NCBI GenBank assembly: GCA_965649765.1
Contig: OZ287751.1
Coordinates: forward strand, 65,720,001 to 65,784,000
Source of the DNA: Bispira polyomma
Lineage: Eukaryota
Direction of reading: 5' to 3'
Length of the DNA stretch: 64,000 bases
The position numbers were made by a program, and so were the translations under genes. This document shows positions 1 through 64,000 of the stretch, piece after piece (the first letter of the stretch is position 1; each line of letters opens with the position of its first letter). The notes below the pieces were generated by a model. That model made no database searches. It worked only from the letters and a program-made list of their open reading frames with translations, and was not told where the DNA came from.

Positions 1-3000
1 GGCTGTTTCTCACCCTTTTCTAGCTGTATTAACACCGAATTACAAATGAATCGTCACTGGAACAGAATCATTATGTATTCCAAATATGAAAGCTGAAATC
101 CTTGTAAGTTCTGAGATTACCCTGTCTACAGAATTTGACGATGATATAACCATGGTTACTACCTTTCTTCCACTATAAGCATTGGCATAATCATGCAAAA
201 ACTTTATTTTATGAACCATCTATTATCCAACCAAAATCATGCTCTCTTTTTGGTGTTCGGAAAGTAGAACTATTTTACACAGATACATTATACAATCAGA
301 CCTGATGTACATGTAATAATGTACTTGCATAGATTTATTTATTTATTAAGATATAACATTCAAATTAAGTCGATGTCTACAATCTGTGTGTCTCATTTTC
401 ATGGATGACATATAATGGGATATTAGTAAGTCAAACAGAACCATATCAATGTATATATTTGTGTAATCTATCTATCTATCTAAACAAAAACATATCCTCA
501 TAACTTTACAAAGGTCCACATAGAAATACTGTAGTTATATTTTTTTTCTTTGAAGACTTTTTCTATATGTACATTGTATAGTTTTTACAAATACAGCTCT
601 GAATATCTCTCTCTAACATTACCTGTATCAATGTAACCTAACCTTTAGTAACATTATACTTTAATGGATTTACCTCTCAATTCACCCTAAAGATATAATC
701 ATTTAGCCCAGGTATTTCATAATTGACCCGATAGTTTACAATAATCCTTTGAGAATAAAGGAATGCTCTTGTTATAACCTATATCCCCCCCCCCCCCAAG
801 TTCCTGTATGAAAACAGTTGAAATTTTTAAACTAAAGACGACATTCTCAGATGATAGCCCATCCTACTATGCTGTTTCTAAAGTCTGTGTTAAAACCCCA
901 TAGACTTTACAGAGAGAACTTATGGTATTTATAATTATGTACCCATGGTATTTATGATCAAACGTTGCACTCTTCACTTTAATAATGGCTTATCATAGCT
1001 GTCATAACACGATAATAGGCTACTGCCTACTGGTATCTACGCACTGTGTGTACCATAGCTGGTGTGTGACATTTGGGACAAGGAACATTCATGGGGAAAT
1101 CTTGCTGCAGACTATAATTTTAGGCAGCAGTTTGTTTTAAAAGTAAATACTAAGTTGAATCTTAGATTACCAGGGCTGATTATTTTTAGATTATTGACAA
1201 AGATTCTTATTCCTAGACATCTATTTCAACTAATTTGATTGGCTGGAAATATTTTTTTCTAAACAATTTCATTGGCCGAGCCTGAAAAAATTCTAACAAT
1301 GTTTGTGAATATGGTCCCATGGCTTGTGATTTTTTTTTTTTTTGCTTAGAAACAACTTCAGCTCACACATGTTGGCCCCATGTGGAAGTCTTGTTAAGAT
1401 ATTGAGGACATTTAGGGTAAAGTGAATTAAACACATGGACCTTAGAAATGGGATACTTTCAAACGTGACCAATTATTTAACTTATATATATATCTATATA
1501 GATATATATATATCTAAGTACACCTAGCTAGAAGTCATCAAGTGGGTTTGAGACTATACAAAATGGCTATAGACGTTTAGATGTATGAGTTAAATGACTT
1601 GTACAGTAGCAATTAGGTTTCCCTGACAAAAGCCATTCCACTGAAATCTTATTGATTTGAAATACCAAATGATGGTAACTAATTTACAGTCTTGTATTAA
1701 ACTCTTGTTAAAACTCAAACATAAGACATGGGGAAAAAATAGTACTAATTAAAAACAAACTATGCTTTGAAACAAGAAGTAAAGTCTTGTATTTCTGTTT
1801 CCTCTCAGTTTTCTATCTACTACCACAAAGATGTAGCATCCTATTAAGTTATAGAGTTTCAGTCATAACTGAAATAAATTGATAGCCTTGCTTTAGGCTC
1901 AAATCCCTCACAATTGGTTTTATTTTGAACTTGAATTTAGTTAGGTTTTACGTCGCTTTCAACAGCTTAGGTCATATTTCGATGGCCAGATTTAATGGTG
2001 GTTGAAACCATTGCTGACTATTTCCGAGTTTTGCTGAATAACTACTGCATATCTCTTCCATCCCAATTATTGACTGTTTCCGCCCATTTCTGACTATTTC
2101 TGGGTGCTTCCATTACAATACTGTAAGTCTTCTGTTCCCGTGTTTTTCCATCTATAAAACTGGACAAGTTGGGGGGGAGGGGGTATATTTCACTTAGATG
2201 GAACAGCCGATTTAATAGGCGAAAAGACAAGTGAAAAGACACAGTGTGTAAAGTATCTTCTGCTACCTTCTTGTACCGCCTACCTTACAATCAATATGTG
2301 AATAGTGCATAATACAAACAATTCTATAGCCTTAGACAAGGTTAGAAAGGTGCACTAAAAATACTGATATAGATACATAATATATATATGCATATGTATC
2401 TGTCTGTAAGAGACAGGGTATGTTCCTTTAAAAGTACCTGTTTATACCCTATTCAAAGTTACTTCCTCCAATTAGCTGCCACAATGGCATAAACCATTTT
2501 CTCTCCGGTCACCTGATTGATTTACTTGACAAATTCTATGAGATGGCGGGAGGAGATATGGCAGGAAATCAGCTAAAACTACACGGCAGATTTCTTGTTT
2601 TTTTCCTATAATATCCTATTTTTTACCCCCTTTTCATTTCCTGATTTCTCTCAATAGCAGGGACTAAAACACTAAGAGAGAAGAGGCATAAAATAACACG
2701 GCAATAAAAAGTGTTCATCAACAGGGTCGAAAGAACGAACTGCTGGCTAACAAACTGGAAACATTCACAGACATTTTACTGCAGTTTGATCTTGAGTACA
2801 GTTGAACGAATCCCCTTTAAGTAGAACCTCAAATACCATAGGGAAATAATACCTCTAATTAAGCAGGATTTCCATTTAACTGTGTATTTTTTAAAAGAGA
2901 AGGCTTTTATGGGACTCCAAATCTTTCTCCACATAAAACAAAATTGAATTAACAGATTTACATTTATTAAAGGGGTTGACTGTCCATTATTTTGTAACTT

Positions 3001-4863
3001 TTTACTGTGATAGATTTTAAAATGACTAGGCTTATGTGGAGGGGGGGGGGGGGGGACTAATTTTTTTCTCCAAATAAATCGGAAATACACTTTTATCAAA
3101 GTTTTACAAAAAGGCTGTTTGACGCAAAAAAAAACAACAAATCGCTGTATCGGGGGCGGGGGTATAGTAGGAGCGATGGTCCATAGCTGTAAAAAAAAAA
3201 CCCAGTCCAACATCAACCTATTTTCACTGAACAAATTCAAGAATTTTCCATAACTAACCCTGTCTATATGCAGTAAACCTCTTTTATCCAAACATATTGG
3301 GAGGATAATAGTTAAGAGCAGAGGGTTTTCTCTGTATAAAGCAGTAGGAAAACATCAACCAGGGGGAGTGGATATCATTTTGAAAAAGTTGGCAATACTT
3401 CCGACTCCAAAAAAACACTTTGGATATTGTGTAAAAAACGCAATAGAATTAAAGGAAAGATAAGTAATTATTCATTTTACTCATATTCATAGTCTAATTT
3501 TTAATTGTGAAACGTGTCCCGAGTTAACCGTGCTGTGGACACGTTGTGCGTGCCCCGAGCATTGCCGTAAAACATATTTACAGTTCACCAAATACAAATC
3601 ACACTCAAAGGGAACTTCTCAAAGAAGTATAAAGTATTGTATCTTCAAAGCTTATGAAGGGGGAGCATCCAGTACTTGATTTTCTTCCATCTTTTCTTCA
3701 CAGGTGGAGAAGGGAGTTGCTTTTTCCCACACAACCTCTTAATGAGGGGACAGATGTCAATACTTTCCTCTCTTTTTGATCTAGCTGGGGGTGAGCTGAT
3801 ATATACTGACTAGTGGTCCAGGGATCTTATGCTTAGGTCCCACTGTCGCAAATTTTGATAGCGAATGTCGGCGAACCTGAAATTCTTCCGGGTCCAGGCA
3901 GAAGCCAATTCCACCTGATAATTTGTCATTCTTCCCTATTCTCCATCCCACACGGTGGAGCTACAAGAACGTCAAACAGTTTGACATTCTCACCATCTTC
4001 TGTTTCCACCCAAAATTTGGCCATGGTTAGTAGCAGCTTCTTTGAAGTGGTAGCCTCCTTGTACAGATATTCACCTATCTCGTCTATCTTCTCTCTTTAA
4101 AATGTCTTGTTAACACATATGCAAATGTTAAGTGTGAATCTTGGTGAACCTAAAATTCGTCCTAGTTGTTAGGCAATTGCTCGCGATTCTTCCCTATTCT
4201 CCATCCCTCGCTTATCTCCATAACAAATTTCCTATCCATTAAAGTGTATTATTAGACCCTCATAGTGGAGTCAGCTCTACCATCGTAATTTATTGGTGGA
4301 TAGTCGCTGACATAATAAAAAAGTTAAAAAATGTCTCGCCCATTCCTGGAGAATGATGAATAATCAAAATTCTCGTTCATTCACCAACATTCCCCGTCAC
4401 ATTCGCAGCACCCTCTTGTATGTGGGACCTAGGCATTATTACTGTATTTCTTTCCTTCTCCTTGATGAGCCAGAGAACTTGCCATGATCCCTCTCTGTGT
4501 GGACCCTCTTGATACATTCAGCCAATTGCTGTACAAATTGCCAGAGGCTAGGTTTTGCGTACTCTGTGATGTTTTTTGTGTTTGTTGTGTCTTCGTGGTA
4601 TGGTTATAATTGGTATGGTGACTGATGTGTGAAGACTTTCCAATCATTCTTCCCCCTCTCCCCCCCACATCATATTTTATGGGATGGGGGGGGGGGGTTT
4701 GAGGTACAGTAGGTGAGGGGGGGGGGGGGGGGGCATACCTTGACCTTGACCTCAAATGTCCCAAGTAAATTACAAATGGCTTAAATTGGACTACACAGTG
4801 GATAGAGTTCTTTCAGGCTGTTACAGTACAGAGACCTGATTGGTTTACATTGTGTACATTGCA

Positions 4864-5224
4864 GGGGTGGTATTCACAAAAGGGATTAAATCAGATCAAA
4901 TTTGAAAAAAAGATCATCTTTTTGGATCAGCTGGGCTGGTATTCACAAAATATTTGATCTGTTTGTTTTTTTTGATCAAATAATGGATTAACTTTGATCT
5001 ATCCAACTTGGTAGATTAACTTTGGATTAGCACAGATCAAATATGGCTGACATGAAATGTTTAGGGGAAGACAGATAAAAAAACAGATCAAATATTTTGA
5101 TCTTTTCAGATCAAGTGATCTTTGCTTTGTGAATACTATTTTGATCCAAGGATCACTTGAAACTTTTTTCTCAACTTTGAGATGATCTTGATCTGATCTT
5201 AATCCTTGTTTGTGAATACCGCCC
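4864..5224. mobile_element. MITE with ~35-bp terminal inverted repeats (Harbinger-like)
   Basis: Left ggggtggtattcacaaaagggattaaatcagatcaa; right ttgatctgatcttaatccttgtttgtgaataccgccc. Confidence 0.7.
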
Positions 5225-5832
5225 AAGCGGTGTAAATTTAATCTTTAACTATGTCCAAGGCTCTACAAACTACCCCACAGACTACTTCCGGCCTTTAATA
5301 ACTGCCTCACTTATCATTTTTAGACAGGGAAGTCTGCTGTATTCATAATTTCTATTGTTAGAAACTTACGGAAAATAAAACAATATTTTGGGGGTGTTGA
5401 CTGCTTGCCGACCGCCATAGGTTCTGGAAGTAACAATTTCCTTTGGCTCCTTGTCAACAATCTAGGGGTCAAAAGGGTCAGTAATCCTAGACCTTTTGCA
5501 TTTGTATTACAGGAGGGCATTATAACTCCTCTTTTTTTAATCACACTACTAAGTGTTTCTATGTGATGTAACATCCCCACTTCAACCAGTCCTATTTATT
5601 CAAGTAGTAAATAAATTGGTCTGTATCAACAATTGCAATGTAAGTTAACCCATTAAACCCATATTTTAAAGATAAAAGTGCTTAGTATTTAACAAAATCA
5701 TCCAGACGAAAAAAAATCATCAACACCCATGAAAAAACTTAACAATCGTTTGTTCAGTTATCGGTAAACTCCATGTCAGTTTTTAGAGTGGCCTGCTTCA
5801 TTATACTGCAACACAGAGGGGTCTGTTTTCAG

Positions 5833-8800
5833 CTGCTGTACTTTTACACCTTCTGTAAGGCTAGACTTGGCTATTTGCTGTCCATATTGTGCACTGATGT
5901 AATTAACGTTCTTCTGATACCAAATGTACCACTTGTCAGTTTGCATTCCTCCTGCTCATTACATAGTGTTTTCATCTTGTATATAGTAGCCACAGACTAC
6001 ACCCCTCTCTCCCCTCTCCCCCCTGTGAAGGATTGACAGCTGACTGCTGTGATTGACAGGCCCCGCCTCTATTTCATAATCCCCTGACCTGTTGGGGAGC
6101 CTCATTACTGTAAACCTAGACCAAATCCTGGGGACTAATTACCTATATAGCCCATGTGGCTCTTCAGGGAAAGAGCTTCTAGCTTATCCACTACCTTATT
6201 GTATTCAATGGCATTTTTGTGATTCCAGAAGTCACAGGGCCAATACACAGTTACATACATGCACTAGACTTGTTGACCTATGATTTCCTGCGGTAATCTA
6301 ACCAGAAAAACTAGATCATTTGGAATGATTACTGTTAGAGTAAGGAATCTAAATTTAGCCACTGAATCTGAAATTTGTCACATAGAAAATGTTGTGATTT
6401 TAGTAGAATTGGGGGTAATAGTTTGGTGAAATTGAGATTTTTGTGACTATTTTGCCTTACTTACCGGTACATAAATTCCTGTTATTTTTAGCTAGTTTTT
6501 ATTGATTTGACTTAAATTTTAGAGGTGGCGAATTTCAGATAGAGTGGCAAATTTTAGATTCTTTTATCCCCTGGGATGATTACCAGGAGATCAATTAATC
6601 ACATTATCAAATTTGTACACTTGTTATCTACAGAAAGAAATGCTACTTACCATAGCAGTCACAGTTTGATACAAAGGTTTATAGAGATAACCTTTTTCTC
6701 CCTATTTATCATATCTATTACTAGGCTACTGAGTATGTATGTGAGTATGACTTGTATTCTGACATTAGAACGTACACCAGCAGAATTATTAACACATCTG
6801 CAGCCATTATACTGAAAAGTGTTTTTAAATGTCAGCTGCATAGATAAAAAGAAGTGAACTCTTCCAGAATTATACAGTTACTTCTGTTTAAAATGAATAC
6901 AAGTAAAAAGAACTATCTATAAGATAACAATTAGCACTCTAATCTTTCTTGGTTAATTAACCCCATTGATGTGTGTAACCAACTTGATTATATAGTGGCT
7001 CTGATGACCAGTTACAATGGTGGTCATTCTATCTCTGGAACACTATCTCCATTGGCAAATTAAAGATCCTTGGGGACCTTGACAAATGGTCATCCTTAAG
7101 CAAGCCTAGGTGCCTATAGTGGCTGCCCATGAGGGAGCGAATTTGAAATTACTCTATGGTATATAAGTGCACTATAAGAAATGTTTTATTTCATTATAAA
7201 ATTCATGGATCTTTGAAAGAAAACATTTTCTTGGCTTCCCAAAGAGTTTCATCACTTCAAAATATCTTGAAATACTTGTTTTCCCTTTTTAAGTCGAAAC
7301 CTGAAGAGACCAGGAAGAATATCTTAACTTAAGCATGATTTTCTCTTTATAAGGGAGATTTGACAGGACAATGCCTTCATCAGACTGTAAATTCATCTTT
7401 ACATGTAGGGAAAATGACTTAACAGAGTTCTACTTAAGGGACTCCACTGAAAATATATTGCACCTGTATGATGACACTTCAATAATGACTTCATGTATAA
7501 TTTTTTTATAAGGGGGGAGTCTACTGACAATTTTCTATTGCAAGGAACTGAAGAGAAATATGTCTGCATGCGGGCAGGCATAGGCTCTGTGTGTCTATTA
7601 TTACACTAATGACTTTCAAGACCCATACTAATGTCCACTTATATTAACTATGAAAGACAACATCTTACTAGTAGTACACGTTTTTTTATTAGTGGAAATT
7701 TTAGGCAGAATAAAATTTTACTATTTTGAAGAAACTCACTGGCATTAAATTTCATTAATTGGCTTTTTTTCATGCTTGAATTCTATATATTTTACTACTT
7801 GCTTAAAAATTTATTTTTAAAAATCCAAGCTCTTGAGTTAAAATAGCTAAAATTACTCTCTAGTGAAAAGTTCTAGTGATACAGTAATCAAAGACTAGAC
7901 TCAGTTGACTCCAAACATAAATAGTGTGAATTCTGAAGACATTGGAAAACTCTAAGAGAAACATAATACACTTAGTTTCAATTACTTGACACAAATCAAT
8001 GAAACTGCACCAGAGATGAATTCTTTCAAATGCAAATGATCCTTTACAAATTATTACCGGTAAAAATAGGAACAGAATGTCTAAAACTGTAGTGTTCCCC
8101 TTGAAATGCAAACTTTTCACATTTTTTTATTTTACTTTTGACACATCTATAAGCTGCAGCAAGTCCTTAGACATATCATGCAGTTGCACAATGGACCTGT
8201 CTATTTATACCTTCACCAAGTTGATGACAGTATTCTAGTGCTTATTGCTTGGTGAAGCATTGATTTGGCATGATCAGGCTTATTTGGGCGTTTGGTGTTG
8301 GCCGTCAAATGTGCCCTTGTGAGTTTTTGTAACTTAAAATTGAAGTGTTTCATGTCATTAAACAAAACATACTTTCTTTTGTTTTCTTCATTTTCAAATT
8401 CAGTTCCTGGGTTTATATTCTCGGGTAAAATCCAAAAATTCCAGAGAGAGGCTTTCAATTTTTACTTCCATATATGGATATTGCCAACCAAAAATACCAC
8501 ACCACCTTTTCTTTGAGGAGACTTGGCGAAAATGAGGTCCAACCATTATCTAACATCAAATGCAAAATCTAGTTTAAGGAACATAACAGCACTATTGTTA
8601 AATTTGTAGTAAACCTTAATAAAGTCTCTCCCTTGCTAACACCCTACCATGTTACATCCTCCATAATTCTTAAGGGTGAGTTGAATTTGAATTTAGTTGG
8701 GGTTTAAGTCACTTTTAACAGTTTAGGTTCATCACGACGGCCAGATTTAACAGTGAAAAATCCCAGTACTGAAGCACTATAAACCACCGGTCTTTAGAAA

Positions 8801-10705
8801 AAAGAGGATTCAAACCCACACTGGTGAGAAACCAGTGATTATACAGTGCTTCTAATGACTAGGCCACCATGGCCCTTTATAGGTGAAGAAAACTGTGTGT
8901 GGCTAAACATGGGTTTGTTCAGGATTAAAGTATTAATTGTGTCTAATAAAATTACTGGTCAAGGTTAAATTTAGACATTTATGCATGCACATTGTACTTG
9001 ACTAGTCTGGGTTCTATTTATTTATCAGGTTATAATTACTGTTCTGGAGTCCGTTTCCATGGTTACATGTACCCAGTATTACTCTGTACTTGCAGGCTTT
9101 GCTTTCTAACAGCCTGGTGTTCTCAGGTTATAGTCACTGTTTTGGAGTATATATCACCATGGTTGCATGTACCCACTATGTCTTTGTACTTGCAGGCTTT
9201 GCTTTCTACCAGCCTGGTGTCCTCTTTGGACTACTCCTATGGTTCACCAAACACAATTGGGCCCTCTTCTCAAGTTTTGCCTCTCTACTGTTGTCAGGTG
9301 AGTGATTCATGTGACCTGTTCTACTAGGGATAATTAACATTTTAAAAATTTAGTTGGGTTTTATGTTGCTTTTAAAAGCTGAAGTCATATATCGCGTAGG
9401 TCAGATCCAATAGTAGAAGAAATCAGTACTGAAGCCAATGTGTAAACCACCTACCTACGGCAAGTACCTGACAAACTTTCCCACATGAAGGAACAAACAG
9501 GATTTAAACCCACATTAGTAATAGACTAGTAAATGTGAAGCAAGCACTTGTGATGACTAGGCCACCGCAGATAAAACCAGGTCACAATTCATAAAGCTTT
9601 TTTTGTAAAACTACCTGAAGGAATGCGTCATATCTGTAAGGCATAAAAACCTACTTCTAATCATTCATTTGTTATTTGCGAAATCTTTCATTATATTAAA
9701 ACTGCACTAACAAAACACAAATATTCTAGATATATTATGTATGGAAAGTTTAGTGTACTTTACAGCTGTTATTTTTCTATATTTTCTATACATTGTTTAC
9801 ACCTTTTCACAAACCCTGTTATCTGTCATAGTTTTGAGTGACTTAATACTTTTCTGATATGACAATTGATATATTTTGGAAAATTAATTATAATTTTGTG
9901 GTTGAATTTTTATATTTTTCAGTTATTGTCCTCACTACATCTATATATACATGTAAATATTTCAGTTATCTTACTTACATCTGCTATATATATATTTTTC
10001 AGTTTTAAATTTCTTTTCAATTATACTTTTCACTACATGTGCTACATATTTTTTTCAGTTATCTTCCACACTACATCTGCTGTATATTTCAGTTACATTG
10101 TCTTCACTACATCTATTATATACATTTTTCAGTTATCTTCCTCATAACATCTGCTATGTATATTTTTTGTTTTTCAGTTAACTTCCTTACTACATCTGCT
10201 GTATGTTTTTATCATTACAGTTATTTTCCTTGATTACCTAAGTTCTATATTTTTTTCAGGTATCTGAACTATTTGTTGTTGTTATTTTTAGTTATGTTAA
10301 TTATTTTTTGTTGTTTTTCCAGTCATACTCCTCACGACCTCTGTGATAATGAAAGCCCTCGCGGTGTGCCTTAACAACTGTGGTGAGGTGTACGACAACA
10401 CTAATAGACAATCCAACGCCCAGCCCAACCCCTTGCTAGCAGTACTAGGGATGACGCTCTGTCTCGCCACCACTGGCATGATCTGCCTCATGATCTCCTT
10501 CTGCCGCCGCCCCGAGAAGGAGCGGGAGGAAATCGAGCCACAGCAGAGCGATCTGCTCCAGCATCCGATGCACTACCAGTCAAGTCTGCCATACCACGAA
10601 GGTTACAAGAGACACAGTCCCACAGAAGGGACCTCCCTTAAGGAGATTCAAGAGATTCCCTTTCAAAGAAACGCATATAGCAAGGGGCTTCCCCAGAGGA
10701 TGTGA
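5833..10705 (+). CDS. 3' part of an unidentified multi-pass membrane protein gene, antisense to ANAPC2
   Basis: Exon 9196-9297 (tgcag/GTGAGT) and terminal exon 10323-10705 (long pyrimidine tract + AG, GC-richer than flanks) join in frame. A candidate 22-nt exon 5833-5854 (ttttcag/GTAAGG) fits the phase but is less certain. Product LLYFYTFCFAFYQPGVLFGLLLWFTKHNWALFSSFASLLLSVILLTTSVIMKALAVCLNNCGE...LLAVLGMTLCLATTGMICLMISFCRRPEKE... has about 3 hydrophobic helices and a polar tail. Start not found. Confidence 0.7.
6030..6070 (+). promoter_or_regulatory. Candidate cis-element: two PBX/PREP-MEIS-type sites plus a GC box
   Basis: GGATTGACAG 6030-6039, TGATTGACAG 6050-6059, GCCCCGCCT 6060-6068. Motif match only. 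Confidence 0.3.
6340..6573. mobile_element. Putative MITE
   Basis: Inverted repeats gaatctaaatttagccactgaatctgaaatt and aatttcagatagagtggcaaattttagattc. Confidence 0.5.
7000..7195 (+). mobile_element. SINE-like 3' fragment with a LINE-type tail
   Basis: Homologous to 29160-29365 (ctc.gatgacca.tta.aatggtggtc...ttaaagat.cttggggac...taagtgc.ctataa.aaatgt). Confidence 0.55.
8681..8876 (-). mobile_element. tRNA-derived SINE (family A)
   Basis: Same tail, core and head as 35030-35247. Confidence 0.75.
9058..9226 (+). repeat. 100-bp duplication of the acceptor and start of exon 9196
   Basis: catggtt.catgtaccca...tgtacttgcagGCTTTGCTTTCTA.CAGCCTGGTGT occurs at 9058 and 9158. Confidence 0.85.
9345..9570 (-). 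mobile_element. tRNA-derived SINE (family A)
   Basis: Same tail, core and head as 35030-35247. Confidence 0.75.
9905..10345 (+). repeat. Degenerate ~35-45 bp array resembling the acceptor and start of exon 10323
   Basis: Recurring tttttcag/ttatcttcctcactacatctg-like units resemble the real tttttccag/TCATACTCCTCACGACCTCTG. Confidence 0.7.
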
Positions 10706-10885
10706 GAACCGATCCGTAGGGGACCTCCCTCAAGAAGATTCAGAAGATTCCCTTCTAAAGGAACACATATATCAAGAGGCTTCCCCAGAGGATAGGAGAA
10801 ACAATCATAGGGGACTTCTCTCAAGGAGATATCCTTCCAAAGAAACACATATAATGCAAGGGGCTACTCCAGAGGATGCCAGAAA
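10628..10885 (+). repeat. Three ~92-bp copies spanning the nested gene's stop codon
   Basis: GGGACCTCCCT.AAG.AGAT...CCAGAGGAT starts at 10628, 10720 and 10811; TGA 10703-10705 lies in copy 1. Confidence 0.85.
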
Positions 10886-12994
10886 GTGAGCACAGGATGG
10901 AAAGTTAAAAAAAAAAATAATGGAATATCTGTTTTACCTAGAAAAAATTCCACACTTTGCAAAACTCAAAATCAAAGTTTATACTTTAGAAATATTACTT
11001 GATATGTCGAACAACGTTTTAGGGATTATTTTAGCATTAGTTATTGTATAAAACATCAAAATTATTAGGAAAATCAAAGTCAACTGCAACCCTTCGAGGA
11101 TGTGTTTGAGGATGCAGTACCATTTCTATTATCAACACACCTTGGCAAAAGCAAGATTTGGAACATTAATAAAAGCATCCAGGCATTTTCACTGGTAATA
11201 CTTAAGGTTTTACTGTATTAGCAAGGTTGTTTTTTAAAAACTTTTTTCTCAGTCATTATCACAATCATTAATCATGTGTGTATATATATATATATATATT
11301 CATCCCTTTCTTGCAAAGCATTTAGTCATTGTATGGTTAAAATATTCATGGAATGCAATAAATAATATATAAAGACTCCAATATTGTATTATGCATTTTT
11401 AATGAGCAACAACAGAATCAATTAACCAAATGAGAAGTCCAATACCATAGCCAAAGTCGTAAGGATGGATGTGGGGATGTACAGGAGGGAACTATGGGGG
11501 AAAAGCAGCTTTTAAGATATACATGTATGTCTGAAGTTTTCTCATCAAGCCAGAAAGTGTTTCTAGTGATCTAAGCTCAACTGGGAGACTATTCTAAAAT
11601 ATGGGGACAGCAATTGATATCAGCAGTATCAGTGTGAATTTTAAATGTGGATGTGAATGACAAAACCATACATAGCATCAAATATATATTCACAAACATT
11701 CTGCGAATATTATATTTTCTTAGTACATCAGCCAATCTGAGTCTTTAAAACAATATTTTCAGCCAATCAAATGGGTTGATGCTTGATATTACAGACTAAC
11801 ACCTTTTGTAAATACAGCCATTGGTGTATGCAGTAGGACTTTATGCAAACCTGAATGTGCTTTGTAGCTGAAATCTGTTTAGCCAAATCTAAAGGAACTC
11901 AAAAAAGATCTCCACTTCCAAGAGTATATCTAGTTAACAGGGAACAATATTTTTTTGCATATGTCTTGAATGGACCACAATCTGAATTAGGCTGACAATG
12001 CAATTTTTCACTTAAATGAGTTTTACTTTATAGGTAGGTGTCACTGTGTTTAGCATAGGTTGCAAATCTGGTCAAGTTTGACTTTAAAATCACCTTTAAC
12101 ATGTCTTGTGTCATGCCATGACAGGCACTTCACTGGTGGAGGAAATCAGAACAGGATAGTTGGCTTAGGTTTTTTTCTATTTTGCAAAACCAACAGTCTT
12201 CAGCAAGTCTACTGTCAACTTTCCCACATAGATACCAGGTCTAACTTAGTCGTAACACTAGTCTAAACTATTAAACACTGCCTACTGTTAGTCTTAGTGG
12301 TAAGAGCAGAAACCCTTTCCATTGGCACAGATCACTTTTAAGACTACAAAGTTTAAAGGGGAAAACCTGGTTAACAATCACTTGGAAAACTTCAGAACCA
12401 GTTGTTGGTGTCAGAGTTAATTTTTAAAAGTTTTCACTGTCTACACAATACTTGCAAGATTTACCGGGTAAATGAAATTTTTTTCATACTTTCTGAAGGA
12501 ATATCAACTGCGAAGTCCATCAGTCTTAAACAGTTGTGCTTTTATTCTGTGCTTTAATACACTCAACATAGTAAAGGGTCAGTGAATTTGTTTTTGCGTT
12601 TTAGTTTAACATTCTTCTGATTTAAATTTTTTTTAAGAACTGGTTCTAGTTTTTTGATAAACCATCAATCAGTCAAGGAAAGTCCACAGCCCAAAACTTC
12701 AGCTCTAAAGTATCAATACTTATTTGCTTTTCTTTACACCGATTCTGTATTTGTCACATTTTCCCTCTTCATAACTAACAACATCCCTCATCCACAAACG
12801 TGTTCAAAATACCACAGTCTCACAGCTCGCCCTTCCTCTCCCACCCTAAACCCCCCCCCCCCCCCCCCCCCACGCCCAGCAGGTGTTTTATAAATGTCCT
12901 AGCCCCCTTGTTTACTTGACTTCTGTACTAAAGAAATCAGAGATAGTATATTATCTACCCCCATCCAAATCCTAAGAGGGTCCCCCAGTCCAGA

Positions 12995-13215
12995 AACAAG
13001 AGTTGTCTGTTTAAAAACATACACAGATGCAGTGTGAATTACACTATAAGATTGATAAGGCACCCCTACAAATATTAATCTGAAACTCTTCAGATTCGAC
13101 AGATTGATGATCGCTTCTAACCAATCCATGAAGTCTTTGTATCTTATTTCGAAGATGGCAGCACTTTTTTCAGAATAAAAACATTTGGCTGGGCCTGATA
13201 AAAACGGGCTGCCAA
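12995..13215 (+). repeat. Dispersed repeat, also at ~35890-36105 and split across 46660-47050
   Basis: Shared acaaga..gttgtc.ttta.aaa...cagtgtgaa and gctt..aaccaat.catgaa...aagatgg. Confidence 0.55.
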
Positions 13216-14189
13216 TTTTTTTGGCGTTCTTTTTCTATCCGATAATCACACATTTGTCTGCTATGATAGATGACTCTTTTGACAAGTAATTTGATTTACT
13301 TTGACTTGGCCATTGCACTACATATCTCTCCATGGTGTTAATCACGGATTTCTGACAAAGCAAATGTTATTTTTTCTATTAGCCACCAGTCTTTTTCTCC
13401 CGTGTGATTAGATACAATTGTGTTCTTTAGTTAAATCTAAATGTTTATTGATTCCTCAGACAGTGAGTTTTCCCACCACAGTCTAAAGACACATATTACA
13501 CAACCCTAATCTGGGACATATCAAGAGAATTTGCCAAGGAATCAAAAGAGGAAAAATCAGTTACTACCTTAAGGAAAAGACTGTTTACGTGGGAAGATGT
13601 ACCACCAACGATTTGTCGCAAATGTCAAAGTTGACTGTAAAAGCTGAATTTGTCACCGGAATAGCCATTTTTTTGGCTTGAAATGAATAGTGGTAGAGTT
13701 CTGTTTCAACATAGGGAGGGAGGAGGTCACTTCAACACCAATAACTTGAAATGTAAAAAGTAATTACAGAGTTTGGACAAAGTATACATATAACCTTAGG
13801 TCGTTGAAACAGTTTTTCATACTAATTCAGTGACAATTTAATTTCTATATTTGCCTAATTTTAGCAAATCCACATATTTTTTTCCACTTTAACCCCCCCA
13901 AAATTTTCAAGAATGATCATCATTTGATATTTAACCATACAAATTGCCCTTGACTTGTGACACAATCCAATACAACATTGTGAACTATGTTTTAGGGGCT
14001 GTATTTACTTAGTCCTTAGTGAACTATGTTTCTGTAGTACATGAAATAGTTTTCAATAATACATTACTAAATTTATAAAATTTGCATCGTCCAAATCTGT
14101 TCGGCACAATCCTAGTAGTACTGTGTCTTTTCTATATATAAAGCAAGTCTAAAACAATTGACAAAACTTGTACAGAACTGTAGCTATAT

Positions 14190-14492
14190 AAGAGTACATT
14201 ATAATACCTTGTATCAAAGGTTCAAACACGATAGAGTACATTATGACACAGTGTATCAAAGGTTCAAACACGATAGAGAATATTATGACACAGTGTATCA
14301 AAGGTTCAAACACGATAGAGAATATTATGACACAGTGTATCAAAGGTTCAAACATGATAGAGTGCATTATGACACAGGGTATCAGAGGTGAAACACAATA
14401 GAGTACATTATGACACAGTGTATTATAGGTTCAAACACGATAGAGTACATTAGGACACCGAGTATCAAAGGTGAGACATGAGTACATTACGA
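14190..14492. repeat. 42-bp minisatellite, about 7 copies
   Basis: Unit gtatcaaaggttcaaacacgatagagtacattatgacacagt; it explains the repetitive ORFs at 14149-14391. Confidence 0.9.
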
Positions 14493-15351
14493 CATTACAA
14501 CCCTCACAAACAAGCGTGCCATAAAGTGTAACTATAAATAGGACGCCCTGTTAAGAGTAGCTGCAACATATGAAAAGAAACAGGATAGCATAGAAGAACA
14601 CACATTAGCATGTGTAATGTCCACCCCATGAACCTTTTGGAACAATTGCACAGTAGTCTTACAGGACTGTTTTGTTTGTAAAATATATCAACAATGCTCC
14701 AAAATTTATTACTATACATGTAAATTATTTCAACTGCAAGGACAAAATGTCATCGGACAAAATACCGAGGGGACAAAACGGCAGTCAAAATTGCAAGGGG
14801 GACAAAATGCTGTCTAACTAAATGGTACATAACACATTTACACAAGCACTGCCTAGTAGTGTACATCATGTAACAGATTCCTGAAAAAAGCCCATCAGAA
14901 AAAATGTCCATCAAGTGAATCACATCAGCAAAAAATCCCATCAGGAAAATTGGCCATCAGCTAAAGTGATGGGTGGGAAAATCGGCCATCAATTTTGCAA
15001 AATTTCTTCACAACAGATAATTTAACTATTATTTATAAAAATCTGATGTAAGGTAATGATAAACTACATTTACAATTGATTAAGGTCCACTTTTATTTCA
15101 GGTTTATGTATAAGTTTCATAAGTTTATTTATTTAAATCAAAGGAATAGTGCATAAATTTCATGTTATTTTATTTGTACCAAAAGAAGGGTTCATAAGTT
15201 TCCTAATTTTTTATTTACAACAAAGGAAGGGTGTATGTGGTGTGTCTACTCAGGCGAGATCAAGAAAAAGCTATTGTTCGTTGTATAATCTGTGCGTGAA
15301 TTCTTTGAAAGCTCAGAAGAAATCAATTGATGGGCAGTGTGTGAGAGTAAC

Positions 15352-16607
15352 AACAAATTGCTCTATCTCGCATGGTTCAGGAGATAGAAGCAAATTTGTG
15401 TTTTTCCAGTTTTGGCAAAAATTCGAAAATTCAAAATGGCCGCCATTTTTGGGGAGAGGAAAATTTTTTGAAAATTGCCTATGGTACATCTTTTAGATCC
15501 ACTGTGGGTCGAAAATTTTGACGAAATCGCTCTATCTCGCACGGTTAAGGAGATAGAAGCAAATTTGTGTTTTTCCATTTTTGGCAAAAATTCGAAAATT
15601 CAAAATGGCCGCCATTTTTGGGGAGAGGAAATTTTTTGAAAATTGCCAATAGTACATTTCTTAGATAGTCTGTGGGTCGAAAATTTCGACGAAATCGCTC
15701 TATCTCGCACGGTTAAGGAGATAGAAGCAAATTTGTGTTTTTCCATTTTTGGCAAAAATTCGAAAAATCAAAATGGCCGCCATTTTTGGGGAGAGGAAAA
15801 CTTTTTGAAAATAGCCAATAGTACATTGATTAGATACCCTGTGAGTCTAAAATCTCAACGAAATCGCTCTATCTCGCACGGTTAAGGAGATAGAAGCAAA
15901 TTTGTGTTTTTCCAGTTTTGGCAAAAATTCGAAAATTCAAAATGGCTGCCATTTTTGGGGAGAGGAAAACTTTTTGAAAATTGCCTATAGTACATTGCTA
16001 AGATACCCTGTAGGTCGAAAATTTTGACGAAATCGCTCTATCTCACACGGTTAAGGAGATAGAAGCAAATTTGTGTTTTTCCATTTTTGGCAATAATTAG
16101 AAATTTTTTTTCAAAATTACTAAGAGTACATTGATTAGATACTCTGAGGGTCGAAAATTTCGACGAAATCGCTCTATCTCGCACGGTTAAGGAGATAGAC
16201 ATATTTATGTTTTTTGCTATGTAGCTATTACTACTAAAAGTAGCTAAGTAGCCATTGCTGAGTCAGTTATATAGCTATTATCACTAAAAGCAATCCCAAG
16301 CAAGCTATTGGCCTAACTATTGGTCATACCAAATTTGGTAAAGATATGTCAAATATTTTTCCTTAAAATTCCCGGAAACAAAAGAAGTACATAAAAGTAA
16401 GTAAGTAGCTATTACTCAGTTAGCTATGGAGCTATCTTCACCAAAAGCAATCCCATGCAAGCTATTAACCCAATAAACACCCATACCAAATTTGGTAAAC
16501 ATAGGATAAATACTTTTCCTTGAAATGACCGGAAACCAAACGTGACGGACGGCAGACGCCGGAAAAAGCAAAAATAATATGTCCACCCCCCACTGAGGTG
16601 GACATAA
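15352..16607 (+). mobile_element. Non-autonomous Helentron/HINE-like element with internal ~170-bp satellite (~5 copies)
   Basis: Repeats cgctctatctcgcacggttaaggagatagaagcaaatttgtg... at 15360-16200, a GACG microsatellite remnant near 16543, and a terminal hairpin TATGTCCACC..GGTGGACATA at 16578-16606. Family assigned from architecture only. Confidence 0.7.
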
Positions 16608-17085
16608 CTACCACAATAGTGGACGTTCTACTCTGTATTATGTAATAACTATAAAAACTATTTTCTGCAGTATAAAGCTTGCAAGCTTACCCTACCATTT
16701 TAAACTGATATTTATCGTTGTTCTACATATGACTTTCTTTACTGGACTACAATATAGAAGCTATCTTCAGTAGTTTTCCTTGAAATGAGTGTTTATGATT
16801 TTTTAATTGGCAGCTACGGCAGCCACCTTTGTTGCATTTGGCCCTAAAACCTGCCAAAGCATGCTATACACATGTTAAACCAATGTATTATACTTGGTGA
16901 GGATATCTAGAGTAATTTTTCATTAAATGAGTGGAAACTGTTTTTACGTTGATGACAGCCATCGTTTTCCTCAGAAATCAGTGCCTAAATCAATGCCAAG
17001 CAGGCCATGTCCTTGACAACCTGTGTATTAAATTGGGGGAAGATATCTGTAATTGTTTTCTTCCAAATGACCAGAAAACACACTT

Positions 17086-17456
17086 CTGTTCTATGTACCT
17101 CACACCTTACCTCCTCTGTTGACTGTTTTATCTATCTCACACCTTACCTCCTCTGTTGGCTGTTTTATGTATATGACACCTTGCCTCCTCTGTCAGCTGT
17201 TCTATCTATCTCACACTTACCTTCTCTGTTGGCTGTTCTACCTATCTCATACTTTACATCCTCTATTGGCTGTTCTATCTATCACACACCTTACCTCCTC
17301 TCTCGCTGTTCTATCTATCTCACACCTTACCTCCTCTGTTGGCTGTTCTATCTATCTCACACCTTACCTTCTCTGTTGGCTGTTCTATCTATCTCACACC
17401 TTACCTTCTCTGTTGGCTGTTCTATCTATCTCACACCTTACCTCCTCTGTTGGCTG
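17086..17456 (-). repeat. Tandem array (37 bp unit) spanning the ANAPC2 exon 10 donor
   Basis: Unit CAGCCAACAGAGGAG/GTAAGGTGTGAGATAGATAGAA. Donors at 17441 (real), 17404, 17367, 17330, 17294, 17257, 17220, 17184 (GC variant), 17147, 17110. Confidence 0.95.
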
Positions 17457-20400
17457 CTGCTGGCCTTTATTCTCCTTTTCTTTCTTCTCTGCCATGTTGG
17501 TATTCAGCCTCTTCGAGTCAGCCACATCTTTTAACATCACCTCACAGGAGTGAAGCTGTGTCTCTCCAAACCTGTGGTAAAATATATCTGTTACCATAAC
17601 ACATGTAGACACCTGTACAAGACTGTATTGTATTAAAATTTATACTCAGTGCAATTATCTACCTTTATCTGGTATTTAAAAAAAGCTAATTACCATTTTT
17701 TCACTGTTAACAGCCAACCAGCAAGAGTTACCTATCATTCCCCAAACTTAAGCGATAGGCTTGAGAATAATTATTTACCAATGTCCCAAAGAGCTTTAGC
17801 CTGCCACTGGGGAAAAGGCACAATGACCCAATCACATAGGGCAGCCATATTTAGTGGTAATCTAAGCCACTATGTATCTGCCTGTACTCATTCGCCCCAG
17901 ACTTGGATCAAACATGCGTCATCTGTGTTCCTGAGTGAGTGTGTTACCCACTGGTCAAAGTGGTGGATAAATTAGGTCTAGGGTGCATACTTGCACACTA
18001 TTACACACTGGGTATTCAACGAGCATTCGAGACTCACTGAAAGACTCCATTTTACTAGGAATCGTGTTCATATTTCCAACTTCATTCCTCAAAAGTAATG
18101 GGTTATCACTCACGCAATGTTCAATATACATAAGAATGATCACACACCTGAGTTTGAGTAGTTCTGGGTAACACACCTGTATCTTGTTACACACCTGAGT
18201 TTGAGTAGTTCTGGGTAACACACCTGTACTTTGTTATACACCTGAGTTTAAGTAGTTCTGGGTAACACACCTGTACTTTGTTATACACCTGAGTTTAAGT
18301 AGTTCTGGGTAACACACCTGTACCTTGTTACACACCTAAGTTTAAGTAGTTCTGGGTAACACCCCTGTACTTTGTTACACACCTGAGTTTGAGTAGTTCT
18401 GGATAACACACCTGTACCTTGTTACACACCTGAGTTTGAGTAGTTCTGGGTAACACACCTGTACCTTGTTACACATCTGAGTTTGAGTAGTTCTGGGTAA
18501 CACACCTGTACCTTCTTACCCACCTGAGTTTGAGTAGCTCCAGGTAGCGTATTTCTTTCTCTGTATCGTAGTTAAAGTGTGTGAGTATCCTGTCAGCCAG
18601 TAGAGTCTGGTACTCGGTCACAAACAGCTCCTTACTGCCGTAAATGTTCACCAACATACTGATGATGTCAGAGCTACGACGACTGGACGACTTCACTGCA
18701 AACAACACAATAGATCACAAATTTATAATGATGTAGTGTTATTGCTGGTACTAATGAGCAAATTGGTTATGAATCGTGAGATCGATGTTAAACACGAAAA
18801 TATATCAATATCAGCTGATATCAGTGTAAATTGCAGAGTTACTAATAAGCTATGTTCTTTTTTATTGCCACCAGGACCTGAAGGCCAAAATTTTACCATC
18901 TTTGGTCAAATCATCAGGCCCAAATCTTAGATTTAAGATTAAAACTCTGCTAAGACCTTAAAAGAATATTAGGTCTGTATTCTAAGAATATTCGCGCATA
19001 TGACCCCATTTAAGCCTTCTATAGTGTCATCATGTGCTGTTTTGTACTAAAATGGAATATATTGTCTACCATTAAGAGCGGAAAATTTTTTTTCAATAAA
19101 AAAAAAATGGTTTAAAAAAACTTTAAAAAGTTAAAAATGCTCCACTTTTTTTTTAGTGATTTAAATCAATTGAATCAAAAACAACCCTGATGGAATGTTA
19201 ATGAATATTTGTCACGTACATGGATCAGCATCCACAGGATCCGGCTGCCAGTTCTCCCAGTCACTCGTATCATCATCGCTATGGTAACTCTCATCTAAGA
19301 CTAGAGGCTGAGCTTTCACCAACTCATCACTGAGTTCTGTGTTACCATCTTCTGTCAGGGAGGAGACGATACAGCGGACAGTGTCCTCACGATGTCTAAA
19401 GGGATGGACAGAAGGTATTAAAAACATACATACAGAAAACAGTGTCCTTACAATGTCTGAAGGATAGACAGAAGGTATTAAAAACATACATACAGCAAAC
19501 AGTGTCCTCACAATGTCTGAAGGACAGACAGAAGGTATTGGACATACATACAGCAGACAGTGTCCTCATGATGTCTAAAAGGATGGACAGAAGGTATCAA
19601 ACACATACATACAGCGAACTGTGTCTGACAATGTCTAAAGGGATGGACAGAAGGTATTAGACACATACATACAGCGAACAGGTATTAGACATTTGTTTTC
19701 ACATACATACAGACTACTGTATACTCGCAAAGTCTAGAGGGATGGACAGAACGTATCAGACACATACATACAGCGAACAGTGTCCTCACGATGTCTGAAG
19801 GGTTGGACAGAAGGTATAAGACACATACATACATCAAACAGTGTCCTCACGATGTCTGTAGGGATGGACAGAAGGTATCAGACACATACGTACAGCAAAC
19901 TGTGTCTGACAATGTCTGAAGGGATGGACAGAAGGTTTAAGACACATACATACAGCCTACAGGTATGAGACATTTGTATACACATACATACACACTACTG
20001 TATACTCGCGACGTCTAGAGGGATGGACAGAAAGTATTAGACACTGCTATACACATTCATATAGCCTATTGTGTCTACTACTAAATACAGTAAAGTTCAC
20101 ATAATTACTTTAATTTGCCATGTTAGAATTAAAATAACACATTCCAAAGCATGGTATTAGGTAATTTTTACCATTCTTGGAGCGTAGAAAGACTCAGGCT
20201 TCCCTTTAGTCTTACTATGGCTTTAATCACAGTTAAAATTATGTCACAGTATAAATGTAGATTATTAGAAACTTTAGATTTACGAGAGCGAAATTGAGTG
20301 CATTGAATCATATATTTGGATAATAAAAGTTTGGACAATAGGATTTTCTAGATTTTGTTTGGATAATAGAAGAGGCCTTTTAGTGTAAAACAATAAGAAA

Positions 20401-23400
20401 ACTTTACAGTCATTTTCACAATTAAGATTTGTTGGGCTCTGAGTAGTCAATGAATATTAAAACTGCACTATCTCTAACCCACTGATTTAGGACTGGTATT
20501 CATGAGTCTGAGACTTCATGTGAATACCAGTCCTGGAGTGTTGTGGGAGACAGAGGTCATTACCTGAGGTATGTTCTGACTGGCTGACAAACTAGGTCAA
20601 GAAGAACACCCTTAGGGTCAAGGACACGCAGAGCTCTGATGGCTGAGATGTACGCTGTCAGGATGTCACCTGTGTTTACACCTGGACAGGAAATAATAAC
20701 ACATGTATGTATTAATACAGTAGACCCTCTGTTATTTAAACTTCTATTATATGTAAACATTACACTGGTGGCAAAATGGGATCTGGAAAAACTTTTCTCA
20801 TCATAGAGAGGTGTCCGCTATTCAGAGGTGTTCAGTAATTAGATTTTTTACTGTATTTTCAATTTTATCAACCAATTTTCACCTGTGTTTTCACCTGTGG
20901 AGGAGAGAAAGGATTTCAGTGATAAATATAAGAAGACTTCTATGTATTTCACAGTGGATATTCAAATCCCTTGGAAACACCAATCTCAATGCCAATCCCT
21001 TGGAAACTTCAATCACAATTCGAATCCCTTGGAAACTTCAATCACAATTCCAATCCAGTGGAACGATTGGACTTTCAAAATATTGGCTTTAAAATAAGGA
21101 TAATATTTTTCTCTAGTGGAAACTGTAATTGGAAAATCAACTAAGAACCTTTCTCTTTAGAGTGGCCTACCCCAGCACCTTAGCATTTGCTCCCCTGCCA
21201 GACGCTTTCACTGGTTAAGAGATTTTTCTTGTATTTTAAGGATAATCAGTTCTTGGACAACAACACCTGAGAGGATGCATTATATCAATCTGGCACTGTA
21301 CAAATTTATTAATAACATGCATTCATTGACCAATAAATTGGTTACATATCTTTCATGCAATGTAACAAAACAAGAAACATTAAATTATACGTGGACAGAT
21401 TTTATCATAAAAACAGGCCCACGAAAACAGACATCCAGTGACTAGCTACATGAGTAATATTCCAAAATTTTATCAAATTTTTATCAGTTTTTGTATAATC
21501 CTAACATAATATTGAGATTTTCGCAGATCTCGCCAGTTGGAGCTGTACTGTATGCAGGAATGAGGCGATAGATTTTATCAATGGAAAAGTGTAGTACTTC
21601 CTTGGTTAATGAATGAAAGTGGGCACAGCTTATATATATCTATCAGCAATTATGTAATATAGACATTTTCGTCACTTTCTATGCTGTGCCCAACTCGATA
21701 AAAATACTAATACTAGATTTACCCGGGTGCAAGAGTCGTGTCTCCAAAGCAGTCCTCAAAGATGTGACCAGTGAACTGCGAAGGTTAATCTTCTCCAGAC
21801 AAGCCTTGAGATCCAGTAAGGCTGGCTCTGACTCTGGATACTCAATGATGATGTCAAACAACTGGCCAATACAGAGCTAGGGAGTACACAGAAAGAGATA
21901 ATGTCTCAACGCCATTCACAGTTGTGTTCACATACATAGCCAGTGCAGTAACTTTCTTTAGTAGATATTCTAAATGTTAAGTTACCTTTTTTTGACTGCA
22001 CAGTACACATAGGGTACCTAGTGGGAGGAGGTTATGAAACCACAATAGAAAAGTTCCACTCTATATGTTCCACCCATGTACTCATTGTACTGAAAACCCA
22101 CAGTACTTGGCAAACTTTCTGAAATAACGTAAAGCAATGGGAAAGGGGAAGAGGTAAGTAACTATTACATCACTGTGGTCCCTAAAATACAGATGCTTAA
22201 AGATTACAACTAATCAGTAACAACAAGATTTTTTAACCTGCCACTGGGGGATAGGACTCAATTACGGAGAACATAACCTTCTCAAGTGATCCTTTCTAAC
22301 TGCTATGAATCCAAATCATAATGTACTTGGGAATCCCCAGGCTGGGATCAAAACCATGTCGTATTAGGATGGAACAAAACCTTACCTTTTGGCACAAGGT
22401 TACAGATAGCGAAAGTGACTATAACACCCAACAAAATAATTTTGCCATTAAATAACTACCTCATGTATAATTTCTTAAACATGGAAGTATGCTGTACTAA
22501 CAATTACCTATTGTGAGGAATTAAAAGAAAATAAACCAATATTTTGAGGGTTGTTGACTGCTTGCTGAAAGACATAGGTTCTGGTGGTAACAATTGCCGT
22601 TGACTGGTTACGGACAACCTTAGGATCTTACCTTAGCAAAGAGCTGGTACATGTAGTGTATGAGTCTTCCTCTGTGAGCCTGTACTACAGTGGGGTCTGT
22701 GTTACCATACACCAGTCCTAGCCAGCCCACCACCTTACTGTCTAACCACTAAATAGACAACAGAAAACACAACATGTGGTGCATATGCGTGTCGGTTAAA
22801 TACGGGCCCCGTACTATATGCTAGTACTTATTTAAAACTGTTTTACTGATACCTTATATATAAGTTAACATTATTCATCAAATGGAAGATAGATCAAACA
22901 CAATAATCGCGATTCAGCTGTATATGGAGTGTAATTGTGTATTACATGGTAAAAGGTGCAAATTAATTAGGAACACTATAATTATAGTTATAAACATTAC
23001 TACAATAGGACCTGTATTATCCCAACATGTTTGGACTGTAAGATATTGTTTGTGTTTGGACTGTAAGATATTGTTTGGATAACAGAAGTTAGTAATAGAA
23101 AGAGTAATCTTAGTCTTAAGCAATAGGAAAATAATATAAATGTGGGAGAGTGAAACTTAGTTTGTAAAATTGAGAATATTTGAATAACAAAGGTTCTACT
23201 GATTAAAGATTAAACTTCTACTAAAACCTTGTATTTTAATAATAAAATATTGGGACTTAGAATATAGTTCCATATATCAAGTTATAGTTAATCGAGTTAC
23301 AGAGAGGCTACTGTATTTTAATACCAAGGGAGCATATTGTTAAACGTATACTCAGCTTAAACTCATACTCAACTTAAATCTTGATAAATCTCTAAAACCT

Positions 23401-26400
23401 GGATACAGAAAACATATCCAAAATCAGACTTCATATTAAAATTCAGTGTTGAAAGCTCTATTAAAACGAATGGTCACAAGTACAGGTTATTGCCATGCAC
23501 AAGGATTTCCACATAACCTATATTTAAGTTGAGTACAAAACATCAGTAAATTTTGAGAATGCCAGCCCAGAAGTTCAGATAACGGAGAATCTACTGTATA
23601 TTACACACACACACCTGCTGTAATATAGTTAGGTACTGCTTCTCAAAGTTCCCCTGACACGTGTGCTCGACATGTTGTTGTATACGAGCGTGGATGTGTG
23701 ATGTTACAGCCTCCCCAGATACACACTCCAGTAGACCAAGCTCACGTCTGCACAAAAACAGTATAAACAAGCAAATTCAGAGAATCGTTTTCCCCCATTT
23801 TGGGTGAAATCCATCACAGGGTATGGTCAGCAGCACCAACACAAAGTCAAAAAATTTGCACTAAAAAAACAGTTGCCATTAAAACAACTTGGGGATTCAT
23901 TAGATCTTACTCTGGGTAAGGGAGTTGGTCTGATGATCAGAAGGTCTAGGTATATACTTACAGCCACAGTGTTCAGTATGACCTCTAACTCCAAGTATGA
24001 CCTCTAAGTATATACTTACAGCCCCTGGTTGAGGTGGTAGAACGTGTTCAGTATGACCTCTAAGTATGACCTCTAAGTGTATACTTACAGCCTCTGGTTG
24101 GGGTGGTAGAATATGGTCAGTATGACCTCTAAGTGTATACTTACAGCCTCTGGTTGAGGTGGTAGAATGTGGTCAGTATGACCTCTAAGTATATACTTAC
24201 AGACTCTTGTTGAGGTGGTAGAATGTGGTCAGTATGACCTATAAGTATATACTTACAGCCTCTGGTTGAGGTGGTAGAAAGTGTTCAGTATGACCTCCAA
24301 GTATATACTTACAGCCTCTAGTTGAGGTGGTAGAATGTGTTCAGTATGACCTCTGAGTATGACCTCTATAAGTATATACTTACAGCCTCTGGTTGAGTTG
24401 ATAGAATGTGTTCAGTATGACCTATAAGTATGACCTCTATAAGTATATACTTACAACCTCTGGTTGAGGTGGTAGAACGTGTTCAGTATGACCTCTATAA
24501 GTATATACTTACAGCCTCTGGTTAAGGTGGCAGAATGTGTTCAGTATGACCTCTATAAGTATATACTTACAGCCTCTGGTTGAGGTGGTAGAATGTATTC
24601 AGTATGACCTCACAGTGACACTTCTCTCTCTCCTCCTCACAACCCTCACAGCGTAAACACTCCACCTCAGACTCATCCAGGTCTGAAAGTACATTGTAAA
24701 TAGTGAAGTAGGAGGGATGAGGGGCATTTTCTATAGCATAGGTGTGACAAGGGGGGAAGCTAAACACTCTATATCTGCATTATCTTAAATATAGGTGTGA
24801 CAAGGTGTAAGGTTGCTGTGATTAAATGAAGTACAGGGGTAGAGGTGAGGGGAGTTAAACAATAACTAGTTGTCTCAGGAAATAGAAAGCTAAATATAGG
24901 ATTCCTGAAGTAAAGATTTGGTAAGTTACACATTGGAGACATGCGATTAACTGAAGTACAAGTGCAAGTCATTAGGGAGCTAATCATTACATTACTTTGA
25001 TTACGTGAAGTACAGCTGTGACAAGATGGGTGAGCTAATACAGGATGTCCCCAATTACCTTAAGCTTAAATCATCTAAAATGCATATCATGCTATGTTCA
25101 CAGCTGTTGACATCTAAAACATGAAAGAGCAACTCTAACATATAGGACACATATACTTACATAAAGTCATAAACTATCACTTGAATTTTTTCTAAACATA
25201 TTCAAATGTGTCTCTACCTTTTCATATTACATTATTATATCATTGAAACACCCTTTTTACTTATTAAAGGCTGACAGTTTGCACACCTTAATCCTTGCAC
25301 CCTTTTATCCTTACCTGTGTGTGACTTTGTATTGTTGTCATACGCCTTAAACGAAAGTACATAGAAGTTGTTCAACGCGTCTATGAAGTGTTTATTGGCC
25401 TGGTAGAATACCACAGACTTCAGTAGGAGCATGATGTGCTTGTTTGGGTCTACATAGGGTAGGGCAGATGTGCAGGGCATATCTGTGATGTTCGAGGCAA
25501 TGTAGTTCTGTAGTACTCCCAGCCTCTGGACAGACGCCCAGTATTTGTCAACTTCGGAGAGCAGCTCATCGAAGGCAGTACTGAGCTGAGACACAACATC
25601 CTCCACTGGACTGCTAAAATGTCTCCAAAACTTGGGATGGAGCTCTGATGTCATCTTGTGCTGCAGCGTTTGGAGAAACCACTCGGTAATCACAGAGGCC
25701 ATCTGGTTTTCACACAATACATCAACAGCATGTTGTAACTCTGCTGTCTGCAAAAAAAGTGGGAGAAAAAAACCTTTTACAAATTATGTTAGCATAAAAT
25801 ATATATAGATAAGGATTTAAAAAATAGACACAATATTATAAATAGGACAGCGATGGTTGCAAAAAATTAAGGTCAGCTAGTTATTTGCCACGAGCGAATT
25901 ACTTGTATTGGCTCTGAATAGTTGTTAAATATTTTAAAATTGTTTATGCTACTGAAAAGCTGCTACAACTTAGTCATGATTTCCCCACTTCTAACTGTAC
26001 TTTGACTTGTGCTCAATAAGGTTTTATCTGGGTTTAGCACAATTTATTGGATTTTGTACCTTCAATCAATAGCAATAGTTCAGGAAAATTCTACTTGTAA
26101 TTGATAAAATGCCATGTCGGAAATGTTTTACCTTAATTTGTGTCAAAAATATGCCAAATTACAATGGTAGGCACAACTCTTTTCTCACCGGTGGCAGACT
26201 AAATAATGCCTAGAGGTGTATCAACTGATTTCGAGACATCTCACCCTGTATTCCAAAACCTGCTGTAAATTACAGGAAAGCTCGCCCTGTGATATAAGTT
26301 GCCCCAGATATTTAATTAAAGTAATATATAAGTACTGCAACATTATCACAAATATAGTTTTTACGGCCATGTTTTTACTCGAATTGTGGAAGAAAATATA

Positions 26401-26779
26401 TTTATTAAAGCAACGATTAAAGCTGTGTATGGAGGTAATGGTCATATGTGTTGTACCAAAGTAGAAACAAAAATTTAAGAAAAAAAGAACCAAATATAAA
26501 AATTGGTACCCAAATTTAAACTTAAATATCTCCGGCATTTCCAACAAATAGTGATTATTTACAAGGCGGCCGTCATGTAGTACACGGGTGTTAACTGGTC
26601 TGTCACCACAGTAAAGTGTTGCATTATCGCTCAGCGACTTCGAAAAGAAGAAATGGCCTTAAAATAATAAAATTTAAAACCGCAGATTAATTAACCTGGA
26701 TTTGTATAATGTCACAATCTCCAAATAATGCTGATGTTATTCTATCCCAGCTGTCAACAAGTGTTCCACCCTTATCCAT
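17442..26779 (-). CDS. ANAPC2: Anaphase-promoting complex subunit 2 (cullin-homology), first 10 coding exons; 3' end not in window
   Basis: Exons with GT-AG ends and consistent phases: 26779-26696, 25747-25315, 24682-24571, 23747-23615, 22748-22632, 21876-21723, 20681-20564, 19395-19220, 18695-18524, 17571-17442 (1629 nt, 543 aa). Recognised APC2 motifs: LFDIIIEYPESEPALLDLKACL, LETRLLHPGVNTGDILTAYISAIRALRVLDP, YLRHREDTVRCIV, WQPDPVDADP, RRSSDIISMLVNIYGSKELFVTEYQTLLADR, ELLKLRFGETQLHSCEVMLKDVADSKR. Exon 1 (MDKGGTLVDSW...) is assigned by phase and position only. Confidence 0.95.
18141..18546 (-). repeat. Tandem array (47 bp unit) spanning the ANAPC2 exon 9 donor
   Basis: The plus-strand motif cacctgag (or a 1-nt variant) recurs at 18145, 18192, 18239, 18286, 18333, 18380, 18427, 18474 and 18521 (real junction). 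Confidence 0.95.
19370..20045 (-). repeat. Tandem array (~60 bp unit) spanning the ANAPC2 exon 8 acceptor
   Basis: Unit is the pyrimidine tract taccttctgtccatccctt(c/t)ag plus exon start ACATCGTGAGGACACTGT. Acceptor G at 19396 (real) and 19457, 19517, 19575, 19635, 19734, 19795, 19856, 19916, 20015. Confidence 0.95.
23950..24611 (-). repeat. Tandem array (56-71 bp unit) spanning the ANAPC2 exon 3 donor
   Basis: Unit is the last ~41 nt of the exon plus GTAAGTATATACTTA(TA). Donor GT at 24570 (real) and 24512, 24454, 24383, 24312, 24256, 24200, 24144, 24088, 24019, 23961. Confidence 0.95.
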
Positions 26780-27269
26780 CTCGACTTCAATCTAGAACTA
26801 ACTTTATCGGAATATATTTTGACAACTGGAATGTAGCCGGAAATATCAAATTATAGTTGTTACCAGGTCATAGATCAAGGTATTTTATGTGTCATTTAAA
26901 GATGTTACATACGGAATGTATAGTTTTAGATAATACCTTCTAGGGCTTGAGCTATATAGTTGCAACTTCTTAGCTAAACATTTTAAGTATATTTTCATTA
27001 AACACTTTGCCATTGGGCAGAAGACAGTCTCAACCTAGGAACTTATGGCATAACATGAAGGAAAACGTACTCCTCTTGTGATGAGAACAAAAATTTCCAT
27101 ATGTTTTTTGCTTAATTTTGGAAACACATTAATTGGATTGGAAACATTTTATGCAGCATAATGTTTACAATATCATATATAGTTACAAATGCAAAATTAC
27201 ATACCAATAATTTACACTACCCATTTCATAATGAAATATTCTCCTATCATCTTCCATAAACCTACCATA

Positions 27270-28103
27270 CAGAGTACCCCAGGGATCTATCCTTGGGCCT
27301 CTACTTTTCACCCTTTATACACATCCTCTCAGCATGCTCATCAATAATCATAATATGAAACACCACATGTATATCGGCGACACTCAAGACTATCTATTTC
27401 TCAACCCTCAAAATGCAAATAACATATTGATCTACCCGGCAGAATCAGAAACCACCTGTCGATGGATGCTGCGATAACTGTGGCTAACGCCCTTGTGAGC
27501 AGCCGCCTCAACTTATTTTGAGGATGCAGCCATTGCTTTTGTTTGGAGTAAACAAGTCACAGATTAAAAAGCTCTAGTCCATTCAAAACTACCTATGAAG
27601 GGTGATTTTTTACCTAGGTGGTTGCACAGACGTCACTCCCTACCTCAAAAAATTACAATGGCTGCCCATTCACTCTCGAATTTTGTTCAAATTTTACCTT
27701 ACCACTTTTAAGGCTGTAGTCACTCAACAGCCCTCCTACCTTGCTTCCCTTCTCTCCTTTAGTAACCGTAAGAGAGAAAACAGACTTTCTGTTTTTTCGG
27801 TCAGACCCATCAGAAAGGCGGGATCCAGAGCTTTCTGAATTGCAGCTCACTTGTTATGAAACAGTCACCTAGCTAGTTGACCTCAGATCAGTTGATACAC
27901 TCATCAGTTTCAGGAAAAAGTGTAAAACCTATCTTTTTAACCTTGCATACCCACCTTAGCTTCCCTCGTGCACGCTCCCACATCTTTCCTTACGACTTTG
28001 CTATGCCCACAGACTTTACGATTGGATCAATGATTCTGCTGTTGTGCTTTAGAAGATGCCTAGCATCAATAAAGTGCGTTAAAAATTCATAATAATAATA
28101 ATT
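27270..28103 (+). mobile_element. 5'-truncated, decayed L2/CR1-type LINE (RT C-terminus and 3' tail)
   Basis: VPQGSILGPLLFTLYT...HMYIGDTQ (degenerate YADDTQ), VTPYLKKLQWLPIHSRILFK, PSYLASLL, FRKKCKTYLF, and an (AAT)n tail at ~28090. Confidence 0.85.
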
Positions 28104-28359
28104 ACAAGATAATCTGGACCCCCAAGAAAATTACTTGGATAGGATAAAATTGATATTACTGAGAAAGTTACACAAAATTGATTAATTCTTTTCCAATAGA
28201 AATGTAGTATAGCTTTGCATACTAATCTAGTATTTGACAACACCCTTGTCTATAGATAAAAACAAAATTTTGTAGGGGTTATTTACCCATAGTGGGGTCA
28301 AAATATTGGGTTGTATGTGACTGTTAACTGTACAAGAGACTAATACTATAAACAATATA

Positions 28360-29545
28360 ATACTGTGTCAGTGTGTGTAGAGATTTTACTGTTACCGCTC
28401 TCCTGGGAAAAGTTTTACACACAGACTCCTGAAATTTTACAGGAATGTTCTTTATTTAAAAAGCTTACCTTTGAGTACTTTTGGCCTTATTTTTATAAAC
28501 AAGATGGCCGCCACAGGTGTTTCTTTAAAAATAATCAGGCTTTTAACTGTGCCTGTTTCTCAGTTGTAGAAGGTTGAATCTTTTTACAGGTGATATTTTT
28601 AACGGATATATATGTCCTGTATAAGCATGCAGACATTTAAACTTGAATTTCCTCATTCAAGGTCATCGACAGAGTGCCAAAGTACCCCAAGTGATCAATT
28701 TTGGCCAAACTTAAAAGTGCCTATATCTCGCTTAATATTAGTCCTAGATGTTTGGAAGCTGAAACTATGAGCGGGAAGCTTTTGATGTGCTTAGATTTGA
28801 CCTGGGGCCTCTCTTTCAAGGTCAAACAAGAATGGTCAAACTTAAAAGTGCCTATATTTCACTTATTATTGGTTCTAGAGGTTTGGAATATGAAACCAAC
28901 CTGTAGGTAATTAAGGCCTGGGAATCTTTTGATGTGGTCTGATTTGACCTTCGGCCCCTTATTCAAGGTCAGTCGTGGTCAAACTTAAAAGTGCCTATAT
29001 TTTACTTATTATTGGTCGTGGAGGTTTGGGATGTGTAACTAACTAAGAAATCATGGGCTTGTATTATTTTGCTGTGGTCAGATTTGACCTTGGACCCCTC
29101 ATGCAAGGTCAAACCAGTAGGCTAAACTTTAAAATGCCTATCTCACACTTATTATTGTAGCTCCGATGACCACTTAAAATGGTGGTCCTCTGTCACTGAG
29201 TAATATCTTTAATGGCAGATTAAAGATTCTTGGGGACATTAATAAATGTTCATCCTCAAGCACCTCGGCGCCCATAATGGCTGCTCTTGAGGAAGGGCAT
29301 TTGTAAGGACACTGTGTGCTGTAAGTGCTCTATAACAAATGTCCTATTTCATTTTCTATTTCATTATTGGTCCCACAGGTTTGCATTGTGAAACCCACTT
29401 GTGCCATTTAGGGCTTAGCATAAATGCCCTATCGGAAATAATAGGCTTCTAGCTTGGGTGCTAGCTAGGGTGGTTGCTAACTAGGGTGCTTTGTCTTTCT
29501 GGTGGATACAAATATGCATCGGTTCTCCAATGCTCTATGTCTTGT
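28360..29545 (-). mobile_element. Second satellite-bearing HINE-like element (~135-bp repeats, ~4 copies) with a nested SINE fragment
   Basis: ggtcaaacttaaaagtgcctatat recurs near 28703, 28834, 28977 and 29121; the minus-strand start is ACAAGAC at about 29544. Confidence 0.55.
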
Positions 29546-32012
29546 CATGAAATGAATTACACTGGGTGACACACTATGGGTCAATTTTTGTCAATATTTT
29601 ACACATAGAATTTTTTTTTAAATCTTTGATGATACACAACCAAAGAGGGTTTATAAACAAGATGTAACAGAAAAACTAAAATATATGCTAACAAATATTC
29701 AGTTGTAGACCAATATATATTGATTTTAAGCACTTTTCTAACGTGACACAGTGTGGGTTGATTTTACATTATCTGATAGATATTAATATTCTGTCATGCT
29801 AATGGACCATAAATTTCATATCAGTACTTAGAAATAAAAAGAACATTAAATATATAATATGTTACACAGAAATAAGTACAAGTTTTAATGTATTACCATT
29901 ATGTTGTCCTGTTTTGTGTTCAATTGAATATATGAATGCAATACAGTTAGATATTAAAAGTTTGGTAAAAAGTTTGGCTTTTTTTGATCTACTTGTGTGT
30001 CTTTGAAAAACAGCGATTTGGTAGTTGATACGGGCCTGGGTATTAAAATCAACTGTATCACCCAGCGCCCATGAAAATGTATATGAAAACTACAATAGTT
30101 ACTGGAATTTTCAAGGTTTTAGAGTCAATTTTATGTAATATTCGAGATAAAAAGTTAATAAATAATGTTAGTACAGGTGGCAAGCACAAAAAGTATGACT
30201 ATTTTTAGTCAGGAGAACAAGCTTAACATATCCTTTAAAACATTGTACACCTCAAGAAATGGCTGTAAAAATATAGATATAAAAATTCGAAAGGTGTGTT
30301 TGTATCATAGATGGTATATGGAATTTTGTTCATATATATTTCAAGAGCGTAAGATATGTGTATGTAGCATATTTTCTCTATACAGTTGGAAGTTTAGAGG
30401 GATCCTGGTACAAGTCAATTTTCAAGAGATATCAGGGGTGCAGATGCAACACTCTCGCCTCCCAACTCTGAAGTGAGGGTTTGATTCTCAAGCATGTGTA
30501 GTGCATCTAAGAAAGTTGGTTGTACACTTGCTGAAGGCTGGTGACATATAGTGCAGAAAACCTGTGACCAACTTCCCTGTGCTGTTTTCTCCACAATAAA
30601 CTACCAGTTGTGATATAATATGCAGTTGAAAGTGATGTTACACTCGAGAAAAAAAATCAAAAGCTTTTATTTCATTTTGCTGCAGTGCATTATACTCCAG
30701 TTTAGTGTGAAGTGATTAAATGTTTGTAGTGTCACTGCTTAGTTCTTAGCTTATGTAGTAATTAATTAGTCCATTTGTTCCAGTGTCAATAATAATTTTA
30801 AGCCAAAAATGAAATCTTATATTCATTTTACAGATGGTTATACAGCACTTTTTATGTTTTATTCTTCTGTTAGCAACATAGTTTGAAAAATGTAATTGTT
30901 CGATTGACTTTTGGAATTATCTAAATATTGTCCACGAACGTCCATTTTTAAGACATGTTTCTACCTTTTCTAGGTTGCCAACAAGACTGCAGATTTTTTT
31001 GGGCAAGTTCAGTATTTCTTAAATCTTGTATTTTGTATTTTAGTGTATTTCGAATAACCAGTGTATTTACCATTGAAATTCGCACATTCATTTAACTAAT
31101 ATGGATCACAAGTTCAACATGAAAGATATTTTATCCCCAGTTATTAAAACAATGTTTGCATACTGTGATTCCCTGTAGTGTTTGCACCATTTTTCCCATC
31201 TGTAGTTTCTCGGAAAAATGCAGCATCGCCATACTTGTTATCGTTTTGGACTTGTAAACAATTACAATCAAAATTATATTTGTAAATTTTTCATTTACAA
31301 ATTGTATCATCAACTGAAAAACTAGGAGTCAATTATTTATTATTCTATAACATCTTTCTGATCATACATTCTTATAATATGTGTTTCGGTAATAAGTTTT
31401 AGAACACATCAAGATGGCAAGGAAAACTTCGATAGGCCCTTCTGACACCATTGCCTTTTAATGCTAAAGCATAGTTATAACAACTATCTCTTAATTGTTT
31501 TTGGCAAAATAAAGACAAAAATATCAAATCATAGAATATTTGCAGAAATTGAAATATTATATATATTCAAGACTACACACACATAGTGGAACGCCAAAGT
31601 AAAACAAACTACTTCTGGAATAAATATGTACTTTGCAGTCTATTATGTGAACGTGTATATTTTCATGTACATCGCAAATGGCTGTGGTGTGTGGCTTGCA
31701 TTAATTGAAGCCCAGCTATGACTAAGTTTTGCTGCATCTGCATCATCCTTAAAACTTATATATCTTAGCCTCATTATATACTAAATAAAAAAAGAACAAA
31801 AAGATTGGGTAAGATATATAAAAGTTTAATTTTTTTTACTAAAACACCACATCAAAAATTTGCAATCGCAACCATAAGCTGTGTAGTTATGCACTAAGCA
31901 AATATACAACAATGAGCTATATAAATATACACTTAACAAAAGCAATACATGTATATTGAAGCAATAAAACCATGTACAAGTGTCATTACACTTAGGAAAT
32001 ATAAGGGAACAA

Positions 32013-35000
32013 TCAGACATGATTGGATTTCTTATATTTTGTCTGCCACATTTCCCATAGATGTCCTGTGACTTCCGTCGTTATAATATGGTTACTGTGG
32101 TGGGCAATGAGCCTCAAAACAAACACACCGTCCACCTTCAGATAGTGTCTCGTAAACTCGGAAATCTCATCGGGATCTCTGATTGTGACGGCAGTATTAT
32201 CATTTTTTGTGAAATGCAGATGGTTGCTGACAAAGCGTGTCCCATCTCCGGGGATGCAGATATATAAGAGCCACTGGACGAGTCCGAGGATAGAGATTGC
32301 GGCTACAAGGGCCATCCAGAACCAGAGGAACATGTAGACCTTCTCGTTGATACGGTTCAATGGCAAGTTACACTGAACTGTGTATCTCTGTACATTGCCT
32401 GTAATATAATAATAATTAAAGCATTTTTCAGAGCGCAAAAAAGGGGCCGTATTCACGAACAAGTGAAATATTTTTTCACTTACTTTCCAAAGTAAGTAAA
32501 TTTTTCCAAAGATTTCCTGAGAAGTGGTATTCACCAACAAGTGAAAAATTCTACTTACTTACGTTTTACTTAGAATCCAAGTTAGGAAAGAAATCTAAGG
32601 TACCTCATCTCCTTACTTAAAATCTAATAAGTTTTTTCTCCAAAGTAAGTAAGTTTTCTTTAGTGAATACCACTTGGATCTAAGTTAGTAAAAAATAGCC
32701 ACAATACTTGAAATCTAAGTTAGGAATGGGATTTCACTTGTTTGTGAATACAGCCCCTAATATCCAAAAAGGGAAGGTCCAGGGGCAAGCAAAGGCCGTC
32801 AGCAAAAACCATCCACCGGGGAAGGGTGACTAAGGGGGGTTGGGGAGAGAGAAGGGTTGTAGGCTGTCTGAAAAGGCACGTTTTGAGATGGCTTCTGAAA
32901 CCAGTGATTTAATTCTGACAGTCTGTGGGAGTTTCTTCCATTCAGCAGGAGCTCAGACAGCGAAGCAGCCCTGCCGACTTTCCTATTTCGTCGGGTGTAG
33001 GAAAAGGAGAGGTGCTTTCCCCAAGTAAGGCTACTAAACTTGATGAGTGACAACAAATAAGGAGGTTAGTTTAGTTTAATAGCTTTGAACACAAGAAGGT
33101 TGTAAGGAATATGTGATAGTGTGTAAATGGGTGTGTTTGTATCTGCTTTTTAAATAGACCAAAAAACATCTCATGAAGCAATTAATTGGTAATTATAGTT
33201 GTTTTGCGAAGTAGACAACAAAGTACAAACATAAAAATGGCCATATATCTGTTTACACATGATAGACACTTAATGTTATCTTGAACATGTTTTTCATACA
33301 GAGTGAGATAATATAATTAATTTAGATGATATAAATTAGTCAATCAATATAGCTTTTACTTTCATTATCATTAAAATAATTTGTACTACTTTGGGAATAT
33401 AGGCCAAAAGTGCAAAATTGCTAAAAATATTTTCGATTTCAGCTGAAATCAGCAAACAGATTATCTCTTAAAACTGACATCATATGTACTGTGCAGTAAA
33501 AAAAAACCCCAAACTGGTTTGCAATAAAGTATTGTGACACCAAACTCCCATGTCATATGTATATTACGTAAAGGACAACCAATTTGTAAAAATCTGTAAA
33601 CACACCTAAACTGACAGGCATTTTGTACAGAAAAAAGTAAAATTTAAATGTATATTTGAAAACAAATAACAGGTCAAGATTAATCCAGTTATTTCTACAC
33701 CCTGCTGACTTGATCCAGTAATTTGTATTCGCCTGTATAATGACAGTATGTATTTATTATTAGATGTAAACTAAGCATCAATTAAAAACTACAAACAAAA
33801 TTTTTTCATGATAATTTTATTTGATTACAGTTTGAAATGACATTTAAATTAAGTTAATAACTTCAATGTATTTTAAGTGGTAAACAGGTGAGAAAAATTC
33901 ACAATGTTTTCAAGCAATAATTAGGACATTTAATTTATTGTCAATCCATTAAAACAAAAATGTTCACAAAAATGTGTACTGTTTTTAATGATTCTCAGTT
34001 TATTTGATAGCCCTTAATTGTTTCAGTCAGACAGAAAAGCGCAGGATCTGAATCTATCTTAATAGTATAATATCTGCTACTTGTCACATGATACTCTTGA
34101 ATTTAACCTAAATTCCCTGTGTCTGCTTTCTAAATAGACCAAAAAACATCTCATGAAGCAATGAAGTAGTAATTATAGTTGTTTTGCGAAGTAGACAACA
34201 AAGTACAAACATAAAAATGGCCATATATCTGTTTACACATGATAGACACTTAATGTTATCTTGAACATGTTTTTCATACAGAGTGAGATAATATAAATAA
34301 TTTAGATGATAAAAATTAGTCAATCAATATAGCTTTTACTTTCATTATCAATAACAAATTTGTACTACTTTGGGAATATAGGCCAAAAGTACAAACTTGC
34401 CGGAGATATTTTCGATTTCAGCTGAAGTCAGCGAACAGATAATCTGTTAAACTGACGTGATATGCGGTGACAGTAAAAAAAACCCAAACAGGTGTGCATT
34501 GAAGTATTGTCACACCAAACTCCCACGACATATGTTTATTCTTTACCAAACTGCCATGACATATGTATATTCCCTAAAGGACAACCAATTTGTAAAACTG
34601 TGTAAATCTAAACTGACAGGCATTTCGTACAGAAAAAAAGTAAATTTTAGATAAATATTTGACAAAGAAATAACAGGTCAAGAACAATCCAGTTATTTCT
34701 ACACCGTGCAGAGTTGATCCAGTAATTTGTATCCGCTTGTATAATGATCGGTTTCCATAAATGCATAAAAGTCATCTTTACACTTCATATACATACATGT
34801 CCATGCTTGCATGTGAGGATGATGGAAGTGGCCTGGAATATTAACTTTTTTGGTAGCAGAACCAAAAGTTTAGGCTTAAGATACCGAACAAAATGCTAAA
34901 TAAATTATTTAAAAATTGACCATTAATAAAAAAGTATAATGCCTTAAACAGTTAGATTGATAAAGAAAGTAATTTTGCTTTATTCCCATCTCTAGGTCTG

Positions 35001-38000
35001 TTATGTACAGATGACAAACACATTTGTATAGAATTTGAATTTAGTTGGGTGTGGCTTAGGTCATATCGTGACGGCCATATTCAATGATGGAAGAAACCAG
35101 TGCTGAAGCCACTGTAAACCACCACCTACAGTAAGCACCTAACAAACTTTCTCACATGAAGAAACAAACAGAACTTGAAGCCACATTGGTGAGAGACCAG
35201 TGATTGTGATGTGGGGCACTTCAAACCACTAGGCCACCGTGGCCCCTCACGTGTGTATGGAAACACTACCTTACAAGTTTTGGCATGACTTCAGCCGAAG
35301 TCAGCAAACTGACCAGATTATCACATATCATGACATAATGCTTTAACACCAAAAATAGAATTTTTGAAGTATTTACCTGAACTTGGGCTGAAACTACACA
35401 TTGCATATGTTTTTCAGTCTTTACATATTTATTTACTACATGTGATGAATGAAAGACTGGTCTGGTAAAAAGAGCACAGTTACTGTACACAAGTGAAAAT
35501 TAATTTTACTGATAAGCTTTGATAGCAAACATTTACTTGTCAACAGTGAAAATACATACACAGGTGAATTTGTTCAGAAATTACAAACTAGTAGAATTTC
35601 ATTTGGAAACTTAAATAGTATTTATAGTAGGGTATTAATTAGTATTATTAAGTCTTACAAGCTATAATAAACCATGTGTTATTTAATGTGTAATGTTTTT
35701 GTGTAAAACTCTCACCATTGTTGTGCAATACTTTTAGCAAGAGATAAGGAATATATGTAGATCACATTTGAAGTGGGTGTTTTCTGTGTATGTGATGGGA
35801 CTCACAAGTGCAGTTCAAACAAAGCTACTTGTAAATCTAAATGCAAGGGAAATGGCTAAGTAATTATGCAACCAATTTATCATGCTAAGACAAGACATCA
35901 GTTGTCCTTTAGAAAAGATAAAGGCACACAGTGTGAAATATACACTTACATTGATATATGGACACTATACACTCAGTCAGATCTGACACTGCTCAGTTTA
36001 GACAGCTCTTTTGCTTCCAACCAATCCATGAAAGCCTTACATATTATTTTTAAGATGGCGGCATCCCCTTTCAATGGTGGCGCCCTTTTTTGAGTCTGAT
36101 AAAAAAGGAAATGTTTTTTACCTAGCCTACGCACGTTGAAGTCACACATTGTCACCCTTGGGAATGCATCGAATGGGGCATCCTGCCAATCATGGTCTGA
36201 GGCCACGCCCCCCATGACCTCAAAGCCGTAGGAGCTGAACTGGTTAAACAGGAAGTAGTCCAGCAAGAAGAACTGACCAATGGCATTGGCAATGTACATC
36301 AGTTTGGTAAAGAAAAACAGGAATAGCAGAAAGCCTGGCACCCTAGTGAGGAAGAAACATTGCATTGTATTCAAATATATTTGGGTTGGTACTCAGTATT
36401 CAATTAGCTTCATTTGGATCTGCACCACAATTTAATGGGTTTCTTCCTTGGTCAAAGGACCTGGCCCTTCAAGAGAGAAATTGGGTCACTAGTTTTTGTG
36501 TAATCCTGCTTACAAAGAAACCAAAAGACAGAGGGCAAAAACATAACATTCTTTTGGTTTAGGTAATCGCGTCTACAGACTTATGCCAAATTTAAGATTG
36601 ATATTCACTATAAAGTTTAGCCAAAATTAAGAATCAAATATGTCAAAGCTACCTATTATTATTTTAAGTCTCCAAATGAGTAAGGTTTATATAGTAATAT
36701 ATATATTTGCTAGTCACTCACTTTTCTCCACACAGATGGCTCACGTAGTATATGGCTCGCCTGCAGGCGTTATACTGTTTAGTTTCCCCATGATTTCTGG
36801 TTTTCACCAACCTAAAATGAAAGTTGAATAATATCAAAAAAAAATGTTAGGCACTGAATGAAAAATTATCAAGAATATAATGTGAGATTAAAATTAAGCT
36901 TTTTTTCATTCACTAAAATGTGAAAAAAGCAATGTAAATGTTGCAATCTGAATGTTGCAATTACTAAAATTCGAATGTGAATTCTGTAAATCAATCTGGC
37001 CATCACTGACTATGTGATAATAATTATATGGCTACTTGGCTACTTTTTTCCTCCAAACAATCACTTATGGCCTCTGTGACCTGGTGGTTAGGGTGCTTGA
37101 CATCGGACCAGGGGATCCTAGGATCGATCCTTGATCTTGACATTATACTGGACATAAATTTGTCTTTCTCTAATCAGGTGTAGAATTAAGTAAGTAGACA
37201 CTAATAGATGTTATTTTTTTAACCGTATGTGGTCAGTATGCTCTTTTTGGAAATAGAGTAAACAAATAGTTTATTGGATTGTTTGTAAATTTAAAAGGTT
37301 GAAAGAGCATTTCTTTGAGGATGATATCAGGCCATAATGCCCTGCAGTATATATAACTCCTATTATTGGAACATGTTGGAGGACAAAGCTTTGTTCGGAT
37401 AATAGAAGCTTCACAGTAAAAAACAAATGGAAAAAGTAAATGTGGGAGAGTTTGAAAATATGTTTATAAAATTAAATGTTCAGAAGTTCAGATAATAGAG
37501 ATTCTGCTGTAATCACATTTTCATGTACATTTTTAACTTACTCGTGCATAAGGCTAGAAACCCACATGCACATCTACTTACTGGTGGATCATGTTGGCTA
37601 TCTGTGGAGCCTTATCAATCCCTCCACTGTCTCCAGCCAGCTGTATAATGTCGTCTGTATCTACCACTCCTCTGTTGTTAAAATTGTGCCACATGAGAGA
37701 GGGCAGGGTAAACAGAGCAGCCTGTGTACAAACCAAAAGAGAGGGTACAGGGGAATAACGGCATCAGGAGATGCCAAAAAATGCACAGAAAGAACAACTT
37801 TCAGCATTGGAGACATTAAAATCACTACCCGTGAAAGACTAACAGCATCAGGAGATGCCAAAAAGTACAGAGAAAGACCTAAACATGGACAGCTCTCAGC
37901 ATTGGAGACATTAAAATCACTACCCGTGAAAGACTAACGGAATCAGGAGATGCCAAAAAGGACAGAGAAAGACCTGAACATGGACAAATCTCAGCATTGG

Positions 38001-41000
38001 AGACAATAAAATCAAGACTTTAGACACTATATTAAAAATTGAAGTCATCTTGAATTTTTGAAATTTAGTTGGGTTTTACGTCACATTGTTTTGCATTATT
38101 TTATGGTGGTACATATTTTCAACATGCTTTATTGATGCGAGGCATCTTCCAAAGCATAACAACCAAATCAATCAACCAATCATGTACCCTACAACATAGG
38201 CTGGGTCGTCTTCAGTAGGCAATGGCATGTTCACATCTTGCCCAAGGATGTTATACCACTAATGTTTCTAGTGACATTAGCCAGGGACCTGGTGATCACC
38301 AGACCAACTCCCTAACCAGGCTACAGGAAACCACAAAAATCAGTCAGATCAGGACTTTCCCAGATGCATGGTCAAATGAGTGAACCCACATTGGTTAGAG
38401 GCTTTTTACCACTAGGCAATCACGGTTCACCCCAAAAAGGCAACAAGAAAATACCCAATGTATTATAGGTCAACGTTATCGTGACAATACCCAATATGTT
38501 AAGGGTCATAGTTCTTCTGATAAAAGCCAGTTTGGCAAAAGAGTAGAGTCATAATGAAAATGGACTTTTTGCTTAAAGGTCACAGTCATTCTTATAATGG
38601 TCAACATTGTAAATATCAGAGACGCCAATGGAATGCGCTATACAATTAAAGTCTAAATCATCTTCACAATGCAGAATATCTTAAAGGTGATTATCAAAGT
38701 ATTTATGACCACTGATACACCCATGCCTTTATTGAAATTTGTAGCGAACATTACCTTCCTGTGATGTAGTCTGGGCATGATGGTGAGGTTAAGCTAGACA
38801 CCACTCTGAGGTTAAAGGTCAGACCATGATAACAGCGCCCAATGAATTATTTGTATCATAAACATAAACTTGCGGCCTAGTTTTGAAAGGTGCATACAAG
38901 ATTTGTCTTCAGTAAAAAGTTTAGAACATACCTTTTAATATTGTAAAATAATTTAACAGAAAAATCACGCCTTGCCATTGTTAGGTAAATTGTTACATAA
39001 AGTAATGTTAGAGGGAAAAATAACTTACATAAAAAAATCTGAAATAAAATGGTCAAAATAAAAAGAATTTTAAGCTAAAACGCCAAAAGAATATATGAAA
39101 TGAAATTTTGAAAAATGCACTTTCAGTTATATAAGATTACTAAAATTAGCAACCACCCTCGCTTATCTCTTTGTTTACAAGATCACTTTGTTTTCAAAGA
39201 AGTAGCATGCATCTGATATTATTTTAAAGAGTCCATTAATATTCAAGTGGGTACAAGCAAACAGAAGTACACCTACTCGAGATTAAAATTGTAATGCATA
39301 AGACTAATGCATGTTGTATACTGCCCTTCCTTTTATGGGTAATAAAAACACTTTACAAAATGATGATGTAAGCTGACGATGATGTGGGCTGTATTTATCT
39401 GATCAAAGTACTATTGCTATTAGTTACAAAAAAACCCAAAGAGACTTGATTCACGAGCAATACTTTCCTAATATTCCTGACTTACATTCCAAGTTTTTCT
39501 AACATGTTTTAAAGTGACTTAGATAAAAGTGTGATTTACAAACATTCATTCCAGCCCAGCGGGAAAATCCGGGTTTTACTGGGCAATACTGGGTAATACT
39601 GGGCAATACATATATGCCCCCCAAAATATGTGTGTTAATGAACTTTAAGACTTGACTGTGCATTGAGTTATTGTTGTGGTCCCTAGACAACAAATTATTA
39701 AATTTCATAAGAAGAAAAAACTTTATTTTTAGAAAATAAAGCTAAAGAATATCTTTTAGGAATAAAGCAAAATTTATGCAATATTATATGTATGCTTTAA
39801 AGCATTGTCCAGGTCATACAATGAAGACATACAAACTGACACATACATAAACAAACTATGCATTTTTAAACAATTGTGTACAAAAGCTTTTTCCTGGTTC
39901 TAGGCTGTTTGGTCATATTAATTGCAATTTACTTGTCACACACACACCACATCCAAATCTGTCACACCTCACACCTTGCACTAAATTGAGTGGCTAATCC
40001 TTTCTGTCACAGAATACATTTTATTTGACATTTGATGTGGGGTCACACTGATTCAGTTAAAGCTGAGAAATAGACTTGGCCTTCAAAAGTTAGTTCAGTG
40101 TCATAGGTCACTGAGTAAAATTGAAATTGACTGGTAAAAGTATTTACTGACCGACATAATATTTTTATTTTACAAATGTACATATATCTACTATCATAGT
40201 ATTATTGCATGTGAATTTACATAAAAAATGTTAATAAAAAAATTTATTATTGAAGGCCTTTTTGAAATGAATAATGGCACTGCCCACATTTCCTAGTATT
40301 ACCTACATTTTGGAGAATTACCTGCCCCTTTTGGAGTATTGCCCTCTTTTGGGAGTATTGCCCACTTAGGGGTATTGCCCAGTACAGGTTAACCTGGGCA
40401 GGTTTTTTATCTCAACCCTGAAATGTGGGATAGGTGGAAGTCCTTGTAAATAGAATTACCCTATACTTGTGTCTATTCTTTCGTATTAACAGGACTTTTA
40501 GAGCTGAATTCAAACGTGCAGCCATTTTTCTTCCACTCTAGCCAGAGATACCGAGACCTTATATTTTACCTTGAGTCTGAGTTGAGCTTAGCATCTTTTG
40601 AGAATATGACCAATGGTGTGTTTAAACATATTTGCTTTTATATTTCGATTTATTTATTCATATATACATGTATAATACATACCTACATATTGATATGTTA
40701 TACATAATATTTAAGGTTATTGATCATTACATCAACAATTGTGAAGAAAAAAACAATTGTAAAATCGACACCATGCAAGATTTTTGATCAAAGCCGAGTT
40801 GATCTTATTTGAATGTTTGTATTTGTTACAGTTAAGGTGTTATCCAAGTAACGCCAATCTTTGAAAGCTCCATATTGTTTTCAAAGTTGTCTGTGTTGCA
40901 TATCTTTTATCGAGTTGGTACTCGAAGCCATGTCACCCCTCTTCTCAAAGTTCAATTCTATATCGCACCCTCCTTAAACTAAATATTCTTGTTGTTGAGG

Positions 41001-44000
41001 CCATTGCTCTTGGTCAGCCAATATACTTAGCATCACTCATAAAGGCTATAGCAACTCGACTAGAATGAATAGACTCTCAGTCTGGTAATATTGTCCCAAA
41101 AAGAAGGTTGATAGTCGTTGTTTAAATTGGGGGTTCCACCATGCTGATTTGGTCTCTGACCTTGCCGATTTTGAGGTTCCGGGCGTGTCCGTGTAGGTCC
41201 GGGGCGAAAAGGGGCGAACGGGGCGGTTGAGAAGATTATAAGACTAATTTCTCAGTTATGTTACCATAACAGTCCAGACTTTTATTTTTAGACGTTTGAT
41301 CCTGATGGTCGGGGATATGGATCCGTCAGATCCTATTGGTTACATCCTAGGGCGATATGTCAGATCCTATCGCCAGTAAGTTTGATCGTAACCTGGGTCG
41401 AGGAAGCTGGGAAAGTTTTAGTACGAACCTCAAGTTCGATCATGGTCGGTGTTCCATCAAAATGAGACGCAATCAGTTCGATCGGCAAGGTCGCACCACA
41501 CTTTCATTTTTCTGCCTTTTTTGCCCCGACCACCCCAATCCTAAAATTTACTTATGCAGCTCCAAGTAAAGAGAACAAGCTTCTTACTTATATATGTAAC
41601 CAGACACGCCTAAGTACATTCAAAAGAAATGCAAAAGCCTACCTTTTCCATGAGATTTGTCTTCATTATTGTTTCACCGAGTACACACAATTTGTACCTG
41701 AACTGTTAATAGTCAAGTCCCTCGGTAGGTGTGCCTTAGAGGATGCCTGGGCAAAAACTTGGAGCTATAGAAAATGTTCATTGTATTACATTACCTACGC
41801 ACACACACCTACACTTACCTGTATGAGGAGTATAAAAGCTGTCCATTGGTAGTATCGGATATAGTCACGTGCCTCCTCTGCTTTCGGAATAGGTCTCTCA
41901 TATGGGATGTAGTAGGTGTTCTTCACCCAGCAGTAGCTGTTAGCATAGCTCACGTGTGAGTCTACAGAAATTATAAAGTTTAATGTTAATGTGTAACTGC
42001 TATTATGCTAATGATAGTCACTTATGCAGTGGACTGTTACAGTCAGGAAAGGGCTATTAGAGATCTAAATACCGACGAAGGAAGATATATGCACTGAGTA
42101 TAAATTTGATTAAGAATGCAATGAATGTCCTGAAGAATTAGTCCTACAACATAGTATTGGTCGTCATCAGTAGGCAATGGTGTGTTCACATCTTGTAGAA
42201 GTATGTTGTTTCCCAATGACTATTACAACATTATCAGGAGTAAAATTGATTACTTTCTGACCACCAAATCAACTCTTCAGCTAGGTGTTGAACCAGAAAC
42301 CCTCTGATCACCAGACAAACTCCCTGACCACTAGGCCATGAGAGACCATACTGCCAATCAAGGTATTCTCACCAGCGCATTTATTATCACCATAGGCGAT
42401 GGAGTTTCTATTTTTCTGTCAGGTCATTGTGTTAATCCAATGTAACTCTTTCCAATACATCTATATGCATGTCTAACACCACGACAGTTGCTTAGTGTTC
42501 CTATTACTTCATGAAATATGAATCATTTTTGGATATAGGGTAAGTATAAACTATTTTGGCTGTCTGCATGATCAATAATATTTACTTGCATGACCTCAGG
42601 TAAAAGGGCCATTTGGGAAGAACAATTTTATTCAATTTTCAAGTTATATTATTATATTTCTGAAAAGTCTGAAAGCTCTTGCTGTTAACCTTGACAAGTG
42701 ATACAAGAAAAACTTGTAAAGGACTTATTTAAAGAATAATAGAAAGATATATAAAGAAAAAATAAATTTATATTATTATTAAAAATAAAGTTTGGACAAA
42801 TAAATAAAATTTATAGCATATGCCTTATCTGACTCATAATGTCAGGTATTAACCATACTTTTGATTGACCTTGGAAAGCGAAATTTGTGTTTGTGTCTTA
42901 CACATTTTAACTTTTCATTGCCTTCTGAATATACAAAGTATTATAACTGATGAACAGAAAAACTTTCATTTAGTTCTACTCTCATCTCCGAAACAAACAA
43001 CAATTATGCTTGTGTTTTTAAAATTAAATATAAAATAGAGTATGGTTGACACAGTATGTTTATGCTCCAGGTATAACAGCTTCTATGTTAAAGGATATCC
43101 ATGGAGTATATCCAGGTGTATCTTAACTTGATATAAAGAACTAGCTTTGTGATCCAGTGATGGAGCTCCTTTTAGCAAATTTGATAGAACAAACATATTA
43201 GTTTTTATTTACCAGGTTTCAATATACATCTTGTTCCATAAACATTGAGAACATTTCTATATCTATAAGTGACGTTAAAATCATATTTTTTTATGCAACC
43301 TTAAGTATTGATATGTGTTTGACCAAGCAAAAAAGTGTTAAATCTCCTCCATTGATATGCATATCTGTGTCATGTTTAAGACATGCATAATTCCCCAATT
43401 ATATCAGATCAAGATTGTCTATGTCCTTGCATTTATTTATTGTAAACTAAAATCTCCATCAATTTAAAATAAAACAGATTGAAAAATTATGAAACTGCGA
43501 CTACTGTATTGGTTAATTAGGGAAGAAGATTATACATTAATTGTTTTTCGAAGACAAATTTGTGAAAAAAAATCAAAAACTTCTTGAAAGTTTGTGTGAA
43601 GTGTCTTGCAAACGAATGTACGTGTATTTTCCATCACTAGTAGCTCTTCATACATGTTTGATTTGTTTTGAATGAATATCAGATTGTCTTAATTTGATGT
43701 CTAAGTATACCATGTTAGAGTTTAGAGTTGTGGTGTTTGTATATAACCATACATTAGTTTTAAATGTATAGAAAAAAGTCATTTTATAAGTAATTGCCTA
43801 CTAACAATGCATTAATTTTACACTTTTAGTTTCTAGAAAAAACTTGTTATAATAATAATGACTATAAATTACTTTTAGTATGACAGGAAACAGCAACCAT
43901 CAATCTTGCTTCTACTTATTGGTAATATATAAAATATTATGATAATTGATAGACAGAATTGGCTGATAGGCACTGATAAATTGTTTGCAGTGCACCTTGT

Positions 44001-45108
44001 TTCCGTTAGACTAAGCCCAAGGATAGATAGCTCTCTAATAACACAAAGCCAAACATACATGATAAGCATTTAGTAAATATATATCCCGTCAAGTGTGGAT
44101 GATACATTAAAAAATGACAGATATGGTTTTCCAACAAATATAATGACACAATATAATACAGTACTCTGTGTATTATACGCTTCCCTGTTGATCACGATTA
44201 TAATTTTAAAAGTTTATAAAATAGAAAACAATTATGCCTAATGCTGTCATATAAAAACTAGGTTCAAATGTTTTTGCTTGCAAAACTTTCGAACGGAAAC
44301 TTATGTGTTCATTGCAACTTAATTTTGACCACTCAAGCTCATAAAAGCACCCCCTTAATATGATTATTATCCACTTTTAAACATTTTGCAGGATAACAAT
44401 ATTTTTCCTATTGATGCTACACCTATATTGTATTGTTTTTTTCAAACGCGCCTTATTTATGCCAGGCATAATCATTATCATAATGTTAATTTGTTGTCAC
44501 AACTAAGCAATGGCTTGTTCACAGCAAGGAATAGTACCCAGGACCTTTTTATAACCAGGCCAACACCCAAGCCGGAAATGGAACCTAATGGAACCTAATA
44601 ATGACCAGACCAATTTCCCAGTCGGACATAGAACCGGGGGCCTTCTGATCACCAGGCCCACTTACCAGCTGGCAGTGTAACTGGGGACCTTCTGATCACC
44701 AGACCAACCCTTAGGCCAGGAATTAAAAGGGTCTAGATCTGATCACCAGACAAACTTCCCAACCAGTAATAGTACTAGGAACCTTTTGATCACAAGACCA
44801 ACTATTTAATCACTAGACCTCGGGAAACTGCAATCAATCACCATAGGTTACAATATACCATAACCAACCACCATGGTTTACTTCCCATGAACTACACATA
44901 TCTTACCTGTAAAATGAGCAGGACACCAGCAAACTATGGGAGGGTTTATGAACTGGTATACCGTCACCACGGCCGCAAAATTGAACAGGATGAGGGTGGT
45001 GAACTTGTTGCTGAACTTGTCGCAAAGCTCGTCCTTGCGTTTCCATGCTAACAGAGCGATGATACTCTGGAAGAGCTCTATGTTGTCACCCTCATCGTCG
45101 TCACCCAT
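32013..45108 (-). CDS. Innexin (invertebrate gap junction protein), complete, 6 coding exons, 393 aa
   Basis: Exons 45108-44907, 41961-41819, 37721-37582, 36811-36722, 36342-36122, 32398-32013 splice in frame (1182 nt including stop). Signatures: IVCWCPAHF, YCWVKNTYY, YYQW, FPRVTMCDF, QCNLPLNRINEKVYMFLWFW. An acceptor at 45206-45208 suggests an upstream 5'UTR exon. Confidence 0.95.
32443..32757. mobile_element. MITE with 27-bp terminal inverted repeats (Harbinger-like)
   Basis: Left ggggccgtattcacgaacaagtgaaat; right atttcacttgtttgtgaatacagcccc. Confidence 0.75.
33142..34746. repeat. ~600-bp direct duplication (33142-33743 and 34122-34746) in the last innexin intron
   Basis: Near-identical text from tctgcttt.taaatagacc to gatccagtaatttgtat..gc.tgtataatga. 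Confidence 0.9.
35030..35247 (-). mobile_element. tRNA-derived SINE (family A)
   Basis: Runs from the gaatttgaatttagttggg tail to the ctaggccaccgtggcccc head; aligns by eye with copies at 8681-8876, 9345-9570, 49540-49738 and the 3' fragment 1925-2010. Confidence 0.8.
37755..38015. repeat. ~80-bp tandem repeat, 3 copies, with small hairpin GGCATC-AGGA-GATGCC
   Basis: catcaggagatgccaaaaa...cagcattggagacattaaaatca is repeated, ending ~35 nt upstream of the innexin exon 3 acceptor. Confidence 0.8.
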
Positions 45109-48100
45109 GGTAATCGAATTCTACTTGTGTATAAAACTCCAAACCACTGTCGGAACGAAAGTCTGGAGGGTTCTAACTAGGAATACTGTTCTTGCTGTCA
45201 AGTACCTGGTAAAATGGTGGTAAAATGTCACATATATATGTCAAGTCTAAAGGCCTTTATACACCACCTACTACTCAACATGACAAAAAAAAAATTAGAA
45301 ATAACATAATATAAATATACAGATTATATAATCTGCTCCCTACACTACATTACACCACACGGCATGGCAATTGAAATTGGAGAAATCTCTAAGTAACATT
45401 GTGTCATTGCGTATTTCTATATTGTTTGTGCACAAATGGCTGCAAAGGAAAAACGCTAATTTTTATTTTTGATTTGACATGGATTATGTAGTGTTGTGTC
45501 ATATTTGATGCACACATAGTACTGTTGTGCCGTGTCATTGTGTCTCCTGTATTGTAGTGTCGTGTAGTCGGTGGTGTACAAAGTCTTAGGTTTTTGAACA
45601 GTAGTAACACTAACCCTTTTGACCCCTATCATCGGTTAGCAGCTGTCAGTATATGTTACTCCCAGAACCTAAGTCTGTTGGCAAGCAGTCGATACTGCCA
45701 AAAAAATCCCAGTTTATTTTTCTTCTTTTCTGCTCAATATGAAATTCTTAATACAGCAGAATTTAATGTTCAATAACTATATATGAGTAGTTTATAGTGT
45801 GTTTTTAAGTGACTGGGATTGAAAAGGGTTAATTCTTAAACAAAGCTGCTTACTCAAAATATAGTAATATTATTAAGATTTTAAAGGTGTTATATAATAT
45901 TATATGTCTTTATGTGTTATTAAACCATTCCATTCACAGTTTATTTAATTGCAACAAAATGCCAAACTAAATGTAATGCATTGATATTCTATTTGATTTT
46001 TAATGGATAGTAGTTCTTCAATAATTGCTTGCTATAATATATCTGTAAAAAATTAAGTAATAGTTAACGTAGTGATATTATTTAAACATTTTGAAACAAC
46101 AGCATAATTCACTATTGACATAGTTTATACATATTCAAATACTAAAATATCTAATCTTGTAAATTTTAACTGAAAGATATAGTTTACTCCACACTAATGT
46201 GTCTCAAAATACAATTTTGTAATAAATAGAAAATAAACTAGACGAACATTATCTAAAAATGCAAACCTTGTGTTTATCCAAACTGATCATAAAGGTAATT
46301 CTGACAGAACAAAAGCCGAGACATAAAAAAATATAACTGGTGACACTCACTGTAGCTGTAGCAGTTATCTCTATCAACAAACAATGGTAAGTAATAGCTT
46401 CCCTCTTATGTACAGCTCCCCTGACTTGATAGCCTCTCTGGTGATAAATCTCAACCTTCATACACCTCATTATGAAGTTATATACCTTTGTGTTTATTTG
46501 GATAAAATCTCTAAAACCACAGGTAAAATTTTCTGGCTTAAGCACTTAAGTTTATCGGGATCACAGGGCTAACAGAGATAATGTTACTACTAATAATACA
46601 ATCCACACTTTCCTTTCGTCTCTGGCATGATTTCAGGTGTTGTTTTTTTTGGTCAGACTAAACAAGAGTTGTCTTTTAAAAAGACACCGGCGCACAGTGT
46701 GAAAAATTGTTGTAAATTGGGAACATTCTGAGTCTGGGATCACGCGAAACTCTGAAGTTTAGTATCAACCAGCTTCTGTGACAAAACTCCACCCCGAAAA
46801 CCCCCACAATAACTCTTTTTTTACGAATAAAGGAAATGCGTTGGAAGACGAGAAAGTGAAACTTGAACTAGTGAGTATATTGTTGAATATGAATATTATA
46901 TTATATGATTTTACCATATTCTAGTGTGAGAAATAGAAAAAAATATTAACCTAACACCCATATGTTTGGCCTGGGTAATTGCTTCCAACCAATTCATGAA
47001 GGCCTTACATAATATTTCTAAGATGGTGGTGCCCTTTTTAAGAGTGAAAACAACGTCATGCTGTACATGACAAAAAAAGGAGATATTTTGGACAGGCTAT
47101 CACGTGTTGTTATTAGCAGGCTGGGCTGTTAAGGTTAGCCTTTAGACTAGGCAAGCTTGGTGTTATCTGTTTTTTTTTTCCTTTGACACACATAAACCCA
47201 CATACCCACACACTCACCCACACACATAGAGTCTCAACCAATGGTTGTAGTCCTGACTCTTTTATCAGCTCTTTCCAAACACATTTTTCATGACACTATC
47301 AGCCTTAATGGCGATGCATCTATTGTTGCCTTTGTAATTAATTTTTATCATTGTTCAACAATATTAAAGGTGTAAATTATTAAACACGTGTTAAAACACT
47401 ACAATGGAAAGGGAAGGTAGTTAGACATGTTATGGAGACCGCCTTGTATCATGCGGGACCTTGTCTTAAACTTCCCTAAACTTTTCCTAAGTTTCGCATC
47501 CTTCCCGAATCTTTTACAGTCGTTTTGAGTAGGGTCAAACAAAGTGGACAAATCCTTACACCTGTTTCCGAGTATCGTTGATTCACCACTGTAACTCTTC
47601 CATCTGTAAAACCTTTGTGGACAAATTTCAGTTTCAGCCTAAATGAAACAGCCAATTTAATAGGTGGAAAGATAAGTTACAGTAAATATTACTTCCTTCT
47701 GATAAAGCCTACCATACAGCCGATATGTGAATAGGGCATTAGAAAATGATCCTACACTGCGGCATTCAGCAAGTCTACTACAAATTGTCCCACCTAACTT
47801 AAACACGCAACGGCACAGATAAGAGGGAAATGTCTTACCACTACACCACCAAGGGTATACATTTCAGGTCAACATCATCATATTTGATCTTATTCAGATA
47901 GGTATTTTTGTCTACTTAAAATTTAAACGCATATTCAGAGTTTTTTTGTCGACATCAAATTGGAATAGTTATTTATTATATTCCCAAATTAGTGTAATAA
48001 TTTTTTGTGAAAAACACCACAAAATGTATTGCCTTAAAGAAATGATAGTGCATTTAAACAAGCCTAACCATAAAAAAACAAGTAGCATTCATAATGCCTT

Positions 48101-48289
48101 TATCAGATGGCCTAGGCCGTGTCACTTACCAAATGTCTTGTAAAGAGCTAATAAAAGTAAGCCATGCTAGTATGTCTGCAAATGGTAATGCTTGAGAAGA
48201 AGATAAAGATTCCTTTACCATGGTTATAACATTGTATAGCACCCTATTATTGATGTATCATCTCTAAGGAGCTCATTCTGTAAGACATA

Positions 48290-48482
48290 GTCCCACAACA
48301 TAGCCTGGGTCATCATCAGTGGGCAGTGGCGTGTTCACATCTTGGCCAAGAATGTTATCCTAACAATGAACCTAGTGGCATTAGCAGGTGTCGAATCGGG
48401 TACCAGACCAACTCCCCCAACAAGGAGTAGAATTGGGGACCTTTTGATCACCGGACCAACTCCCTAACCACTAGGCCACAGG
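48290..48482 (-). mobile_element. tRNA-derived SINE (family B)
   Basis: acaacatag..gggtc.tc.tcagt.ggca.tgg..tgttcacatcttg...tgatcacc.gaccaactccctaaccactaggcca; related copies at 38188-38335 and 42143-42340. Confidence 0.7.
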
Positions 48483-49539
48483 AGACAAGAAATACATAAA
48501 TCATGTTTGATATAAGTCTAGTATTCTGCTTATCAAAAGATCCTCATTTCAATTCCCCATACCACCCCAGTGTTCACTTGGCGAATACCTACTTGGGTAA
48601 GCATGTAAACACACCTCACACTTACATGGGAATAAACTGGGTTAAAATGTTCAAAGTAGACTCTTTGATGACGTCCAATGATATGGTATGCAACACCCTG
48701 TAATAAATGATAGACACTAGAAATATGAAACAATTTATGAAACGCTATTATTGATACGATAATACAGATTTTGTAAGGGTGGAGGGTGGGGGTAGGTGTT
48801 TCACTCCCACTATGCATTGTGAACATAAATGTTAAAATTTTCTTGCTAGGCTCATGTTTGCTGACAATTTAAATATGGATTTAAAATGGATGAGAGGGGT
48901 GAACCCTTATCTCTAACTTCCTTTAACTTCATCTTCATTTCCAGACCTGCTAGTTGGAAATTTTTGGTGAAAACCTTCACCTCGCCATGCAGAAAAAATC
49001 CTTCCACCACTTTCTAAGTATTGCCAAATCACAACTGTAACTTTTCCGTCCCAGTAATTATTTGTTTCTGTCTTTTAACTTTTAGAGTATTTCCGTATCA
49101 CTAATGTATCTCTTTTGTTTGTTTCTGGGTATTTCCTTGTCACTAATGTATCTCTTCCGTCTGTTTCTGGGTATTTCCGTATCACTAATGTAACTCTTCC
49201 ATGGTAGTAATCGGCTGTCCCCTTCTGTTTCTATCTGTAAGACCTATCTGAACAAGTTTCAGAGGGTCAACTTATTTTAGGGGGAACAGCCGATATAACA
49301 GCAAATAGGTAGCGCCACCGACCATACTGCCAATATGTACAAAATATATGCATTGTCATCAACTGAATATGGAAACTGCACAAAACTAAAATGCATTTTT
49401 TAATATTATAAACATTATCAATGTATGATTCAGCAATTTTAATCAATATTGGAAACTGAAGTAACAGATCATTTAAAGGCCAATATTTATATGTATTTTA
49501 ATTTTGTTGGCTTTCAACTTAAACTTAGGCAAGTTGAAT

Positions 49540-49738
49540 TTTTTTTTGTTGACTTTCAACAGCTTAGGTTATATCATAATGGATATATTTAATGGTGCAG
49601 CAAACCAGTATTGAAGCATTATATAGCACCGACCGACACCTGACAATCTGACTCACATGAACAGGATTCCAAGTCACATTGGTGAGAGGCCAGTGATTGT
49701 GAAATCACTGCTTGTAACAACTAGGCCACAGTGGCCCT
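49540..49738 (-). mobile_element. tRNA-derived SINE (family A)
   Basis: ctttcaacagcttagg...ctaggccacagtggccc, matching the other family A copies. Confidence 0.7.
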
Positions 49739-52700
49739 TGCAAAATTTATATGTGCACTCAATTAACTATTTCAGGAAGCTAACTGTCATTATGTTTGAT
49801 AACCAACTTCTAAGTTAATACTTATTCAGTGCACAACCTTTTGCGATCCCTAGGTTGTCAGCTACCCCAAAATATTATTATATTTTTCTTTAGTTCCTCA
49901 CAATAGGATATTGTTATAACAGCAGAATGTCCTTAAAAAATTATATACATAAGGCTATTATTGAATGCCAGGTGTATTCTGTGGTGTGCGTTTTAGGTGA
50001 CTCCAGCTATCTATAACATATTCCCGATAATGTTTTTTCAGTTCCCGGAAATAGTTCTCTATTGGGGTTAAAAGGGTTAAATTGTATGACGTTGTTTTGC
50101 CATTATCATAGTTGGTTGTTTTGATTTAAGCTTGATGATATGAACACCACACATATGTCCTTGATACATAATAAGACCTTTTGTGTGCTTCTGATAAGAT
50201 GATCCCACAAATACAAAAATATGAATGATATTTATTACTGCACAACAGAAAAGCAATAATTGCTAATAGAGTTTCAAATAACACTGTTAAAGGCCTGTTT
50301 ACTCTGGGAGTTTACATGAATTGATAACTTCTGTAGAACTAAAGATTGGACATTTAGTGTGAAAATATTCGTCTTGGGTCAAAATGTTAAAAGAGTTATT
50401 AAAATCAGAAAAAGAAATAAGGACGTTATGCTTTTAAAAACAATGCCATATTAAAAACTACTGATCCCCCCTCCTATGGCTCAATTGATGAGTACGGATG
50501 ACGTGTACCAGTAATTTAGTGATTACAGATTGGTAAATAAATAACACGTCTTTAAAGAAGGTATGTACTTACTCATCAAATAACTCTTACATCTTTATTA
50601 ACAAAAAGATAACTCTTACATTTTTATTAACACAAAGATAAAGAAGTACTTACGTTTTATTAAATACTTCAATGAAAAACAACAACAAATTGGAATATAA
50701 GTTTGGGTAGGTAATATATATGTAATAAAAATTAACAGATCATTTCATTAATTAAACTATAATAGATATACCTATAGACGGGTAATGTTTTTATTCATAA
50801 CGTCTTCATATAATTATGTCAATATAATAACGTCATACTATAGGACGTGACTAATTACTTTCATTGGAGTTTATGGCTGTTCTACTTTATTCGAAAGAAC
50901 ATTTACAACATATATAAAGAAAAGAAATCAAATCATTTTTGAGTTGTATCAGAATGTTTACTAAAATCTCCGGTTTTACTGCCGTGTACAAATAACTGTT
51001 TAACTGTGTACAACAATATAGTAATTTATTTAGTACCCCCCAAAAACTCAATCCTTGCCACAAAATGTTTCAATGTAATCGTTGCTAGAAAAGTGAATTA
51101 CTAATTATGTGAATTATTAATTTTATATGTGCATACATATCATGTGTATCATCTGAATTTGAATTTACTTTTAAATTTGTACTTGACGTAATTTTAATGA
51201 CTTTCTTTATATTTGTGATACATGTTGAGTTATCATGAATATATGTATATGGTGGCAGAATAATTCCGGGCCAGGGTTTATAATTCTTTAATGAAATACT
51301 ATAAATAAATATCAACATCAGTTTATTAAAAAACACATAAAAATATGTATATTTACAAATACCGGCCAAGGCTGGGACTGTATTGACAGAGCTGTGTCAA
51401 TTCAATACATTTAATTAAAATCAAGGAAAATACAATAGCCTGGTAAATACTGGAAACCGTTTTACCGATTACCAAAAAGTTGATCTAGGCTTGTATTCAT
51501 AAGACATCTGAAATATCTGAAATATCAAACCACTTAAATGGCAGCACACAGCCTTATCCTTTACATGGAAATTTGAAATATAGGAACTTGCTCTGCTAAG
51601 CAGGCGACAACCTTTACAAAAATATTATGATGTTGGATTACACTGGAAGTTACTGTGATTATGACATTTAATGTTTCATTGAAGTTTCAGTAACAGTTAA
51701 TCAATATTATAACATATTCACTGATTTCCACACAACATAACCTTCCCTTTTTCACTACAAAACGCATTCTACAAAATAACTTCCAAGAACATCAGCATAG
51801 GTTGGCCTGGTAAACAAATAACTAATGAAACAAGTGTTCAGGGCCCTTATTCACTAACAAACTTAAATTTATCTTAGGCTTAAATATAGCACAAAAGTTT
51901 ACTAGATTTAAGCCTAAGACTTGGCTAAGTCACAGGCCCTGGTTTTACCCCTGAAAGTTAAACTAGTACCTAGCCATCTTCACTATTAACAGTACTGAAC
52001 TCCACTAATTTCAGCCCAGAACTGAAGAATTCAACCCCTGATAAACCCCTAGAAATCTAGAAATAAAATTCGTTTACAAATATCTGTCTAATTTTCATCA
52101 GCAAGCTTCGGACAACTTAACAAAAACTACACTTCTGATAACTTGTGACGTCAGTATCTATGACGTCATACTGCAGTGATACGTCATCTGTAACGCTACG
52201 TCGTCTAAAAAACCCTAAAAAGACTATAGAAAAACACAAAAGTCGTTGGAGTAAATTATTAAAAATGCTGGTTTCTGAAATGTTAAATGGGACATACAGC
52301 CAGTAAACCCCCCAAACTACTCACTGTACAACGTGTGTTTATTGAAGAAAGGCGTGAATCTGAGGGAGATCCATGTATTCATGCCCTTAAGATGCCAGCC
52401 ATGCAAGATGTTGGGAAAATATTTGAAGAAGAGAAAGATATACGATCAGTCACAGGTATAATTATAGACTATAATTAAGATGTTCGTGAGACGGCCCTCA
52501 AACCATATTGGCCTGACCTGGGGACTGGGGTACATATATCCCAGTATGGCTCTCACATATTCTGTTTATTATACCGAATCATTTTCATCGGGTTTTCGAA
52601 ATAACCCGTTTTCGGGAATTACCTAGTTTCAGGAGTTGCTAGACCGAATAATCTGTCCCTTTTAGCGAGATTCCTTGTTGATATTTTGCCGGTTGAATCA

Positions 52701-53340
52701 CGAAAAGGGACAGAACGGCTTGCATAAGGAAAATGTTGTAAATTTAGACTGACGTAACATGGCCGACAGTGTTGTTTCAATGATTTTGGTTTAGTTTTTA
52801 TTTTATATTAATTGATATGTAGCATATCGGCATAAACTAATTGAAAATCGGCAACTATATGAGGGGATGTAATTATTTTTACCAGATTCTATCTCTATAT
52901 ATGCCGATTTTGATTTACAATGTCTTGCTTATGGAGGACGCTCTGTCCCTCGCCGTGCCGTCAGTATATCAAAGCATCAGCGAGGGCAGAATACTCGGTC
53001 TAAGGAGTTCCCCAAAACGTCACCTGCTAGTCAGGCAGAATCACGTCATGATTTTCCAGTGCTTTGTTTACAATCACAGCGGTAAAGTTAACAAAAATAC
53101 CAAACAATTGGGGCAAAAATGCGTGAAAAACAGATATTTATTATTATTTTTTATATTATGCTATTAATAAGTGTGCATAGACTTAATACCAGTTGTCATG
53201 TGTAGCTCCTGCTCTGTTACTGTGATATGACTAATGTTTTTAATCTTAACTTGTGTCGTCTGGTTGTGTCAAAATATTGTCTGTCACTGAAAGTAGGTGA
53301 TTGGTAGTTTTGCGCTTGCCAATTTTTTTTAAAAAGAGGG

Positions 53341-53597
53341 CTTGAATTTGAATTTGGATATTTAACGTCCACTCTAGTACCTTTTAGTAGGTTATATTGG
53401 GACGGGTAGTTGGAAACGCTGGAGGAAACACTGCATACAGTCGGTCAAGGTTCTGCAGAGAAACCAGCGGCCCATAGTAAGGAACTACCATCTTTCCCAC
53501 ATAGGCATCGACGGGATTCGAACTCGCGCCGCCCAGAGGTGAGAGACCAGTGATTGGGAAGCGCAATACTTGCTAACCACTAGGCCACCTCGGCCCC
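53341..53597 (-). mobile_element. Full-length tRNA-derived SINE with target-site duplication
   Basis: Minus strand reads GGGGCCGAGGTGGCCTAGTGG (A box) ... GTTCGAATCC (B box) with a (CAAATT)n tail. TSD tttttaaaaagaggg at 53326-53340 and 53598-53612. Confidence 0.9.
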
Positions 53598-53648
53598 TTT
53601 TTAAAAAGAGGGGTCCTAATAACAGGTTGCTAAGTGCCTTTTTTTCAG

Positions 53649-55850
53649 GGTCAACCACAAAAGAAACTTTCTGATGGATATCGCCAGTATAGTCCTACTA
53701 AACTTCAGTCTGCATATAAATCTGTCATTCAGGATAAATTAAGTGTAGCAAAGGCTTCTAAGATTTATGGTGTGCCGGATTCTACACTGAGGGATAGTGT
53801 GGATGGGCATATTCATATTAACTGCATTAAATCAGGCCCCAAGCCATTGTTTGATGAATATGAGGAAGCAAAGCTTGTCGAACCTGTAAAATACCTAGGT
53901 TGTATTGGTTATGGATACACAAGGCAACAAGTCATTGATGCAGCCAGTGATTTTGGTGAAACAGTAAATAAAATAAACCACTTTCTACTAAATGGTTTTA
54001 TGGTTAAATGAAAAGGTGGCCCTCCTTAAAAGTTACTAAACCTAGTGGTTTGTCAGTTGCAAGAGCGAAAGGCGCCAACCCAACTGTCATAAAGAGGTAT
54101 TATGAAGACCTAAACTCAATGATGACCAAGTACAACCTCTATGATTTTCCAGCAAATATTTATAACATTGACGAAAAGGGAATATCAGCAGAACACTCAC
54201 CACCATATGTTGTATCTGGCTGTGAAATAACAACTCCTCAAACCATTAGTTCACCTCGTGTGACGGTGACCATCATTGAATGTGGAAATGCGATTGGCAC
54301 CGCATTACCCCTACTTTGTATTTCCAGGAAACGAATGAGGTTTTTATGATTGACCTAGTTATTGTTTGATTATATTGACTTGTTTATTTATTTTATGCAA
54401 GCTTTTGCAAAACAATGACAATTTTTAACAAGCATTTATACTTTAACTGACCAATATAGGTATGTAGTTTGCCGATATCCACCAATATTAGACAAATAAT
54501 ATTTCTTTGACATTGATCAAAAACATTTTTCTTTTAGGTCAGAGCTACTCCAAAATGTAACTCCTGGAACAGCTGGAACAATGTCACCTAGCAGATGGTC
54601 AAACACTGAAATCTTTAGGAAATATCTAGCTAGTGGTGTCATCACGAACGACGATTGCGCACATTCACCGGTGATGATATGCCTGGGCGATAATCGGGAG
54701 TTTACAAATGTGCGCGATGCATCTCACACAAATAAAATAAAGAAATGTATATATACATTTAAAGCCCATGGATTAAAAAGTAAAATATTTTGCCATATAT
54801 ATTCTATCATATATCAACGAAACGTCCCGAAAACGGCTTTGATCTATTCCAGCATGTATTTTTCATGTGTATCATCGTTAGGAGTACCCCAAAGCACCAA
54901 CTTCCATATAAGGATATTTAACGTTGACTCGGCAGTAATCGCTCACATATATTACCTTATATCTATTTTTCAATGCTGTGGTTATATACAGTACACAGCA
55001 AACACGAGTTACAGTTATAAGTTATTTTAATTTATGTGACTATAACTGTAGTCGGGGATATGATTATTTAGAAACTTAAGAAAATATTTAACTTTAAAAA
55101 TCCATGTGCTTCAATAACGATAAATACCGCGATATCGCTCACGGTCCACTCCACAGCCTCGATTCACAATATACACTGGCGATGACACCACTATATCTAG
55201 CTGAACATTTTGTTTCTTATGCACAGGCAGGAGGGGCTGAGTATAAACTTGTACTTTATGATGGACACAGAATTCACACTCATTCTTCTATAATTGATTG
55301 GGCAAAATAAAATAAAATGATCCTTTTTGTCTTGCCACCACACACAAGCCAGGTATTGTAACCATTAGATATTGGGTGTTTTGGCCTATTACAAAAAATC
55401 TACAATAATGAAGTGCAGAAATATCTTAGATCAAATCCTGGTGAAATAATCAGCAGTATGAGGTTGCAATGATGGCTTGTAGTGCTTACAGAAAGGCTCT
55501 CACTCAATCTAACCTGGTTTCCTCTTTCAAAAAATCTTTTGATAGCGAGGCATTTGATCAGAGTATCCTCACAAAATATTTGAGTCTGACCTCAGAGTTC
55601 TGGACCACTCGCCTTAGGAGGGGAACGAACATCCCAGTGAGGACACAAATAAGTTCATTTCAGTCTTAGCACAAAATCTTACTGTACCCCAAAAATAAAT
55701 CAAACCTAGAAACACAAAGTAAAATCACATCTGGCAAATTCATTATGGAAGATAACATTGCAACTGCTGTTCATAATCATGTTGAACAGTACAGTGAAAA
55801 AGGTAAGAAAACTCAGAGTAGTATATATAGCAACAGCACAGGTAGAATAA
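53649..55850 (+). pseudogene. Decayed pogo/Tigger-like DDE transposase (HTH_psq, CENP-B-type HTH, DDE_1)
   Basis: SVAKASKIYGVPDSTLRD, GYGYTRQQV, IYNIDEKG, LVLYDGHRIH, FVLPPHTSQVL*PLDIGCFG. Contains frameshifts and stops, a probable intron at ~54340-54537, and a MITE insertion. Confidence 0.85.
54631..55193. mobile_element. hAT-type MITE inserted in the pogo-like transposase
   Basis: Perfect 13-bp TIRs TAGTGGTGTCATC / GATGACACCACTA and perfect 8-bp TSD TATCTAGC (54623-54630, 55194-55201). Confidence 0.9.
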
Positions 55851-56520
55851 GCAATCCAAACTAAAAACTTTTTGTCAATTTACTAGTGTTCATCCATATT
55901 GCTTTATAAATTAAATTGTACAACAAAATTGTATCAACTATATGTGTTTTTAATAAAAAAAACTAACTGTTACTTATTTCCTTTATACGTATGTAAATGG
56001 ATTTTATTTGTAGTGCGACTTTAACTTTTAGTTGCTGGCACTTGTTTACCCTTATTCAGACTTTTCCTTGTGTGATCCAAAAGATCATGTGATTCCCGAA
56101 AATAGGTCACACTGTTGTTTATTTAAATGATATACGTGCTATTTCATAGCTTTGTAAAAGTAAAAATTCCCAAACTTAGTCAGATTTTAGGTTTTTTTGT
56201 ACAAAGAAATATCAAAGAGGGAATTTACATTGTCTTTTAAATATTTGATACGGTAAATAAACGACAGTTAAGTTTTTTTGCTTATTCTCCCGAAAACTGG
56301 TTACGCGAGGATATGACAATTTATTGTACCAACATCTGTGGTCATAACAGTGTCTTCGAAAATAAAGAAATTATACTTCTTACAAGAATACCAGTAGTAC
56401 TATTAGTACTAGTACTATTAGTACTTGTACTATTAGTTAGTACTATACCTCGGACAATTGCTTGGAGTGGGATGGATTCGGATACTGCCCCAAAAACCGC
56501 CCTGCAAAATACCCGCAAAA

Positions 56521-57829
56521 GTATATACTAAAAGCTGGAGGTGCAGTTGGAGGTGTAGCCGCACCCCCTCACCCTTTTGCGCACTCCCTATTGTAATCAG
56601 AGTGAGGTTGATTGTTTATCCTCCAACAGTATTGAAAGAGGTAATGTAGCTATTTCTCAACCGATTTAGATGCAACAAAAAGCTCAGTGTTCACAATAAA
56701 ATAGACTTTTTTATCATATTTTTGTTAAATTTTTAGCTGCAGTAAGTCCTGACTTATTAATAAATTCAACTGCCGCATCCCTCCAAGTAAAGAGACTTGG
56801 AGGTCTACTTGGAGGTCTAGGGTGCGGTATATATGGAGTTAGTGTGACGCCCCACTCCTAGGTGTCTTCACTGGTCACTTCTATAATACCCTAGCTTAAG
56901 TCAGGCTGAGTAGCTGAATTCAAACTTAAATATCTCCGCTATTATTCAACTGATTTCAATGCAACAAAAAGCATAGTGTTCACAATAAAATTAGCTTTCT
57001 TATATTTTTGTTTAATTTTTGTTTAGCTGCAGTAATTTCAGACTTATTAATAAAACCAACTGCTGCACCCCTCTAAGTAAAACGACTTGGAGGTCCACTT
57101 GGAGGTCTAGGGTGCGGTATATATGTAGTTATAGTATGCCGCCCCACCCCTAGGTGTCTCCACTAGTCACTCCTACAATACCCTAGCTTAAGTTAGGATG
57201 GGTAGCCGAATTCAAACTTAAATATCTCAGCTGTTTCTCAACCGATTTAGATGCAACGAAAAGCTCAGGGTTCACAATAAAATAAGCTTTCTTATCGTAT
57301 TTTTTTTTTCAATTTTTTAGCTGCAGTAAGTCCTGACTTTTAAATGAATCTGTGTCATAAATTTTGATATATAGTGCAATTTATTGATATAAACAATTAT
57401 ATCTTCATAACCATTTTTGATTAAAATTGTTAAACCCATCAAAAAGTACATGATTAGAGCTTTCTGGTGAAACCAAAATGAATATTTGAGTTGAAGTATT
57501 GAGATAGATAGAGCAATTCCAATCAACTCCAACTCCACCACACCCCTACATCGCCACTGCACCCCTTTAGCAATTTATTGATATAAACAATTATATCTTC
57601 ATAACCATTTTTGATTGAAATTGTTAAACCCATCAAAAAGTACATGATTAGAGCTTTCTGGTGATACCAAAACGAATATTTGAGGTGAAGTATTGAGATA
57701 GGTAGAGCAATTCCAATCAACTCCAACTCCACCACACCCATACATTGCCACTGCACCCCTCCACCGCACCCCTCCATCGCCACCGCACACCTCCATCGCC
57801 ACCGCACCCCTCCAGCATTTAGTATGTAC
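56521..57829. mobile_element. Non-autonomous Mutator-like element with internal tandem repeats
   Basis: 21-bp TIR GTA(T/C)ATACTAAA(A/T)GCTGGAGG; 9-bp TSD cccgcaaaa / cctgcaaaa; internal ~290-bp x3 and ~190-bp x2 repeats. Confidence 0.7.
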
Positions 57830-59324
57830 CCTGCAAAACTGCCCTGGTGTTTTTATTGGTGATTTTCTTGAAAATTTCAACTGGTTGAATGGACGTATTT
57901 ATGTGAATACTTCACCTAAAATATTCGTTTTGGTATGGTCAGAAAGCTTTGATTATGTACAATACTACAATTGAATACAAATAAATGGTTATGGGTAATC
58001 CCACATAATAAGTATGGCCTTCCTATGCAGCTTCGTCGTAGTTAGTTTGTGACGATCACTAATACCAATTGCAAGGCAGTTATTTATAAAAAATTTATGA
58101 CATACATACCATTAATGTTATTCCAGTGTAATTCCTGCTTAGTATTCATAAAATAATCTTTTTTTAACAAAAATATGACTGCAGGTAGTGAGCTTCTTCC
58201 ATATTTGTGTATAATCAAAACACTTTATAAATTTGGCGCATGGTAGTTTCTCCAAAAAAATCTCTCAATACAGTAAAGGCATGCATTTTTGCTACACAGT
58301 TTAAGTCTCATTTTATTTATTCATAGTGGTCATTGTAAAATTGATGCAAAAACCTTCCAATGAAACAGTTTAACTAAAAAGTAACTTGTATATACAAATA
58401 TTTAGAAATGTTACTGTAAAACGAAATATTTGTTTTTAATTCCAAATTGTGTCAAAGTCATTGTTCGCTGAGTGTATTTTCACAATACGGACAAAAAAAC
58501 TGCGGTTAATTGCAGGCAACTTAGGTTTTGGGGATGACAAAACCTTAAATGAACCCAATGACCACATCTTGTGACAGAACATTTAGCCCAGTTGATGATA
58601 GTGCTGCAATCAGAGGCGGTTTGCAAGATTGATGATCGAAGTCTGCGGATCGAGTTGAACTCGAGTCAACTCGAGTGTGAAATGTATGTGAGATGAACAT
58701 TATGATACCTGTTCAGGTTGTTTTCTGTGTGTTAACTTGATTGTGATTTATACCAATCACTTTAATCTATTATAAGTTTATTTAAACATATATGAAAAGG
58801 CAGATACTTGTTACCTGTTTTTGTTACATTGTTCAGAGGTACTATGTAAACAAAATGTAATTGACAGGTAACTTTCTGCAGGTAGAGATCATACATTATT
58901 ACGTTCTGAATAATTTTATAAGTTAGGTCACAAAGTTAACAACACACATTTATTAAACACTAAATTAAGTTAGTATGAATACAAATACAACAGACAAATA
59001 CTTTTGTCAACTCTATGCATGAGATTCTCAAAATAGAGAGATTAAAAATCAAGAAATCATAACTTTTATTTTGAAAACCAGTCAAAAAACAAAAACATCA
59101 ATGGAAATAGTATATAATGAAAAATGTCTCTGGAAATAAATTGTCCATCAGAATCAAATATTCGAAAATTGATATTTATATTCCTTGTCAAATCACGCAG
59201 AAAGCACTAACTCATTGCAAAACTTACAAATGTATGAAAATATGCAGACCAAATTAACTAAATGTAAGACACATGTCTTTCAAAAAACTTTTCAAAAAAC
59301 TTTTCAAAGTGTTCGATCCCTTTA

Positions 59325-61710
59325 CTAAATGTGTGATCTTTATTTTCTGATAGTTCTTATTTAAGAACAAAAGCATGTCCAAGTTGTCGGATGCCAATGC
59401 AGCCCGTTTCTAATTTATAATGTTACCGCACAGACTAAAAAAAAAGTTCCCTCGGAACACTACTGGCTGGAATGCAAAGGAATTTTTTGGCCACTTTTGC
59501 TACATTTGGGTACCTTACCTGATGGTCTGTCCACCAGTCCAAAGCTCTAACTGTGCTGCTTTCAGCTGACAAAAACAGTTCATTTCACGATTTAAAGAAG
59601 ACTCCTTATGAGCTTTGCTACCTGATTGATTATCATTTGGGAAGAATATTTCGTCAAGCTATTCCATTACATCAGGCTTAAGTTTTTTTTTGGCTTGAGG
59701 CTAATAACCAATGGGACAAGGAACACTGACATTGCTTAAAGCCATTTCCTGCTTTATTTGGGCCTTAGTATCTTGGAATACTTCAAAAACAGGGGCCTTA
59801 TCCAACACCTGCAAAGTATTAGCAAGAAGTTGTTGCTCAAATTGAGAACTAGAAATTTCAGAGCTGGATTCCATTTTTAAGGTAGAGACATTGTTTTGTG
59901 CATGGTCATTTTTCGTGCTAAATACTTCAAGTCGGAGGTTGGTGTGGGCTAATTGTTTTTTATTCTTAGAAAATTCAATTGTTTGGACCTTGGATGAAGG
60001 AGTGAGGCCAGTGACAAGGCTTTTCTTTGCTCAGGGGCTACATTTCTTTTTTATAAATTATCAAATGCCTTAGTTTTCATGTTTGATCATAGAAGTTTTC
60101 ATGTTTGATCATAGAAGTGTCATCTTCTTTGATCATGAGGTGCTTTTCCAGTTTAATCGGACCAGGTAAAACTGCGGAAAGTGTAGGCTCACCTTCTCGT
60201 GAGAGGGAAATTGTTGCATCTTTAAATGGTTTGAGCAACCTTACAATTGACTCGACACTTAAGTGATTATTTGTAGTGTAAAGTAACCTCAGATCAGTTT
60301 TGCCCTTTAAACTGAGGGTTTGAGAACACTGCATGCACAGCAGGAGTCTGCTCTTGGAGCCGTCCTAGCATGTCAAGGGTGGAATTTCACCTAGTCTCAC
60401 AATCAGTAATGAATTTATGGCCTTTAGAATCTGGGAAAAGAAGCTTTTTTTTATTAGACAAGCAGCTAGTTGCATTTGAACTGCGATGGAAAAACTGTAC
60501 CACCCGTCTACCCTTACCAGTCAACTCAATTACCTCAGGTATAGATAAAGCGAACTTAACACCAAAGTTTATATTATGACCTATGCATGATATCTGTAAC
60601 CATTCAATAAGCTTAAATGCTTTTAATTCACTTAAGGCATTGTCAGTCATCTCAATTGGCTTTGGAAACCCCCATTCTAGTTTTACATTGGCTAACTGAT
60701 GTTTTATAGTGTCAGCCGTATGCTGACCTACTACCTTTCTGGTTTGCAAAACAACATTACATAATTTCCAGTCACTGTTAATGAAATGAAGAGTTATTGT
60801 CCCGTAACTGTCTGTAGCAATCGAGGTCCACCCGTCGTGTGTTATTGCACAGGTTTCCAGGTCACCAATAACATCCTTCAGCTTTGCAGCAGTTGTGTTG
60901 TACATCACTCCAAGGTGATTCTCCATTATAGTTCGACGTGAAGCAACTTGGTACCTACATTAATATACCAATTTTTCAGTTGTGCATAAATGTTGCACCA
61001 AATAAATTTTTATTAATGAGTAAATGCAGAATTACTAGTTGAATAAATTTGAATTTGTTGTATTTTTCTACATTGTCATATTTCTGGTTAACAATAAAGT
61101 TGCTTTAAAATATTTGTTATTGTTTAACAAAGGCTGAGTTAGAAAGAAATAGTTTATAATTTTTTTTTTTTATTTTTTTTAAATAATAGAAATAGTTTAT
61201 AATAGTTTAGCCAGAGATGGGGGCAAAGCCCCTAAACCCCTTGTTAAAATTTTGAAGTGGGGATTATGACGTCATATTGCTACCAAAAAACTGCATTCCA
61301 GCCCAAAACACTATTCTTTTTTAAATGTTTTTGAAATTATATTTTGTGAAACTTACCTAGGTTCAAACTTCTCAATCATCTATCAAAAACCACTCCCCTC
61401 AACTGTAGATATAAGTTTTACATCTATCAAAAACTTACAGATAGCTTGGTTAAACTCCTGCTGCTTTACATATGGTAAAGGTCCCAAGTTTGGACGTTTT
61501 GTAGTTAGCAAGGTAGTAATGCTTGGTTGTGTTGGTTTCTCATGTGATAGTGACTTATATCAGGATGCTTGGCCATCATGTGGCTCCTAAGTGTAGTCTT
61601 GTGGCCAGTATAAACATACTCAGCATCACAAATCTTGCACACTGCTTTATTCTTGTAAATTTCTCCAGAAACCAGAGTACATTCAAACAGCAGCCTTCCC
61701 ACTGCTGAAG
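59325..61710 (-). pseudogene. Decayed hAT transposase (ZBED1-like: BED finger, DDE core, dimerization domain)
   Basis: AVCKICDAEYVYTGHKTTLRSHMMAKHP, AITHDGWTS, CIGHNIN, ETRWNSTLDML, LLKPFKDATISLS, WWTDHQVRYPNVAKVAKKFLCIPASSVP. Frameshifted; intron at ~60956-61357. Confidence 0.88.
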
Positions 61711-62029
61711 TCCACTAAGTGTTTTTCTTATTATTATTTGGTTCGAGTTTCTTTCAATTATTTAAAACAATTGTAAAAAAGACAAAATATTTAGACAGAT
61801 TTTGAAAATAAAAAAATGCATGTTCAAGTTCGTCATATAGGCCCTGTGACACCCTACTTAGGATATTGTCTGACGTTACAATCGGAACAAAAACATTTCT
61901 GATGGATAATAAGGCATTGTATTTGGCATAACATATGTATCAGTGAACAAGTTTACTTTTGTTTTCAAAAAGGAAGAATGGTATTTATTGATGTATTTAT
62001 TAGGTGATTCAATCAAGTTTGTGATTGTT

Positions 62030-63560
62030 AAATCGAGTTTTACTGTATTATCACCCAGCCAGTTGCAACTTGAGTTTTGCCTGACTTGTCGCAGCACTAA
62101 TTGACAATGGTGAGGTTTATACATTGCTGAAGAGCAGGAGGGCTATGTTGTGAGCAAACCCAACATGGCTCAGTGTCGTCATCTTCTTCATCAGACCAAT
62201 GAGCTAGTATATCAAGGAGAATAGTAGATGGACCTGGCTTAGAAGGTGACCAAGGAACCTTGGTTTGGTAGATCTCTCACTGAAACTTCTTGTTGGTTTA
62301 ATATCAACCTGTGACCGAATCACTGGACCGTCATAAATTTTGTTACTGCATCCCTCACCATCACTTTCAATTTGTTTTGTTTCATCATTGACATTAACTG
62401 TCTTCTTCCTCTTATCTTTTACTGATTCCCTGTCTTTTATTATATCACAACCTATAAAATAAAGAGTTGTGGCGGCATTTTAAAGTGACCTTAATAATCA
62501 CCTTGTAATATTTGTATGAACATTAAAACATCAGAAACAAAATAGGAAGTGCATAACTAATTTTTTAATTACCTGGGCTTTTAGTGATGGCCATTCCCCC
62601 AGCCTCTATTGGGAACCTTCTCTTTGGTTGAGGTGTTGCAGCAATCTTTGGTCTAACATATCTGTTAGTGTGGGATCAATTTTTGGTTCTCCTGAGGTGG
62701 TTACTGTCGTAGCTTGAGCTGGTTTATATGTGGAAGGATGTATGGGTTTGTCAGCATCAAATGGATACAATGTATTTGATGATTAAAAGTTAGTTATACT
62801 CATTTTGTTTTGTTGTCTGCAAGATTGTATTATGTGTAAGATATAGAATATATGTGCTTGGGATTTTATGAAACTATTTATATCAGAAAAAGCAATATTT
62901 ACACTGATATGATTGATTATACCTGTTTTTTTTCAAAGGAATGCTGACTGTTCAGGGGCGTCATAGCTATGGCGTAGGCTCTCCTGACTGTGGAAATTAA
63001 TGGTGGCATGTTGTATTTGTGAGTAACTCACCAGGATGATCTTTTAGATGACGATGAGCTGAGCTATTCTATGCCTTATCAAGTGGGCTGAAGCAGCCAA
63101 CATGAAGGGGTTGTAATAAATGACTGGAGTGTGGTGGTAGAATAAACAATACAATTTTTTTCACTTAGCGACCAGTGTATCAGCTCAGAACTAATGTGTG
63201 TTGTGAAGCCATCCTACAATATCAGGAGATGAGAATCATTGCTTTGAACAGCGAACTTCAGAAAATTATCTGAAATATTGTCGAATTTAACCAACCGAAT
63301 TCTGATATGGCAAAACCACATCCAGGGCAGACATTTTTGACCAAGTCATCATTTAACCTTTCTCCTTTGTGTATGAGAAAAGGGTGGAATATTGTTTTCC
63401 AATTGCATTACATACACCGACATGAACAAAGTTATCATGGTTGATCTTGGCGATGTTATTGCTTGTGATGTGTAACCTTACTGGATGCCAGTTTGGGGGT
63501 GAATGTTCGGGCGAAAATCCGGATTCATCAATGTTGTATATGAGGTGGGGTGAAGATAAA
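62030..63560 (-). pseudogene. Second decayed pogo-like DDE transposase with a C-terminal Cys-rich (PHD-like) remnant
   Basis: HLIYNIDESGFSPEHSPP, CNAIG, DGFTTHIS, VLFILPPHSSHLLQPLHVGCFSPL, DEEDDDTEPCWVCSQHSPP; many disablements. Confidence 0.75.
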
Positions 63561-64000
63561 GGTTGTACATTTTGAGTGGTGGAATGTGTCCGCCAGACGT
63601 AAATGACCCATCCCCAAATTTTGGGCTAGATCAACCCGTGCAGTAACCCAATGAAATCAATTTGAAAATTTTCAGCACAGCCCTAGGTATTACAAATGGC
63701 TATAGCGAGACATTTTCACTGGTAAAAGGGTCCGCCAGACAAACCGGAATGACCCATCCCCAGATTTGGGCTAGATCAGATCATGTAGTAACCCGATAAA
63801 ATTAACTGGAAAATTGTATTATATTTTGTTGCACTAGATATCGAGGACATAAGCAAGCGCATATCACCTAAGCAAAATACTACGTAGCTTACAAAAAATG
63901 TATCAATTTTAATATGCCAATCAGTGTGTATTGCTCTTGATTGATTATACTGACAATAATTCTATTTTCTACCAATAAAAATCACCGTTTAAAATAGAAC

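What the first reader, a model, noticed from the sequence alone, without database searches (positions are those of the whole stretch)
9058..24611. Splice-junction-anchored tandem arrays: repeated amplification of exon/intron boundaries
Seen in sequence: six arrays with unrelated sequences and different periods (37, 47, ~58, ~60, ~40, 100 bp) in two genes on opposite strands each have a unit made of an exon edge plus the adjacent intron edge, so nearly every unit carries a copy of the splice site. Four of ten ANAPC2 exons are affected, with both donors and an acceptor involved. Arrays extend into the intron, leaving the CDS intact when the exon-proximal site is used. Splice junctions are a small fraction of the window yet host about half or more of its non-transposon minisatellites. 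Inference: either a mutational process targeted to splice sites (co-transcriptional breaks or R-loops with microhomology- or RNA-templated repair, then slippage expansion), or selection for banks of decoy sites that tune expression through unproductive splicing and NMD. It is also a possible route to intron or micro-exon gain. I cannot name a described system matching this, but could not search the literature.
Basis: partly seen in the sequence, partly recalled or inferred. Interest (0 to 1): 0.9.

Follow-up and report, generated by a model that had tools for sequence, protein, structure and literature searches.

The report
Splice-junction "mirage" minisatellites, genome-wide enriched
In this invertebrate genome about one exon-intron boundary in six has been copied head-to-tail into the neighbouring intron; this repeat type was already named "mirage" in lancelets, and here it arises 4-6 times more often than ordinary intron repeats, for a reason still unknown.

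Summary
Four ANAPC2 junctions (three donors, one acceptor) carry arrays whose unit is exon edge plus intron edge. Two more lie at acceptors of a predicted, homology-less gene nested antisense in a 65-kb ANAPC2 intron; one of these is degenerate. This is the known "mirage" minisatellite class of amphioxus (Adh3, globins, TnC, PGBD5), so it is not an undescribed system. My test on 134 myosin, kinesin and dynein exons elsewhere in the genome found the junction inside the first unit of a duplication at 26/130 donors and 18/127 acceptors, against about 3% of intron points: 6.4x (CI 4.2-9.3) and 4.5x (2.5-6.9). The excess survives GC matching and is larger for young copies. A close relative shares none of the comparable arrays and has its own at other junctions; Owenia, Ridgeia, Haliotis and an unnamed animal carry them too. 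Best reading: junction-biased small tandem duplication plus slippage, tolerated because the exon-proximal site stays in use. A selected decoy/NMD bank is weakly supported. No reads could be examined. The scan found the same thing three times before on other DNA of this genome.

The parts
25315..25747 (-). ANAPC2 exon a (first exon located; a 5' exon of about 25-35 codons was not found); no array
24571..24682 (-). ANAPC2 exon b; its donor is amplified
23944..24611 (-). Donor mirage, period 56-58: about 41 nt exon tail plus about 15 nt intron; 10 extra donors, all GT-intact, all behind an in-frame stop; 2-nt overlap at the ends
23615..23747 (-). ANAPC2 exon c; no array here, but an old donor array in the relative L092
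22632..22748 (-). ANAPC2 exon d; no array
21723..21876 (-). ANAPC2 exon e (PF25773); no array
20564..20681 (-). ANAPC2 exon f (PF25773); only a weak partial acceptor look-alike about 200 nt upstream, below threshold
19369..20044 (-). Acceptor mirage, period about 60 (some 99-nt units): about 34 nt intron end plus about 27 nt exon start; 9 extra AG-intact acceptors, use of any gives a stop
19220..19395 (-). ANAPC2 exon g; its acceptor is amplified
18524..18695 (-). ANAPC2 exon h; its donor is amplified
18140..18547 (-). Donor mirage, period 47: about 23 nt exon plus about 24 nt intron; 8 copies, 7 with GT; the last copy stops 6 nt after the donor
17442..17571 (-). ANAPC2 exon i; its donor is amplified and opens a 65-kb intron that leaves the window
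17086..17456 (-). Donor mirage, period 37: 15 nt exon plus 22 nt intron; 9 copies, 8 with GT; 3-nt overlap at the ends
9025..9224 (+). Acceptor duplication, period 100 (71 nt intron plus 29 nt exon), two copies, in the predicted nested gene
9196..9297 (+). Predicted exon of a nested antisense membrane-protein-like gene (phase fits the next exon); no homologue found
   Evidence: sequence
9907..10348 (+). Old, degenerate ~40-bp acceptor array ending at the acceptor at 10323
10323..10705 (+). Predicted last coding exon of the nested gene (126 codons, one hydrophobic helix); single copy in the genome; unproven

Best explanation
These are mirage minisatellites. Step 1 (anatomy shown, cause inferred): a small tandem duplication of 30-130 nt arises from the local sequence, with one breakpoint in the last or first 10-75 nt of the exon and the other in the intron, often with 1-3 nt of overlap, as replication slippage or microhomology-mediated break repair would leave. 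Step 2 (rate shown, cause inferred): such duplications arise or first expand several times more often across splice junctions than inside introns, most likely because breaks or stalls in transcribed germline DNA cluster at junctions. Step 3 (inferred from mosaic units): slippage and unequal exchange expand two copies to 3-35. Step 4 (inferred; shown for amphioxus by RT-PCR): the exon-proximal site is still used, so the copies are intronic and nearly neutral; rare distal use gives a stop or frameshift. The arrays then decay and are replaced by new ones at other junctions.
For: Enrichment 6.4x at donors (CI 4.2-9.3) and 4.5x at acceptors (2.5-6.9), seen in all three gene families; GC-matched expectation about 5 against 26 and 18 observed; donor fold rises to 11-16 at high identity. 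Array edges fall in the last 75 exon nt 4.4x more often than in the first 100 intron nt after donors (p 7e-5), so protection from deletion near exons does not explain it. Controls: reverse complement 1/257, exon middles 0/222. The three window arrays tested are single-locus. Clean donor arrays end on a whole unit with 1-3 nt overlap. The relative L092 has different arrays, one old and interrupted. Published mirages gave no aberrant mRNA (PMC3087553, PMC3902484). TOP2-linked breaks are enriched at 5' splice sites in human cells (PMC9629710).
Against: No direct evidence for the cause of the junction bias; breakpoints are spread, not fixed (exon part 8-74 nt, intron part 2 to over 100 nt). The authentic copy is held by selection, which lengthens detectability by up to about 2x and inflates the high-identity folds. 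Splice dinucleotides in copies are kept slightly better than neighbouring bases, which strict neutrality does not predict. Splice sites in the sample were called by homology plus consensus, not from RNA. The sample is about 280 kb of three conserved gene families.
Confidence: 0.62

Rival explanations
1. Unbiased mutation plus biased survival: duplications arise evenly, but those anchored on an exon stay recognisable longer (one copy held by selection, re-copied by conversion) and are shielded from large deletions.
For: The genome is rich in tandem repeats: 13.9% of intron points lie in a duplication. Introns turn over fast and do not align with the relative. Intron-only arrays are about 2x commoner within 100 nt of acceptors than further away.
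Against: One conserved copy gives at most about 2x (inference), against 4.5-6.4x observed. Arrays starting just inside the intron after donors are not comparably enriched. Young copies are more enriched, not less.
Confidence: 0.2
2. Selected decoy banks: extra splice sites are kept because they tune expression through unproductive splicing and NMD, or add U1/U2AF binding that helps exon definition.
For: Most copies keep GT or AG (172/199 and 55/56). Copy-to-copy variation at donor GT is 0.041 against 0.065 elsewhere (Wilcoxon p 0.04; Fisher not significant). Nearly all distal uses in ANAPC2 give a stop or frameshift.
Against: No array is shared with a close relative at the 10 homologous junctions compared, of which one carries an array here. 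About 17% of junctions are hit across unrelated families. The amphioxus studies saw no aberrant transcripts. The retention signal is small and could come from re-copying of the intact junction.
Confidence: 0.12
3. RNA-templated copying: nascent pre-mRNA held at the junction by the spliceosome serves as template in break repair, so intact splice sites seed their own copies.
For: Copies hold exon plus unspliced intron in sense order; splice dinucleotides are slightly over-retained; 7 of 24 donor arrays end within 20 nt after the donor.
Against: Most arrays end on a complete unit like plain DNA duplications (14/24 donors, 11/20 acceptors). No polarity of growth from the authentic junction. The copies displayed continue with intron sequence, not with the next exon.
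Confidence: 0.05
4. Assembly artefact.
For: Raw reads could not be examined.
Against: Copies differ by about 6-16% and form ordered variant runs. The same kind of array occurs in five independent assemblies of other animals and is published for amphioxus, where re-sequencing argued against assembly error (PMC3902484).
Confidence: 0.01

Closest known systems
'Mirage' minisatellites of amphioxus (Adh3, Canestro et al. 2002, cited in PMC3087553; globins BflGb6 and BflGb9, PMC3087553; TnC and PGBD5, PMC3902484)
   Same: Tandem units span an exon-intron boundary and duplicate the splice site; donors and acceptors are both affected; unit sizes overlap (10-72, 60, 108, 150-160 bp published; 37-100 here); many but not all copies keep AG/GT; mechanism unknown; proposed as a route to intron gain.
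   Different: Published cases are a few lancelet genes with no background test that I could find. Here the host is a lophotrochozoan, about one junction in six is affected, and a 4-6-fold excess over introns is measured. Normal splicing and length instability were shown there and not tested here.
Intron creation by tandem genomic duplication (Rogers model; human variable internal tandem repeats at exon-intron boundaries, PMC2812944)
   Same: Tandem duplication multiplies splice signals and can change gene structure.
   Different: Those start from exonic or proto-splice-site repeats, in primate segmental duplications for the human set, and alter the transcript. Here an existing junction is copied and the predicted CDS is unchanged. 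No intron in ANAPC2 here shows a duplication origin.
Decoy splice sites / unproductive splicing coupled to NMD (from my own knowledge)
   Same: Non-productive splice sites in introns whose use would give a premature stop.
   Different: Those are typically conserved and regulated. These are unconserved, tandem and have no expression evidence.

Membership tests
Mirage minisatellite | Head-to-tail repeat with a minisatellite-sized unit (about 10-160 bp) | tested here: met
   TRF periods 37, 47, 56-58, 60, about 40 and 100
Mirage minisatellite | Unit spans an authentic exon-intron boundary | tested here: met
   Four ANAPC2 junctions fixed by phase and homology; the two in the nested gene rest on a predicted gene
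Mirage minisatellite | Copies duplicate the splice signal (many but not all keep GT/AG) | tested here: met
   10/10, 7/8, 8/9 donors and 9/9 acceptors intact
Mirage minisatellite | Locally derived, not a dispersed element | tested here: met
   Three arrays each match only their own locus; the tool warns that repeats and common words are skipped
Mirage minisatellite | Normal splicing preserved, no aberrant mRNA | not testable with these tools
Mirage minisatellite | Length instability between alleles or cells | not testable with these tools
   One assembly, no reads; turnover between species is shown
Conserved decoy / NMD-coupled splice element | Conserved between related species | tested here: not met
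   The relative L092 lacks the exon b donor array and has other arrays; the other three ANAPC2 arrays lie beyond the fetched DNA
Conserved decoy / NMD-coupled splice element | Distal sites used in RNA, rising when NMD is blocked | not testable with these tools
   No reads
Intron gain by tandem duplication | New intron whose ends resemble the flanking exon sequence | tested here: not met
   Three of the four affected introns are at positions shared with other phyla; the lineage-specific introns show no such similarity by eye

The most novel reading that the evidence does not exclude
A splicing-coupled mutational process in the germline of many invertebrates (annelids, some molluscs, lancelets) that preferentially duplicates DNA across functional splice sites, so that intact splice sites seed their own amplification and supply raw material for splice-site shifts and intron gain.
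Probability: 0.3. Interest if true: 0.8.

Novelty: new member of a known kind. Interest (0 to 1): 0.47.

Why it matters
Mirages were described from a handful of lancelet genes with the mechanism called unclear, and I found no genome-scale test in the library searched. A genome in which about 17% of junctions carry them, with a measured 4-6-fold excess and independent cases in other phyla, makes two open questions testable at scale: whether splicing leaves a structural-mutation footprint in DNA, and how the spliceosome picks the exon-proximal site among ten near-identical ones. In practice such arrays can mislead gene prediction and read mapping.

Tried and rejected
The original 2002 mirage paper and Zhuo 2007 are not held, so they are cited second-hand. 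Rejected or unsupported: dispersed-element origin; GC content as cause; a fixed breakpoint just past the splice site as the rule; polar growth from the junction (p 0.88); a strong donor-over-acceptor bias (20% against 14%, p 0.25); selection against decoy sites (copies do not lose GT/AG). The first ANAPC2 exon was not found by a small HMM. The nested gene has no Pfam, homologue or convincing Atlas match. The six innexin junctions tested carry no array. One locus (L017) had a donor called inside its array and one (L075) was marginal; both were dropped from the anatomy tests but remain in the enrichment counts.
Full report
Setting. The window is G000:C4:65720001-65784000 of a 1.035-Gb, 75-contig assembly, 30-39% GC. 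Summed exon-by-exon scores put Owenia fusiformis first among named ANAPC2 proteins, followed closely by molluscs and Ridgeia. The host is therefore a lophotrochozoan, probably an annelid (inference; an earlier scan note calls it a worm).

Gene structure. Nine minus-strand exons (25747-25315, 24682-24571, 23747-23615, 22748-22632, 21876-21723, 20681-20564, 19395-19220, 18695-18524, 17571-17442) have GT/AG ends and compatible phases. They cover Owenia ANAPC2 residues 36-561 in order and two hit PF25773. The rest of the gene lies 48-57 kb outside the window, after a 65-kb intron. The first coding exon was not found. Inside the long intron, on the + strand, two phase-compatible predicted exons (9196-9297, 10323-10705) encode a hydrophobic, membrane-like peptide with no homologue; that gene is unproven. 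The spliced model was searched exon by exon and never joined.

The arrays. TRF finds all six. Copy-by-copy listing shows 10 extra donors after exon b (all GT, all behind an in-frame stop), 8 after exon h (7 GT), 9 after exon i (8 GT) and 9 extra acceptors before exon g (all AG, all giving a stop). By a generic scoring matrix the copies score about as well as the authentic sites. No other ANAPC2 or innexin junction tested passes. The 100-bp doublet passes. The 40-bp array is old: it fails the strict test, but four copies match 16-17 of 26 exon bases, against 0.05% of background sites reaching 15. Three arrays tested match only their own locus. Junction arrays are 6 of 17 window blocks that I did not judge mobile-element-like, or 5 of the 8 strongest.

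Is it more than chance? I fetched 90 loci around Pfam myosin, kinesin and dynein matches, called 134 non-redundant exons by homology plus splice consensus, and asked whether the 40-mer across each junction has a copy within 400 nt on the intron side and none on the other side. It does at 26/130 donors and 18/127 acceptors, against 3.3% of intron points; controls gave 1/257 (reverse complement) and 0/222 (exon middles). The genome is rich in repeats: 13.9% of intron points lie somewhere inside a duplication, so raw overlap with repeats is barely enriched and only the array-edge comparison is informative. Locus bootstrap gives 6.4x (4.2-9.3) and 4.5x (2.5-6.9). GC-matched expectation is about 5 in each class. 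Folds rise with identity (donors 11-16x), and all three families contribute. An independent edge profile agrees: array starts fall in the last 75 exon nt 6.2x (donors) and 3.6x (acceptors) more often than in the intron, and 4.4x and 2.1x more often than in the first 100 intron nt (slightly overstated, because mirages mask part of the intron). 46 of 158 repeat blocks span a junction. The donor-acceptor difference is not significant (p 0.25).

Other species. A close relative (L092; exons 80-86% identical in DNA, introns unalignable) lacks the exon b donor array but has spaced copies of the exon b acceptor and an old, interrupted exon c donor array. The other three ANAPC2 arrays lie beyond the DNA fetched and could not be compared. 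An unnamed animal (L094) has five junction duplications in ANAPC2. Owenia has 2/26 junctions, Ridgeia 3/16, Haliotis 1/22, and six other species 0/124. The arrays are thus born independently and decay. With 15-20% of junctions hit, recurrence at the same junction is expected by chance.

Anatomy and mechanism. Copies hold exon plus unspliced intron. Breakpoints are spread, with median exon parts of 24-30 nt; most arrays end on a whole unit (14/24 donors, 11/20 acceptors), and clean donor arrays show 1-3 nt of overlap. This is the pattern of plain tandem duplication by slippage or microhomology repair (inference). A minority (7/24 donors) end within 20 nt of the donor, which only partly bears out an earlier scan note. 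Arrays show no polarity. Splice dinucleotides match the authentic site at 0.97 (GT) and 0.99 (AG), against 0.91 and 0.89 for exon-derived pairs, and intronic control arrays show no central peak. Part of this is expected because the authentic site cannot change. The fairer copy-to-copy test gives 0.041 against 0.065 for donors (Wilcoxon p 0.04, Fisher p 0.42) and is not significant for acceptors. So copies are not purged of splice signals, and any retention is weak. Human data offer a candidate cause, TOP2-linked breaks enriched at 5' splice sites (PMC9629710; see also PMC9645720), but nothing here tests it.

Comparison with what is known. Minisatellites whose unit spans an exon-intron boundary were named mirages in amphioxus Adh3 and found in globin, TnC and PGBD5 genes. 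Units of 10-160 bp, both boundary types, retained AG/GT, normal splicing by RT-PCR, length instability, an unclear mechanism and a model of intron gain are all stated there (PMC3087553; PMC3902484). I reached this match before consulting earlier scan notes, which say the same for three other windows of this genome; they are not independent evidence. The structural membership criteria are met; the expression and instability criteria could not be tested. Further literature searches found no genome-wide study, within a library that lacks most subscription papers.

Limits. No reads, so neither splice-site use nor assembled length is confirmed. No further DNA from the genome. The sample covers three conserved gene families, and a few splice calls may be wrong.

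Verdict. A real feature of a known kind in a new host group. The measured excess at junctions, still unexplained, is the part worth following. Interest 0.47.

Noticed in passing
window 1-17441 and beyond (G000:C4:65672000-65737441): ANAPC2 has a 65-kb intron after exon i; the last four exons lie 48-57 kb outside the window. The whole gene spans 6-22 kb in eight other animals and 90 kb in Glandiceps.
   Followed up: partly
window 9196-10705, + strand: Predicted membrane-protein-like gene nested antisense in that intron; two phase-compatible exons, no homologue, upstream exons not traced; both acceptors carry duplications.
   Followed up: partly
window 10628-10830: 92-bp repeat (2.2 copies) over the end of the predicted reading frame and the 3' flank of the nested gene; not at a splice site.
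   Followed up: no
window 32016-45108, - strand: Innexin gene (PF00876), at least four exons; none of the six junctions tested has a mirage, but a 95-bp intronic repeat (37794-38014) runs to within about 45-70 nt of an acceptor.
   Followed up: partly
L092 9041-10015: The close relative has an extra intron of about 970 nt inside exon a, at an AG|GT site, absent from the window and from the nine other named species examined: probably a recent intron gain, with no visible duplication signature.
   Followed up: partly
L092 13640-13920 and 16060-16590: Old degenerate exon c donor array in the relative, split by about 2 kb that includes a 146-bp repeat element; also two spaced copies of the exon b acceptor (11776, 12016) and, by eye, a short donor doublet at exon e (18590-18645).
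   Followed up: yes
L094 10780-19347: An unnamed animal (ENA ERZ25069859) has five junction duplications in 9 kb of ANAPC2: 51 x3, 82 x5, 61 x13, 69 x8 and one two-copy; two fall at junctions also hit in the window, with unrelated units.
   Followed up: partly
L093, L095, L100: ANAPC2 junction duplications in Owenia (2/26 junctions), Ridgeia (3/16) and Haliotis (1/22); none in Lingula, Tubulanus, Pecten, Ptychodera, Glandiceps or Acanthaster (0/124). One gene per species, so only a hint of patchy distribution.
   Followed up: partly
window 15355-16610: Composite 169-bp and 157-bp repeat element, also present at a different ANAPC2 position in the relative (77-89% identical), so a shared mobile repeat; similar blocks at 28773-29157 and 56648-57760.
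   Followed up: no
window 27235-27835, 54008-55861, 59704-60959: Broken mobile-element-like frames: a weak RVT_1 match at 27235 (E 1e-4); the others look transposase-like by eye only.
   Followed up: no
L093, L097, L099, L100, L102 (5' flanks): In five other animals ANAPC2 lies head-to-head with a cyclophilin gene (PF00160); I did not look for that gene in this genome.
   Followed up: no
L006, L007, L008: Three near-identical myosin loci on different chromosomes each show the same pattern of repeated exon-tail hits, suggesting that the 53-bp donor array predates their duplication.
   Followed up: no

What the first reader, a model, noticed from the sequence alone, without database searches (positions are those of the whole stretch)
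23950..24611. Eleven GTAAGT donors at ANAPC2 exon 3, all distal ones behind an in-frame stop
All ten intronic copies retain GTAAGT while substitutions accumulate in the exon-derived part. The real junction reads CTG TAA, so use of any distal donor includes a premature stop. Each unit also has TAG or a variant just before the exon-derived 40 nt, forming AG..GT pseudo-exons. Some units contain a nested 13-nt sub-duplication. The distal end abuts a fragment resembling the family-B SINE head (~23913-23950). How the first of many equal donors is chosen is an open question.
Basis: partly seen in the sequence, partly recalled or inferred. Interest (0 to 1): 0.7.

Follow-up and report, generated by a model that had tools for sequence, protein, structure and literature searches.

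The report
Splice-donor "mirage" minisatellite in ANAPC2
The end of one exon of a cell-cycle gene, with its splice signal, has been copied ten times into the intron behind it; this repeat type is already known from lancelets, is common in this genome, and is likely harmless because the splicing machinery would pick the copy nearest the exon start.

Summary
Observation confirmed: eleven GTAAGT donors lie in a 56-71-nt tandem array at ANAPC2 exon 3, with TAA in frame behind the first. It is a "mirage" minisatellite as described in amphioxus, and the scan has noted mirages before in this genome (PAICS) and in others. It is not special here: 7 of 25 ANAPC2 junctions carry one, and 48 of 363 donors and 44 of 361 acceptors sampled genome-wide are duplicated. 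Donor conservation is unremarkable (P=0.14 in this array; pooled GT single-copy changes 12 against 13.1 expected). The stop is generic (35 of 52 array-free phase-2 donors have one). No RNA of this species was available. What the work adds: arrays start at exon edges about 3 times more often than in intron background, also span stop codons (3 of 12), and variants shared between copies are biased to synonymous changes while single-copy variants are not, so the copies are likely re-seeded from the working exon.

The parts
23945..24612 (-). Mirage array: working exon end plus ten intronic copies; unit about 40 nt of exon 3 end + about 16-18 nt of intron start
24571..24682 (-). ANAPC2 exon 3 (112 nt; numbering assumes one unlocated upstream exon)
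   Evidence: spliced contig of relative X4 joins 25315|24682 and 24571|23747; tblastn
24565..24570 (-). First (working) donor CT|GTAAGT, 5.3 bits, weak for this genome; TAA at 24569-24567 is in frame
23956..24512 (-). Ten distal GTAAGT donors (G at 24512, 24454, 24383, 24312, 24256, 24200, 24144, 24088, 24019, 23961), 4.1-5.7 bits
24414..24426 (-). 13-nt sub-duplication between two ATACT words of the unit
24343..24355 (-). 13-nt sub-duplication
24050..24062 (-). 13-nt sub-duplication
23962..23993 (-). Last unit: 19-nt sub-duplication and loss of 17 exon-derived bases
23913..23947 (+). Fragment of a high-copy repeat (SINE-head-like; label from recall), antisense to the gene, at the distal edge of the array
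23748..24570 (-). Intron 3, 823 nt (214 nt from the last donor)
23615..23747 (-). ANAPC2 exon 4
25315..25747 (-). ANAPC2 exon 2
19369..20044 (-). Second mirage: acceptor of exon 8 (19395-19220), about 60-nt unit
18142..18537 (-). Third mirage: donor of exon 9 (18695-18524), 47-nt unit, 8 copies
17086..17456 (-). Fourth mirage: donor of exon 10 (17571-17442), 37-nt unit, 8 copies counted

Best explanation
This is a mirage minisatellite: a 56-nt piece spanning the ANAPC2 exon 3 donor is repeated head to tail into the intron, and it is likely near-neutral because exon definition would pair the exon's acceptor with the nearest (first) donor while any rare use of a later donor would be removed by nonsense-mediated decay. 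Origin (inferred): a tandem duplication at a 2-nt GA microhomology, growth by slippage or unequal exchange, and 13-nt sub-duplications by slippage between two ATACT words in the unit. The copies keep GTAAGT because they are young (6% from the exon) and are likely re-seeded from the working first unit, not because distal donors are selected. Shown: anatomy, prevalence, neutrality of single-copy changes, first-donor use in a relative's spliced contig. Inferred: exon definition in this species, decay of leaky transcripts, re-seeding.
For: Fits the published description of mirages (PMC3087553 passages; PMC3902484 passage). 7 of 25 ANAPC2 junctions carry arrays of 5 or more copies; 38/223 + 10/140 donors and 25/229 + 19/132 acceptors genome-wide are duplicated. 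Relative X4's spliced contigs use the first donor here and the exon-nearest acceptor at exon 8. Introns of 250 nt or less are rare: 0 of 53 array-free and 0 of 20 array-bearing introns, and both flanking introns here are long (632, 823 nt). Identical donors under exon definition: upstream used exclusively in human minigenes (PMC9225289 results). Donors 4-11 would make exons of 299-721 nt against a 99th percentile of 313 nt in the sample. In 45 arrays, single-copy changes are synonymous in 57 of 192 cases (0.29 expected), shared minority changes in 44 of 102 (P=0.0016), majority differences in 34 of 48. GT single-copy changes 12 against 13.1 expected. Human ABCA7 VNTR: one-unit retention is about 2% and independent of length (PMC5954066 section 21).
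Against: No RNA of this species; X4 is a relative (about 5-10% different in exons 2 and 4) whose gene may lack the array, and low-depth contigs drop rare forms. The last donor leaves a 214-nt intron, short enough for intron definition, which favours the downstream donor in the human data. Splicing rules are borrowed from human cells. The shared-minority bias, the only class that needs re-seeding, is significant in discovery (33 of 75) but not in the independent set (11 of 27, P=0.21); the majority class is explained by ordinary synonymous change in the exon after the array arose. Divergence hardly rises with distance from the exon (0.097, 0.103, 0.113). AG in acceptor copies is under-mutated (1 change against about 8.5 expected, 25 columns), which strict neutrality does not predict.
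Confidence: 0.78

Rival explanations
1. The array is a regulatory device: distal donors drain ANAPC2 transcripts into nonsense-mediated decay, and copy number tunes the dose.
For: All ten copies keep a donor as strong as the weak real one; every distal use includes TAA; in 25 of 40 donor arrays at least one copy scores as high as the real donor; ABCA7 VNTR length does change skipping of the next exon (PMC5954066).
Against: No excess conservation of GT; a shared-allele deficit at GT in discovery (2 against 6.4) did not replicate (3 against 1.1); stops are generic; arrays also span stop codons where no splicing occurs; they occur at about 1 in 8 junctions of myosin, kinesin, dynein and other genes.
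Confidence: 0.08
2. Same harmless outcome, but without re-seeding: duplications simply arise more often in or at coding DNA, those wholly inside exons are purged, those that straddle an edge survive and then drift apart from the exon.
For: Explains edge enrichment, stop-codon arrays and the synonymous majority class; background rate rises with GC (2.8% to 5.0%); shared-minority bias is not significant in replication.
Against: GC matching leaves 37 donors against 9.3 expected and 25 acceptors against 9.8; pooled shared-minority variants are still synonymous-biased (44 of 102); enrichment is stronger for long arrays (5.9-fold for 5 or more copies against 3.05-fold), as expected if a maintained template keeps arrays alive.
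Confidence: 0.3
3. The units act as 40-nt AG..GT poison exons or as stepping stones for recursive splicing.
For: TAG precedes the exon-derived part in 9 of 10 units; the exon 8 acceptor copies score above the real acceptor and end in a GTATGT word; AG is under-mutated in acceptor arrays.
Against: Unit acceptors here score at most 5.4 bits with no pyrimidine tract, and lie 14-18 nt behind the previous donor; X4's contig shows no such inclusion (weak).
Confidence: 0.04

Closest known systems
Amphioxus 'mirage' minisatellites (Adh3, globins BflGb6 and BflGb9, troponin C, PGBD5); passages read in PMC3087553 and PMC3902484; the original Adh paper (Canestro 2002) was not held and is known only through these
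   Same: Tandem copies of an exon-intron boundary, at either side, unit 10-160 nt, many copies keep GT or AG, regular splicing reported as unaffected.
   Different: Here in a lophotrochozoan-like genome (innexins present; best named innexin hit is an annelid at 47%), counted genome-wide (about 13% of sampled junctions), enriched at exon edges, also at stop codons, and tested for selection. The passages read describe single loci only.
Human ABCA7 intron 18 VNTR (PMC5954066; passages and section 21 read)
   Same: Tandem array starting at a splice donor, each unit offering a donor; use of the second donor gives a decay target.
   Different: The ABCA7 unit starts at the GT and was not described as carrying exon sequence; it has measured isoforms and a length effect on exon skipping. 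Neither is measured here.
Cross-exon proximity rule for competing 5' splice sites (PMC9225289; abstract, results part 1 and section 9 read)
   Same: Identical donors behind one acceptor, long flanking introns, upstream donor expected.
   Different: Shown for two donors in human cells; here eleven donors in an invertebrate, with a short residual intron behind the last.

Membership tests
Mirage minisatellite | Tandem repeat whose unit spans an exon-intron boundary | tested here: met
Mirage minisatellite | Minisatellite-sized unit (10-160 nt in PMC3087553) | tested here: met
   56-71 nt
Mirage minisatellite | Copies 81-100% alike | tested here: met
   2-6 differences in 52 columns among the 10 full units
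Mirage minisatellite | Copies keep splice signals | tested here: met
   10 of 10 keep GTAAGT; 291 of 322 donor copies keep GT in the discovery set
Mirage minisatellite | Regular splicing unaffected | tested here: inconclusive
   Only a relative's spliced contig; no RNA of this species
Mirage minisatellite | Length instability between haplotypes or cells | tested here: inconclusive
   Contigs cannot span this array; three near-identical myosin exon copies carry the same array at 12, 16.8 and 24 units
Regulated unproductive splicing (poison donor or exon) | Alternative event introduces a premature stop | tested here: met
   TAA at 24569-24567, but generic
Regulated unproductive splicing (poison donor or exon) | Alternative site under purifying selection | tested here: not met
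Regulated unproductive splicing (poison donor or exon) | Alternative junction seen in RNA and stabilised when decay is blocked | not testable with these tools
   no RNA holder listed

The most novel reading that the evidence does not exclude
Mirages are not splice-site repeats but coding-edge repeats: in this genome about one junction in eight, and stop codons too, anchors a minisatellite whose intronic copies are repeatedly re-templated by the working exon, so that non-coding DNA carries the exon's codon constraint. That would explain why such arrays persist, and would give tens of thousands of natural tests of how the spliceosome picks among equal sites.
Probability: 0.35. Interest if true: 0.6.

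Novelty: new member of a known kind. Interest (0 to 1): 0.3.

Why it matters
The single array is ordinary for this genome. Its value is as a clean member of a class that is frequent here: essential genes tolerate up to 20 or more equal splice sites beside the real one, which makes the cross-exon proximity rule testable at scale in an invertebrate, and warns that gene annotation and short-read mapping can pick the wrong copy. If re-templating holds, it also gives a reason why mirages survive, which the papers read leave open.

Tried and rejected
No RNA holder listed for the stretch; no conclusion on expression drawn. A strong apparent conservation of GT in copies (16 against 33 expected) was rejected: the probe was centred on the junction and the control columns included free positions; with exon-side ascertainment it fell to 6 against 8.1, P=0.24. 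A GT deficit among shared alleles did not replicate. Donor-over-acceptor preference (17% against 11%, P=0.10) reversed in replication (7% against 14%). Weakening of the nearest copy: no (motif mismatch 0.074 against 0.070). Arrays favouring short introns: not significant after collapsing repeats in both classes (P=0.24). RNA structure hiding distal donors: all eleven are predicted paired alike, uninformative. Rfam: only two chance-level hits. Pfam did not recognise exons 2-4 and the first homology search found nothing. Kinase and UCH hits were dropped whole because the fetched loci were mostly long single-exon matches. Literature: searches listed no genome-wide count of mirages or report in annelids or molluscs; the library lacks most subscription papers, so this is weak. 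No supplements were read; they may hold further mirage data.

Full report
The observation. The window is G000:C4:65720001-65784000 of a 1.035-Gb genome. On the minus strand, 24612-23945 is a tandem array with eleven GTAAGT words spaced 56-71 nt apart. The first follows a 112-nt exon of ANAPC2: exon 2 matches PDB APC2, exon 9 matches named ANAPC2 proteins, and the gene has one locus, its last four exons lying about 65 kb beyond exon 10. A 680-nt contig of run X4, a relative, joins exons 2, 3, 4 and 5, with exon 3 ending at the first donor; at the joint the relative reads G where this genome reads A, a synonymous difference, so the tool shows the cut one base shifted. Exons 2-10 joined this way are open for 515 codons. 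Reading past the first donor gives CTG TAA. DNA contigs of X1-X3 cover parts of the array with almost no differences.

How the array is built. Each unit is about 40 nt of exon end plus 16-18 nt of intron start; the two parts meet at a shared GA, and the unit holds ATACT twice, 13-15 nt apart, which accounts for the nested 13-nt duplications in three units and a 19-nt one in the last (sequence; mechanism inferred). Copies differ from the exon by 6% and from each other by 7%. The distal end meets a fragment of a high-copy repeat, which I read as older intron sequence; I found no sign that it drives the array, and did not test this across arrays.

Fourteen of 52 columns vary among the ten full units; a given 6-column block is invariant with P=0.136, and an exon-derived 12-column block is invariant too. 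The stop is what a phase-2 intron starting GTAA gives: 35 of 52 array-free phase-2 donors have it. With matrices trained on this genome, all eleven donors score 4.1-5.7 bits and the unit acceptors at most 5.4, against 7.6 and 9.4 for the real acceptors.

It is one of many. ANAPC2 itself has arrays of five or more copies at 7 of the 25 junctions examined (exon 1 was not located), and one across its stop codon. For a wider count I took Pfam exon hits in G000. Discovery: 256 of 302 listed hits for myosin, kinesin, AMP-binding, aldehyde dehydrogenase and HECT; 8 over 450 nt and 9 near-identical duplicates were dropped, leaving 239. A junction 24-mer recurs in the adjoining intron at 38 of 223 donors and 25 of 229 acceptors. 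Replication: 149 of 177 dynein and SNF2 hits, 7 duplicates dropped: 10 of 140 donors and 19 of 132 acceptors. Junctions were called by matrix, not by RNA, and the genes are conserved multi-exon families, not a random sample. Introns here are rich in tandem repeats anyway (15% of background probes), but array edges fall in exon ends 3.05 times more often than in intron background (bootstrap by segment 2.3-3.8; replication alone 2.5, 1.5-3.8; donors alone in replication 1.8, 0.7-3.1, not significant), and 5.9 times for arrays of five or more copies. Stop codons are spanned in 2 of 11 terminal HECT exons (a twelfth row was not terminal and is left out), so the anchor may be the coding edge rather than the splice signal; the numbers are small.

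Selection on the copies. In 45 arrays of four or more copies, CpG-prone columns left out, changes in a single copy are synonymous in 57 of 192 cases (0.29 expected), shared minority changes in 44 of 102 (P=0.0016) and majority differences in 34 of 48. New changes in copies thus look neutral, including at GT (12 against 13.1). The majority class needs only synonymous change in the exon after the array arose. The minority class suggests that copies were seeded from the exon more than once, or are exchanged with it; this was significant in discovery (33 of 75) and had the same direction without significance in the independent 13 arrays (11 of 27). Alleles within an array are not independent and several classes were tested. 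One result runs against plain neutrality: AG in acceptor copies shows 1 change against about 8.5 expected over 25 columns.

How the first donor is likely chosen. Carranza et al. (PMC9225289; abstract, results part 1 and section 9 read) report that equal-strength donors in long-intron context favour the upstream one, exclusively so in minigenes with identical donors, and that short introns favour the downstream one. Short introns are rare in my sample (0 of 73 at 250 nt or less), the introns around exon 3 are 632 and 823 nt, and the later donors would make unusually long exons. The weak point is donor 11, 214 nt from the next acceptor. The human ABCA7 VNTR (PMC5954066; passages and section 21) shows what leak can look like: about 2% use of the second donor, subject to decay and independent of length. 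All this is analogy; no RNA of this species was listed.

Comparison with what is known. Ebner et al. (PMC3087553, passages) and the PGBD5 paper (PMC3902484, passage) describe mirages in amphioxus with the same anatomy and no effect on regular splicing. The array meets four of six features and two are inconclusive. I recalled the term before the look-ups; earlier notes of this scan reached the same label for PAICS in this genome and for two windows in other genomes. The searches named under Tried and rejected listed no genome-wide treatment.

Verdict. A real, well-formed mirage, a new member of a known kind, most likely near-neutral. Interest 0.3. The class-level results (edge enrichment, stop-codon arrays, codon imprint on shared variants) are the part worth following.

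Noticed in passing
L219:1412-1558 (G000:C4 about 65662911-65663057); HECT exons at C1:4966917 and C6:805191: Tandem arrays span the stop codon of ANAPC2 (50 nt x 2.9) and of 2 of 11 terminal HECT exons, where there is no splice site.
   Followed up: partly
16 acceptor arrays pooled from G000 loci and the window: AG in acceptor copies is under-mutated: 1 change against about 8.5 expected over 25 columns, in both samples; unexplained.
   Followed up: partly
window 19369-20044: Exon 8 acceptor array: several upstream copies score above the real acceptor (9.3, 9.1, 7.2 against 5.4 bits) and end in a GTATGT word, yet the relative's contig uses the last acceptor.
   Followed up: partly
window 1-17441 and G000:C4:65672000-65720000: ANAPC2 intron 10 is about 65 kb long, far longer than its other introns; contents not examined.
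   Followed up: no
L043, L044, L045: Three near-identical copies of one myosin exon on C11, C8 and C13 carry the same 53-nt donor array at 12, 24 and 16.8 units; near-identical HECT exon copies also recur on several chromosomes.
   Followed up: no
L251-L278: About 25 long single-exon ubiquitin-hydrolase ORFs, many near-identical and many within 300 kb of chromosome ends; possibly carried by a mobile or subtelomeric element.
   Followed up: no
L014-L038: A dispersed family of single-exon kinase ORFs of 411-419 codons on many chromosomes.
   Followed up: no
L169:4283-5102: A minisatellite of about 50-nt units built from the same SINE-head-like repeat that abuts the ANAPC2 array.
   Followed up: no
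window 32016-45048, minus strand: A multi-exon innexin gene; junction arrays not tested.
   Followed up: partly
window 59438-61761, minus strand: Broken reading frames resembling a hAT-type transposase (label from recall, not searched).
   Followed up: no
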